From: Phormidium lacuna HE10JO
GTDB taxonomy: Bacteria; Cyanobacteriota; Cyanobacteriia; Cyanobacteriales; JAAUUE01
DNA: 32,000 nucleotides
Assembly (NCBI GenBank): GCA_943370025.1
Contig: CALRPI020000018.1
Location: forward strand, 561 to 32,560
Direction: 5' to 3'
In this document: one piece after another, positions 1 through 32,000 of the stretch
Layout: every line of letters begins with the position of its first letter
How positions within the stretch are numbered: position 1 is the stretch's first letter
The notes under the pieces: generated by a model
What the model was told of the DNA's origin: nothing
What the model saw: only the letters and a program-made list of their open reading frames with translations
Databases searched by the model: none
Program-made: the position numbers and the translations under genes

Positions 1-583
1 CAATCTCACTCAACCATTCCGTCTCAGGTAAACGACGATAAACATTGCGATCGCGGCTCATCAGCCGATACCCAATAAATTCCCGTCGCAGGGTAGCACA
101 GTCCTCATGGTGTTGCTTCAATAGGGTATTCACTTCTTGCTCAGAATAATCGCGATCGCCCTCAAACTTTTCCACGAGCCATTTCAACAGCACAAACCGT
201 TTTTTGCGACTAACGGCAATGCTAGTAATGCGATCGTCTGTAATGAAAGACTGCAATACTGTGGTTTCCCAATCCTTTGGCTGCAAATCCTCGGCTAGGG
301 ACTTAATCTGATCTGAGGTCAATAAGTCTCGACTGAAATATTGCAGTTGCTCTACATTGAGACGATAAAGGTGCGTATTCCCCTGTGGGTTGAGGCTGAC
401 TAGGTTGAGGGTCTTCAGCTTGGCGAGATGATGGGAAACAGTTGGAGCTTTCAGACGGAGCAATGCCGCCAACTCTTCCACACTACATTCGCGCTGAGCT
501 AGAACCCCCAACAACTTAAGCCGACTCTCATTGCTGAGGACTTTAAAAAAATCCAATAGAGTTTGTAAATTTTGAGAGGTCAT
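1..583 (-). CDS. ArsR/SmtB-family HTH transcriptional regulator with a C-terminal DUF2087-like region (partial; 3' end runs off the window)
   Basis: My own minus-strand translation from the ATG at 583-581 gives MTSQNLQTLLDFFKVLSNESRLKLLGVLAQRECSVEELAALLRLKAPTVSHHLAKLKTLNLVSL... This is a typical ArsR winged-HTH. The frame stays open to base 2. It is absent from the ORF track because no stop lies in the window. Confidence 0.8.
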   Translation of the reverse strand, partial: MTSQNLQTLLDFFKVLSNESRLKLLGVLAQRECSVEELAALLRLKAPTVSHHLAKLKTLNLVSLNPQGNTHLYRLNVEQLQYFSRDLLTSDQIKSLAEDLQPKDWETTVLQSFITDDRITSIAVSRKKRFVLLKWLVEKFEGDRDYSEQEVNTLLKQHHEDCATLRREFIGYRLMSRDRNVYRRLPETEWLSEI

Positions 584-584
584 A

Positions 585-630
585 AAACTAATTCGATAAA
601 CATCTAATTAGAAGTATATCGAATTAGTTT
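585..630. promoter_or_regulatory. Perfect 14-bp inverted repeat (AAACTAATTCGATA / TATCGAATTAGTTT, 18-nt spacer) in the divergent promoter region; candidate operator
   Basis: The arms at 585-598 and 617-630 are exact reverse complements. The repeat lies between the divergently transcribed ArsR-like (start 583) and TetR-like (start 710) genes. The hexamer CTAATT recurs inside it. Confidence 0.4.
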
Positions 631-709
631 CGCAATTGTCCATATTTTCCTAGACATGGACCACATTTTATTGCTAGTCTTAAAAAGACCGAACAGTCTT
701 TTCTTCCAG

Positions 710-1300
710 ATGTCAAAAGCCCAAGAAACCAAAACACATATTATCGAGCAGGCGGCGACTCTGTTTAATCAGCAAGGATATTCAGGGACATCCGTTTCAG
801 ATTTGATGCGTGCCACAGGGTTAAAGAAAGGAGGTATCTACAACCACTTCCATAGCAAAGATGAATTAGCCTTAGAAGCCTTCGACTTTGCCGTTAATTG
901 TGTGCGCCAGAAATTCATGGGTGCTTTAAAAGGAAAACGTCATGCAGTTGATCGCCTGATTGCCATCCTTAGTGTTTACGAAAATATCCTAGACAATCCA
1001 CCAGTACAGGGCGGTTGCCCAATTTTGAATACAGCCGTAGAGAGTGATGATTTTCATCCAGCTTTACGTGAACGAGCGCAACTAGCAATGGATGCTTGGC
1101 GTGATTTGATTCGACGGATTGTTAGCAAAGGCGTAATGCGCGGCGAATTTCACGCCGAGGTTGATGCAGATATCGTTGCCACAATTTTGATTGCCACCAT
1201 TGAAGGGTCTGTCATGCTCAGCAAACTATATGACGATGCTTCCCATATGGAACGTGGATTAAAACATCTGAAACTTTACATTCAACAGCAACTATTATAG
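710..1300 (+). CDS. TetR/AcrR family transcriptional regulator
   Basis: The N-terminal TetR HTH reads TKTHIIEQAATLFNQQGYSGTSVSDLMRATGLKKGGIYNHFHSKDEL. The track ORF begins at 656, but the ATG at 710 (MSKAQETK) is the more plausible start. Confidence 0.9.
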   Translation: MSKAQETKTHIIEQAATLFNQQGYSGTSVSDLMRATGLKKGGIYNHFHSKDELALEAFDFAVNCVRQKFMGALKGKRHAVDRLIAILSVYENILDNPPVQGGCPILNTAVESDDFHPALRERAQLAMDAWRDLIRRIVSKGVMRGEFHAEVDADIVATILIATIEGSVMLSKLYDDASHMERGLKHLKLYIQQQLL

Positions 1301-1377
1301 CAAGCCACTTAATCTCATACAGCGATTTGCATCCCAATAAACTATACTACAATTTCCGAAGTGCCTGTTATGGTTAG

Positions 1378-1429
1378 GTTTGAGAACAGATAGCTGTCTC
1401 TGCCTGTTCTCAAACTGCTGTAAAGCAGT
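1378..1429 (+). terminator. Two consecutive stem-loops downstream of the TetR gene
   Basis: GTTTGAGAACAG (1378-1389) pairs with CTGTTCTCAAAC (1404-1415). A second hairpin, CTGCT-gtaa-AGCAG (1416-1429), follows. There is no clear U-tract, so terminator function is only inferred. Confidence 0.35.
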
Positions 1430-1470
1430 AAATGAATTAGGGCTGCGATCAAAACAGTGCTATAGTTTTT

Positions 1471-1506
1471 TTAAGTAAAAGAGACCGATCGGTCTCTTTT
1501 ACTTAA
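1471..1506. repeat. 36-nt perfect palindrome TTAAGTAAAAGAGACCGA|TCGGTCTCTTTTACTTAA
   Basis: It is self-complementary over its full length and centred on CGATCG. It lies between the TetR gene and the GST gene, 23 nt upstream of the GST start. Confidence 0.6.
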
Positions 1507-1528
1507 ACCCATTTAATACAAAATATCC

Positions 1529-2239
1529 ATGCTGAAACTTTACTACGCTCGTCCTTCTGCCTATGCTCGACCCGTATGGTTAGCGTTACTAGAAAAGCAA
1601 CTTCCTTTTGAATTAATTCCAGTGGATTTAAGCGGCAAACAATTTGAGCCAGAATTTCTTGCCCTGAATCCTTTTAGCCATGTCCCAGTCTTGATTGATG
1701 GTGATTTTCGAGTAATTGAATCCTTAGCGATTTTGGATTATCTAGAAGCAAAGTATCCCACTCCGGCATTACTTCCTACCGATGCGATCGCTTTAGCAAG
1801 GGTACGGATGGCACAACTGGTTGGACTCAATGAGTTGCTACCTGCGGTCATTAAGTTGATTATTAATGAAAACCAAACTAAAAAATCAGCAGACTATGAG
1901 TTGGCTCGACTACGCGCAATCAATACCTTAGATTTTCTAGAGAACTTATTGGGTGATTCCCTCTACTTTGCTGGCGAACAACTGACCATGGCGGAGATTG
2001 TTGCAGGAACATTTGTTTATAGAATGCCTTCTCTGGGAATTCCTTTAATCAATTATCCAAAATTGCAGGCTTGGTCCGATCGACTCTTGTTGCGTCCTAC
2101 TTGGCGACAAATTGAGCTAAGTTTAGAAGAGTGGAGTAGTTTTAAACGCCACATGAAAGTAATTCCCAAGATTTGGGAGCGCCGCCGTCGTCAACGAATT
2201 GATTCTCTAGATAGAAGCCATGCTAAAAATCCCAAATAA
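1529..2239 (+). CDS. Glutathione S-transferase family protein
   Basis: It has the N-terminal thioredoxin-like GST fold (LKLYYARPSAYARPVWLALLEKQLPFELIPVDL...NPFSHVPVLIDGDFRVIESLAILDYLEAKYP) and a C-terminal helical domain. Confidence 0.9.
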   Translation: MLKLYYARPSAYARPVWLALLEKQLPFELIPVDLSGKQFEPEFLALNPFSHVPVLIDGDFRVIESLAILDYLEAKYPTPALLPTDAIALARVRMAQLVGLNELLPAVIKLIINENQTKKSADYELARLRAINTLDFLENLLGDSLYFAGEQLTMAEIVAGTFVYRMPSLGIPLINYPKLQAWSDRLLLRPTWRQIELSLEEWSSFKRHMKVIPKIWERRRRQRIDSLDRSHAKNPK

Positions 2240-2789
2240 TCAAGTTATCTTCAAAGTTATAGCAACCATCCTCATTGCGATTGTCATGCTTTATCCCCTG
2301 TGGGGAGCCACAAAAAATGAAGCTGGAAATAATGGGGTTTTATCATCGATTGGCACAATGGGTTGGATTACTACTTCAGAAATTGTTGCCACTTTTATTG
2401 TTGGTGTTGCCCTATATTGTCGATCGCTGCAAAAATGTCTGTCATTAGTCCAGCCGAGTTGTCAAGCCATGAAACCAAAAATGGTATGGCTGATGTTTGT
2501 ACCTTTTTACAACATCGTTGAGGACTTTTTTATCATCCAGAATGTTACGCGATCGCTTGAACAAGAAGCGCAAATAAATGAGCGTTTAAAAGACATGAAT
2601 AACTTTGGTAGGGTATCAGGTTTTGCTTGGTGCATCGCTCAGGTTGCCTCACTTTTTCCCTCATCAATTGGCGAGGGTGCTAGTTTTATTGCTCTGACTT
2701 TTTGGGTTGCTCATTGGCGATTGATTGCAAAGGTGAATAACCTGTTAACTATCGATAGTCTCGACAAAAAACAAGTTGAGTTTAATTAG
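2220..2789 (+). CDS. Hypothetical integral membrane protein (possibly DUF4328-like)
   Basis: Several hydrophobic helices are present. VWLMFVPFYNIVEDFF resembles the W-x-P-x-x-N motif of DUF4328, recalled from memory only. The ORF overlaps the GST gene by 20 nt. Confidence 0.5.
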   Translation: MLKIPNNQVIFKVIATILIAIVMLYPLWGATKNEAGNNGVLSSIGTMGWITTSEIVATFIVGVALYCRSLQKCLSLVQPSCQAMKPKMVWLMFVPFYNIVEDFFIIQNVTRSLEQEAQINERLKDMNNFGRVSGFAWCIAQVASLFPSSIGEGASFIALTFWVAHWRLIAKVNNLLTIDSLDKKQVEFN

Positions 2790-2840
2790 CTTTCATTGAC
2801 AAATTCATTGATTCAATTAGCAAAAGAAACCCTAAGAGGC

Positions 2841-2900
2841 TTGTGCCCCCTCCGGGGGCGCAAAACCAGACCTTCTAGCCACTTTATAAATGACCTCTAA
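2841..2900 (+). repeat. Composite ~60-nt element, copy a: GC hairpin (TTGTGCCCCC-tcc-GGGGGCGCAA), 16-nt spacer, then 26-nt box CTAGCCACTTTATAAATGACCTCTAA
   Basis: The same box recurs at 10079-10104 (reverse strand) and 29080-29106. This copy ends 12 nt before the ATG at 2913. Confidence 0.55.
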
Positions 2901-2912
2901 GCGAAGAAAAAT

Positions 2913-3194
2913 ATGCAGTATGTTTTAATCATCCATGAAGTTGAGGCTTATCCAGCTTGGAAAGCCATTTTTGACCAAGCCGCAGATATCAGAAAAAACG
3001 CTGGAGAAATCAGCTATCAATTACTGCGATACGATAATGATCCAAACAACATCGTCCATTTCTCGGAGTGGTCTTCGATCGATAATGCCCGCAGTTTTTT
3101 TGAGTCCAGCGAGTTGGTAGAGATCAGGAAGAAAGCTGGTGTAAAATCACCAAATTTTATCTACCTACAGGAGATAGAACGCGGTGTGTTATAA
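2913..3194 (+). CDS. Small dimeric alpha/beta-barrel (ABM/antibiotic-biosynthesis-monooxygenase-like) protein
   Basis: It is 93 aa. The pattern IVHFSEWSSIDNARSFFES is typical of ABM-fold proteins. The assignment is from memory of the family. Confidence 0.55.
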   Translation: MQYVLIIHEVEAYPAWKAIFDQAADIRKNAGEISYQLLRYDNDPNNIVHFSEWSSIDNARSFFESSELVEIRKKAGVKSPNFIYLQEIERGVL

Positions 3195-3247
3195 CGGTTG
3201 TTATAATGTTGTTATAATTTTGCACAAACTTATTTACATCAACCGTT

Positions 3248-3838
3248 ATGTTGAACAGTAAAACCCCTGACCAGATATTATATCAGGCAAAAATATTCCC
3301 AGTACCGAAGATTAACCTCTTCATTGCAGCAGCAATGGGGGCACTCACAACCTTTACATTTTTAGGCATTGGTTGGTATGTAAAATCTATCAATTTACTC
3401 AATTGGGGTTTGGGTTTACTGATTCTTACCCTGCTGTTAACCACACTGGCGATCGCAATCTTTCGCAAATATCAAACTCAAATTTGCTTAGTCAAGCAGA
3501 CAGATGGCAAAACTTGTTTAATGATCGGTCATAGTTTACGAGTCAACGTTTGGACATTGCCTTTAGAGTATCATTTCTCTTACTTTATGGGCTTAGTAGG
3601 TAAGCGAAATTATCAGTATCCAGCATTATTGCTAACGGTAATGGATCAACACAGCAATTGTATATTAGCCATACAAGAAGACTTGGGGGTGCAGTACCGT
3701 CCACCAGTAGGCTGGCCACTCACCGAATTGGTGGTGCTAGAGCAATTACCAAGCATGACTCATCATTATCGCAATCTATTTTCGCGCCCCCGGTTAGATG
3801 ATTTGAAGTATGTGCTAGATCAGGCGCACAAATCTTGA
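3248..3838 (+). CDS. Hypothetical membrane protein
   Basis: It is a 196-aa ORF with two clear N-terminal TM helices (LFIAAAMGALTTFTFLGIGWYV and LGLLILTLLLTTLAIAIF). I recognise no family. Confidence 0.5.
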   Translation: MLNSKTPDQILYQAKIFPVPKINLFIAAAMGALTTFTFLGIGWYVKSINLLNWGLGLLILTLLLTTLAIAIFRKYQTQICLVKQTDGKTCLMIGHSLRVNVWTLPLEYHFSYFMGLVGKRNYQYPALLLTVMDQHSNCILAIQEDLGVQYRPPVGWPLTELVVLEQLPSMTHHYRNLFSRPRLDDLKYVLDQAHKS

Positions 3839-3965
3839 GGGAATTGACTTGACTCAAAAGAGGTTAAAGCAGGGAGCGATCGAGTCCAAAGAACAGTAAA
3901 ATTGGTCTTGGTGATGCCAAAGACTAACTAGATTTTTATCATAAACTTGACGCTTCTTGAAAGCC

Positions 3966-4496
3966 TTAAGGATAACCTTTAATCAACTTTCCCCTGCTAA
4001 CAAAGGAGATTCCTTGATTGCCTACTGCGGTGATCATGACTGCTTCCACGATCGGCTCAGAAATAGTTTCGATACTCAGCCACTCTACAATAAAATTAGC
4101 TCCCGATCCGCCTTCTCTATCTGTCCTATTGACAACAAAATCTACAGAGGCTAGGCGATCGAGTTGGATAGGCTGTTCTAAATAATTTCTCACCAAATTA
4201 CCTGCACTATTATAGTAACGAACAGCAGTGACAACCATCGGTTTAGTTAAATCTATATTCCGAATACTCAAAGTTGCAGCTAAATCGAAACTTCTTTCTG
4301 AGGTTTCATAATAAATATGGGAATAAATAGGTACATAGATTGTTTGCCCCATTTTCCCTTTGAAGTTTGGTTCTAAAACAATTTTCTTAAAAGTAATTTG
4401 CTTGGTATTCTCAGTATTTTTCTCTCTCTGCTGTTTTACATCACAGCCACTAATAAATATTATCAAAACTAAAAATATTAAAAATATTCTCTTCAT
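3966..4496 (-). CDS. Lipoprotein, DUF3124-like
   Basis: It has a signal peptide plus lipobox (LIIFISGC). The motif GQTIYVPIYSHIYY resembles DUF3124 proteins, from memory. Confidence 0.6.
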   Translation of the reverse strand: MKRIFLIFLVLIIFISGCDVKQQREKNTENTKQITFKKIVLEPNFKGKMGQTIYVPIYSHIYYETSERSFDLAATLSIRNIDLTKPMVVTAVRYYNSAGNLVRNYLEQPIQLDRLASVDFVVNRTDREGGSGANFIVEWLSIETISEPIVEAVMITAVGNQGISFVSRGKLIKGYP

Positions 4497-4647
4497 AAAA
4501 TCCCGGTGATATTCAATGGTGATCGCTTTCCTAGCAAATTACTCATCCCCTGGTAAATTCCTGTCCATAACCTGAAAGTATTCTATCCCAATTTCTTAGG
4601 GAGCCTATCCCATGTACTATTAAGAATTATTCTAAGAGAGGCTAACT

Positions 4648-5346
4648 ATGTATGTTGTAGTGGGTGGTGCAGGAATTTTAGGATTGCGTTTAGCCCAACA
4701 ATTATTAGAGATGGGGCATACTGTGGCTGTAGTTGATATTAGCTCCTCGGTCTGCCAATATGCTCGTGAGAAAGTAGGCGTGATGGCGTTTGAAGGTAGT
4801 GCTGTTAGTACGACAGTGTTGATTGAAGCAGGGATTCGCCGGGCTGGGTTTGTTGTTGCTACCCTCAGCAGTGATGCCTTGAATTTAGCCTTAGTTACTC
4901 TTGCCAAGCACTACCAAGTTCCCCATATTGTCACTCGGATTATTGATACGGATTTTACGGAACCCTACCGAATTGCTGGAGCAAACCATGTGATCAGTAC
5001 GATCGATCTAGCGGTGGCATCTATGGCAAATGCGATCGAATATCCAGAAATTGAATCGATGATGCACTTTGAACAGGGACAAATCGAAGTTTTAAAACTC
5101 TCTATTCCGGGCAATTGTTACGCCGCAGCGAAGACCGTTGCAGAAATTGCCCAAGACCCAAATTTTCCAGCAGGTTCATTAATTATTGGCTATCAACCCC
5201 ATCCCCATGAACCTCTGATGATTCCTAATGGTCAAACCGTCTTAGAAAAAGAATCAACTATTCTAGTGGTCACCAAACCGGAATTAGTCCGACAGATGCT
5301 CAAGTTTCTAGGAGTTTTAAAACCTGACAAACCTGATCAAGATTAA
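4648..5346 (+). CDS. TrkA/RCK-domain NAD-binding regulatory protein
   Basis: It has a Rossmann motif (VVGGAGILGLRLAQQLLEMGHTVAVVD) followed by a TrkA-C-like C-terminal half. Confidence 0.85.
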   Translation: MYVVVGGAGILGLRLAQQLLEMGHTVAVVDISSSVCQYAREKVGVMAFEGSAVSTTVLIEAGIRRAGFVVATLSSDALNLALVTLAKHYQVPHIVTRIIDTDFTEPYRIAGANHVISTIDLAVASMANAIEYPEIESMMHFEQGQIEVLKLSIPGNCYAAAKTVAEIAQDPNFPAGSLIIGYQPHPHEPLMIPNGQTVLEKESTILVVTKPELVRQMLKFLGVLKPDKPDQD

Positions 5347-5421
5347 TCAAGAGATTTTCTGACAATTTACCTACAACTCACTGACAACTTACCCATAAAT
5401 AGCGTTTGGAGTTTATTTCCT

Positions 5422-7065
5422 GTGATCCCAGTAATTCCACATTTTCTAGAGCAGTACCTTCCCGCAAATATTAATTCTATCAATCTTGATCCTGTAGTTA
5501 ATAACAGTCAGGAACCTGTAGCAGAATTAGTGATAATTCTGATCATTTTGCTCCTGGGTGCTACTGGTGTTGCGCTGCTCACCCGACGTTTGCGAGTTCC
5601 CTACGTCACAGGTTTAGTTTTAGCTGGGTTTGTAGTCACGGATATCCTACCCCACCGCACAGGATTAGACCCTGCTCTGGTGTTAAATCTTTTCCTGCCC
5701 ATTTTAATTTTTGAAGCTGGAATCAATACAGATATTAGTCGTCTCCGTAGTACTTTTAAGCCCATCGCTATCTTAGCTATACCGGGGAGTATGGCATCTT
5801 CGGGGATTATTGCTCTGCTATTAAAATTTGGACTGGGAATAGCTTGGATTCCAGCACTCCTGCTAGGCGTTGTGCTGGCAAACACCGATACAGTTTCTAT
5901 GATTGCCGTTTTTAAAAATATTCCTGTCCCTTCCCGGTTGTCTACGATCGTGGAAGGAGAAACCCTATTCAACGATGCGACTGCTCTAATTTTGTTTAAC
6001 TTAATTTTAAAGGCCTATGCAACTGGTTCCTTAACTTTTCTAGAGGTAGTGCAAAACTTTCTATTTATTTCCCTAGGAGGTATTGTTGTCGGCTTAATTT
6101 TGGGTTATCTAAGTATTCCTGTATTCACCCGTCTAGATGATCCCCTCAGTAGCCTATTGTTGACCGTGGCGGTTGCCTTAGGAACTTTTCAGGTAGGACA
6201 ATATTTAAGGGTTTCTGGGGCGGTGGCGGTAGTTGTAGCTGGATTAATTTTTGGGAATCTCGGACTAGCTCGGACTGCTTCTGCTTCTGCCCGGATCACT
6301 TTATTAAGTTTCTGGGAGTACGCCAGCTTTAGTGTCAACACTTTTATTTTTTTGTTGATTGGTGTCGAAATAAACCTGAGTACCCTATGGAATACTTTGC
6401 CAGCTATTCTGTTGGCAGTTTTGGCTTTTCAAACTGGGCGAATTTTGACCGTCTATCCGCTTATGGCAGGAATGCGGTGGATCGATCGCCCCATTCCCCG
6501 CCCTTGGAAACATCTCCTCTTCTTGGGTAATATCAAAGGCTCCCTCTCTATGGCTCTGGCGTTGAGCTTACCCACAGCACTACCGGGGCGAGAAGGTTTG
6601 ATTGCTTTAATTTACGGCTGTGTGTTGATATCCCTAGTGGGTCAGGGTTCCAGCCTACCTTGGGTTGTAAAACGCTTAAATTTAGCTAAGCTTTCTGAAG
6701 GTAAGCAGGAGATCGAAGAATTGCAAGCTCAGTTAATCACCTCTAAGGCTGCCCAAGATGAATTAGATACTTTATTAAAATCGGGGGTGTTACCCAAGGC
6801 GGTCTATGAAGAGATGCGATCGGGCTATCAGGTACGAGTGGCAGGGGCAGAAAAATCCCTCCGGGAAATCTACAATCGCCGTCTAGATGACTTTGATCCG
6901 AAGCGGGGAGCGATCGAAAAACTTGATGCCATCCGTCGCCGTTTATTACTAGCCGAAAAATCTGCCCTCAACGAAGCCATCCGCAAGCGTATTCTCTCGG
7001 AAGCAATTGTGAGCGATCGTCTCAAGGAACTCGATCGACAACTACTAATGCTCGAAGATGATTAA
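5422..7065 (+). CDS. CPA1-family Na+/H+ (cation/proton) antiporter with a long cytoplasmic helical tail
   Basis: It is polytopic with about 11-12 TM helices. The SRLSTIVEGETLFNDATALILF motif is typical of NhaP/NHE-type exchangers. The last ~120 aa are charged and coiled-coil-like. The start codon is GTG. Confidence 0.85.
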   Translation: MIPVIPHFLEQYLPANINSINLDPVVNNSQEPVAELVIILIILLLGATGVALLTRRLRVPYVTGLVLAGFVVTDILPHRTGLDPALVLNLFLPILIFEAGINTDISRLRSTFKPIAILAIPGSMASSGIIALLLKFGLGIAWIPALLLGVVLANTDTVSMIAVFKNIPVPSRLSTIVEGETLFNDATALILFNLILKAYATGSLTFLEVVQNFLFISLGGIVVGLILGYLSIPVFTRLDDPLSSLLLTVAVALGTFQVGQYLRVSGAVAVVVAGLIFGNLGLARTASASARITLLSFWEYASFSVNTFIFLLIGVEINLSTLWNTLPAILLAVLAFQTGRILTVYPLMAGMRWIDRPIPRPWKHLLFLGNIKGSLSMALALSLPTALPGREGLIALIYGCVLISLVGQGSSLPWVVKRLNLAKLSEGKQEIEELQAQLITSKAAQDELDTLLKSGVLPKAVYEEMRSGYQVRVAGAEKSLREIYNRRLDDFDPKRGAIEKLDAIRRRLLLAEKSALNEAIRKRILSEAIVSDRLKELDRQLLMLEDD

Positions 7066-7196
7066 TATTTTTTTAGATCAATGTCTTTGCCAAAACAGCA
7101 ACTTCAAAAGAGTCATATAAACCTTGACTAGCTACTTTATTATTATCTTGGTCAATCTTCAGTGGAATTAAACTAGATTCTTTTAACAACTCAGTT

Positions 7197-7895
7197 CTAT
7201 ACAGCTAAGAATTGTTGGATGACATCTTGGCTGAGTTCGCTAGTTGCTCCAGAGGCGACGATGCCGCCTTTTTGCATGGCGTAGTACCAATCAGCTTGGC
7301 GGACAAAATGCAGATGTTGCTCCACTAAGAGAACCGAGATGCCTGTGGCTTTGACTACTTGTTTGATTGCCGATTCAATATCCAGAATGATTGAAGGTTG
7401 AATCCCTTCGGTGGGTTCATCGAGGACTAATAGTTTGGGTTTGCCCATCAAGGCACGAGCGATCGCTAATTGTTGTTGTTGTCCACCACTCAAATCTCCG
7501 CCCATTCGCCAGAGCATAGTTTTCAGGACAGGAAATAGATCGAAAATTTCTTCAGGAATTTCTTGATTTTTCGGGGGATTATCTAGCGCCTCTAAGCCGA
7601 TAATCAGGTTTTCTTTGACCGTCAAGCGGGCAATAACTTCTCGCCCTTGGGGAACGTAGCCAATGCCTAATCTGGCTCGTTTATCTGGCGAAAGATGATT
7701 GATGGGGCGATCGAGAAAATCCACACTACCTTTGCGGGGTTTGATCAATCCCATAATAGTTTTTAAGAGAGTAGTTTTGCCCACTCCATTCCGACCGATT
7801 AAGCAAATCATCTGCCCTTCAGGAACACTTAGATCCACATCCCGGAGGATATGACTTTCACCGTAGTAAACATCCAAATTAGAAATTTTCAACAT
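7197..7895 (-). CDS. urtE: Urea ABC transporter ATP-binding protein UrtE
   Basis: It has Walker A GRNGVGKT, signature LSGGQQQ and Walker B LLVLDEP. It is the last gene of the five-gene urt arrangement. Confidence 0.9.
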   Translation of the reverse strand: MLKISNLDVYYGESHILRDVDLSVPEGQMICLIGRNGVGKTTLLKTIMGLIKPRKGSVDFLDRPINHLSPDKRARLGIGYVPQGREVIARLTVKENLIIGLEALDNPPKNQEIPEEIFDLFPVLKTMLWRMGGDLSGGQQQQLAIARALMGKPKLLVLDEPTEGIQPSIILDIESAIKQVVKATGISVLLVEQHLHFVRQADWYYAMQKGGIVASGATSELSQDVIQQFLAV

Positions 7896-8026
7896 AGGAT
7901 TTTTGATATTTTGATTTCTCGTTTGCGGTCATGTACCTTGAGGGCGCAAAGCCTTGTGCCCGTAAAATTGGCTGTACCTTATTGACTTAAGAACTGAAAT
8001 TAAGAACAACTAAACTTTTTTTACTT

Positions 8027-8779
8027 CTATTCATGCTCTTCTTGACTGCCTAAGTAAACTTCAATAACCTTGGGATCATTTTGCACTTCCTCGAAGTTTC
8101 CTTCACAGAGGACTGTTCCCTCATGGAGAACTGTCACCTTCCTTGCTATTTGGCGGACAAATTCCATGTCATGTTCAATAACTACGATCGAGTGACTTTC
8201 CGCTAGAGCTAACAATAAACTGCCCACATTTTCGGTTTCTTCATCGGTCAACCCAGCCACCGGTTCATCTACTAGTAATAAATCCGGAGATTGTGCCACT
8301 AACATGCCAATTTCTAGGCGCTGCTTTTCTCCGTGGGAGAGCAATGCTGCCTGCATATCAACTTTGGCAGTTAAACCAACGGTTTCTAGTAAGCCCCCAA
8401 TAGTCTGTTTTTCTTGGCTAGGAACCTTACCAAATAGGGTAGAGAAAACATTTTTATTACGGTTACAAGCAATCTCAAAATTTTCTCTCGTGGTCAGGTT
8501 GAGATAGATCCTTGGAGTTTGAAACTTCCGCCCAATGCCTAAGAGAGCTACTTGATGTTCTGAGAATTTTCTTAAATCTTGCCCCTTAAAGGAAACCTTG
8601 CCGATCGTCGGCTTAACTTTCCCCGTGATGGTATCCAAAAAGGTAGTTTTTCCGGCTCCATTGGGACCAATAATTACCCGTAGTTCTCCGGGTTCCATGC
8701 TGAAGTTAAGATTATTCAGAGCTTTAAAACCATCAAAACTTACTGTAAGATTATCAATTTCTAAGATTTTATCTGCCAT
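8027..8779 (-). CDS. urtD: Urea ABC transporter ATP-binding protein UrtD
   Basis: It has Walker A GPNGAGKT, signature LSHGEKQ and Walker B LLLVDEP. Its position in the operon fits UrtD. Confidence 0.9.
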   Translation of the reverse strand: MADKILEIDNLTVSFDGFKALNNLNFSMEPGELRVIIGPNGAGKTTFLDTITGKVKPTIGKVSFKGQDLRKFSEHQVALLGIGRKFQTPRIYLNLTTRENFEIACNRNKNVFSTLFGKVPSQEKQTIGGLLETVGLTAKVDMQAALLSHGEKQRLEIGMLVAQSPDLLLVDEPVAGLTDEETENVGSLLLALAESHSIVVIEHDMEFVRQIARKVTVLHEGTVLCEGNFEEVQNDPKVIEVYLGSQEEHE

Positions 8780-8850
8780 GGAGTTAATAATTTGGGGGTA
8801 AAAATATCCTGCACAATAGTCAAAGTATTCGCACTAGCTCTAGGGTTAAC

Positions 8851-10002
8851 CTACTTACTTAAGGTCTCTTTTTCCATCTGGATTTCTGGGTCTGTTTCTA
8901 AGCTAGGATAGGTGGCAATTTTCTTGCCGCCGAGGAGTTTTTGGACTTGAGCTAAACCCTCAGTTCGGAGCCAACCAACCAAGCCATCGGGCAACACCGT
9001 CACCACAATTAGGAATAATGCTCCTTGGAAAAATAGCCAAATATCGGGAAATTGTTCACTCAACAAACTCTTGCCAAAATTAACTACCAAAGTCCCTAAA
9101 ATTGCCCCCACTAAGCTGGCTCTACCCCCCACAGCAACCCAGATCACCATTTCAATAGAAAAAGCAATATCCATCGCCTTAGGAGAAATCAAACCCGTTT
9201 GCACCGTAAACATTGCCCCTGATAATCCAGCAAGAGCAGCAGAAATGCCAAATACTAACACCTTAAATCCCGTAGGGTTATAGCCCGAAAACCTCACCCG
9301 GCTCTCGTCATCTCGAATTGCCACGAGTAGTTTGCCAAATCGGCCACTGGTTAACCAACGGCACAGGGCATAAGTCCCAGCTAAAACGACGATCGTTAGG
9401 GTATAAAAGACAAACTGGGTTTGGGGATCACTAACTGATACGCCGAGGATGGTTTTGAAGTTGGTTAAACCGTTGGTGCCATTGAATAGCTTTTGTTGCC
9501 CGTTGAAGAAGTTGAAAAAGACGATCGTCGCCGCTTGGGTGAGAATCGAGAAATATACACCCCGAATCCGGTTCCTGAATACTAAATAACCCAATACTGA
9601 TCCAAGAATCAAAGGGAACAAAAGAACTGCGATCGCACTAAACCCAAAACTACTAAAGGGTTGCCAGAAAAATGGCAATTCTGTACCTCCGTAGAGGTTC
9701 ATAAATTCGGGCATTTTTCCCGGTTCTAGGGGGGCCAACTGAAGATGCATGGCGATCGCATAGCCTCCCAAGGCAAAAAATACCCCATGACCTAAACTTA
9801 ATAACCCCGTGTAGCCCCAGATCAGATCAATAGCTAGGGCAGCGATCGCCAGTGCCAGAAATCTCCCCAGTAAGTTCAGCCGGAACCCCTGCACAAACAG
9901 AGGCACAAGCAAAATCAGAACGAGGGCAACTCCCACCACAATCCCTACTTCCAACAACAATTTATTCCCAGATTTTTCCTTCAGTCTACTAGCCAGATTC
10001 AT
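8851..10002 (-). CDS. urtC: Urea ABC transporter permease UrtC
   Basis: It is a branched-chain-type (LivM-like) permease positioned between urtB and urtD. Confidence 0.9.
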   Translation of the reverse strand: MNLASRLKEKSGNKLLLEVGIVVGVALVLILLVPLFVQGFRLNLLGRFLALAIAALAIDLIWGYTGLLSLGHGVFFALGGYAIAMHLQLAPLEPGKMPEFMNLYGGTELPFFWQPFSSFGFSAIAVLLFPLILGSVLGYLVFRNRIRGVYFSILTQAATIVFFNFFNGQQKLFNGTNGLTNFKTILGVSVSDPQTQFVFYTLTIVVLAGTYALCRWLTSGRFGKLLVAIRDDESRVRFSGYNPTGFKVLVFGISAALAGLSGAMFTVQTGLISPKAMDIAFSIEMVIWVAVGGRASLVGAILGTLVVNFGKSLLSEQFPDIWLFFQGALFLIVVTVLPDGLVGWLRTEGLAQVQKLLGGKKIATYPSLETDPEIQMEKETLSK

Positions 10003-10191
10003 CGCTATAACTCCCCCTTTAATCAGTTATCAGTTATCAGTTAGCAATTTTAGCAATTAGCAGTTATCAGTTATTTTTGTTAGAGGTCATTTATAAAGTG
10101 GCTAGAGGGTTTAATTTTTCGTCCCCTCCGGGGACAAAAAATCTGATTTTATAAATAGTTTCTTAACTGTTAACTGGTAACTGTTCACTGT
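10003..10191. repeat. Foldback spacer between urtB and urtC
   Basis: From left to right it contains a CAGTTAT heptamer array (10021-10076), the 26-nt box copy b (10079-10104, reverse strand) and the hairpin GTCCCC-tcc-GGGGAC (10120-10134). These are followed by a degenerate forward box (about 10146-10166) and a TAACTGT heptamer array (10164-10191). The left and right halves are imperfect reverse complements. The last heptamer abuts the urtB stop codon. Confidence 0.6.
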
Positions 10192-11361
10192 CTATGCGTC
10201 CACAGTCCGACCCTTCTGGGGGAAGATGCCCCCTGGACGGAATTGTAGGAAGCTAATAATTAAGAAAAATACCATCACCTTTGCCATACTGGCGGTGGCA
10301 AAGAAGGTAAAGAAATCGGCTAGGGGTTTGATGGGTTGGACGAGGAGGGCGATCGTTCCTGAACCGACAAAGTAGTTGAGGGTGCCAATGGCGATCGCCG
10401 CTACCACACTACCCGCCAGCTTGCCCACACCGCCAACCACCACCACCATAAAAGTATCTACCACGTAGTTTTGCCCCGTATTAGGTCCCACAGAACCCAA
10501 GAGACTAATTGCACAACCAGCAATTCCGGCTAAACCTGAGCCGAGGGCAAAGGTGAGAGAATCGACCTGTTGGGTAGGTATTCCTAGGCAAGCACTCATG
10601 GTGCGGTTTTGGGTGACAGACCTGATTCTTAAGCCCCACCGGGATTTTTGTAAGAATAGATAAATCCCCAGCATACAGGCAGCAGTCAGAAAAATAATGA
10701 ATAGGCGAGCGTAGGGAATTTGAAAAGTGCCGAAGACCTTCACCCCGCCCCGGAGCCAAGCTGGAGCCGTCACATCGACGTTTTGCGCCCCAAACCAAGG
10801 TTTTGTCACCGTCAGTTTGAAAGTTTGAGCGAGAATAAAACCTGTAGCACCGCTAATCCCTAGACAGACTGGGAGCATGATTGACCAGACGATGGTTTTA
10901 ATGCGATCGTAATCTGCCCGCTTAGAAATAAACCATAATCCGCCAAAAAATAAGGTAGAAAAGATAACTAAACCAATAAGAATTACACCATTCAAACTGC
11001 GAACAAACTGTTGCAGAATCAGACTGACACCCCAAGTTGCCAAAAGAGTTTCGAGGGGACGACCGTAGAGGTAGCGAATTACGCCTCGTTCGAGGAGAAT
11101 CCCAAACCCCGCCGTCAAGAAAAAAGCTACGGGCAAGGCAAAAATGATATAAGTATCTGACCAAGGACTGCCAAAGGTTTTGAAGATATTTTGCACCACA
11201 AAAGTAGTGTAAGCCCCCAGCATCATAAATTCGCCATGAGCCATATTAATTACGCCCATCAGCCCAAAGACGATCGCCAAACCTAGGGCTGCTATAAGCA
11301 ATACAGCACCAATACTAACACCATTAAATAAGCCTTCCAATAATCCTTGAACAATCAGCAC
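10192..11361 (-). CDS. urtB: Urea ABC transporter permease UrtB
   Basis: It is a LivH-like permease with an N-terminus (LEGLFNGVSIGAVLLIAALGLAIVFGLMGVINMAHGEFMMLGAY) typical of UrtB. The start codon is GTG. Confidence 0.9.
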   Translation of the reverse strand: MLIVQGLLEGLFNGVSIGAVLLIAALGLAIVFGLMGVINMAHGEFMMLGAYTTFVVQNIFKTFGSPWSDTYIIFALPVAFFLTAGFGILLERGVIRYLYGRPLETLLATWGVSLILQQFVRSLNGVILIGLVIFSTLFFGGLWFISKRADYDRIKTIVWSIMLPVCLGISGATGFILAQTFKLTVTKPWFGAQNVDVTAPAWLRGGVKVFGTFQIPYARLFIIFLTAACMLGIYLFLQKSRWGLRIRSVTQNRTMSACLGIPTQQVDSLTFALGSGLAGIAGCAISLLGSVGPNTGQNYVVDTFMVVVVGGVGKLAGSVVAAIAIGTLNYFVGSGTIALLVQPIKPLADFFTFFATASMAKVMVFFLIISFLQFRPGGIFPQKGRTVDA

Positions 11362-11400
11362 TATCTTCTCCTAATAGCTAGTTTTTTAGGCATGGAATTA

Positions 11401-11433
11401 AGAATAATGCCGCGCAATGCGCGGCATTATTCT
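11401..11433. repeat. Perfect 15-bp-stem palindrome AGAATAATGCCGCGC-aat-GCGCGGCATTATTCT between urtA and urtB
   Basis: It is exactly self-complementary. It starts (on the coding strand) 8 nt after the urtA stop. It shares the core CCGCGC-NAT-GCGCGG with the palindrome at 27441-27473. Confidence 0.6.
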
Positions 11434-11440
11434 TGACTAA

Positions 11441-12787
11441 TTAGGTCTTGTACTTGCCACCCTTCTTAGAATCAGACCAGTCGCAGGCAAAGCCCTTGGT
11501 TTCAGTTACGAATTGATTCCAAGGAATGGGGACTACTGGTTGAGGAGTAGCTTGGACAATCTCAAATAGACCATCTTGGCGGATTTGACCGATGCGGACA
11601 ATCTTGGAGATATGGTGATTTGGATTCATGGTTACCATGCCGCCGGGAGCATCGAAGGTAACACCGTAGGCAGCAGCCCGAACTTTTTCTAGATCGTCAG
11701 CGGTCTTAGCTTTTTCTACGGCAGCCTTCCAGAGATAAACGGCGATGTAAGCGGCTTCCATGGGGTCGTTGGTGACTCGATCGTTACCATATTTCTTTTT
11801 AAAAGCATCAACAAACTTCTTGTTAGCAGGGCTTTCCACGGTCATGAAGTAGTTCCAAGCAGCGTAGTGACCCTTGAGGAATTCCACGCCGATCGCTTTC
11901 ACTTCTTCTTCAGCAATACTCACAGACATAACTGGATACTTGTCTGCGGTTAGTCCTGCTCCCTGCATTTGCTTAAAGAAAGCCACATTGCTATCGCCAT
12001 TGAGGGTGTTATAGATGACACCACCGTTGGGCAGAGCGGCTTTGATTTTGGTAATGATTGCGGTAACTTCAGTGTTGCCTAGGGGAAGATAATCCTCGCC
12101 CACGGTCTTACCACCCTTAGCGTCTAATTGAGCTTTGATGATGGTGTTGGCAGTTCTAGGGAATACGTAGTCAGAACCAACTAGGAAAAATTCCTTGCCT
12201 TTCTTTTCTAGCAACCAATCTACAGAAGGCTCGATTTGTTGGTTAGGAGCAGCTCCGGTGTAGAAGATATTCTGGGAACATTCTTGACCTTCGTACTGCA
12301 CGGGGTACCAAAGCATATGTTTTTTCTCTTCAAATACTGGCAACACTGCTTTCCGGCTAGCAGAAGTCCAGCAACCAAAGACCACAGCCACTTTGTCTTG
12401 GTCGATTAATTTCTTGGATTTCTCGGCAAAAGTGGGCCAATCAGATGCCCCATCTTCCACAACTGCCTCAATCTTTTTGCCGAGAACACCACCAGCAGCG
12501 TTAATTTCTTCGATCGCTAGCTGTTCAGCATCTACTACACTTTTTTCACTAATTGCCATCGTGCCACTCAAGGAGTGGAGAATGCCGACTTTGATTGTGC
12601 CACCGCCGCCTGCTGCGGGAGATGCTGCGGGGGAGCCTGCGGGAGATGCTGCGGGTGAACCTGTAGGGGATGCCGCTGGGCTACTACTTGCTGTGGGAGA
12701 ACCACCACAGGCTTTCAGAAAAATACTTGTACCTACGGTAGCACCACCGTAAAGTAAAAATTTGCGTCTATTAATGCGCTTTGACAT
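11441..12787 (-). CDS. urtA: Urea ABC transporter substrate-binding lipoprotein UrtA
   Basis: The motif [17 protein letters not shown] is typical of UrtA. The N-terminus has a twin-arginine-like RRKFL, a lipobox (LKAC) and a Pro/Ala/Ser repeat linker. Confidence 0.92.
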
Positions 12788-12846
12788 GGTATTTCTAACC
12801 TCACTCCTTACATATCGATTTCATATCGAAATAATTCAATCCGTTG

Positions 12847-12852
12847 ATAGTA
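12847..12852 (-). promoter_or_regulatory. Candidate -10 box TACTAT (TAN3T) of the urtA promoter
   Basis: On the minus strand it lies 22 nt downstream of the GTAN8TAC site. This is the canonical spacing for class II NtcA-activated promoters. Confidence 0.45.
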
Positions 12853-12874
12853 GTGCTAGGTTAGCAATATTTTT

Positions 12875-12888
12875 GTAGCCTATGATAC
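12875..12888 (-). promoter_or_regulatory. NtcA-binding-site consensus GTA-N8-TAC (GTAGCCTATGATAC) upstream of urtA
   Basis: It matches the palindromic consensus exactly. It lies 88-101 nt upstream of the urtA ATG. urt operons are known NtcA targets in cyanobacteria. Confidence 0.6.
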
Positions 12889-13380
12889 AATCTCTCCTGA
12901 TTTGATTTATCTCCATTTCCTTGGATTATGTATATACTTACAGGGTAGTAAATTGGGTAGAGATAGATAAATCGCTGTGTCTTCAGTTACGTTTTTAGTA
13001 ATAACGAATTGACCAGACATCGAAATCTTTATCTGATGGGGAGACTAACTTAATGCTATTTATTGAATATAAGTCAAGTTATCTACCAGAAGGAATTTAA
13101 TCTACTGCTCTAATTAACTTAGTCAACATTAGTATAGAAAATTTTAATTATTTCCTAGATCAACTATTAGTACATAAACTAAGTTCTGATCGCAAAAGTC
13201 AGCTAACTTAGCTGGGATCATTATAATTAAAGACTAAATTGCCAAATTACAGATTTTTTCTAATCAAGTTTAGAAAACCTGACTGGAGAATCCTCGTTTT
13301 TTCAGGAGGGTGGAAATTGTTCATCCTTCCTATCGAGTCTGGGATAATTCTCCTCTAGAATATATAGCTATCCTAAATAG

Positions 13381-13591
13381 GTTGAGAACGGCTTCCCCTC
13401 CGGGCTGCCGTGTACACACAAGTATTGATCATCTCGTTTAATGGGGAGGATCCCCCTAAATCCCCCTTAAAAAGGGGGACTTAAATTAATTCTCCCCCCT
13501 TTTTAAGGGGGGCTGGGGGGATCAACTCCTGAAACGTAATCGGAATGGACTTGTGTGTACACCGTAGCCCTCCGGGGGAGACGTTCTCAAC
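13381..13591. repeat. Nested MITE-like foldback element
   Basis: The outer 43-nt arms are 13381-13423 (GTTGAGAACGGCTTCCCCTCCGGGCTGCCGTGTACACACAAGT) and 13549-13591, with about 8 mismatches. They enclose an inner inverted repeat at 13449-13523 (GATCCCCCTAAATCCCCCTTAAAAAGGGGGA ... TCCCCCCTTTTTAAGGGGGGCTGGGGGGATC). The flanks share CCTCTARAA...ATCCTAAA direct repeats. Confidence 0.5.
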
Positions 13592-13675
13592 CCTCTAAAA
13601 TCCTAAACTCAATAATTAGGATTACCATAGTCAGTTATTGACTTTTAATTATTTACTGCCAACTAATCTTTATAT

Positions 13676-15184
13676 ATGTATTGTGACTACCTCGAACGCA
13701 TCCTCACGGCTCGTGTCTATGATGTTGCCCAAGAAACTCCCCTAGAATATGCCCCTAATCTTTCCACCCGCCTTGAGAATAAATTGCTCCTGAAGCGGGA
13801 AGATATGCAATCGGTATTTTCCTTCAAGTTGCGGGGGGCTTATAACAAGATGGCTCAGTTGCCCCCGGATCTATTGGCACAAGGAGTTATTGCTGCTTCG
13901 GCGGGGAACCATGCCCAAGGCGTGGCTTTGGCAGCCAGTCGGCTGGGGACACGATCGATCATTGTCATGCCCGTCACTACCCCAGAGGTGAAGGTGAATG
14001 CGGTCAAAGCAAGGGGAGCAGAAGTAGTCCTCTACGGGAATACCTACGATGATGCCTATACCCATGCCCGCCAGTTGGAGCAGGAGAAAAACTTGACATT
14101 TATTCATCCCTTTGATGATCCCGATGTGATTGCCGGGCAGGGGACGATCGGGATGGAGATTCTCCGCCAGTGTCAGCAGCCGATCCATGCGGTTTTTGTG
14201 GCGATCGGCGGTGGGGGCTTAATCTCTGGGATCGCTGCCTATATCAAGAGATTACGCCCGGAAGTGAAAATTATTGGTGTGGAACCAGTGGATGCGGCGG
14301 CGATGTATCAATCTTTGGCGGCAGGCAAGCGGGTTCGTTTACCCCAAGTGGGTTTATTTGCCGATGGAGTGGCAGTACGAGAAGTAGGAGTAGAGACTTT
14401 CCGTTTGTGTCAGCAGTACGTGGATGAAATTATTTTGGTGGATACCGATGATACCTGTGCGGCTATTAAAGATGTGTTTGAAGATACTCGATCGATCCTT
14501 GAACCGGCTGGGGCATTGGCGATCGCTGGGGCAAAAGCCTACGTGGAACGGGAACAGATCACCGGAAAAACCCTAGTGGCGATCGCCTGTGGCGCAAATA
14601 TGAATTTCGATCGCCTCAGATTCGTCGCTGAACGAGCTGAACTGGGGGAACGGCGGGAGGCGATATTTGCTGTGAATATTCCTGAATCGCCGGGCAGTCT
14701 GCGGAGATTTTGTGATTGCTTGGGCGATCGCAATCTAACCGAATTTAGCTATCGGATTGCCGATTCCCAAGCGGCACATATTTTTGTCGGCTTGCAAATC
14801 AAAAACCGAGCTGATGCCGCCCAGATGGTGCAAGGCTTCGAGTCCTGTGGATTTAAAACTATTGATCTCACGGATGATGAACTCACTAAACTCCATCTCC
14901 GTCACATGGTGGGGGGGCGATCGCCTTTGGCACATAATGAATTGCTCTATCGGTTTGAGTTTCCAGAGCGACCGGGGGCTTTGCGGTTGTTTGTCAATTC
15001 CATGAGTCCCAACTGGAATATTAGTTTATTTCACTATCGGAACCACGGCGCAGACTACGGCAGGATAGTGGTGGGAACCCAAGTCCCGCCCCAAGAAATG
15101 GCAGATTGGCAAGCCTTTCTAGATACCCTCGGCTATCAATACTGGGATGAGAGTCAGAATCTGGCTTATAAGCTATTTCTTTAA
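13676..15184 (+). CDS. ilvA: Biosynthetic threonine ammonia-lyase (threonine dehydratase) IlvA
   Basis: It has the PLP-lysine motif (SFKLRGAYN) and a glycine loop (GGGGLISG). Two C-terminal ACT-like regulatory repeats are present, and the 502-aa length is typical of IlvA. Confidence 0.92.
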   Translation: MYCDYLERILTARVYDVAQETPLEYAPNLSTRLENKLLLKREDMQSVFSFKLRGAYNKMAQLPPDLLAQGVIAASAGNHAQGVALAASRLGTRSIIVMPVTTPEVKVNAVKARGAEVVLYGNTYDDAYTHARQLEQEKNLTFIHPFDDPDVIAGQGTIGMEILRQCQQPIHAVFVAIGGGGLISGIAAYIKRLRPEVKIIGVEPVDAAAMYQSLAAGKRVRLPQVGLFADGVAVREVGVETFRLCQQYVDEIILVDTDDTCAAIKDVFEDTRSILEPAGALAIAGAKAYVEREQITGKTLVAIACGANMNFDRLRFVAERAELGERREAIFAVNIPESPGSLRRFCDCLGDRNLTEFSYRIADSQAAHIFVGLQIKNRADAAQMVQGFESCGFKTIDLTDDELTKLHLRHMVGGRSPLAHNELLYRFEFPERPGALRLFVNSMSPNWNISLFHYRNHGADYGRIVVGTQVPPQEMADWQAFLDTLGYQYWDESQNLAYKLFL

Positions 15185-15347
15185 GGAGGAAAGTACCGGG
15201 AGATACAGGGAGGTAAGGGAATAAATAAGTATCTGGTTTGATCATTATTATTGATGAAGATGGCTAACGGCTTGCGCTTCACCGGAAGAAAACAAAGCTT
15301 GCTACGCAACCAATAGCAGATACCGCCGTTCTGAGTTCAAGCTCTTG

Positions 15348-15626
15348 TTATGCTTGATGCTGAGTTTTTTTGCTCTCTATATATTGGCGCAAAACGTTGT
15401 TAATTAGAGTTTTATGCTGTTCTCCTTGAGCCTGAAACCACTGCTTCACGTCAGGATCAAGCTGAACTAGGTTATGGGCTTTATCTGCTGGAATGCGTAA
15501 AGTCGCTTGTTCAAAAAAATCATCTGTCAGCGGTGGAATATCTGAATAATCAATATTCTCTTCTGACCTTGATTCTAAAGCTGCCCAATTAGTACGAGAG
15601 GTACTGTTCAAATCTTTTTTGCTCAT
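15348..15626 (-). CDS. brnA: BrnA-family antitoxin
   Basis: It is a 92-aa protein immediately downstream of, and overlapping, brnT. The C-terminal RHH-like region (VQLDPDVKQWFQAQGEQHKTLINNVLRQYI) is typical of BrnA. Confidence 0.8.
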   Translation of the reverse strand: MSKKDLNSTSRTNWAALESRSEENIDYSDIPPLTDDFFEQATLRIPADKAHNLVQLDPDVKQWFQAQGEQHKTLINNVLRQYIESKKTQHQA

Positions 15627-15867
15627 GACGGTTGGCTCTTCGTGCTGAAATGATTCGGATTATATCTTTTCGACGTTCTGTCCAGACTATTACCGCTATC
15701 CCAAAACCGAGAAAACCGATCCCGATCCAGCGATCTTCGCCATAATCAAAACGATCATCTAGCTCAATCAGCATTTCACCATCAAACATTGAGAGAACAT
15801 CAGCAAAATCAATCTCATGTTTACGGATGTTTTCAAGATTTTTTGCTTCGTCCCATTCAAATTGCAT
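15589..15867 (-). CDS. brnT: BrnT-family toxin (type II TA ribonuclease)
   Basis: The N-terminus MQFEWDEAKNLENIRKHEIDF and the RIISARRA motif are hallmarks of BrnT. Confidence 0.85.
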   Translation of the reverse strand: MQFEWDEAKNLENIRKHEIDFADVLSMFDGEMLIELDDRFDYGEDRWIGIGFLGFGIAVIVWTERRKDIIRIISARRANRHEQKRFEQYLSY

Positions 15868-15918
15868 GAAGGATTAGGGTATGACAGATTAAACTAACCT
15901 CTTTTATTATCACGCATG

Positions 15919-16038
15919 ACGGTTTTGGGAACTCAAGTCCTGCCCCAAAAAATGACAGAATGGCAAGCATTTCTCGATACCCTAGGCTATCAATACTGGG
16001 ATGAGAGTCAGAATCCGGCTTATAAGCTGTTTCTTTAA
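15919..16038 (+). pseudogene. Orphan duplicate of the last ~40 codons of ilvA (including the stop)
   Basis: It translates as TVLGTQVLPQKMTEWQAFLDTLGYQYWDESQNPAYKLFL*, compared with IlvA ...IVVGTQVPPQEMADWQAFLDTLGYQYWDESQNLAYKLFL*. A hand alignment to 15065-15184 shows about 14 mismatches in 120 nt. Confidence 0.85.
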
Positions 16039-16058
16039 TGAGGAGTTCGGGTTAAGGG

Positions 16059-16097
16059 CTTTTTGAGGGGTGGCGCAATGTGTCGCTCCTCAAAAAG
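16059..16097 (+). terminator. Stem-loop CTTTTTGAGG-(19 nt)-CCTCAAAAAG just after the orphan ilvA 3' fragment
   Basis: It has a 10-bp perfect stem and starts 21 nt after the remnant stop codon. It is plausibly the ancestral ilvA terminator. There is no strong U-tract. Confidence 0.4.
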
Positions 16098-16207
16098 TCT
16101 AATTTTATATGCGCATCACGCGCACAAAACCAGGAACCTTAGCTTATTCCGAGGGTGCAGTTAGCAACCGCCCTGTCGCTCGCCACCTTAGCTAGAGAAA
16201 TCCATTC

Positions 16208-16627
16208 TTATTCACCCATATAAGGCTCTCCTGATAAAAGGATCACGAGAAGCATACTTATCCAAACTACAAGCATTAAATAGATTGATAGAGCAAAACA
16301 ATTTAGTACCAACCTTAATACCTTTTGCCATACGTGCTGTTTTCGTCTAACTGCTATGATAACCTTCATCACTCCTGTAATAACAAGCGGTAGAGTCGAG
16401 ATCGTAGCTAAAAGCCAACCACAGAAAAAAGAGATAACTGGTGCTACGTTGAACACTATACTCATCACCATGATTAGACAAGCCAAGACGAGCAAGCTTG
16501 AACAAGTGAGTTCTACGAGGAGAATTCCCTTGCTAGATTGTGTTTGTCTGTGATATTTAAGAGCGCTTTTAGCAATAAGAACTCCATGTAGTCCCGTCAA
16601 CCCAGCAACTGCGTATTCAGGTGACAT
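16208..16627 (-). CDS. Hypothetical small polytopic membrane protein
   Basis: It is 139 aa with about 4 TM helices. I recognise no family. It lies in the HIP1-free patch. Confidence 0.45.
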   Translation of the reverse strand: MSPEYAVAGLTGLHGVLIAKSALKYHRQTQSSKGILLVELTCSSLLVLACLIMVMSIVFNVAPVISFFCGWLLATISTLPLVITGVMKVIIAVRRKQHVWQKVLRLVLNCFALSIYLMLVVWISMLLVILLSGEPYMGE

Positions 16628-16849
16628 TATTGATGCTTAACTCCTGCGTAAGAGCTGTTTGAAAAGTTTGATGGTCGATAAAAAGCCTTCCTCGGATGGC
16701 CTAGTTCTCCCCTGAATGATCGCTAACTCTCACTTTCGCAACTCATACCAGTACCTCTGGAAGCTTGGCAAGCTAAAGACTCTGGTCAGCAGCTGCCAAT
16801 ATCCTTGGAATTCAACCAGAAACCCTCGTCAGTCCGCTGCAAGCACGGG

Positions 16850-17158
16850 TTAGACCGTCGCTACCCGACTATTTAACCACCGCTGAAACGATTTTTGACT
16901 TTCTCCCGATGGTTGCCCAAGAATCAGGTTTTTGAGGCTAATATCTTCATCAAGCTGATTCCAATGGATTCCGCTATCGCCAGCAATGAAGCGATAGTCG
17001 TTACGTTCTTCTACTGAGCCATGCAAGAGGCTAGGATACCATGCTAATGGCACAGATATGGTACGCCCATCAGATAAATCCATAGAGATGGTATCATCAG
17101 TGACGGTCACTTGCTGAATTTTGGCTATTTCAAGCAGTTCAATCGTTAAAGAATTCAT
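16850..17158 (-). CDS. DUF2442 domain protein
   Basis: The pattern ISVPLAWYPSLLHGSVEERNDYRFIAGDSGIHWNQLDEDISLKNLILG matches the DUF2442 pattern (W-P-L...R...I...G..I.W..LD.DIS), from memory. Confidence 0.75.
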   Translation of the reverse strand: MNSLTIELLEIAKIQQVTVTDDTISMDLSDGRTISVPLAWYPSLLHGSVEERNDYRFIAGDSGIHWNQLDEDISLKNLILGQPSGESQKSFQRWLNSRVATV

Positions 17159-17300
17159 TCCAGCCTACTAGTAATTGCTCTTGATGTTCTTCAACAAGTT
17201 TTTGAATGCGGTTAATATCTCTGCGACTAAACCCTCTATTACTTTGAAGACGGATTGGGTTCAAGTCACCGATTGGCTCCTTCTGTCGGAGGACAATAAG
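17139..17300 (-). pseudogene. 3' fragment of a DUF4160-like gene (usual partner of DUF2442) abutting the IS element
   Basis: The open frame reads LIVLRQKEPIGDLNPIRLQSNRGFSRRDINRIQKLVEEHQEQLLVGWNEFFND*. It has no start codon. It overlaps the DUF2442 start by about 20 nt, as in intact pairs. The C-terminal pattern GF..R.I.RIQ.LV.E....LL..WNE.F is family-typical, from memory. Confidence 0.55.
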
Positions 17301-17313
17301 ATTGGGTCGTGCC

Positions 17314-17814
17314 TCAGATAATGGTTGGATAGGTGATTACATCATGCCATGTCCAGGGCTGTAATGCTAATCCTGCTCGCTGGGCTGCTGTTGTCTTAAA
17401 CCGACTATGCCGCCAAATCCAGTTAAAGTAATTCACTACTAATCGAGCCGTCACCTTCGTTTGCTCCCATACTTTGCCAAACTTGTTCTGCCTACGATGC
17501 CAACGCCCAGTTTGCTGCCTGACAATGCCGTTAGTTCGCTCTAATCTTTGCGTCTTGTCTTTGCCGATGTAGTGGAGAATTTCAGGCGGTAAGACCCGTT
17601 CGTAACCTCCCCAATCATCGCTATTCCATTGCTTGCACTCTGTCTTTCCTTCCGTACTGACCACCAACTCCTCAATCAACTCATCGGTATGTTTGCCAAC
17701 TCTTGCAGCTAAAATCAATCCACTGGAATTCGCCAAACTCACCCCAATCCAGCAATCCCCCACCTCTAATTCTCCTGGGAGACATTGCTTTTGTTTTTTT
17801 CCACAAATGACCAC
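17314..17814 (-). CDS. IS1-family transposase, catalytic (InsB-like) frame, expressed by -1 frameshift from the InsA frame
   Basis: DDE-type motifs are present: DELWSFV (in the upstream frame), NSDDWGGY and RLERTNGIVRQ. The frames overlap at GAAAAAAAC, seen as a T7 run at 17794-17800 on the plus strand. Confidence 0.8.
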   Translation of the reverse strand: MVICGKKQKQCLPGELEVGDCWIGVSLANSSGLILAARVGKHTDELIEELVVSTEGKTECKQWNSDDWGGYERVLPPEILHYIGKDKTQRLERTNGIVRQQTGRWHRRQNKFGKVWEQTKVTARLVVNYFNWIWRHSRFKTTAAQRAGLALQPWTWHDVITYPTII

Positions 17815-18143
17815 AATTCATCCGCACTCACTTCTTCTGTTTGTACCGCTTGCATCTGAGCATTATGAACGAGTTGAGCTTGCTGACTGGCGGCACGAAT
17901 AAGGCTCACCACCGTATTATAGGCAAGCCCACTGGTGCGGCTAATACCTCGCAGACTGCTGCCCTCACTATGAGCCTGTAAAACTTGCCGGATTTGTTCT
18001 TCACTTACATGGCGGTGATAATACATTGTGTCAAACCGTTCATTGAACGTTTGCTGGCAATGGGGGCTGAAGTAGCGTTGGCTTCCGTTCGGGGCTTTGC
18101 CGTGTTTATGAGTGCTAAGATAACCACAGAGCTTACATTCCAT
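17766..18143 (-). CDS. IS1-family InsA-like DNA-binding protein (zinc-finger/HTH)
   Basis: It has an N-terminal C-x2-C and an HTH region (SLRGISRTSGLAYNTVVSLI). The second zinc-finger half is degenerate (SPHC). It ends just after the slippery site. Confidence 0.8.
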   Translation of the reverse strand: MECKLCGYLSTHKHGKAPNGSQRYFSPHCQQTFNERFDTMYYHRHVSEEQIRQVLQAHSEGSSLRGISRTSGLAYNTVVSLIRAASQQAQLVHNAQMQAVQTEEVSADELWSFVEKNKSNVSQEN

Positions 18144-18474
18144 AGATTCAACCTGTGATTCGTTGATACTCTATCTTATCAGACCCACCTCTTTTTGATG
18201 CATGACCAACTGCATTAAGCGATCGGGCGTGACAGGCGGATGGCTGGTTCCTATATCTTGCTGCATCGACTTTGCTCCTTTAGTTTTACCACTTCAATTT
18301 TACGGCATTATTCCTATACTATAACTGCTCCACCCTTGGGTGCTTTCGGACTTAGCGATCGATCCAAAGTGCAAGTGCAAAGGCTTTGTATGCAGCCAGC
18401 TAACGACTCAAATCAGCAGTGGCAGATAATCTTTGAAACCCTCATAACGGCTTTCATCCACTGCATTTGAATTG

Positions 18475-19803
18475 TCATGTGTTTAGTAAAGTCAATTGTT
18501 TTGGCTGAAATGGCTCGTCAGATACTAAAGAATTCACGCTTAGATCAACTTTTGCATCAATACTGTTTAATAAAGCAACCATACTGCGACCAACCGCAAA
18601 AGCCAAATTCACAGGTACAGCATTACCAATTTGCTTATATTGACTACTCACAGAACCTGAAAACAGCCATTCATCTGGAAATGTCTGCACCCTAGCATAC
18701 TCCCTAATTTTTAAGGGTCTTGTCTCTTCTGGATGACATCTTTCTGTTTGTTTCTGAGCAGGAGAACAGGTGAGAGTTAAACTTGGCTCATCCCATGAAA
18801 GCCGACGTGCCATCCCAGTTTTCCCTCCACCTAAAAAATAACTACCTTGCATGTATTCTCTTTGAAGATCATCAGGTAAATCTCTCCAGTAACCACCCGG
18901 AGGAACAAAAGATAATATTTCTCTTTTCCTTTTTGGATAAGTCTGTCCCTCTGATGAGGGCACATCAGTATCATACAATTCACCAGATTTTAAAGCATCT
19001 TTTAAAGTTAATATTTTGTAATACTTTGATGGCCATTTAAATGTTGAAAATCGAACTAAATCGTTTCTAATCCCAACCAGAAATAAACGTTCTCTTTTTT
19101 GAGGCACGTGGTAAAATAATGCTTTTAAAACCTTTGGCTCAATCAGCGTATATCCTAAATCCGAAATGATAGACCTGATCACGGATAAAGTTTTTCCATC
19201 ATCATGATTTAGTAAACCACGTACATTTTCCCCAAGAAAAACTTTTGGCCTAACTGTTTTTATGGCTCTAGAAAATTCAAAAAACAATGTGCCTCTAGTA
19301 TCTTCAAACCCTAATTTCTCACCTGCATAAGAAAATGCCTGACAAGGAAATCCACCAGAAATAAGGTCGATATCATTAAATTCCGTAAAGTCCACATTTT
19401 TTATATCACCTTGAATGACATTCCATCTAGGTCGATTAGTCCGCAAAGTCTTACAGGCATCTTTATCAATTTCACTCAGGGCAACAGCACTAAATCCAGC
19501 TTTCTCTAGCCCCAGAGCAAGCCCACCTGCACCTGCAAAAAGTTCGATAGATGAAAATCCTCTTACAGCTTTTATATTTAGCTCTTGATTCCAATCGGTC
19601 TTAATCATATCTCTTACTTCTTCAAACTGAATTAGTTGAGATATTGTATATTCTTTTTTATTTGTAACTGGATTTTGTACAGAAATCAGCTTCCCACTTT
19701 TTTCCCACTTCAATAATGTAGCTTTGGAGACGGAGACTATATCTGCGAGTAATTCTGCTGAAATTGTCATTTTATCAAACATTGAAATCTTCAAATCCTT
19801 CAT
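18475..19803 (-). CDS. DNA (cytosine-5)-methyltransferase with an N-terminal MerR/excisionase-type HTH extension
   Basis: C5-MTase motifs are present: I FAGAGG, IV GGFPCQAFS, VI GENVRGL, VIII QKRERLFLVG and X GNAVPVNLA. About 80 aa of N-terminal HTH precede them (ISAELLADIVSVSKATLLKWEKSGKL). Alternative starts lie at 19782 and 19770. Confidence 0.92.
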   Translation of the reverse strand: MKDLKISMFDKMTISAELLADIVSVSKATLLKWEKSGKLISVQNPVTNKKEYTISQLIQFEEVRDMIKTDWNQELNIKAVRGFSSIELFAGAGGLALGLEKAGFSAVALSEIDKDACKTLRTNRPRWNVIQGDIKNVDFTEFNDIDLISGGFPCQAFSYAGEKLGFEDTRGTLFFEFSRAIKTVRPKVFLGENVRGLLNHDDGKTLSVIRSIISDLGYTLIEPKVLKALFYHVPQKRERLFLVGIRNDLVRFSTFKWPSKYYKILTLKDALKSGELYDTDVPSSEGQTYPKRKREILSFVPPGGYWRDLPDDLQREYMQGSYFLGGGKTGMARRLSWDEPSLTLTCSPAQKQTERCHPEETRPLKIREYARVQTFPDEWLFSGSVSSQYKQIGNAVPVNLAFAVGRSMVALLNSIDAKVDLSVNSLVSDEPFQPKQLTLLNT

Positions 19804-20644
19804 AGTTCTTGAAAGAAAGTAAGTAAATACTTTTCAATAAATTAGGATCAATATCCTTTAGTTCTCTAAATACAGAGTTTGACTCTGCTTCAATATCACT
19901 GCTATCTACAATATCTTGGATTATCAAAGGCAATTTTTCGCATAGTTTCTTGAATGCAAACTTGCTGCCGGTCACTAATTCATAAAACCTATCAATAGAA
20001 ACGCGACGTATTCTTTCATTTGATACACTTTGGCCGTCTAAGCTCACCCTCCACACGATATTTTGGCTTCTTTTCGCAATCACTTCTACCAGCATACATG
20101 TTGCCTGTGGATTTGACAGCAAGGTATTTTGCATTCTCATGTAAGTCTTTTGGGCAGATGATGAATTCATGGTGTTATGTTTGTTTTTTATCTCAACATA
20201 ATACATAAGCGCGGTATTTACTACGTCATATCCTTGCGCTGGTACTATCCATTCATCACTCAGGTATCGAAAGATATTTTGATGAAAATAGCCGATGTGA
20301 TTTGTGTTAGATTTATCTATTTGCCTAAGAACTTCACTCTCTATCACAAATTCGATGCTCTTACGATAAACTTTTGCATCGAATGTCAATTTAATTGGGT
20401 CTAATAAATTCTTATTGAACTCAGCTAAGTCAATGCGAAATCTGTATTTCCTTACAGTCTCTTTGACATGATGATAGATATTTTCGTTACTTATAAAGCC
20501 AAGATTATAATCTCTCATCTTTCCTTTTGGATACAATTGATCTTGCACCTGAATTTTGACAAATAAATATGGATTAGACGGAGATTTTTTGTCTAATCTG
20601 ACCACAAGGTATATAGTCTGAATGTCAAGTTTCTGACTAATCAC
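19775..20644 (-). CDS. Candidate type II restriction endonuclease partner of the C5 methyltransferase
   Basis: It lies directly upstream of the MTase gene and overlaps or abuts it. A PD-(D/E)xK-like arrangement, GYD...VEIKNK, is present. The stretch EIKNKHNTMN reminds me of Eco47II/Sau96I-type enzymes, but this is unverified. Confidence 0.55.
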   Translation of the reverse strand: MISQKLDIQTIYLVVRLDKKSPSNPYLFVKIQVQDQLYPKGKMRDYNLGFISNENIYHHVKETVRKYRFRIDLAEFNKNLLDPIKLTFDAKVYRKSIEFVIESEVLRQIDKSNTNHIGYFHQNIFRYLSDEWIVPAQGYDVVNTALMYYVEIKNKHNTMNSSSAQKTYMRMQNTLLSNPQATCMLVEVIAKRSQNIVWRVSLDGQSVSNERIRRVSIDRFYELVTGSKFAFKKLCEKLPLIIQDIVDSSDIEAESNSVFRELKDIDPNLLKSIYLLSFKNYEGFEDFNV

Positions 20645-20859
20645 CCGATGGAAGATATTATACGAAAAAATTCTGCTTAATATCCCATTTTGGGGTAGCT
20701 AGAAGGGATTTCTCTGCTTAATCATCTATTTGAAGGGTTAGCCCGACGGCAGCAGGTATTATTTAACGCGAGTCTCCAACAGTACGTTCTGCTACAAAGT
20801 GGGGAAACTAAATTCGGTAGATTCAACTACACCCTATTTGTAATTTGGCTAATGAATTA

Positions 20860-21786
20860 ATGCGAATTGAGCAGTTACAGGCTTTTTTGGCGGTGGCAGA
20901 AACTGGGAGTTTTCAAAAGGCAGCACAACAGTGCCAAGTAACCCAATCGACTATTAGCAGACAAGTTCAAGCATTGGAAACAGAACTGGGGCTGCCCTTG
21001 TTTCATCGAAGTAATTATTCTAAACCCACGATCGCTGGCGATCGCCTCCTCCGCTATGCCCGGAAAATTTGCCAAGACTGGCGTAATGCTACCCAAGAAT
21101 TGTTGGAACTCCGGGAGGGTAAGCAGCCAGAATTGTGTGTGGCAGCGATTCATTCTGTGTGTGCCTACCACCTGCCCAAAGTGTTACAAATGTTTTGTGC
21201 CGATTATCCCCAAGTGCAGTTACGGGTGACAGCTTTGGGAAGCGATCGAGCTTTGAAGGTTCTTAAGGATGGGCTGGTGGATCTGGCGATCGTCATGCAT
21301 AATCGCTACCTGACCAACAATGCAGAAGTGGTGGTGGAAAAGCTGTTTGATGAGCCGATCGAAGTTTTGATGGCGGCGGATCACCCCTTAGCAAAATCTC
21401 AGCTAGTGTCTTGGGCAGAAATTGCCCCCTATCCCCAAGTAGTTTTTAAGCACGGCTACGGAATGCAGCGGATTATTCAAGAGCAGTTTTCTTTACTGGG
21501 AGTTAGTCTCCATGCCGCCTTGGAACTAAACACCCCCGATGCCTTTCGAGGAGTAGTCCGCCAGAGCAAAATGATTGCCCTGTTGCCCCGATCGGCAATG
21601 TTAGAGGCTCTGGACGACCCAACCCTGGCAGTGCGATCGATCATCACGGAACCGATAAAAAATCTTCAAGCCATCCCCTTTAGCCGTCAAGTTGTCTTAG
21701 TCACCACGAGCGATCGCCTAGAAATTCCCCCCATCCAACATTTCCATCAACTAGTCAAGCAACACCTTGGGACAGTTATCAGTTAA
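20860..21786 (+). CDS. LysR family transcriptional regulator
   Basis: The N-terminal LysR HTH reads MRIEQLQAFLAVAETGSFQKAAQQCQVTQSTISRQVQALETELGLPLFHR. The track ORF starts at a TTG at 20845, but the ATG at 20860 is preferred. Confidence 0.9.
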   Translation: MRIEQLQAFLAVAETGSFQKAAQQCQVTQSTISRQVQALETELGLPLFHRSNYSKPTIAGDRLLRYARKICQDWRNATQELLELREGKQPELCVAAIHSVCAYHLPKVLQMFCADYPQVQLRVTALGSDRALKVLKDGLVDLAIVMHNRYLTNNAEVVVEKLFDEPIEVLMAADHPLAKSQLVSWAEIAPYPQVVFKHGYGMQRIIQEQFSLLGVSLHAALELNTPDAFRGVVRQSKMIALLPRSAMLEALDDPTLAVRSIITEPIKNLQAIPFSRQVVLVTTSDRLEIPPIQHFHQLVKQHLGTVIS

Positions 21787-21892
21787 CAGTTATCAGTTAC
21801 TTGTGCTGAGCTTGTCGAAGCATCAGTTCTCAGTTATCAGTTGGGAACTCTCCATAAGCATTTATCATTGTTTACTGTTTACTGTTCACTGA
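21773..21892. repeat. Heptamer arrays between the convergent LysR and GNAT genes
   Basis: The arrays are CAGTTAT/CAGTTAA/CAGTTAT/CAGTTAC (21773-21800), CAGTTCT/CAGTTAT/CAGTTGG (21824-21844) and an oppositely oriented TGTTTAC/TGTTTAC/TGTTCAC (21869-21892). The first array contains the LysR stop codon. The same heptamer family occurs in the urtB-urtC spacer. Confidence 0.6.
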
Positions 21893-21893
21893 T

Positions 21894-22325
21894 TTAAAGT
21901 TTGAGGGCGAAATGATAACAGGTAATTTCTAGACGCTGGCGAAAGTAGAAACGATGGGCTGCAAAGCGCTGAACGCCCGAATCTAGATGAAACTCTTGGC
22001 AGTTTTGGGTTTTGGCATAGTTCATTAACCATTGCAAAATTTCTTCGCCGTAACCTTGGGAGCGATCGCTCTCCTGAGTAATCAAATCATCCACATACAG
22101 GAACTTCCCAAAAGATAGAGACTCAGAGATCCGAAATCCCGCCACAGCCTTAACCTGCTCTACTCCCGTATTTTCGATAGCTAAAAAAGCTAGTTGATAG
22201 CCTCCCTGCTGTTGCCTGCGGACTTTTGCTACAAATTCCTCAGGGTGTAAATGGGGACGGAGTTGCTGCATCACTGGGAAACAGGCACTAATTTCTTGAT
22301 CGCTCTGGGCAAGTTGTATTGGCAT
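21894..22325 (-). CDS. GNAT family N-acetyltransferase
   Basis: It has the acetyl-CoA-binding motif (QESDRSQGYGEEILQWL). I place the start at the ATG at 22325 (MPIQLAQSD...). The longer track ORF would overlap the upstream gene by about 100 nt. Confidence 0.85.
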   Translation of the reverse strand: MPIQLAQSDQEISACFPVMQQLRPHLHPEEFVAKVRRQQQGGYQLAFLAIENTGVEQVKAVAGFRISESLSFGKFLYVDDLITQESDRSQGYGEEILQWLMNYAKTQNCQEFHLDSGVQRFAAHRFYFRQRLEITCYHFALKL

Positions 22326-22327
22326 GA

Positions 22328-23200
22328 TTAGGATTGAGCTATGTATTCTAGACATTTTTGCATTTGCTGCACCATGGTAGCTCGATCGCCATGAAATCTC
22401 CTGCCGTGACCGGGAAGTACCCACTCAAAATCATAGGCGGCTAACTTTGCCATAGATTTTCCCAGCTCTGCCCAGGAATACCAGCAGGCATCCCGAAAGG
22501 CATAGAGTTGTTGTAGTCGTTCTGAATATGCTAAATGATCGCCTGAAAATAGAAATTTATTTCGGTAAAGCAGTACCGTATGTCCCTTGGTGTGACCGGG
22601 GACGGGAATGATTAATAAATCTGGGGCTAACTCGTAGGGGTCTGTACCTTGGAGTTTAATTTCGACTGCTTGGGTTCCAGAGGTAATATCATCTTGGTGC
22701 AGGAGGCGATCGCATTGGAAATGCTCATGAAATTTGGCATGATCCGCCACATCATCCCGGTGAGTCAGATAAAGATAACGCACCCCACCCAAAGCTTCTA
22801 GACGCTTGACCAAGGGCGGTGCAAACCGGGGCGAATCTACTAAAATATTCCCCTCTGGTCGCTGAATAAAATAGCTGGCTGCTCCAAAGGAATTTTCGGC
22901 ATGGTAGCCACAGTGATAGACATTTTCGGCAACTAATAGGGGAAATTGAGCCTGAACATCTTTGATATCTTGAGGTTTTTCTACCGTGCCGATCGAAGCT
23001 GTGGGGCAGGAGAGGAGAGCTTGCATTGCCCGATGCCGGCTAGCAGTATCCGTGGGTTGTTGATATACCGCCGATTGTCCCTGCTGGCGATCGAACACTT
23101 CCGCCGCCATCCACCGACAAGTATCACAATCAATGCAGGTACTATCAACAAAAAAATCACCACTAATATTCTCAGCTCGGCGCTGTTGGAGTTTTGCCAT
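22328..23200 (-). CDS. MBL-fold metallo-hydrolase with an N-terminal ferredoxin-like Cys cluster
   Basis: The N-terminus reads FFVDSTCIDCDTCRWMA. MBL-type motifs are LTHRDDVADH and PVPGHTKGH...SGDH. The gene ends 2 nt before the GNAT start. Confidence 0.8.
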   Translation of the reverse strand: MAKLQQRRAENISGDFFVDSTCIDCDTCRWMAAEVFDRQQGQSAVYQQPTDTASRHRAMQALLSCPTASIGTVEKPQDIKDVQAQFPLLVAENVYHCGYHAENSFGAASYFIQRPEGNILVDSPRFAPPLVKRLEALGGVRYLYLTHRDDVADHAKFHEHFQCDRLLHQDDITSGTQAVEIKLQGTDPYELAPDLLIIPVPGHTKGHTVLLYRNKFLFSGDHLAYSERLQQLYAFRDACWYSWAELGKSMAKLAAYDFEWVLPGHGRRFHGDRATMVQQMQKCLEYIAQS

Positions 23201-23311
23201 AGTTTTGCAGAGAGTTTCTGGGGGAATCAGTCTTCAAATGCTAGCGCAAAAGGTTGCTTTCTAGCCACAGCCAGAAAACTCTAGAGCTATAGCCATCGCC
23301 AAGCAGGTTAT

Positions 23312-23348
23312 GTTGTGGGAACCCTTACAGAGCAGGGGTTCCCACAAC
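23312..23348. other. 13-bp perfect stem-loop GTTGTGGGAACCC-(11 nt)-GGGTTCCCACAAC
   Basis: The arms are exactly complementary. It lies in the spacer between the S8 peptidase gene end (23582) and the MBL gene start (23200). It lacks a U-tract, so a terminator role is uncertain. Confidence 0.4.
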
Positions 23349-23581
23349 CAAAATCATCTCAACCTCCCTAGCGGTTGCTATATTTATAACTCGGATTTTA
23401 TAGATGAATTCAGTTAGGGGCAATCGAGGCAGGAGGGTCGGAGGCGGAAGAGGACGATCGCAGTGAGGTAGAGGAGGGCAAAGGGGAGGGCAAAAATTCC
23501 GAGGAGGGCGCAAAAGGTAAGATAGAAATAACTGCTTTGGGCAAATTTAATTATTTTTTCATCAATTTAGAAAAAAGTGGA

Positions 23582-26170
23582 CTATTTACTTAATTGTATT
23601 TGCTGTTTTACTTGTAAAGCTACTTGAGCTTGGACAAACGGACTATAGATGGGTATCTCCGAATTAATACTCTCAAAACTAGCAGTTAAAGCATAAGGTA
23701 CTTGAGTAGTCGGATCGTTATTCCAGCCTTTATGAGCTACAACTGCTATGCAGAAAGCATCACGCAAATCAAAGGATTTTACAATTGCCCAATCTTTCTG
23801 GACTGTTCCATTTCCTCTAGATGTATTCTTAACACGACTCCCATGATTTTTGTTTTTTCCAAGAGTCCAGTCAAATAAACCTGAGCCATCTTCTTGTTCT
23901 TCAGAAGCCTCATATTTATCAAGAATTTTTTTTAGAAATTTATCTGGAGATTCTCCTTTTTGACTGCATTCCCAATGTAACCAAGTAGATAAATATTTGC
24001 GTTTACTACGCCTTGTTCGGCGTGGCTCAGCTTTGTAGGCAAGTGTAATTTCAACCAGAATATCAAAATCCTCTGCTGGTGATTGCAAAGCTTCAGGAAT
24101 TACTACTTGATAGATATCTGCTTGTTTAGCTTTGATGTAAGTATCACCACTAGTAATTAATGTCACACGATTAGGAGCATTACCAATTGCGCGATCAAGA
24201 TTAGGTAAACCGTAGCCCATCATCCGAATAATTGGTGAGAGGTCTGATTCATTGTTTGTCCATGTAGGCAATCTTGCTGATTGAACAATCAAGGCTTTAT
24301 AAAGCAAACAGCTTTCCTGTGGAAAATTAGCAGCTAATGCGGCGGCAATATAGGTAACTTTAGATGCTGCAAACGATGTCCCCACAGCGTCTGATGAGAT
24401 CGCTGGTGTTCCGCCCATTGTTGTCCTCACTAGTTCAGGACAAACCTCGTTATTAGTTGTAAAACTAGGTGGATCGCCTTCATCTTTAATAAAGTCACCA
24501 CCATATTCCACAACTTCTGGTTTAATCGAATCCCAGATACCATAACCAGTGCAAGAAAATGATGATGGATGATCTTTAGATGCAATTGAAGTTAGTGGTG
24601 GTTGATGATAAGTAATATGAGCAATTGAGCCAACTGTAAGGGCTTGAAAACTTTGAGCAGGATCGGCAACACGAGATGACTTTTCTAACAAATAACTTGG
24701 ATATGGACAGTCATCTTGAAAATGCTCTGTGAGTGTTTTTCGAGTTATGCTAAGCCCTAAGCCACGATTTAATGATAGATTTCCAGCAGAAACAACAAAA
24801 AGAATATCATTTAGCCAGCAAAGGTTATCTATTTCCGCAGCCCAAGCACTCATATAAGTTGTTCGACAAGGACTAGAGCTATTAATGGAATGATTAAAGA
24901 TACGAGTACCTCTTTGGTGATAGAAGTCTACAATTTTTTTAAGGACTTCAGGCATATAGAGATTTAATCTACAATCACCTCCTAATACCCTAGCATTTTG
25001 AAGCCAGCAGATTGCTGATTGACTAGCTTTAGGAATTCCTTGAGGGTATAAAATTGCTCCTGCAACTCTTGTCCCATGCCCTCCACCTTTTACATAATCT
25101 GCCGTTAGATCTATCTCATGAGGAACCCAAGATCGTGAATTATTGCTATCCATAGCAACACGTAATAAAGGATGGCTTTCTTGAATACCGCTATCGATAA
25201 TGCAGACTTTTGGGGCTATTGGCGATGGAGGTTCAAGAGTAAAAGCAGATTCCTGAATACTTGAAGTCCGATTAGCTAAGATTTCTGAAATTTGATCGGG
25301 TTCACTAATTTCAAAAACATATGGATAGTTAGTTGCTAAATCTTTTAAAGCTTTGCCAGAGATTTCAACGCGACAGGAGAAACTATCTGGTAAAAGAGCA
25401 AGGCGAGAACGATCATCATATGAGGCTTCTTGTAAAATAGTTCCGCTAATGTCTGAGATAAATTTTTCAAATTCTAATTGTCTGTTCCACTGTAGATCAT
25501 CCCATTCTTGGAGAGTCTGATCACGTTTGTCAGTCCATTTAGCAACTCTAAGTGCATATTTTGCAGAATCTTCATTTTCGTTTTGAGAAGGATGTAGAGA
25601 AAATTTTGGATTTAGTCCGACACAAGCAATACTGACATCAACTGTATAAATTTGATCGTCTAGAATTTGATCCCATCGCTTAAGCAGATCGGGAGATAAA
25701 ATATATTCCAAACGTTTAAAATTGCCTTCAAGAATTTCCCATATTTCAGCAACTTTGCCACCACCATATTGTTCAAAAATAAATTTTTCAATTTTTTGTT
25801 GCAATTTAGTTAACTCAGCATCAGTATCAGCCGCCGTACCAAGGATGTAACCATCCTCAATCTCTAGGATAACCTCAATTCCAAAGCTTTTGAGATCGTC
25901 TGCATCAAATGATTTGGGATCTATTTTTAATATAAATGATGGAATATTGGGAATTTCTGGCAACCCTTCTTGCTGACGTTCTTCAAATCTAGTTTTCCAA
26001 TCACTCATAATTGTGAACACAGAAGACTGGAGCCTGCGACCATGATTACCTGCATCCCCATGATTGTTAGTAGAACGGCTTGATCGTCGAGGTGGAGTTC
26101 CAGAACGGGCAAAATCTGTAAGTGTGAGTCTTAATGGAATATGCTTAAACTGTTGAGAGCTATCAGACAT
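23582..26170 (-). CDS. Large cytoplasmic S8 (subtilisin-family) serine peptidase, IetS-like
   Basis: The catalytic triad is in D-H-S order: VCIIDSG (D326), GGGHGTRVAG (H365) and GTSFAASKV (S599, codon at 24374-24376). There is no signal peptide. About 315 aa of the N-terminus and about 180 aa of the C-terminus are unassigned. Confidence 0.9.
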   Translation of the reverse strand: MSDSSQQFKHIPLRLTLTDFARSGTPPRRSSRSTNNHGDAGNHGRRLQSSVFTIMSDWKTRFEERQQEGLPEIPNIPSFILKIDPKSFDADDLKSFGIEVILEIEDGYILGTAADTDAELTKLQQKIEKFIFEQYGGGKVAEIWEILEGNFKRLEYILSPDLLKRWDQILDDQIYTVDVSIACVGLNPKFSLHPSQNENEDSAKYALRVAKWTDKRDQTLQEWDDLQWNRQLEFEKFISDISGTILQEASYDDRSRLALLPDSFSCRVEISGKALKDLATNYPYVFEISEPDQISEILANRTSSIQESAFTLEPPSPIAPKVCIIDSGIQESHPLLRVAMDSNNSRSWVPHEIDLTADYVKGGGHGTRVAGAILYPQGIPKASQSAICWLQNARVLGGDCRLNLYMPEVLKKIVDFYHQRGTRIFNHSINSSSPCRTTYMSAWAAEIDNLCWLNDILFVVSAGNLSLNRGLGLSITRKTLTEHFQDDCPYPSYLLEKSSRVADPAQSFQALTVGSIAHITYHQPPLTSIASKDHPSSFSCTGYGIWDSIKPEVVEYGGDFIKDEGDPPSFTTNNEVCPELVRTTMGGTPAISSDAVGTSFAASKVTYIAAALAANFPQESCLLYKALIVQSARLPTWTNNESDLSPIIRMMGYGLPNLDRAIGNAPNRVTLITSGDTYIKAKQADIYQVVIPEALQSPAEDFDILVEITLAYKAEPRRTRRSKRKYLSTWLHWECSQKGESPDKFLKKILDKYEASEEQEDGSGLFDWTLGKNKNHGSRVKNTSRGNGTVQKDWAIVKSFDLRDAFCIAVVAHKGWNNDPTTQVPYALTASFESINSEIPIYSPFVQAQVALQVKQQIQLSK

Positions 26171-27209
26171 GAGCAGTTACAATATCCTGTATTGATTCTT
26201 CTAAATGTTCTTGAATAACAAGCTCTTCTCGATCTAGAATTGCCCGTTTGGCTGCATCTTGAGCAACTCGCACAACCTGAGCCGCCGAGAAACCATTCAT
26301 TTTTTGTACAATTAAGTTCCAATCAATTGAACCAACTGCAACAGAACATAAAGTTTGCTTTAATATTGCCCTAACTTCTAATTCTGTTGGCTTTGGCACT
26401 TCAATAGCATCGTCAAATCTTCGCCACACGGCTTCATCTAAGAACTTAGTTAAGTTAGTAGCAGCTACCAGTAAACCATTTGAAACTTCATATTCATCAA
26501 GGAGTTGTAGAAAAGTATTAACTACACGTTTTATTTCACCAACCTCCTGATTATCCTCACGCGACTTGGCAAGAGCATCACATTCATCAATGAAGAGTAA
26601 ACAAGGAGTTGCCGCCGCAGTTTCAAAGACTTCACGTAAATTTGTAGCAGTTTCGCCTAAAAAGGAAGATACCATTGCATCAAAACGAATTTTAATCAAA
26701 GTTAAGCCCGTATTCCAAGCAATTCTCTCTGCTCCCATAGTCTTACCGCAGCCAGGGGAACCGTAAAGTAATATTTTTTGGCGATAACGCAAACCATGAT
26801 GAGCAAGGCGATCACGAGCAGCATATTCCCGTTCGATCCGACGAAATCTAGTTTCCATAGCATCGGAAAGAACCATGTGATGCCGTAAGCGATCGCGAGG
26901 AACAGTAACAATAAAAGGGTGATTGAATCGGTGTTTACTTGATAATAGAGTTAATGAGCGAGGATCAGAATTTTTAGGTACTGCAAAATTAGAAGTTGAT
27001 AAACTTCTGCCATCATGATCTATTCCCGATGAAGTTTCTAACTTGCTAAGATGATTACTTTTTTGAACAATGTTTTCAAGCTGTTCAGCAAGATTAGTAT
27101 GCCCTTGCTTCCGTTCTTCTTCAACAACTATAGACAACATACCTTGTATTGCCTGCGAATCTTGGCTGGCAACAGCTCGAAATAATCGCTTGAGTACATC
27201 TCCTTTCAT
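26163..27209 (-). CDS. Classical AAA+ ATPase, IetA-like
   Basis: It has Walker A GSPGCGKT (150-157), Walker B LLFIDECD (204-211), sensor-1 VAATN and RRFD arginines. Its stop overlaps the peptidase start (ATGTCTGA). Confidence 0.9.
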   Translation of the reverse strand: MKGDVLKRLFRAVASQDSQAIQGMLSIVVEEERKQGHTNLAEQLENIVQKSNHLSKLETSSGIDHDGRSLSTSNFAVPKNSDPRSLTLLSSKHRFNHPFIVTVPRDRLRHHMVLSDAMETRFRRIEREYAARDRLAHHGLRYRQKILLYGSPGCGKTMGAERIAWNTGLTLIKIRFDAMVSSFLGETATNLREVFETAAATPCLLFIDECDALAKSREDNQEVGEIKRVVNTFLQLLDEYEVSNGLLVAATNLTKFLDEAVWRRFDDAIEVPKPTELEVRAILKQTLCSVAVGSIDWNLIVQKMNGFSAAQVVRVAQDAAKRAILDREELVIQEHLEESIQDIVTAHV

Positions 27210-27440
27210 ATTGAAACCTTTCTATTGTCTATAGATATCTAACCCTAGGATATCTTATGTCTCCTGAAAACTTAGAGAAACTTTACGAAACAAGAAGATT
27301 ACATCTCTATCAAATATTTCTGGCATCTGACCCATACAAAAAACAGAGCTTTTTTGTAACAAAACATTAAGCAAAATGGTATAACTGAGTTGGGAAGAGG
27401 CATTGCCCCGAAATTTATTTACCCATTCATTGGGAATACG

Positions 27441-27473
27441 AAAGATGTCCCGCGCGATGCGCGGGACATCTTT
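27441..27473. repeat. Perfect 15-bp-stem palindrome AAAGATGTCCCGCGC-gat-GCGCGGGACATCTTT
   Basis: It is exactly self-complementary. It lies 31 nt upstream of the psbQ ATG, in the divergent spacer shared with the AAA+ gene. Its core is shared with 11401-11433. Confidence 0.6.
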
Positions 27474-27503
27474 AACAAATTAATGATTAACTCCAACGCA
27501 ATT

Positions 27504-27950
27504 ATGAAAAATTATCGATCGATCCTCAGTGTATTTTTTGCTCTAGTTACCGTCTTCCTCGTTAGTTGCAGCAGCCCTGTCGCCACAACACCTCCAGCTT
27601 TCAATCCCACCCAAATGGAACAAGCTCAACGCTATACCACAGTCCTTCAGGGCATCCGCGATCGCTTCCCAATGTTGGCTGAGGCGATCGCCACAAAAAA
27701 CTGGGTAGACGTGGGAACCATTATTCATGGACCTCTCGGCGAACTTCGCCAAAAAACTGGTTACGCCATTCGGAATATTTTGCCCAAAACCGAAACAGCC
27801 GCCGCCAATAAGATTGCCGATAAAATATTTGTCAGCCTAGAAGCGATCAACAAAGCAGCAGAGGCAAATAATCTCCCGGCTGCCAAAAAGAACTATCAAG
27901 AAGCGGTGAAGTATTTTGATGAGTTCTTGCAACTGCTAGCCAATCAATAA
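27504..27950 (+). CDS. psbQ: Photosystem II lipoprotein PsbQ (CyanoQ)
   Basis: It has a signal peptide plus lipobox (LVSCSSP). KNWVDVGTIIHGPLGELR and the C-terminal helical YQEAVKYFDEFLQLL closely resemble Synechocystis CyanoQ as I recall it. The start is taken at ATG 27504, not the TTG at 27390. Confidence 0.85.
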   Translation: MKNYRSILSVFFALVTVFLVSCSSPVATTPPAFNPTQMEQAQRYTTVLQGIRDRFPMLAEAIATKNWVDVGTIIHGPLGELRQKTGYAIRNILPKTETAAANKIADKIFVSLEAINKAAEANNLPAAKKNYQEAVKYFDEFLQLLANQ

Positions 27951-27979
27951 GATAGCTAGCTGGTAAACTATTGAACTGC

Positions 27980-28072
27980 GATCCCCCCTGCCCCCCTTAA
28001 AAAGGGGGGGAATATTCAAAATCCCCCTTTTTCTAGCGAAGTGGTGCGTTAGCACGGGGATTTAGGGGGATC
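27980..28072. repeat. G/C-tract palindromic element of the same family as 13449-13523
   Basis: The sequence is GATCCCCCCTGCCCCCCTTAAAAAGGGGGGG ... GGGGATTTAGGGGGATC. Its terminal inverted GATCCCCC / GGGGGATC ends are followed by AAC, as in the other copy. It fills the gap between convergent psbQ and the hydrolase gene. Confidence 0.55.
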
Positions 28073-28074
28073 AA

Positions 28075-28971
28075 CTACAAGATTGCTAAGAATTGGCGAA
28101 TTAAACCAGTGGTTACGGCTGGCAGTTCCAACTGGGGAGTCAGCCCCACATCGGCAATGATCTGAAAAGCCTTAATTGCCGTGGGGTTGAGGGCGGCTAG
28201 GCGCTTACCAATTTCTGGGGCAGTGAATTGAGATTTATTGCCCCAGATAATCCCCGTGGGGGTGGTGAGTTGGGGGACATAGCGTGCCAAGTCAAAACAC
28301 AGATCGCCCCGGACAAAAGACAAAGCCGCATACTCTCCATGAGGTTGTTGAGCAGAAGCGAGATATGCCTCGATAATTTCTGGAAACACCCGGCTAGCTT
28401 GGGCAAACTGCCGAGTCGTCAGGAAATTATTAATCCCATCTTTTGTGGCAATGCCCAAACTGTAGAGGAACTTGTCAATCACCGGAGTGCTGATAATTTG
28501 GGCAAAGACACTCCGGGAATAATCTGTGCCAAAATCCGACAAGCCCGAAGGTGTGGTTAGGATCAAAGATTTGAAGAGGTCGGGACGATCGATCGCACAA
28601 CGCACAGTGATAGCCCCGACCAAGGAAGAGGCAATCACCGTCGTCGCCCCAGTACAGGTAGCCTCTAGAAATTCAATGATGGTCTTGGTGTAATCTTCTA
28701 CTTGATAGTTTCTCTCTGGGTGAGCCGATCGCCCCCAGCCAATTAGATCCGGTGCCAAAATCCGATACTCTGTGGCAAAAGCTGGATAAACCTTCGACCA
28801 TTCGTAGGCAGAAGAGCCGCCCCCAAAGCCATGTAAGAATACCAGAGTCGGTAGGTGGGAGTTGTCCTGATTTTCTGCCTCTACCCAAGGAACAGCGGTG
28901 GCTGTGTAGTAGACCATTTTGCCGAGGGAGGTAGCGATCGATTTAGCTGTAAAGCCGGGCGGTTCAATCAT
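28075..28971 (-). CDS. Alpha/beta-fold hydrolase
   Basis: It has an HG oxyanion motif (LVFLHGFGGG). The nucleophile elbow is atypical: IASSLVG rather than G-x-S-x-G. Confidence 0.85.
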   Translation of the reverse strand: MIEPPGFTAKSIATSLGKMVYYTATAVPWVEAENQDNSHLPTLVFLHGFGGGSSAYEWSKVYPAFATEYRILAPDLIGWGRSAHPERNYQVEDYTKTIIEFLEATCTGATTVIASSLVGAITVRCAIDRPDLFKSLILTTPSGLSDFGTDYSRSVFAQIISTPVIDKFLYSLGIATKDGINNFLTTRQFAQASRVFPEIIEAYLASAQQPHGEYAALSFVRGDLCFDLARYVPQLTTPTGIIWGNKSQFTAPEIGKRLAALNPTAIKAFQIIADVGLTPQLELPAVTTGLIRQFLAIL

Positions 28972-29079
28972 AAATATTGAGATAGGAAGAATAGAGATTA
29001 AGAACTTTTAGGGAGAGAATAAGTCTTAGAGGCTAGAGTTATGTTTTCTGCTTCCATCGGTCACAGAAAATCAGCCATC

Positions 29080-29106
29080 CTAGCCACTTTATAAATGGAC
29101 TCTTAG
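29080..29106 (+). repeat. 26-nt TATAAAT box, copy c (CTAGCCACTTTATAAATGGACTCTTAG)
   Basis: It matches copies a and b except for small changes at the 3' end. It lies 69 nt upstream of the DUF1800 gene and points toward it. Confidence 0.5.
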
Positions 29107-29174
29107 CAACAGATACAGCCATCCTAACCGATCCCTAGAAGAGTTGGGTCGGACTTAGTACAACATCACTAGCC

Positions 29175-30665
29175 ATGAAACCAAAATATTTGTATTGGGG
29201 ACTACTCCTAATCCTGTGGCTGGGATTCGCCATGCCAGCTTTGGCAGCAGAGACAGCCGAACCTCATCTCTTGCATACGATTAATCGCCTCAGCTACGGC
29301 TTGCGTCCCGGAGAACTGGAGCAAATCAAGACCCTAGGGATCGATCGCTATCTCCAGAGCCAACTCCAGCCAGAAACCATCCCGGAAAACCCCACCCTCC
29401 TCAACCAGCTCAATCAGCTCGAAACCCTCAACAGATCCCCGGCTCAACTCTACCGAGATACCCGCCCCCAGAACTCCCCTGGGCGCAGACCCACCCCAGC
29501 GGAGCAGAACGCAGCAAGGGAAAAGGAAAATCAGATCCTCAACCAAGCCATAATTGCCCGGTTACTGAGGGCAAATAGTAGTAACCGCCAACTCCAAGAA
29601 GTATTAACTAACTTTTGGTTTAACCATTTCAATGTCTTTGCCAATAAATCCCTGACGACTATCTGGACAGGAGATTATGAACAGCAGGCAATTCGTCCCC
29701 ACGTCCTCGGCAAATTTCGCCAATTACTAGGCGCCACCGCCCATCATCCCGCCATGCTGTTCTATCTTGATAACTGGCAAAATTCAGCCCCCAATCCGGC
29801 GGCAAGGGGCAGGTTTCAGGGCTTGAATGAAAACTATGCTAGGGAGCTTATGGAGCTGCACACCCTAGGAGTGGACAGTGGCTATAGCCAAGCCGATGTA
29901 ATTACCCTCGCGAAAATCTTTACAGGCTGGGGATTTCCTCCTAGGGGACAGAATAGGGAGCGGAGCAGTGAAGAGTACGGATTTTATTTTGACCCTCAGC
30001 GGCACGATCGCAGTGATAAGGTATTTCTGGGGCAGAGTATTGCTGGCGGTGGCATAGAAGAAGGAGAGAAAGCCCTAGATATTTTGGCAAAACATCCGGC
30101 AACAGCTCGTCATCTGAGCTATAAGTTGGCGCAATATTTTGTCGCTGATGAACCGCCAGAGAGTTTGGTCGATCGCTTGGCGAAGAATTTTCTGGAAACC
30201 GACGGAGACCTTGGTCAATTGACAGCCACCCTGATCCGTAGCCCAGAGTTTAATGATCCTCAGTTCTATCGGCAAAAGTTTAAAACTCCCTACGAGTATG
30301 TGATTTCGGTGACCAGATCGCTGGGAGTGACTACCGGCAATTGGCAAGTTTTGCGGGGATTCCTCGCCCAGATGGGAATGCCCGTCTATGGCTGCCTCAC
30401 CCCCGACGGCTATCGACAAACCCAAGCGGCTTGGCTAAACCCCGATGCCATCACCCGGCGGATTAATTTTGCCACGGTTTTCACGAGGGGTCGATCGCCC
30501 TTGTTGCCTGAGAATGCCTCTTCTCCGGTAGCAGTGGATGCCACCCGCTTGGCGAATACCTTGGGAAATAATTTCTCTAGTCAAACCCAAGCGGCGATCG
30601 CCGCCAGTCCTCCAGCCCTCAGAGCAGCACTCCTACTAGGCAGTCCAGAATTTATGTATCGCTAA
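29175..30665 (+). CDS. DUF1800 domain protein (secreted)
   Basis: It has a signal peptide (LLLILWLGFAMPALA) and the FWFNHFNVF signature typical of DUF1800. Confidence 0.85.
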   Translation: MKPKYLYWGLLLILWLGFAMPALAAETAEPHLLHTINRLSYGLRPGELEQIKTLGIDRYLQSQLQPETIPENPTLLNQLNQLETLNRSPAQLYRDTRPQNSPGRRPTPAEQNAAREKENQILNQAIIARLLRANSSNRQLQEVLTNFWFNHFNVFANKSLTTIWTGDYEQQAIRPHVLGKFRQLLGATAHHPAMLFYLDNWQNSAPNPAARGRFQGLNENYARELMELHTLGVDSGYSQADVITLAKIFTGWGFPPRGQNRERSSEEYGFYFDPQRHDRSDKVFLGQSIAGGGIEEGEKALDILAKHPATARHLSYKLAQYFVADEPPESLVDRLAKNFLETDGDLGQLTATLIRSPEFNDPQFYRQKFKTPYEYVISVTRSLGVTTGNWQVLRGFLAQMGMPVYGCLTPDGYRQTQAAWLNPDAITRRINFATVFTRGRSPLLPENASSPVAVDATRLANTLGNNFSSQTQAAIAASPPALRAALLLGSPEFMYR

Positions 30666-30692
30666 TGATTTTTTTACCTATCCACAAAAACT

Positions 30693-31952
30693 ATGCATAA
30701 ACGTAAATTTCTTGCCGGATTATTTTCTACAGGAATGCTGCTGCCCCTAAGCTATCAATTTGGGCAGCAAATTTGGGTTGCTCAGGCTAATCAAGCCCCA
30801 GATAATCCTGACCCCAAACGCTTAATTGTCGTCTTTCTCCGGGGGGCAGTAGATGGGTTGAGTGTGGTGGTTCCCTATAGCGATCGCAACTACTATCAAG
30901 CTCGTCCAAATATTGCTATCCCTCACCCCGGCAGTGCTAATGGAGGTTTAGATTTGGATGGAAATTTTGCCCTCCATCCCGCCCTGAGTTCTCTGCTACC
31001 CCTCTGGCAACAAAAAAGTTTGGCTTTTATTCATGCCTGTGGTTCTCCAGCAAATAGTCGATCGCACTTTGAAGCCCAAGACCAGATGGAAACGGCGAAT
31101 CTTTCTCCCCGCAACTCCGAAGATGGCTGGATGAATCGACTCTTAGCTGTGCTCCCCAACCGGACTCCCATTCAAGCCTTAAACCTCGGCTCCGTCACCC
31201 CACGAATTCTCCGAGGGCAGTTAGCTGTAGCTAGTCTCCCCAACGGGCGGAACTCCACCAGCCGGATTGCCCTAGACAATCCCCAAGTTGCCCAATACTT
31301 CGATCGCCTCTATGCCAATAATGCCAATAGTTCCCATCACAGCACCATCACTCAGGCTTACCAAGAAGGCCGCCAAGCGCGTCAAGAAATCCGCAGTGCC
31401 CTAGAAGCAGAAATGCAGGCTGCCAACAATGGATCCCCACTGCCGAATGGTTTTGCCAGCGATGCCCAACGGCTAGGTCGGCTAATGGGGCAAGATTCTA
31501 GCATTCAACTAGCCTTTGCAGCGTTGGGAGGCTGGGATACCCACGTCAATCAAGGCAGTAGTCAAGGACAATTAGCCACTCGCCTGAAGAGTTTAGGAGA
31601 TGGTTTAGCTGCCCTAGTCCAGAGTTTAGGCGATGTTTATCAAGATACGGCGATCGTGGTGATTTCTGAATTTGGGCGCACTGTCAAAGAAAATGGCAAT
31701 GGCGGCACCGACCACGGCCATGGCAATGTCTTTTGGCTGTTGGGCGGAGGAGTCCAAGGGGGCAAGATCGCCGGACAGTTTCCGGGGTTAGACCCCAGCC
31801 AGCTATTCCAAAACCGCGATTTGGCTGTGACTACAGATTTCCGGGAACTCCTCAGTCAAATTCTGCTCCAGCATCTAGGCTTAAACACAGAGGAAATTGC
31901 CCAAGTATTTCCTAGTTTTCAGTCTACAGGCTCTGGATTAAATTTATTTTAA
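30693..31952 (+). CDS. DUF1501 domain protein (sulfatase/alkaline-phosphatase-like fold)
   Basis: The motifs GGWDTH and SEFGRTVKENGNGGTDHGHG are typical of DUF1501. The Tat-like N-terminus is degenerate (KRKFL). It has the canonical pairing with the DUF1800 gene. Confidence 0.85.
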   Translation: MHKRKFLAGLFSTGMLLPLSYQFGQQIWVAQANQAPDNPDPKRLIVVFLRGAVDGLSVVVPYSDRNYYQARPNIAIPHPGSANGGLDLDGNFALHPALSSLLPLWQQKSLAFIHACGSPANSRSHFEAQDQMETANLSPRNSEDGWMNRLLAVLPNRTPIQALNLGSVTPRILRGQLAVASLPNGRNSTSRIALDNPQVAQYFDRLYANNANSSHHSTITQAYQEGRQARQEIRSALEAEMQAANNGSPLPNGFASDAQRLGRLMGQDSSIQLAFAALGGWDTHVNQGSSQGQLATRLKSLGDGLAALVQSLGDVYQDTAIVVISEFGRTVKENGNGGTDHGHGNVFWLLGGGVQGGKIAGQFPGLDPSQLFQNRDLAVTTDFRELLSQILLQHLGLNTEEIAQVFPSFQSTGSGLNLF

Positions 31953-32000
31953 TGAGGATTTACTCATTGCCAACGAATTGTCGAGAGTTATTGATTTCTG

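Follow-up and report, generated by a model that had tools for sequence, protein, structure and literature searches.

BrnT/BrnA, originally described in Brucella abortus, is a type II toxin-antitoxin system in which the antitoxin neutralises an RNase toxin, and defence islands (reportedly those of Makarova et al. 2011) are clusters of restriction-modification (R-M), toxin-antitoxin (TA) and abortive-infection-type genes. In Synechococcus elongatus PCC 7942, where the HIP1 octamer is present in 7402 copies per 2.7 Mb (about 2.7 per kb), HIP1 scarcity has served to pick out xenologous genes and islands, joined with G+C content, codon usage and phylogenetic affinity; such scarcity can also stem from selection in highly expressed genes, and codon-usage evidence was required as well (Delaye et al. 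2011, PMC3025956).

The locus described here is the interval between ilvA and a LysR gene in a 32-kb window of the Phormidium lacuna HE10JO genome, the window being the whole stretch of DNA that was analysed. The interval is very probably a flexible patch of small size that lies where synteny breaks, put together from selfish and defence modules in at least three independent events with no need for a dedicated integrase (Table 1). Its gene content is that given by the initial annotation, namely ilvA, brnA/brnT, an apparent membrane ORF (139 aa), DUF2442, IS1, an R-M pair and LysR. Like defence islands, it brings R-M, brnTA, DUF4160/DUF2442 and an IetA/IetS pair (3 kb further on) together within 12 kb, but it is a very small cluster without an integrase or a tRNA anchor, and three conserved HIP1-bearing genes break it up (LysR, GNAT and ferredoxin/MBL).

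Table 1 Features of the ilvA-LysR interval, with coordinates counted from the first nucleotide of the window.
Feature	Coordinates	Strand	Evidence and remarks
ilvA, biosynthetic threonine ammonia-lyase	13676..15184	+	TIGR01124 E 2e-258; last gene of the congener-syntenic block
HIP1-free interval, also CGATCG- and GATC-depleted	14925..21037	.	motif counts; 6113 bp
Direct-repeat copy 1, functional ilvA 3' end including stop codon	15060..15190	+	repeat search, alignment
brnTA cassette, ~555 bp	15363..15917	-	PF14384, PF04365
Direct-repeat copy 2, decaying ilvA 3'-end remnant with stop codon	15914..16044	+	88% identical to copy 1
Dispersed REP-like repeat, directly after the ilvA remnant	16030..16152	.	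at least 14 partial genome copies
139-aa hydrophobic ORF, apparently membrane	16208..16627	-	no family assignment
DUF2442 gene, intact	16850..17158	-	PF10387 E 5.6e-19
DUF4160 3' fragment, partner of DUF2442	17142..17336	-	PF13711 E 7.8e-6, 26.4 bits vs cutoff 23
IS1-family transposase, two frames	17314..18143	-	NF033558, PF03400
Spacer, ~290 bp, with both HIP1 near-misses	18180..18471	.	motif counts
Type II R-M cassette, 2.1 kb	18472..20560	-	PF00145 E 2e-86, PF09553 E 2e-88
Native dispersed repeat, ~200 bp, between R-M cassette and LysR	20563..20780	.	at least 12 copies in G000; copies in congeners too
LysR-family regulator, HIP1-bearing	20845..21786	+	PF00126, PF03466

The comparison set consisted of four congeners, G001-G004, represented by fragmented assemblies (130-630 contigs) which are 87-95% complete; a same-species genome or a close metagenomic contig was sought, and none was found. 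Synteny with G001, G002 and G004 extends from 7197 to 15184 and stops exactly at the ilvA stop codon. The LysR gene is found in the congeners at another locus with different, conserved neighbours, homologues of which are located in G000 on contigs C86, C19, C14 and C40. Judging by gene order, ilvA and LysR are evidently not ancestral neighbours and the patch lies at a rearrangement breakpoint. The placement of accessory genes between ilvA and LysR in the initial annotation stands, whereas the idea of an insert into a conserved interval does not, as LysR is elsewhere in the congeners. Contigs of two congener assemblies end either at the 3' end of ilvA or no more than ~190 nt from it, and different genes are present there in the other two.

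The first module is represented by two overlapping minus-strand ORFs, brnA (15348-15626) and brnT (15589-15867), with the toxin gene upstream. Both members of this adjacent pair score above the Pfam cutoffs (PF04365 for BrnT, 89.7 bits with a cutoff of 34.5; PF14384 for BrnA, 34.5 bits with a cutoff of 26.1), and by its domains the pair is predicted to be a BrnT/BrnA type II toxin-antitoxin system, resembling that of Brucella in the domains as well as in the order and overlap of the genes. It differs in being a putative portable cassette bracketed by a duplicate of the 3' end of its target gene, a 131-nt direct repeat, the second copy of which has accumulated derived non-synonymous changes. 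The cassette has 85-86% nucleotide identity to loci on contig C113 of G004 and contig C65 of G001, where the flanks are unrelated. Three species of the genus carry it, each at a different locus. As the first step of the proposed history, the brnT/brnA cassette would have entered by recombination at the ilvA 3' end, leaving the duplicate behind, possibly through a single crossover that integrated a circularised fragment, or through homology-facilitated illegitimate recombination. A very recent event is argued against by the 12% divergence between the two ilvA 3'-end copies.

The REP-like repeat contains a hairpin (16057-16099) with a 20-bp stem and a fold z-score of -4.7. The 139-aa ORF that comes next has no match above threshold in Pfam, NCBIfam or PADLOC; of 151 genomes belonging to the order, 3 have a match to it. 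What is left of DUF4160 corresponds to profile positions 30-65 of 65, with the 5' half gone, and adjoins the IS1 element. The latter consists of an insA-like part (17766-18143) and an insB-like part (17314-17814) with an A7C slippery run in the overlap, NF033558 positions 1-112 being found in one frame and positions 113-199 in the next, and PF03400 scoring 41.7 bits against a cutoff of 24.1. This two-frame InsA/InsB layout with its A7C run is shared with other cyanobacterial IS1 elements such as ISAcma3 of Acaryochloris; the element is 77% identical to an IS1 on a Gloeocapsopsis plasmid and has 65-77% DNA identity to annotated IS1s of cyanobacterial plasmids. It differs from ISAcma3 and its like in being single-copy, with only diverged fragments elsewhere in the genome, and in that neither a target-site duplication nor convincing terminal inverted repeats were found, the best terminal-repeat candidate being a pair of 12-nt arms with 83% complementarity (17296-17307 and 18168-18179). 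The element may be inactive. In the second step it would have landed against the DUF4160/DUF2442 pair, probably with the loss of the 5' half of DUF4160. A 40-aa ORF in the spacer that follows has no Pfam match. The left half of the patch (15185-18474) is normal in GC content and tetranucleotide usage (37th and 83rd percentiles), and CGATCG and GATC are no more than nominally depleted there (P 0.02 and 0.05).

The R-M cassette includes genes for a C5 methyltransferase (18475-19803) and an Eco47II-family endonuclease (19775-20518; a GTG at 20644 is probably an over-extension), which overlap by 29 nt and are reported by PADLOC as MTase_II and REase_II. The full PF09553 (RE_Eco47II) profile is matched with 295.7 bits (cutoff 25.9), and PF00145 with 290.6 bits. 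The combination of an RE_Eco47II nuclease with an adjacent overlapping C5 methyltransferase is that of Eco47II/Sau96I/AsuI-type systems; the present methylase differs by an N-terminal extension of ~80 aa with a weak MerR-like match (E 0.088), and its GGNCC specificity is a prediction, this sequence being what we take, from family membership, to be the target of an Eco47II-type nuclease and methylase. There are no GGNCC sites in the patch and only 7 in the whole window, and across the genome the four GGNCC words all rank among the most strongly avoided 5-mers.

The cassette is AT-rich, with a GC content of 35.8% (0.7th percentile), a tetranucleotide distance in the 98.9th percentile and, at 19801-19860, 14 G/C per 60 nt, as noted earlier. 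It is 89.9% identical at the nucleotide level over 2146 bp to a locus in G296, a genome from another family, with the homology limited to 18472-~20560, a sharp left junction and unrelated flanks; the G296 ilvA is 74% identical and located 3.8 Mb away from the cassette. The nuclease has no match in congeners G001-G004, and among 300 genomes from the order ~5 have a close homologue of it (at least 60% identity). The next-nearest relatives belong to other cyanobacterial orders and other phyla, in a patchy cross-phylum distribution, the unit being present in Proteobacteria, Bacillota, Campylobacterota and Bacteroidota with 57-72% amino acid identity. In the ~30 relatives examined, across phyla, the order of nuclease then methylase is kept, and the GC content of the nuclease gene is always low regardless of that of the host. 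These sequence relationships argue that the cassette was acquired horizontally after the split from the sampled congeners, and its arrival would make up the third step. The term "recently acquired", used of the whole patch in the initial annotation, is uncertain for the left half in view of its normal composition and the divergence of the ilvA remnant.

The eight patch genes all share the minus strand, so the number of events could be lower than proposed.

In the domain searches none of the ORFs between ilvA and LysR matched an integrase, ARAGORN predicted neither a tRNA nor a tmRNA anywhere in the 32 kb of the window, and Rfam gave no match in 13000-22000, in agreement with what had been read from the sequence. 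Direct repeats around the whole patch were not found, the only long repeat being the one that brackets brnTA alone. A classical genomic island, which was considered as well, was rejected on account of the missing integrase, tRNA/tmRNA anchor and whole-element direct repeats.

The earlier suggestion of several small events rather than one island agrees with the separate footprint of brnTA, the truncation of DUF4160 at IS1 and the discreteness of the R-M cassette. It is improbable that the whole 5.7 kb came instead as one block, such as a plasmid fragment or a decayed island, with a later disturbance by IS1. The modules are contiguous, the ORFs co-oriented and the relatives of IS1 found mostly on cyanobacterial plasmids, all of which would fit a single arrival; however, brnTA is separated from the other patch genes by a remnant of the host ilvA and a native dispersed repeat, and the composition is uneven (GC 44% on the left vs 36% in the R-M pair). 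Moreover, only brnTA is shared with the congeners and only the R-M pair with G296, and no other patch gene is present at any of the 80 R-M loci examined in other organisms.

The patch had been recognised by its lack of HIP1. The window contains 23 exact copies of GCGATCGC (about 22 by the earlier hand count) vs 0.24 in shuffles, and the four said to lie in ilvA start at 14519, 14579, 14724 and 14917; the interval from the last of them to 21037 is indeed empty, and the two near-misses, GCGATCGG (18219) and GCGATCGA (18355), are both present; between ilvA and LysR there is no further copy of CGATCG. The 6.1-kb gap is thus real, but its length is uninformative, being no rarer than chance, because the 4329 HIP1 copies in 5.39 Mb (0.80 per kb) are exponentially spaced (gap CV 1.006) and gaps of at least 6113 bp number 25 in the genome vs ~31 expected. 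Counts in 3-kb tiles have a variance/mean ratio of 0.99, with 159 empty tiles vs 154 expected under a Poisson distribution. A random 6113-bp segment has no HIP1 with P = 0.010, although such gaps are not above expectation genome-wide, and 7.6% of random 32-kb windows contain one. The approach applied to PCC 7942 is shared here in that resident DNA acquires HIP1 in situ and newcomers are without it, but HIP1 is denser there than in the present genome, whose 0.8 copies per kb lead one to expect ~30 gaps of 6 kb by chance; the octamer alone is therefore without statistical power, which comes only from the nested CGATCG and GATC counts.

CGATCG, the HIP1 core, occurs 3 times in the HIP1-free interval vs 16.1 expected, and GATC 18 times vs 39.8 (P = 0.001). 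CGATCG is as scarce in only 9 of 88,167 sliding windows, and in only four regions of the genome including this one, the other three coding for LRR and pentapeptide/KfrA proteins, a CHAT-TPR protein, and a C5 methylase with a DDE transposase. The scarcity of both motifs in the patch exceeds chance, that of CGATCG at the 1e-4 level, and would be expected of DNA that has spent too short a time in the host to gain the HIP1 motif family.

A chance HIP1 gap in long-resident DNA, with incidental gene content, is a very remote prospect, even though the exponential spacing and the gap counts would allow it. Equally long gaps cover pilB-dnaK and accC in core DNA collinear in all four congeners, so stretches of this length do occur in the core, formally the outcome that the initial annotation had named as refuting its finding, and the gap does not statistically mark the patch. 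Of the HIP1 gaps that reach 5 kb, only ~30% have an atypical composition, and 19 of 57 are located in DNA of below-median tetranucleotide distance. In the core control gaps, however, CGATCG has a normal density of 1.9-2.1/kb vs 0.49/kb in the patch, and for the R-M cassette and brnTA chance is refuted by the synteny break at the ilvA stop codon, the brnTA footprint and the cross-family R-M identity. Selection against HIP1, CGATCG or GATC within genes, of the sort suggested for rDNA and ribosomal-protein genes, in place of foreign origin can produce HIP1 scarcity in highly expressed genes (Delaye et al. 2011, PMC3025956) but is scarcely credible here, as the patch genes are not highly expressed housekeeping genes, the intergenic DNA is depleted as well and the R-M cassette has its separate evidence of transfer (congeners, rarity in the order, G296).

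The lesson is methodological: at ~0.8 HIP1 per kb, 6-kb HIP1-free stretches arise at the Poisson rate, even over dnaK and accC, and since such chance-rate gaps cover core genes, foreign DNA should not be called from HIP1 gaps alone. CGATCG, which is three-fold commoner, tells true accessory DNA from chance gaps, and all four of the CGATCG-poorest regions, including the patch, carry accessory-type genes. The patch itself is ordinary, with modules all of known kinds: a multi-event mosaic of selfish elements, i.e. ordinary biology reached via a weak statistic.

A speculative and rather unlikely extension is that the ilvA duplicate around brnTA and the razor-sharp left boundary of the R-M cassette are natural footprints of recombinase-independent capture in a transformable cyanobacterium, by homology-facilitated illegitimate recombination or by circularised fragments integrating through a single crossover, with the ilvA 3' end as a recurrent capture site in the genus, which would fit the contig breaks in two congeners and the different genes found there in the other two. 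The patch offers clean examples of TA and R-M cassettes moving without recombinases of their own, one bracketed by a duplicate of the 3' end of its target gene and the other a 2.1-kb two-gene R-M unit with 90% DNA identity between families.

The exact HIP1 octamer GCGATCGC occurs 23 times in the window, against 0.24 copies expected from dinucleotide-preserving shuffles. Four copies lie in ilvA (at 14519, 14579, 14724 and 14917) and the following one is at 21038, which leaves a HIP1-free interval of 6113 bp (14925-21037); three further gaps in the window are 4.0-4.2 kb long each. This gap and the four ilvA copies had been described in the initial annotation, as had the HIP1 near-misses at 18219 and 18355 and the AT-rich line 19801-19860 with 14 G/C in 60 nt, and all of these were found as described. 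The gene calls from ilvA to the LysR gene were likewise reproduced by a re-analysis of ORFs and domains. No tRNA or integrase domain was detected in the patch region, as had been stated, and no Rfam family either.

Predicted genes from ilvA to the LysR gene (window coordinates)
Feature	Position	Strand
ilvA	13676-15184	+
brnA	15348-15626	-
brnT	15589-15867	-
139-aa hydrophobic ORF	16208-16627	-
DUF2442	16850-17158	-
IS1-family transposase, two frames	17314-18143	-
C5 methyltransferase	18475-19803	-
Eco47II-family nuclease	19775-20644	-
LysR	20845-21786	+

The further claim that the HIP1 gap itself marks an accessory patch did not survive a genome-wide comparison. The genome under study (G000; 5.39 Mb in 171 contigs, GC 45.0%) contains 4329 HIP1 copies (0.80 per kb) with an essentially exponential spacing (CV of gap lengths 1.006). 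The mean count per 3-kb tile is 2.41 with a variance of 2.39 (variance/mean 0.99), and 159 tiles are empty compared to 154 expected under a Poisson model. Gaps of at least 6113 bp number 25, as against about 31 expected, and 7.6% of random 32-kb windows hold one. Long HIP1-free stretches occur in core DNA too, which formally refutes the claim: a 6244-bp gap on contig C12 (28424-34667) spans the genes for a pilB-type ATPase and dnaK, and a 6533-bp gap on contig C41 (10344-16876) spans accC, both regions being collinear in all four congeneric genomes. A HIP1 gap this long is no more than chance would give, and in this genome it cannot justifiably serve as a marker.

HIP1 gaps of 5 kb or more number 57; of these, 17 exceed the 95th percentile of tetranucleotide distance, a six-fold enrichment, and 19 fall below the median. 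A long HIP1 gap therefore makes atypical DNA likelier, at about 30%, and is not diagnostic. As the distance calculated with HIP1 masked is possibly circular, the calculation was rerun omitting all HIP1 sub-tetramers, with the same outcome. The limited diagnostic value of a gap agrees with the paper from which the method comes, Delaye et al. 2011 (PMC3025956), whose authors worked on material with about 2.7 HIP1 copies per kb, termed the distribution "apparently random" and demanded codon-usage evidence too. In compositionally typical G000 DNA the HIP1 counts are under-dispersed (variance/mean 0.82), with empty 5-kb segments about half as frequent as the Poisson prediction, and in atypical DNA they are over-dispersed (variance/mean 2.06). 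The Poisson appearance of the genome as a whole seems to come from mixing these two kinds of DNA.

Depletion of the shorter motifs nested in HIP1 is a better statistic than the gap, and it supports the earlier intuition of an accessory patch. Genome-wide, CGATCG occurs at 2.61 and GATC at 6.49 per kb, and the 6113-bp gap contains 3 CGATCG versus 16.1 expected and 18 GATC versus 39.8 expected (empirical P = 0.001 for the latter). In an exhaustive scan of 88,167 sliding 6113-bp windows, three or fewer CGATCG were found in just nine, belonging to four genome regions including the patch. HIP1 gaps of 6 kb or more number 26, and the ilvA-LysR gap is the poorest of them in CGATCG (0.49 per kb versus 0.85-3.6), the core control gaps at pilB/dnaK and accC being normal (1.9-2.1 per kb). 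From the ilvA stop to the LysR start there are only two CGATCG copies, both HIP1 near-misses located in the 290-bp spacer 18180-18471. Of the other three CGATCG-poor regions, one contains an LRR protein and a pentapeptide/KfrA protein, another a CHAT-TPR protein and the third a C5 methylase next to a DDE transposase gene; therefore the statistic picks accessory-type DNA. No CGATCG-free gap in the genome is longer than that of locus L193 at G000:C37:21405-27293 (5230 bp, GC 34%). This locus, which encodes an N6/N4 DNA methylase and an AAA ATPase of 1055 aa carrying a PRTase-CE domain, is probably another defence-type module.

Within the patch, only the restriction-modification (R-M) pair deviates in composition, with a GC content of 35.8% (0.7th percentile) and a tetranucleotide distance at the 98.9th percentile. 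The left half (15185-18474) is unremarkable on both measures (37th and 83rd percentiles, respectively).

The region was compared with four congeners, which are fragmented assemblies 87-95% complete (ilvA 82-86% identical at the nucleotide level), and with 26 other genomes of the order. Collinearity with G001, G002 and G004 extends from window position 7197, in the urea-type ABC transporter genes, as far as the ilvA stop and breaks off exactly at that point. In G001 and G004 ilvA is followed by different, ordinary genes (peptidase S9, acyl-CoA ligase, YlqD; DUF4347, peroxiredoxin), the homologues of which are on other contigs in G000. Contigs end about 190 nt short of the ilvA stop in G002 (C194, locus L016) and about 10 nt short of it in G003 (C459, locus L002), coinciding with the site of the synteny break in G000, G001 and G004; this may represent strain-level variation or just assembly fragmentation. 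The congener LysR gene is surrounded by its own conserved neighbours, whose homologues are scattered over contigs C86, C19, C14 and C40 of G000, so ilvA and LysR were not neighbours ancestrally. The interval is indeed not syntenic in the congeners, but instead of being an insertion into a conserved ilvA-LysR interval, the patch occupies a rearrangement breakpoint. A search for contigs encoding IlvA and LysR found no same-species genome, and a metagenome scan with IlvA gave no contig above 87% amino acid identity and none with patch genes beside ilvA. Out of 80 metagenomic loci, 3 have BrnT-like genes close to ilvA, but at an identity of only 32-38%, and this was taken as a coincidence.

The toxin-antitoxin pair brnTA is bracketed by a 131-nt direct repeat (15060-15190 and 15914-16044, 88% identical). 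Both copies correspond to the ilvA 3′ end including the stop codon and have common lineage-specific characters absent from the congeners; the downstream one has several derived non-synonymous changes and is a decaying remnant. G004 and G001 each have a single locus that is 85-86% identical to the cassette proper (15363-15917), with unrelated sequence on both sides. The repeat and the congener loci are direct sequence evidence for the insertion of brnTA as a separate event, which is not very recent since the repeats diverge by 12%. Just after the ilvA remnant there is a dispersed REP-like repeat (16030-16152) with a 20-bp-stem hairpin and at least 14 partial copies in G000. The 139-aa ORF was assigned to no family, and out of 151 genomes of the order 3 gave a match to it.

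The nuclease and methylase genes form a tight two-gene cassette recurring in cyanobacteria of other orders as well as in Proteobacteria, Bacillota, Campylobacterota and Bacteroidota (57-82% amino acid identity overall), with a nuclease gene GC content of 25-37% regardless of that of the host. The nuclease has no match in the four congeners, and roughly 5 of the 300 sampled genomes of the order contain a close homologue; its relatives start at residue 40-43 of the ORF, so the true start is probably the ATG at 20518. In one of the genomes with a close homologue, G296, which belongs to another family, the cassette is 89.9% identical at the nucleotide level over 2146 bp (window 18472-20615); its left junction is sharp and its flanks are unrelated. 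In contrast, ilvA is only 74% identical and lies 3.8 Mb from the cassette in G296. It is located there inside a 6.7-kb HIP1-free stretch and a 6-kb stretch of 33-37% GC (L194, G296:C1:4416000-4429000), and thus the same signature accompanies its neighbourhood in that genome too.

The R-M target, which from family membership (Eco47II, Sau96I, AsuI) we take to be unmethylated GGNCC, is already scarce in G000, as the four GGNCC words all rank with the 5-mers that this genome avoids most (O/E 0.06-0.16). Palindrome avoidance is strong in this genome: GGCC is the most avoided 4-mer (O/E 0.11), and many 6-bp palindromes have O/E below 0.05 (GACGTC 0.007, TTCGAA 0.010). GGNCC avoidance was rejected as a residence clock for the pair, being confounded by GGCC and GGWCC avoidance. 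Between the cassette and LysR there is a second family of short dispersed repeats (20563-20780, at least 12 partial G000 copies), located, like that at 16030-16152, at a module boundary.

The frame 17142-17336 (-) overlaps the intact DUF2442 gene. Its match to the DUF4160 profile is confined to positions 30-65 (E 7.8e-6, above the cutoff), and the missing 5′ half would fall at the end of the IS1 transposase (17314). A 40-aa ORF at 18174-18293, on the other, high-coordinate side of IS1, was considered as this lost half and rejected, having no Pfam match even at E 10. The IS1 element is organised as InsA/InsB, its overlap containing an A7C run; it is single-copy in G000 and shares 65-77% identity with IS1 elements on cyanobacterial plasmids; a search for terminal inverted repeats gave none convincing.

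Beyond LysR, an IetA (AAA+ ATPase) and IetS (S8 subtilase) defence pair is encoded at 23582-27209 (-) (PADLOC E 2e-79 and 2.5e-53); it is low in GC, has no DNA match in the four congeners and includes a stretch of 3429 bp free of CGATCG, which ranks 15th in length among the 13,893 such gaps of G000. The IetA/IetS pair, the R-M pair and brnTA form a small defence cluster broken by three HIP1-bearing genes (LysR, GNAT, ferredoxin/MBL). Upstream of ilvA there is a nested foldback repeat (13375-13597; RNA fold -134 kcal/mol, z-score -12.7) with at least eight G000 copies, whose inner 73-75 nt (13449-13523) are 85-95% identical in many genera of the order and sometimes tandem with about 165-bp spacing (G008, another genome of the order). 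This conserved core was rejected as a tRNA anchor, as ARAGORN was negative and Rfam gave no credible match.

Independent evidence supports an accessory patch that arose through several events, and the earlier view of several small events rather than one classical island is upheld by the brnTA repeat, the congener loci and the R-M cassette in G296. The patch is a collection of modules, not one machine: an R-M system predicted to cut at its unmethylated target, a predicted BrnT RNase toxin restrained by BrnA, a putatively disabled DUF4160/DUF2442 pair and a possibly inert IS1. Each probably arrived separately, apparently by host recombination with no dedicated integrase, a mechanism suggested by the duplicated 3′ end of ilvA and by how sharply the R-M cassette is bounded on its left. 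We propose that the modules lack the HIP1 motif family because their residence has been too short to gain it. The patch represents ordinary cyanobacterial genome flux involving known kinds of element.

Follow-up and report, generated by a model that had tools for sequence, protein, structure and literature searches.

A putative relic of an ilvA 3' end and a probable integron-type brnTA cassette in the ilvA-lysR interval of Phormidium lacuna HE10JO

Organization of the ilvA-lysR interval

The analysis concerned a 32,000-nucleotide stretch of contig CALRPI020000018.1 of Phormidium lacuna HE10JO, referred to here as the window; all coordinates are those of the window. The following features, given with their basis, were distinguished between (and including) ilvA and a gene encoding a LysR-family regulator.

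13676-15184, plus strand: ilvA, biosynthetic threonine dehydratase, 502 aa, intact (Pfam, homology)
15060-15190, plus strand: repeat copy 1, comprising the functional 3' end of ilvA (~40 codons and the stop codon) and a further 6 nt (repeat search; secure core 15072-15190)
15185-15267, plus strand: clade-typical ilvA-downstream spacer, ending in GGCTAA (alignment to the flanks of relatives)
15262-15353: attC-like element of 92 nt (predicted hairpin)
15268-15919, minus strand: brnTA gene cassette, 652 nt (Pfam, recurrent ends)
15348-15626, minus strand: brnA (Pfam BrnA_antitoxin, PF14384; 2.7e-8, 34.5 bits, cut-off 26.1)
15589-15867, minus strand: brnT (Pfam BrnT_toxin, PF04365; 1.5e-25, 89.7 bits, cut-off 34.5)
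15868-15919, minus strand: leader with a -10 box, part of the brnTA cassette
15914-16044, plus strand: repeat copy 2, an apparently non-functional remnant of an ilvA 3' end (repeat search; secure core 15926-16044)
15920-15925, no strand assigned: CGGTTT, 6 nt of uncertain origin at the join of cassette and relic (sequence reading)
16057-16099, no strand assigned: hairpin of 20 pairs with A/T-rich flanks, located between the relic and ORF139 and similar to an intrinsic terminator of the bidirectional type
16100-20708, minus strand (all genes): remaining part of a strain-specific island, absent from L090 and L093 (Pfam)
16208-16627, minus strand: ORF139, an island gene
16850-17158, minus strand: DUF2442 (Pfam)
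17139-17264, minus strand: truncated DUF4160 (Pfam)
17314-18143, minus strand: IS1-family transposase in two frames (Pfam)
18475-19803, minus strand: C5 methylase (Pfam)
19775-20644, minus strand: Eco47II-type endonuclease (Pfam)
20845-21786, plus strand: lysR-family regulator, the ancestral right neighbour of ilvA (identity to the ilvA-adjacent gene in L090 and L093)

The deduced IlvA contains the catalytic domain (PALP, 2.3e-85) and two regulatory domains (two Thr_dehydrat_C stretches), and cyanobacterial IlvA proteins are 93-96% identical to it. Exact-protein look-ups with the IlvA and BrnT of the window gave no match, and a synteny comparison with 79 ilvA loci of other genera revealed no common neighbours. 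Two related metagenomic genomes with ilvA-lysR adjacency (L090 and L093) were used as empty sites, L086 and L087 (GCA_043777695.1) represent a sister lineage which, like L088, carries brnTA at the same site, and an independent Logan assembly (L091) was compared with the window. A single metagenome scan with the repeat pattern retrieved three loci only.

The duplicated 3' end of ilvA

The initial annotation of this DNA described a diverged direct duplication of the ilvA 3' end, and the duplication proved to be real. The repeat search detected one family of 131 nt (88% identity, gapless, spacing 854 nt), whose two copies match at 115 of 131 bases, with 16 mismatches and no gaps. BLASTN self-comparison delimited a core (15072-15190 versus 15926-16044) of 119 nt with 11 mismatches, i.e. 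90.8% identity (E=1.3e-43). No third copy was detected in the window, where the next-best ungapped match of the 131-mer covers 53 of 131 bases. Five of the mismatches fall in the initial 12 nt (15060-15071), so the left edge of the repeat is uncertain. At the other end, both copies have a CTT-TAA gene end (also present in L094) followed by the same first 6 nt of flank, where the similarity stops; the weak resemblance previously noted over about 25 nt past the stop codon is at chance level (p=0.1-0.5 versus shuffles). In all, 14 codons differ between the copies, 8 of them non-synonymously and 6 synonymously.

That the repeat reflects chance similarity or an assembly artefact is so improbable as to be negligible. 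The one observation in favour, that contigs of two other assemblies end in or beside the repeat, is outweighed by the BLASTN score (E=1e-43) and by the microhomology of the cassette-relic junction, which at no more than 6 nt is too short for a k-mer misjoin. Moreover, L091 is 100% identical to 15986-22627 and thus reproduces the private variants of copy 2 (at 16016, 16029 and 16039) joined to their own flank. The end of the L091 contig, within a 31-nt run common to the two copies, represents a k-mer break rather than a misjoin. The two-copy repeat is a genuine duplication and an old one, as opposed to a recent tandem repeat, which the initial annotation had also argued. Each of the 79 other ilvA loci has one gene end.

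The interval as accessory DNA

In L090 and L093 ilvA directly adjoins lysR, and both the segment 15268-~20708 and the hairpin/ORF139 flank are absent. The lysR product shows 88% and 93% amino acid identity to that of the gene directly following ilvA in L090 and L093, respectively, and the corresponding values for IlvA are 90% and 95%, i.e. both genes have the same relative distances to these genomes. Nucleotide homology to the relatives resumes at 20778-20781 ahead of lysR, and weakly from ~20709. Given this ilvA-lysR adjacency in L090 and L093, the whole of 15268-~20708 represents accessory DNA, copy 2 included. In a comparison with six relatives, ilvA shows an even level of identity over its whole length, and no mosaic breakpoint was found.

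The approximately 83 nt which directly follow copy 1, ahead of the cassette, are of a different nature. This spacer is ~88% identical to that of L086/87, and its positions 15199-15238 align to the cassette-free flank of L090 (score 41; the L087 flank aligns to that of L090 with a score of 52). Since it is conserved even in comparison with the distant L090, the spacer is constrained, and its low divergence from L086 is no evidence of a recent transfer. It had been assumed that only brnTA lies between the copies and that the ~730 bp form one incoming, repeat-bounded unit. In fact, this DNA comprises (i) 83 nt of ilvA-downstream spacer (15185-15267) common to relatives, which also follows ilvA in L086, L087 and the cassette-free L090, and (ii) a cassette with its own ends, which recur at at least 12 loci without flanking repeats.

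The island is foreign in character: it has a GC content of 34-46% (flanks, 47-53%) and contains none of the 23 HIP1 sites of the window, versus ~4.7 expected (P ~0.009), and it is made up of toxin-antitoxin, IS and restriction-modification genes, the last forming an Eco47II-type system. The Pfam search of all window ORFs of at least 90 aa (32 kb) and of small ORFs near the repeat revealed no integrase or integrase remnant. No tRNA gene was found in the 32-kb window, and a crude R''/R' and folding scan of the island detected no further convincing attC-like site.

Genomic islands, ICEs and cis-mobilisable elements that reside in gene 3' ends (tRNA genes, or fda in the case of ICESt1/St3) are bordered by attL/attR repeats. 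The copies studied here might accordingly be att sites of an element targeting the 3' end of ilvA, of which a cis-mobilisable remnant with only brnTA has been left. The same-orientation direct repeats of a gene 3' end, the accessory DNA downstream and the intact target gene are all reminiscent of such elements, and toxin-antitoxin modules are their common cargo. Nevertheless, integration of this island type, as proposed initially, is already contradicted and strikes us as scarcely credible. The window contains no recombinase or tRNA gene, the repeats are not at the ends of the element (copy 2 is inside accessory DNA), and 83 nt of clade-typical ancestral flank would lie within the supposed element, beside copy 1. 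In addition, the empty sites have the order ilvA-lysR and not ilvA-hairpin, none of the 79 other ilvA loci has a duplicated gene end, L086-88 possess brnTA without an attR, and the ends of the cassette are different, precise and its own.

The brnTA cassette

The brnT and brnA ORFs overlap by 38 nt and form a two-gene operon. As in the type II toxin-antitoxin system BrnT/BrnA of Brucella abortus, the predicted toxin gene comes first, the ORFs overlap and each encodes ~92 aa; both Pfam models score above their cut-offs. The subfamily is unusually uniform (82-100% amino acid identity, more than 100 clusters, many cyanobacterial loci). The cassette matches at least 12 unrelated cyanobacterial contexts at 89-94% nucleotide identity, and the homology always ends at 15264/65 and at 15917. 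The homology runs out at ...CCG|TT in at least 12 contexts, with variable TTRRRY-like bases beyond, and four independent contexts begin at G|TTATGC (the 5' ends were compared in L083, L084, L095 and L107). Flanking repeats were absent from the six other cassette loci inspected for them.

These ends resemble those of integron gene cassettes, whose attC sites were sought as complementary RYYYAAC and GTTRRRY motifs spaced by 57-141 nt at the 3' end of an ORF. A GCATAAC motif overlaps the brnA stop codon, and in the circular junction its exact complement, GTTATGC, is found at a distance of 91-99 nt; both motifs agree with their consensus at 6 of 7 positions. Single folds and RNAalifold alike predicted a bulged attC-like stem, in which 95% of cells pair, versus 29-42% when the partner is slid. 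Only one compensatory pair was found, and 58-71 of 500 shuffled controls performed equally well. An Rfam scan of the region gave no match, and Rfam has no attC model.

Integron cassettes located outside arrays, as lone attC sites or CALINs, their insertion at secondary sites and the integrons of cyanobacteria have been described (Cury et al. 2016, PMC4889954). The brnTA unit shares with them (i) ORFs followed by a ~92-nt imperfect inverted repeat with outer cores GCATAAC/GTTATGC, (ii) G|TT bounds in many contexts and (iii) a toxin-antitoxin pair with its own promoter, which is typical of chromosomal cassettes. It differs in that neither an integron integrase gene (intI) nor a second, neighbouring attC-like site was found in the window, and in that the attC-like element of the window's copy has pair-breaking changes. 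Judging from these sequence features, brnTA, an independently mobile gene cassette with precise ends of its own, appears to be of the integron type.

Both junctions are informative in this respect. The GGCTAA end of the spacer constitutes the target half of the G|TT junction of the cassette, and removal of the cassette would join 15920-15925 and 15262-15267, restoring CCG|TTAGCC on the minus strand. The junctions in the window, AAAACCG|TCATGC and AAGCCG|TTAGCC, are those expected from simple insertion into AAAACCG|TTAGCC. A post hoc comparison of the 5' junction with CCG|TTATGC gave 8 matches of 9 (p ~0.02), which would need a ~70-nt deletion of the leader.

L086, L087 and L088 contain the same cassette at the same position of the spacer, without a second copy of the ilvA end; the idea that the duplication arrived together with brnTA therefore finds no support. 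In L086/87 the cassette homology is lost no more than 7 nt from the same point, next to a different neighbour, a coincidence which is not fully explained. A 116-aa ORF on the contigs of the sister lineage proved to belong to an aspartic protease family of clan AA and to be shortened by about 5 codons. Synonymous divergence from L086 is 0.06-0.12 for the cassette versus 0.59 for ilvA. Since brnTA is a separate element, the repeats bracket it by position, not by mechanism.

A further notion is that ilvA tail, spacer and brnTA together make up an 854-bp module capable of propagating itself. Its direct repeats of 119-131 bp would allow it to loop out as a circle, which a single crossover could re-insert at the conserved ilvA end of related strains; BrnA addiction would prevent its loss, and the piece of a housekeeping gene would serve as a portable homology arm. 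We consider this very improbable.

Copy 2 as a relic

Copy 2 is still an open frame of 40 codons (ORF 15916-16038). Two of its substitutions, Pro to Leu and Glu to Lys, affect residues conserved in 58 and 55, respectively, of the 59 homologues over which the ilvA tail was judged. Such decay marks indicate that copy 2 is most probably a dead, decaying fragment of an ilvA 3' end. The hairpin, predicted earlier as the stem-loop following the downstream copy, begins 18 nt past the stop codon of copy 2, and its T-rich tail is in keeping with a terminator. The flank past copy 2 aligns with none of the flanks of L090 and L086/87; similarity of this flank to L094 or to a degenerate attC end gave chance-level scores and was dropped.

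The alleles were compared over 113 informative bases, at which the copies differ in 10 positions. Copy 2 is about as distant from copy 1 as are orthologues from other lineages, and in this respect it resembles a further allele. In 8 of these 10, copy 2 has a state that occurs in functional alleles, including a Pro at a residue which is Pro in 51 of 59 homologues. The sequences nearest to copy 2 all belong to the same clade; L094 and L086 (9 mismatches each) and copy 1 and L001 (10 each) are practically equidistant from it over the 113 nt, and an assignment of the donor lineage was dropped for this reason. The distance between the copies at third positions equals that between lineages with an 11-14% difference in the whole gene. 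Outgroup polarisation assigned 3-6 changes (+5 at the edge) to copy 2 and 2-4 to copy 1, and the ratio of non-synonymous to synonymous differences is 5:5, versus ~1.5:1 expected under neutral decay. Over 113 bases, such counts are also compatible with an ancient local duplication after which copy 2 decayed neutrally, and the argument from alleles in favour of a foreign copy 2 is a weak one. The probability of the Pro of copy 2 as a chance reversion was estimated at ~4%.

A local origin would mean that ~200 nt (ilvA tail and spacer) were doubled in tandem long ago, the distal copy decayed neutrally, brnTA later inserted between the copies and the island replaced the distal copy of the spacer. 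This is consistent with the shared CTT-TAA end and first 6 nt of flank, with the short distance between the copies once the cassette is removed in silico (~89 nt), with the polarised change counts and with the affiliation of all nearest sequences to one clade. However, at least three events are required, the second unit has no spacer beyond 6 nt, and the CTT-TAA end, found also in L094, is no private trait. Most of the states of copy 2, including the Pro of the family majority, are natural variants, and the third-position distance is that of lineages differing by 11-14% in the whole gene. We therefore rate a local duplication as rather unlikely, although it deserves consideration.

The polarity favoured by the initial annotation is the opposite of the one preferred below: the resident order would have been ilvA-hairpin-ORF139...lysR, and a relative's ilvA with its spacer, possibly also brnTA, would have come in by a homologous crossover in or upstream of ilvA, its right end being joined illegitimately ~120 nt short of the resident stop codon. 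In that case copy 2 and the hairpin would be the displaced end and terminator of the resident gene. A single event would suffice to produce the same final structure, the hairpin is well sited as an ilvA terminator, and the decay marks of copy 2 are as expected. Furthermore, the cassette, and less clearly the spacer, is far closer to L086 than ilvA is, which suggests that the left block has partly its own history. On the other hand, the arrangement of ilvA and spacer is common to L086/87 and the distant, cassette-free L090, and ilvA is without a breakpoint. Copy 1 and the remaining gene show the same divergence from L086; copy 1 hence did not travel with the cassette, which is 98% identical to that of L086. 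The relative distances of lysR and ilvA to L093 and L090 are equal; an imported ilvA would bring no obvious gain, whereas the island has self-maintaining restriction-modification and toxin-antitoxin genes. Finally, the 5' terminus of the cassette seems intact at the junction; had the illegitimate join occurred there, an intact terminus would have to be put down to coincidence. An imported copy 1 thus appears unlikely, and less likely than an imported copy 2, but the arguments on the direction of transfer are indirect, and a mirror-image event would give the same structure.

A possible origin of the relic

Given the spacer after copy 1, the separate cassette and the sister lineage without a second copy, copy 2 is regarded as the tip of the remaining island. 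We tentatively favour the following origin of this arrangement, although with less than even confidence. An ilvA-downstream island of a relative may have been taken up by one-sided homologous recombination, together with the donor's gene tail and terminator, the cassette being a later arrival. The donor would be a related cyanobacterium with the block located directly downstream of its own ilvA. The incoming DNA would have paired by homology on the lysR side, while its other end, ~120 nt inside the donor ilvA, was joined illegitimately to the recipient spacer. In this way ~4.8 kb of accessory DNA (15926-~20708), with copy 2 at its ilvA-proximal tip, would have entered the ilvA-lysR spacer; cassette aside, the block sits 83 nt past the ilvA stop codon. 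The donor gene tail and terminator would be mere passengers, the resident ilvA (copy 1) would never have been broken, and the relic would have decayed afterwards. Insertion of brnTA probably followed the arrival of the relic and may have occurred by a conservative G|TT exchange at CCG|TTAGCC, exactly between spacer and relic. Of the initial interpretation, the old duplication is best read as a recombination scar in a variable region, probably involving DNA of a relative; the repeat-bounded unit, the att integration, the imported copy 1 and the link with brnTA are not supported.

The postulated join would be a case of homology-facilitated illegitimate recombination, an established mechanism known from natural transformation (de Vries & Wackernagel 2002; Prudhomme 2002; summarised in PMC6382021). 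In that process a single stretch of homology anchors the incoming DNA, whose other end is joined where homology is slight or absent, and a gene fragment is left at the border. The same would apply here: L090 and L093 lack the segment 15268-~20708, and a homologous border lies upstream of lysR. Unlike there, recipient DNA would have been kept, none being deleted, so that the short homologous tail of the donor survived as a direct repeat. We infer the mechanism from this structure; which lineage acted as donor, which way the DNA moved and in what order the events occurred are likewise inferences. [quoted passage not shown] Neither was a donor genome with the order ilvA-hairpin-ORF139; the sole other contig with ORF139 is of the same strain.

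Implications

The relic of ilvA appears to be an ordinary scar of recombination, bordering a strain-specific island of 5.4 kb, and a feature of a known kind. The ilvA-lysR interval offers a base-level view of how a variable "defence and addiction" island may be assembled between two conserved genes of a filamentous cyanobacterium, with the stranded gene tail marking one acquisition event and the precisely bounded toxin-antitoxin cassette another. It also illustrates that a repeat around a gene pair need not come from the insertion of that pair. A more useful by-product of the analysis is the evidence that this brnTA family, highly uniform as it is, spreads among cyanobacteria in the manner of an integron cassette, in many cases to sites without a nearby integron.

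For annotation, ORF 15916-16038 is best treated as a pseudogene fragment. Short-read assemblies break at the repeat of the ilvA tail; the contigs of L001 and L091 end in or beside it. A promoter match (10 of 12) ends 6 nt before the ATG of the copy 2 ORF, and the terminator-like hairpin lies downstream, so this ORF could conceivably yield a leaderless peptide of the IlvA regulatory domain.

A duplicated 3' end of ilvA

A repeat search revealed a sole long direct repeat in the window, 131 nt in length (15060-15190 vs. 15914-16044; ungapped, 88% identity, 16 mismatches, 854-nt spacing). Its first copy (copy 1) is the end of ilvA, while the second (copy 2, the relic) lies beyond the brnTA toxin-antitoxin pair. 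BLASTN recovered a core of 119 nt (15072-15190 vs. 15926-16044; 90.8% identity, E=1.3e-43), which confirmed the diverged ilvA-tail duplication described in the initial annotation. A third copy is absent from the window, the best other ungapped match being 53/131. The left edge of the repeat is uncertain, because its first 12 bases hold 5 mismatches. The weak similarity proposed to continue for about 25 nt beyond the stop codon shrank to 6 shared bases after that of copy 2, followed by chance level (p=0.1-0.5); the stem-loop reported after this copy is present as a terminator-like structure. The features of the region are:

13676-15184, ilvA (502 aa; PALP and two Thr_dehydrat_C domains), copy 1 being the gene end
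15348-15626, minus strand, brnA (Pfam score above cut-off)
15589-15867, minus strand, brnT (Pfam score above cut-off)
16057-16099, terminator-like hairpin of 20 pairs
downstream of copy 2, minus strand, membrane ORF of 139 aa
16850-17158, beside IS1, minus strand, DUF2442 gene, its DUF4160 partner (17139-17264) truncated to 41 aa
17766-18143 and 17314-17814, minus strand, IS1-family transposase in two overlapping frames
18475-20644, minus strand, complete Eco47II-type restriction-modification pair (C5 methylase and endonuclease, 29-nt overlap)
from 20845, plus strand, lysR-family gene, beyond the accessory DNA

The segment 15986-22627 has a 100% match in a Logan assembly of this strain (L091), whose contig ends within a 31-nt run identical in both copies; copy 2 and its flank were therefore independently reproduced, the break being a k-mer effect. 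Two independent short-read assemblies break within or beside the ilvA tail, L091 (end at window position 15986) and L001 (95% IlvA). The latter contig ends at L001:2038, with 3 codons left before the stop codon, possibly a sign that its genome holds a similar repeat.

The two copies differ in 14 codons, 8 of them non-synonymously. Within the secure 113 nt, copy 2 shows 10 differences from copy 1, 9 each from L094 and L086, and 10 from L001 (loci of relatives). Eight of the 10 differences between the copies are states seen in functional alleles of relatives, including Pro where 51/59 homologues have Pro and Glu where 29/59 have Glu. Copy 2 is non-functional, since the substitutions Pro to Leu and Glu to Lys hit positions that 58/59 and 55/59 homologues, respectively, conserve. 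Although the sites are few, copy 2 resembles the end of a different allele in early decay more closely than a degenerated duplicate of copy 1. An old local duplication with later remodelling would give ~1.5:1 non-synonymous to synonymous changes, with which the observed 5:5 is compatible at so few sites, and the Pro might have reverted by chance (~4%, estimated); we regard this origin as rather unlikely.

The relic ORF (40 codons) is intact and followed by the hairpin terminator. A sigma-70-like promoter match (ATGACA, 18 nt, TATTAT; 10/12) was found in 15881-16038, ending 6 nt before the relic ATG, and the ORF might conceivably act as a leaderless mini-gene; near the relic, promoter-like matches are not enriched (1 found vs. 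2.4 expected).

The ilvA locus in related genomes

An IlvA scan of species-representative genomes yielded 80 loci, and closer relatives were retrieved by protein look-ups and one metagenome scan. All 79 of the 80 loci that include the gene end have a single ilvA end, and brnTA is downstream of ilvA in none of these 79. In L090 and L093 (IlvA 90% and 95% aa) lysR directly follows ilvA, its product matching that of the window at 88% and 93% aa, respectively. In both, the window is matched at the nucleotide level as far as ~15223-15238 and again from 20778-20781 (weakly from ~20709), so that ~5.4 kb of the window (15268-~20708) are accessory. Other accessory genes follow ilvA in L094 (IlvA 96% aa), where L094:2361-4787 comprises a reverse transcriptase (RVT_1) and two ORFs of unknown function, and the content is different again in L089. 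Accessory or defence-like content after ilvA differs in each of five lineages, and the interval is an accessory-DNA hot spot.

The composition of the interval was also analysed. HIP1 (GCGATCGC, an 8-mer) occurs 23 times in the window (0.24 expected), with four sites inside ilvA but zero between 14925 and 21037, so none in the 5.4-kb island; it can be regarded as a simple marker telling core from acquired DNA here. The GC content of the HIP1-free interval falls to 34-46%, against 47-53% in ilvA and lysR, and is lowest for the window in the Eco47II-type pair (34-38%). All genes from copy 2 up to lysR are on the minus strand. The arrangement beside IS1 suggests that its insertion truncated the DUF2442/DUF4160 pair.

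Past its stop codon, copy 1 continues with ~83 nt that can be aligned to the flank of L090 (score 41; L087 flank vs. L090, 52), and the copy 2 flank aligns with neither the L090 nor the L087 flank. The clade-typical flank thus sits after copy 1, not copy 2. Copy 1 differs from L086 at 9 positions in 110 nt, on a par with the remainder of ilvA; it was therefore not brought in along with the cassette, and no mosaic breakpoint was found in ilvA against six relatives. The initial annotation had taken copy 2 as resident and the copy 1 side as incoming; we consider this mirror-image event improbable. Its other suggestion, att-type integration, is contradicted on four counts and seems most implausible; domain, tRNA and Rfam scans of the window detected no integrase, tRNA or Rfam family. 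The initial interpretation is thus partly supported, since the duplication stands and one-sided recombination with a relative is retained with the opposite polarity.

We tentatively favour one-sided homologous recombination (mechanism: PMC6382021) that captured the ilvA-downstream island of a relative, the cassette having arrived later. The incoming DNA would have been anchored on the lysR side, with an illegitimate join placed in the recipient spacer (15185-15267). The donor fragment would have ended ~120 nt inside the donor's own ilvA, so that the donor gene tail and terminator were carried in, and the cassette would have inserted afterwards at a G|TT site between spacer and relic. The feature would then be a gene-fragment scar at an island border beside an independently mobile cassette, a kind already known.

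A purine-rich stretch after the ilvA stop (15199-15238; GGAGATACAGGGAGGTAAGGG...) is kept even in L090, whose ilvA is 81% identical (nt). This stretch could serve as a functional element at the 3' end; it has no Rfam family match.

brnTA as a mobile cassette

BrnT has more than 1,400 relatives, the best 120 clusters being 82-100% identical (aa). Comparison of about 30 brnTA loci revealed at least 12 unrelated cyanobacterial gene contexts with a match (89-94% nt) to 15264/65-15917, homology stopping at those ends. The brnA-side end of every copy reads ...CCG|TT followed by variable bases (GTTATGC, GTTAGCC, GTTAGAC, others), and the brnT-side start is exactly G|TTATGC in four independent contexts. 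The 91-99 nt after brnA begin with GCATAAC, the exact complement of GTTATGC, and are predicted to fold into a long imperfect, attC-like hairpin (~92 nt) with bulged bases. Pairing was kept in 95% of cells (29-42% with a slid partner); covariation is weak, because only one pair shows a compensatory change. These would be the defining traits of a gene cassette with attC, of integron type rather than a proven integron cassette, and the brnTA family looks like a widely circulating toxin-antitoxin cassette of this type. No intI was found in the window; integrons are present in cyanobacteria, with secondary-site insertion as one possible origin of lone cassettes (PMC4889954). Flanking direct repeats are missing from all six other cassette loci examined for them, therefore cassette insertion itself duplicates no target DNA.

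In the sister lineage (L086, L087, L088) ilvA is followed by the same spacer and cassette with the same junction (GCCG|TTAACC vs. GCCG|TTAGCC in the window), and pair-breaking changes in the attC arm are common to both. Between the window and L086, synonymous divergence is 0.59 for ilvA, 0.12 for brnA and 0.06 for brnT. Nucleotide divergence of the spacer plus attC is 9.9%, the spacer being constrained, since it is conserved even in the distant L090; it is safe to date only the cassette to after the ilvA split.

Homology of the sister lineage to the window stops at 15916, with no ilvA fragment beyond. The cassette is abutted there by a clan AA aspartic protease family gene (L086:378-728, L087:322-672; 116 aa where 121 is usual, ~5 codons short), preceded by a 91-aa ORF without Pfam match. 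The L086/L087 junction appears to have clipped this gene and the first few cassette bases. Cassette homology is lost within ≤7 nt of the same point in the window and L086/L087, yet the neighbours differ; our guess is that a later deletion in L086/L087, which clipped the protease gene too, lies behind the near-coincident breakpoints.

On the minus strand, the brnT-side junction of the window reads ...GAGTTCCCAAAACCG|TCATGCGTGATAAT... and the brnA-side junction ...GCGCAAGCCG|TTAGCCATCTTCATC... The former resembles the canonical start CCG|TTATGC fused to the -10 region (8/9 bases match; noticed post hoc, estimated p ~0.02). The leader on this side lacks ~70 nt, which a deletion between two ATGC motifs may have removed. 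Provided that the match is genuine, both junctions would fit conservative insertion into AAAACCG|TTAGCC, and the relic would have lain ~89 nt after the ilvA stop before the cassette arrived. With the cassette and 15926-~20708 both removed, what remains is collinear with the intergenic region of L090 (ATGAAG...TTTCTCTG).

The cassette (window 15268-15919; loci L081-L118) is often found beside other toxin-antitoxin pairs (PemK, HigB, DUF3368/UPF0175). Upstream of ilvA, the window contains a MITE-like element (13400-13580), with long terminal inverted repeats (CCGGGCTGCCGTGTACACACAAGT ... ACTTGTGTGTACACCGTAGCCCTCCGGG) around G- and C-rich palindromic runs.

What the first reader, a model, noticed from the sequence alone, without database searches (positions are those of the whole stretch)
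23582..27209. Translationally coupled AAA+ ATPase -> 862-aa cytoplasmic S8 subtilase operon (IetAS-like candidate defence module)
Two minus-strand genes overlap by 8 nt (ATGTCTGA at 26163-26170). The 348-aa upstream product has complete classical-AAA motifs: GSPGCGKT, LLFIDECD, VAATN and RRFD. About 140 aa of its N-terminus are unassigned. The downstream product has an intact subtilase triad (D326, H365, S599) but no signal peptide. Its catalytic core spans only about residues 320-680. The ~315 N-terminal residues and the ~180 C-terminal residues (with a polybasic patch EPRRTRRSKRKY) match nothing I recognise. From memory, an AAA ATPase plus an S8 protease is the gene content of the ietAS anti-phage system (Gao et al. 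2020), whose trigger and mechanism are unknown. ATPase-gated proteases are also a recurrent theme in predicted NTP-dependent conflict systems. The locus is HIP1-poor (1 copy in about 4 kb) and locally AT-rich, and it sits between ordinary metabolic genes. This is consistent with horizontal acquisition.
Basis: partly seen in the sequence, partly recalled or inferred. Interest (0 to 1): 0.8.

Follow-up and report, generated by a model that had tools for sequence, protein, structure and literature searches.

The report
Cyanobacterial IetAS ATPase–protease defence pair

Summary
Two minus-strand genes overlap by 8 nt: a 348-aa AAA+ ATPase at 26163-27209 and an 862-aa S8 protease at 23582-26170. The interpretation also holds. 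PADLOC IetA and IetS profiles match at E = 2e-79 and 2.5e-53. Both scores are higher than those of the founding Agrobacterium pTi pair. An IetA gene lies directly upstream of IetS in 79 of 80 related cyanobacterial loci. It also does in three distant relatives that sit among GmrSD, McrBC, PLD/HNH and SNF2 genes. The N-terminal ~300 residues are the Pfam Y4kK_N region, with two beta-alpha-beta-beta-alpha-beta units placed where a subtilisin propeptide would sit. The C-terminal ~200 residues form a beta-jelly-roll carrying an invariant polybasic loop. The model has pLDDT 91.9. By family genetics, IetS is the toxin and effector and IetA is the ATP-dependent antitoxin. Phage input is thought to trigger abortive infection, but the biochemical mechanism is still unknown. 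The pair fails NCBI's strict IteA/IteS equivalog cut-offs, so it is a divergent subfamily. Evidence for horizontal acquisition is partial: a GC dip and plasmid-borne relatives support it, but the HIP1 depletion is not significant.

The parts
26163..27209 (-). ietA: 348-aa single-module classical-clade AAA+ ATPase (antitoxin/regulator)
   Evidence: ORF. PADLOC IetA PDLC02196 E = 2e-79, covering residues 6-340. Pfam AAA 146-272 plus AAA_lid_3. 41% identical to pTi IetA over 112-340. Best solved relatives are p97/Cdc48 D2, E = 1.8e-52.
26877..27209 (-). IetA N-terminal region (residues 1-111): conserved helix 1-50, then a variable linker at about 50-95
   Evidence: Conservation profile over 73 cyanobacterial orthologues. 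The region is covered by the PADLOC IetA profile. A role as adaptor or partner-binding domain is inferred, not shown.
26739..26762 (-). Walker A GSPGCGKT (K156)
   Evidence: Read directly. At least 95% conserved.
26652..26666 (-). Pore loop 1, SFLGE (residues 182-186)
   Evidence: Conserved as SS[FY]LGET in orthologues. This is the aromatic-hydrophobic-Gly motif of substrate-threading classical AAA proteins (established knowledge).
26163..26170 (-). 8-nt start/stop overlap ATGTCTGA (likely translational coupling)
   Evidence: Twenty cyanobacterial loci show an abutting or overlapping junction by tblastn offset. The annotated pair overlaps by 8 nt on Synechocystis plasmid pSYLC and on the Dongshaea plasmid, and by 23 nt on the Klebsiella plasmid. 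Coupling itself is inferred.
23582..26170 (-). ietS: 862-aa cytoplasmic S8 subtilase (toxin/effector)
   Evidence: ORF. PADLOC IetS PDLC02198 E = 2.5e-53, covering residues 305-855. Pfam Peptidase_S8 320-638. 26% identical to pTi IetS over 307-845. AlphaFold2 model pLDDT 91.9, pTM 0.94.
25271..26170 (-). IetS N-terminal regulatory region (residues 1-~300; Pfam PF27160 Y4kK_N type). It comprises a conserved tail with H10, a long helix with N36 and H43, and two beta-alpha-beta-beta-alpha-beta units (78-147 and 174-289).
   Evidence: Secondary structure of the confident model. The region occurs only at the N-terminus of ~830-900-aa S8 proteins, in 303 clusters. PF27160 label. No match in the local Pfam copy or the PDB by sequence. 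Segment 263-292 is the most conserved part of the protein, 0.81 mean pairwise identity.
24185..25213 (-). S8 catalytic domain (residues 320-662) with D326, H365, N464 and S599
   Evidence: hhalign to subtilisin BPN' E = 1.9e-10. Foldseek to subtilisins E ~1e-13.
23585..24184 (-). C-terminal eight-strand beta-sandwich (jelly-roll-like) domain, residues 663-862
   Evidence: Model strands 668-834. The best fold matches are subtilases that carry such a C-domain: ProN-Tk-SP 3afg and KP-43 1wmd. Weak jelly-roll capsid hits. Covered by the IetS profile and aligned with pTi IetS.
23993..24028 (-). Polybasic loop EPRRTRRSKRKY (residues 715-726)
   Evidence: P716 is invariant and R717, R718, T719 and R720 are at least 90% conserved across 76 sequences. 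The loop is confidently modelled between strands 703-712 and 729-735. Partly conserved in pTi IetS. Function unknown.

Best explanation
The locus is an intact two-gene IetAS module (also written Gao_Iet, IteAS or SgiAT-type) in a cyanobacterial chromosome, probably a Pseudanabaena-like organism.

ietA encodes a single-ring classical AAA+ unfoldase-type ATPase. ietS is translated from an overlapping start and encodes a cytoplasmic subtilase with three parts:
- an N-terminal Y4kK_N-type regulatory region, whose last beta-alpha-beta-beta-alpha-beta unit sits directly before the catalytic domain, where a subtilisin propeptide would be;
- an S8 catalytic domain with a complete triad;
- a C-terminal beta-jelly-roll with an invariant polybasic loop.

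What is shown here: family membership, intact catalytic motifs, gene order and overlap, tight co-inheritance, purifying selection, and defence-island context of distant relatives.

What is taken from published work on other family members: IetS is toxic on its own, IetA neutralises it, the protease activity is needed for defence, the pair protects against phage by abortive infection, and at least one system is switched on by a single phage protein.

What is inferred: IetA hexamers use ATP and their pore loops to keep IetS inactive, most simply by engaging its conserved N-terminal region. A phage-derived cue then titrates or blocks IetA or releases the N-terminal region. Freed IetS cleaves essential cytoplasmic proteins, which stops the cell before the phage completes. 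The same addiction logic would also stabilise the DNA segment that carries the pair.
For: Family membership:
- PADLOC IetA 265.7 bits and IetS 179.2 bits. The founding pTi proteins score 239 and 85.6 bits on the same models.
- BLASTP to pTi IetA 41% identity (E = 2e-49) and to pTi IetS 26% identity (E = 4e-23).

Co-inheritance and context:
- IetA lies directly upstream on the same strand in 79 of 80 genome loci.
- It also does in three distant relatives that lie among GmrSD, DUF4391+SNF2, McrBC, PLD+HNH and NERD-kinase genes.
- There is no conserved third gene.
- Close relatives are on plasmids: 72.5% identity on Synechocystis PCC 6714 pSYLC. In all, 430 plasmid records match, including Ti plasmids and Klebsiella plasmids.

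Intact genes:
- Catalytic and ATPase motifs, including pore loop 1, are intact.
- IetA is closest to the threading unfoldases p97/Cdc48, PAN and FtsH.
- dN/dS is 0.04-0.20.

Architecture:
- The model is confident: pLDDT 91.9, pTM 0.94.
- The best fold matches are pro-forms or multi-domain subtilases: ProN-Tk-SP 3afg, KP-43, unautoprocessed pro-subtilisin E 3whi and PCSK9.

Literature:
- Toxin and antitoxin roles (PMC5006074; PMC13069673 citing Yamamoto 2009).
- Abortive infection and the YosG trigger (bioRxiv 10.1101/2022.08.27.505566).
- Requirement for protease activity and failure to clone ietA mutants (PMC13069673).
Against: - No experiment exists for this pair or for any cyanobacterial member.
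- Both proteins score far below NCBI's equivalog cut-offs (IteA 231 against 510; IteS 99.8 against 900). Function is therefore extrapolated across about 25-40% identity.
- The step 'IetA acts on the IetS N-terminal region' is pure inference. No complex could be modelled, and model coordinates could not be inspected.
- The propeptide analogy rests on secondary-structure topology and on Foldseek alignment lengths and TM-scores only. Pfam Inhibitor_I9 does not match.
- In the window the pair is not in an obvious defence island. Its immediate neighbours are CyanoQ and a ferredoxin-MBL hydrolase, and an R-M pair lies 3 kb away.
- In 24 other cyanobacteria the pair sits in a conserved fabF-tkt-ietA-ietS position and IetA is as conserved as transketolase. 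That is unusual for a mobile defence gene.
Confidence: 0.85

Rival explanations
1. It is only an addiction (post-segregational killing) module. It stabilises the low-GC segment or a former plasmid or island and has no role against phage in this organism.
For: The family was discovered as a plasmid-stability and incompatibility determinant and as the SGI1 maintenance system (PMC5006074; PMC13069673 ref. 61). Close relatives are on cyanobacterial plasmids and 430 plasmid records carry relatives. The window copy has a lower GC than its flanks.
Against: Family members protect against phage, and one is triggered by a phage protein (bioRxiv 10.1101/2022.08.27.505566; PMC13069673). Distant relatives of this subfamily sit among restriction and defence genes. 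The two roles are not mutually exclusive.
Confidence: 0.2
2. It is a resident regulated-proteolysis system with a physiological role, such as stress- or development-linked protein processing, in which the AAA+ partner gates a cytoplasmic protease. On this reading it is not an immune or selfish module.
For: The fabF-tkt-ietA-ietS order is shared by 24 of 80 loci across Nostocales, Coleofasciculus, Lyngbya, Microseira and Trichodesmium. In that set IetA identity tracks transketolase identity: 75-95% against 73-90%. Selection is strongly purifying.
Against: The window's own clade is not in that position. It is found on plasmids and at non-syntenic sites. The subfamily is patchily distributed and lies in defence islands outside cyanobacteria. 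IetS diverges much faster than IetA (61-91%), which fits conflict genes. All tested relatives behave as toxin-antitoxin pairs.
Confidence: 0.07
3. The mechanism is reversed. IetS is a self-inhibited zymogen, and IetA is its activator: a AAA+ unfoldase that strips or unfolds the propeptide-like N-terminal region when a phage cue arrives. IetA would then not be a constitutive antitoxin.
For: The N-terminal units occupy the propeptide position, and segment 263-292 is the most conserved part of IetS. IetA has an intact threading pore loop. The extreme N-terminus of IetS carries a conserved motif that could serve as a handle.
Against: In three studied relatives the protease alone is toxic and the ATPase relieves toxicity. 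ietA mutants could not be cloned (PMC5006074; PMC13069673). Both findings are the opposite of what an obligatory activator predicts.
Confidence: 0.1
4. It is an ordinary secreted subtilase with a co-encoded chaperone-like ATPase.
For: S8 proteases are usually extracellular. The best fold matches are secreted enzymes.
Against: There is no signal peptide or hydrophobic segment. The specific IetA and IetS profile matches and the strict pairing with a cytoplasmic AAA+ protein also argue against it.
Confidence: 0.01

Closest known systems
ietAS of Agrobacterium Ti plasmid pTiC58 (founding member; Yamamoto et al. 2009, cited in PMC13069673 and PMC5006074)
   Same: Same gene order, with the AAA+ gene followed by an ~840-aa S8 protease. 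IetA is 41% identical over the AAA module. IetS aligns from the S8 domain through the C-terminal domain, residues 307-845, including the EP..R..RR..Y..S loop. The N-terminal motifs PHxxL (~residue 10) and DRxxH[GA] (~residue 40) are shared. Both match the same PADLOC models.
   Different: IetS is only 26% identical. The N-terminal region is barely alignable (hhalign E = 0.0047, probability 7.5%) and is about 30-40 residues longer in the window protein. The pTi genes are separated by 3 nt, not overlapped. The window copy is chromosomal in a cyanobacterium, not on a conjugative plasmid.
SgiAT (S026/S025) of Salmonella Genomic Island 1 (PMC5006074)
   Same: An AAA-ATPase antitoxin with a subtilisin-like toxin, carried on an integrated element.
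   Different: It was tested experimentally as a toxin-antitoxin pair; the window pair was not. Sequence relatedness to the window pair was not measured here.
Anti-phage ietAS (Gao et al. 2020; B. cereus m1293 system triggered by SPbeta YosG, bioRxiv 10.1101/2022.08.27.505566); NCBIfam IteA/IteS equivalogs
   Same: Same two-protein architecture. The NCBIfam IteA and IteS models are the best NCBIfam hits for both proteins.
   Different: Scores are far below the equivalog cut-offs: 231 against 510 and 99.8 against 900. This is a different subfamily. The trigger and phage range are unknown for the window pair.
ietHAS (Liu-DS4; PMC13069673)
   Same: It contains an ietA-ietS core.
   Different: It requires an SNF2-family helicase, IetH. 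No helicase gene lies next to the window pair. SNF2 genes do lie beside two distant relatives.
Pro-subtilisins with C-terminal beta-domains (ProN-Tk-SP 3afg, KP-43 1wmd, pro-subtilisin E 3whi)
   Same: Best structural matches. The layout is the same: an N-terminal alpha/beta unit, then the S8 core, then a beta-jelly-roll.
   Different: Those enzymes are secreted and autoprocess an I9 propeptide. IetS is cytoplasmic. Its N-terminal region is about 300 residues with two units and long helices. It has no I9 sequence signal. It is controlled by a separate AAA+ protein.

Membership tests
IetAS (Gao_Iet / IteAS / SgiAT-type) two-gene system | AAA+ ATPase that matches IetA family profiles over most of its length | tested here: met
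   PADLOC PDLC02196 E = 2e-79, 265.7 bits, residues 6-340. This is higher than founder pTi IetA, 239 bits.
IetAS (Gao_Iet / IteAS / SgiAT-type) two-gene system | S8 serine protease that matches IetS family profiles, including the C-terminal domain | tested here: met
   PADLOC PDLC02198 E = 2.5e-53, 179.2 bits, residues 305-855. Founder pTi IetS scores 85.6 bits on the same model.
IetAS (Gao_Iet / IteAS / SgiAT-type) two-gene system | ietA immediately upstream of ietS on the same strand, inherited together | tested here: met
   8-nt overlap. 79 of 80 related loci keep the pair, as do three distant relatives. Same order in pTi, Dongshaea, Klebsiella and Synechocystis plasmids.
IetAS (Gao_Iet / IteAS / SgiAT-type) two-gene system | Intact ATPase motifs and protease catalytic residues | tested here: met
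   K156, D208/E209, N252 and R263/R264 in IetA; D326, H365, N464 and S599 in IetS.
IetAS (Gao_Iet / IteAS / SgiAT-type) two-gene system | Cytoplasmic protease (no export signal) | tested here: met
   No hydrophobic N-terminus or transmembrane segment by hydropathy. No dedicated signal-peptide predictor was available.
IetAS (Gao_Iet / IteAS / SgiAT-type) two-gene system | Protease is toxic and the ATPase neutralises it | not testable with these tools
   Known only for pTiC58, SGI1 and E. coli relatives (PMC5006074, PMC13069673).
IetAS (Gao_Iet / IteAS / SgiAT-type) two-gene system | Protects against phage (abortive infection) | not testable with these tools
   Known for other members (bioRxiv 10.1101/2022.08.27.505566; PMC13069673). 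The defence-island context of distant relatives is indirect support.
NCBIfam equivalogs IteA_antiphage (NF042959) / IteS_antiphage (NF042956) | Score at or above the curated equivalog cut-off | tested here: not met
   IteA 231.2 bits against cut-off 510; IteS 99.8 bits against cut-off 900. The pair is not filed as an equivalog of the tested pair, only as a member of the wider family.
ietHAS three-gene variant | SNF2-family helicase gene in the operon | tested here: not met
   The neighbours are CyanoQ and a ferredoxin-MBL hydrolase. There is no helicase within the locus.
Classical-clade AAA+ unfoldases | Walker A/B, aromatic-hydrophobic-Gly pore loop 1, sensor-1 Asn, and second-region-of-homology arginines | tested here: met
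   GSPGCGKT, LLFIDECD, SFLGE, VAATN and WRRFD, all conserved in 73 orthologues. Best solved relatives are p97/Cdc48 D2. Hexamer formation and threading were not tested.
Subtilases with an I9-type N-terminal propeptide | Sequence match to Inhibitor_I9 or pro-subtilisin propeptide | tested here: not met
   No Pfam hit other than Peptidase_S8 at E <= 10. hhalign to pro-subtilisin BPN' aligns the catalytic domain only.
Subtilases with an I9-type N-terminal propeptide | beta-alpha-beta-beta-alpha-beta unit packed on the catalytic domain in the propeptide position | tested here: inconclusive

The most novel reading that the evidence does not exclude
The family-wide N-terminal (Y4kK_N) region of IetS may be a retained, uncleaved propeptide-like lock on a cytoplasmic subtilase. 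IetA would then be a AAA+ machine that works directly on that lock through the conserved N-terminal tail. That would make the system an ATP-driven zymogen switch, a control principle not described for subtilases or for bacterial immunity. The fast-evolving parts of the N-region (helix 201-262 and linker 293-319), and its tandem duplication in some homologues, would be where phage cues are read.
Probability: 0.2. Interest if true: 0.6.

Novelty: new member of a known kind. Interest (0 to 1): 0.28.

Why it matters
The call itself is routine: a known defence/toxin-antitoxin family found in a cyanobacterial genome. It has some value because the biochemical mechanism of IetAS is still unknown as of 2026 (PMC13069673). 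This subfamily is large, with 303 clusters at 50% identity, and it models with high confidence. That yields testable ideas:
- a propeptide-like N-terminal region,
- an invariant polybasic loop on the C-terminal jelly-roll,
- a threading-competent ATPase.

It also adds to the sparse picture of abortive-infection systems in cyanobacteria.

Tried and rejected
- The first AlphaFold2 run used 22 close homologues and gave pLDDT 50, with an unfolded S8 core. It was discarded. A 76-sequence alignment fixed the problem.
- Model coordinates are not exposed, so contacts between the N-region and the active site could not be read.
- hhalign of unit 1 against unit 2 found no sequence-level repeat.
- A profile of the N-region found nothing in the PDB (best E = 0.39, a ribosomal protein) and no family in the local Pfam copy.
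- hhalign of the family against pro-subtilisin BPN' aligned only the catalytic domain.
- No flanking direct repeats, tRNA gene or Rfam element delimits an island.
- Promoter- and terminator-like sites are no more frequent than in shuffled sequence.
- The empty-site test was inconclusive. In the nearest relatives (89-90% identical ferredoxin-MBL gene) the upstream side is PhoX+Uma2, so the whole neighbourhood differs and there is no clean insertion site.
- Phage genomes hold only three weak partial matches.
- Viral fold hits are generic S8 or jelly-roll proteins.
- Literature searches for a mechanistic or structural IetAS paper found none. Yamamoto 2009 is not held. Nothing was found on y4kK/y4kL.

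Full report
**Observation**

The window holds two minus-strand ORFs, 26163-27209 (348 aa) and 23582-26170 (862 aa). Their junction reads cATGTCTGA on the coding strand. The start of the second gene and the stop of the first therefore share 8 nt.

In the ATPase these are GSPGCGKT 150-157 (K156), LLFIDECD 204-211, VAATN 248-252 and RRFD 263-266. In the protease they are D326, H365, S599 and the polybasic stretch 715-726.

Neither protein has a hydrophobic N-terminus or a membrane segment. Pfam gives AAA 146-272 and Peptidase_S8 320-638. Orthologues conserve both N-termini, which supports the start codons. dN/dS is 0.20 for ietS and 0.04-0.11 for ietA, so these are real, constrained genes.

GC falls to 0.37-0.41 across the pair, against 0.46-0.51 on either side. 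The single HIP1 site compares with about 3.0 expected, and P(<=1) = 0.20, so that argument is weak.

**What it is**

The PADLOC IetA and IetS profiles match both proteins: IetA at E = 2e-79 over residues 6-340, IetS at E = 2.5e-53 over residues 305-855. As a calibration, the founding Agrobacterium Ti-plasmid proteins were fetched and scanned. They score lower on the same models, 239 and 85.6 bits against 265.7 and 179.2.

Direct BLASTP gives 41% identity for IetA over the AAA module. For IetS it gives 26% identity from the S8 domain through the C-terminal domain. NCBIfam's IteA and IteS equivalog models are the best NCBIfam hits, but the scores lie far below the curated cut-offs: 231 against 510, and 99.8 against 900. 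The pair therefore belongs to the wider family and is a subfamily distinct from the experimentally tested equivalogs.

**Co-conservation and context**

A search with IetS found 1976 homologues. The closest are all cyanobacterial. Eighty genome loci were fetched. In 79 of them an IetA gene lies directly upstream on the same strand. The only exception has 87 nt of upstream sequence before the contig ends.

There are two junction geometries: an overlapping or abutting junction, as here, and a gap of about 40 nt. No third gene is conserved.

Three distant members share only 29-35% identity in the N-region. They also have the AAA gene upstream. They lie among GmrSD, DUF4391+SNF2, McrBC, PLD+HNH, SMC-like and NERD-kinase genes, which are typical defence islands.

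Relatives occur on 430 plasmid records. One is a 72.5%-identical copy on Synechocystis PCC 6714 plasmid pSYLC. Others are on Ti plasmids and Klebsiella plasmids.

In the window itself the neighbours are ordinary. On one side are CyanoQ, an alpha/beta hydrolase, DUF1800 and DUF1501. On the other are a ferredoxin-MBL hydrolase, GNAT and LysR. An Eco47II-type restriction-modification pair with IS1 remnants lies 3 kb away. The nearest relatives of the flanking ferredoxin-MBL gene have a different upstream neighbourhood. The position is therefore variable, but no clean empty site was found.

**Anatomy of IetA**

IetA has a conserved N-terminal helix (1-50), a variable linker (about 50-95) and a fully conserved AAA module that includes the pore loop. 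Its closest solved relatives are substrate-threading machines such as p97/Cdc48 D2 (E = 1.8e-52); by family profile it also resembles PAN and FtsH.

**Anatomy of IetS**

A first IetS model from 22 close sequences failed. A 76-sequence alignment gave pLDDT 91.9 and pTM 0.94.

- The N-terminal ~300 residues contain a short strand, a long helix carrying the near-invariant N36 and H43, and two beta-alpha-beta-beta-alpha-beta units (78-147 and 174-289).
- A lower-confidence linker (290-320) follows. It is the least conserved segment of the protein.
- The S8 core spans 321-662.
- An eight-strand beta-sandwich spans 668-835. Its 715-726 polybasic loop is confidently placed and almost invariant.

**The 'unassigned' regions**

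The N-region occurs in 303 clusters at 50% identity. It is always at the N-terminus of ~830-900-aa S8 proteins, including planctomycete ones. Many homologues carry the newer Pfam family PF27160, labelled Y4kK_N; y4kK is, from my own recollection, a gene of a rhizobial symbiotic plasmid. The local Pfam copy lacks that family, and the N-region matches nothing else in Pfam or in the PDB by sequence.

Against the pTi IetS N-terminus the profile gives only a weak hit (E = 0.0047, probability 7.5%). However, the motifs PHxxL near residue 10 and DRxxH[GA] near residue 40 are shared with the Agrobacterium and Klebsiella proteins. The C-terminal domain is covered by the IetS profiles and aligns with pTi IetS. 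Both regions are therefore family-typical.

**How it most likely works**

In the studied relatives the protease is the toxin and the ATPase is the antitoxin (PMC5006074; PMC13069673, citing Yamamoto 2009). Protease activity is needed for defence, and ietA mutants cannot be cloned (PMC13069673). The B. cereus system aborts infection and is switched on by the SPbeta protein YosG (bioRxiv 10.1101/2022.08.27.505566). As of April 2026 the anti-phage mechanism was still described as unknown (PMC13069673). No structural or mechanistic paper was found.

From the anatomy I infer three steps. An IetA hexamer uses ATP and its pore loops to hold IetS inactive, most simply through the conserved IetS N-terminal region. 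A phage cue lifts this restraint. Free IetS then cleaves cytoplasmic proteins and stops the cell. Only family membership, motif integrity, pairing and context are shown here. The rest is extrapolated or inferred.

**Rivals**

- A pure addiction role is compatible with the plasmid history of the family and is not exclusive of defence.
- A housekeeping role gains some support from a fabF-tkt-ietA-ietS arrangement shared by 24 loci across several cyanobacterial orders. In that set IetA is as conserved as transketolase. The window's clade is not in that position, however, and IetS evolves much faster than IetA.
- An 'IetA activates a zymogen' model fits the structure but contradicts the published genetics.
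- A secreted protease is excluded by the lack of any export signal.

**Verdict**

The locus is a new member, in a divergent cyanobacterial subfamily, of a known system. Given the profile hits and the gene order, standard defence-finder pipelines should call it. Its residual interest lies in the unsolved mechanism of the family and in the hypotheses the confident model suggests.

Noticed in passing
window 17314-20644: An Eco47II-type restriction endonuclease (19775-20644, -) overlaps a C5 cytosine methyltransferase (18475-19803, -) by 29 nt. GC is 0.34-0.38, the lowest in the window. Next to them are IS1 transposase fragments (17314-18143) and a DUF2442 gene (16850-17158). No HIP1 site occurs between 14925 and 21037. 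This is a second acquired defence/mobile islet 3 kb from ietAS. One study reports that ietAS co-localises with type III R-M in E. coli (bioRxiv 10.1101/2022.08.21.504612).
   Followed up: partly
window 27441-27473: A perfect 15-bp inverted repeat, AAAGATGTCCCGCGC / GCGCGGGACATCTTT, with a 3-nt spacer. It lies in the divergent region between ietA (start 27209) and the called start of the CyanoQ gene (about 27504). It could be an operator or a hairpin.
   Followed up: no
P0037, P0052, P0089 (alignment A1): Some cyanobacterial IetS homologues (Phormidium, Microcoleus) are 1060-1140 aa long because the ~270-residue N-terminal region is tandemly duplicated.
   Followed up: partly
L009, L013, L014, L017, L021, L025, L027, L042, L047, L050, L071, L079 and 12 more: The gene order fabF-tkt-ietA-ietS is conserved across Nostocales, Coleofasciculus, Lyngbya, Microseira and Trichodesmium. 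In this set IetA identity (75-95%) tracks transketolase identity (73-90%), while IetS diverges faster (61-91%). For example, Plectonema IetA is 94.6% identical to the Nostoc reference but its IetS is only 60.9% identical.
   Followed up: partly
L089:1699-4893(-), L090:1-3009(-): Large SNF2-family helicase genes lie directly beside, and divergent from, distant ietAS pairs. This recalls the helicase-dependent ietHAS variant (PMC13069673). The window pair has none.
   Followed up: no
L083 (Synechocystis sp. PCC 6714 plasmid pSYLC): A 72.5%-identical ietAS pair with the same overlapping layout sits on a 41-kb plasmid. Nearby are a DNA cytosine methyltransferase, an Rpn-family nuclease and DUF87/ATP-binding genes.
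   Followed up: partly
L084:8893-9837 compared with window 22328-22424: In the nearest relative a BrnT-type toxin pair and an aspartic-protease-like gene are inserted between the ferredoxin-MBL and GNAT genes. Those two genes overlap in the window. Both sides of the ferredoxin-MBL gene therefore seem to be variable spots.
   Followed up: no
L030:5396-7967; L031:644-1788: In Hormoscilla GUM202 the 3' part of ietA is present twice. In a Stigonema MAG ietA is split into two pieces. These may be rearranged or decaying copies.
   Followed up: no
window 7197-12787: A five-gene branched-chain amino acid/urea-type ABC transporter cluster: two ATPases, two permeases and a Peripla_BP_5 binding protein. 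Threonine dehydratase lies at 13676-15184. These are ordinary metabolic context.
   Followed up: no
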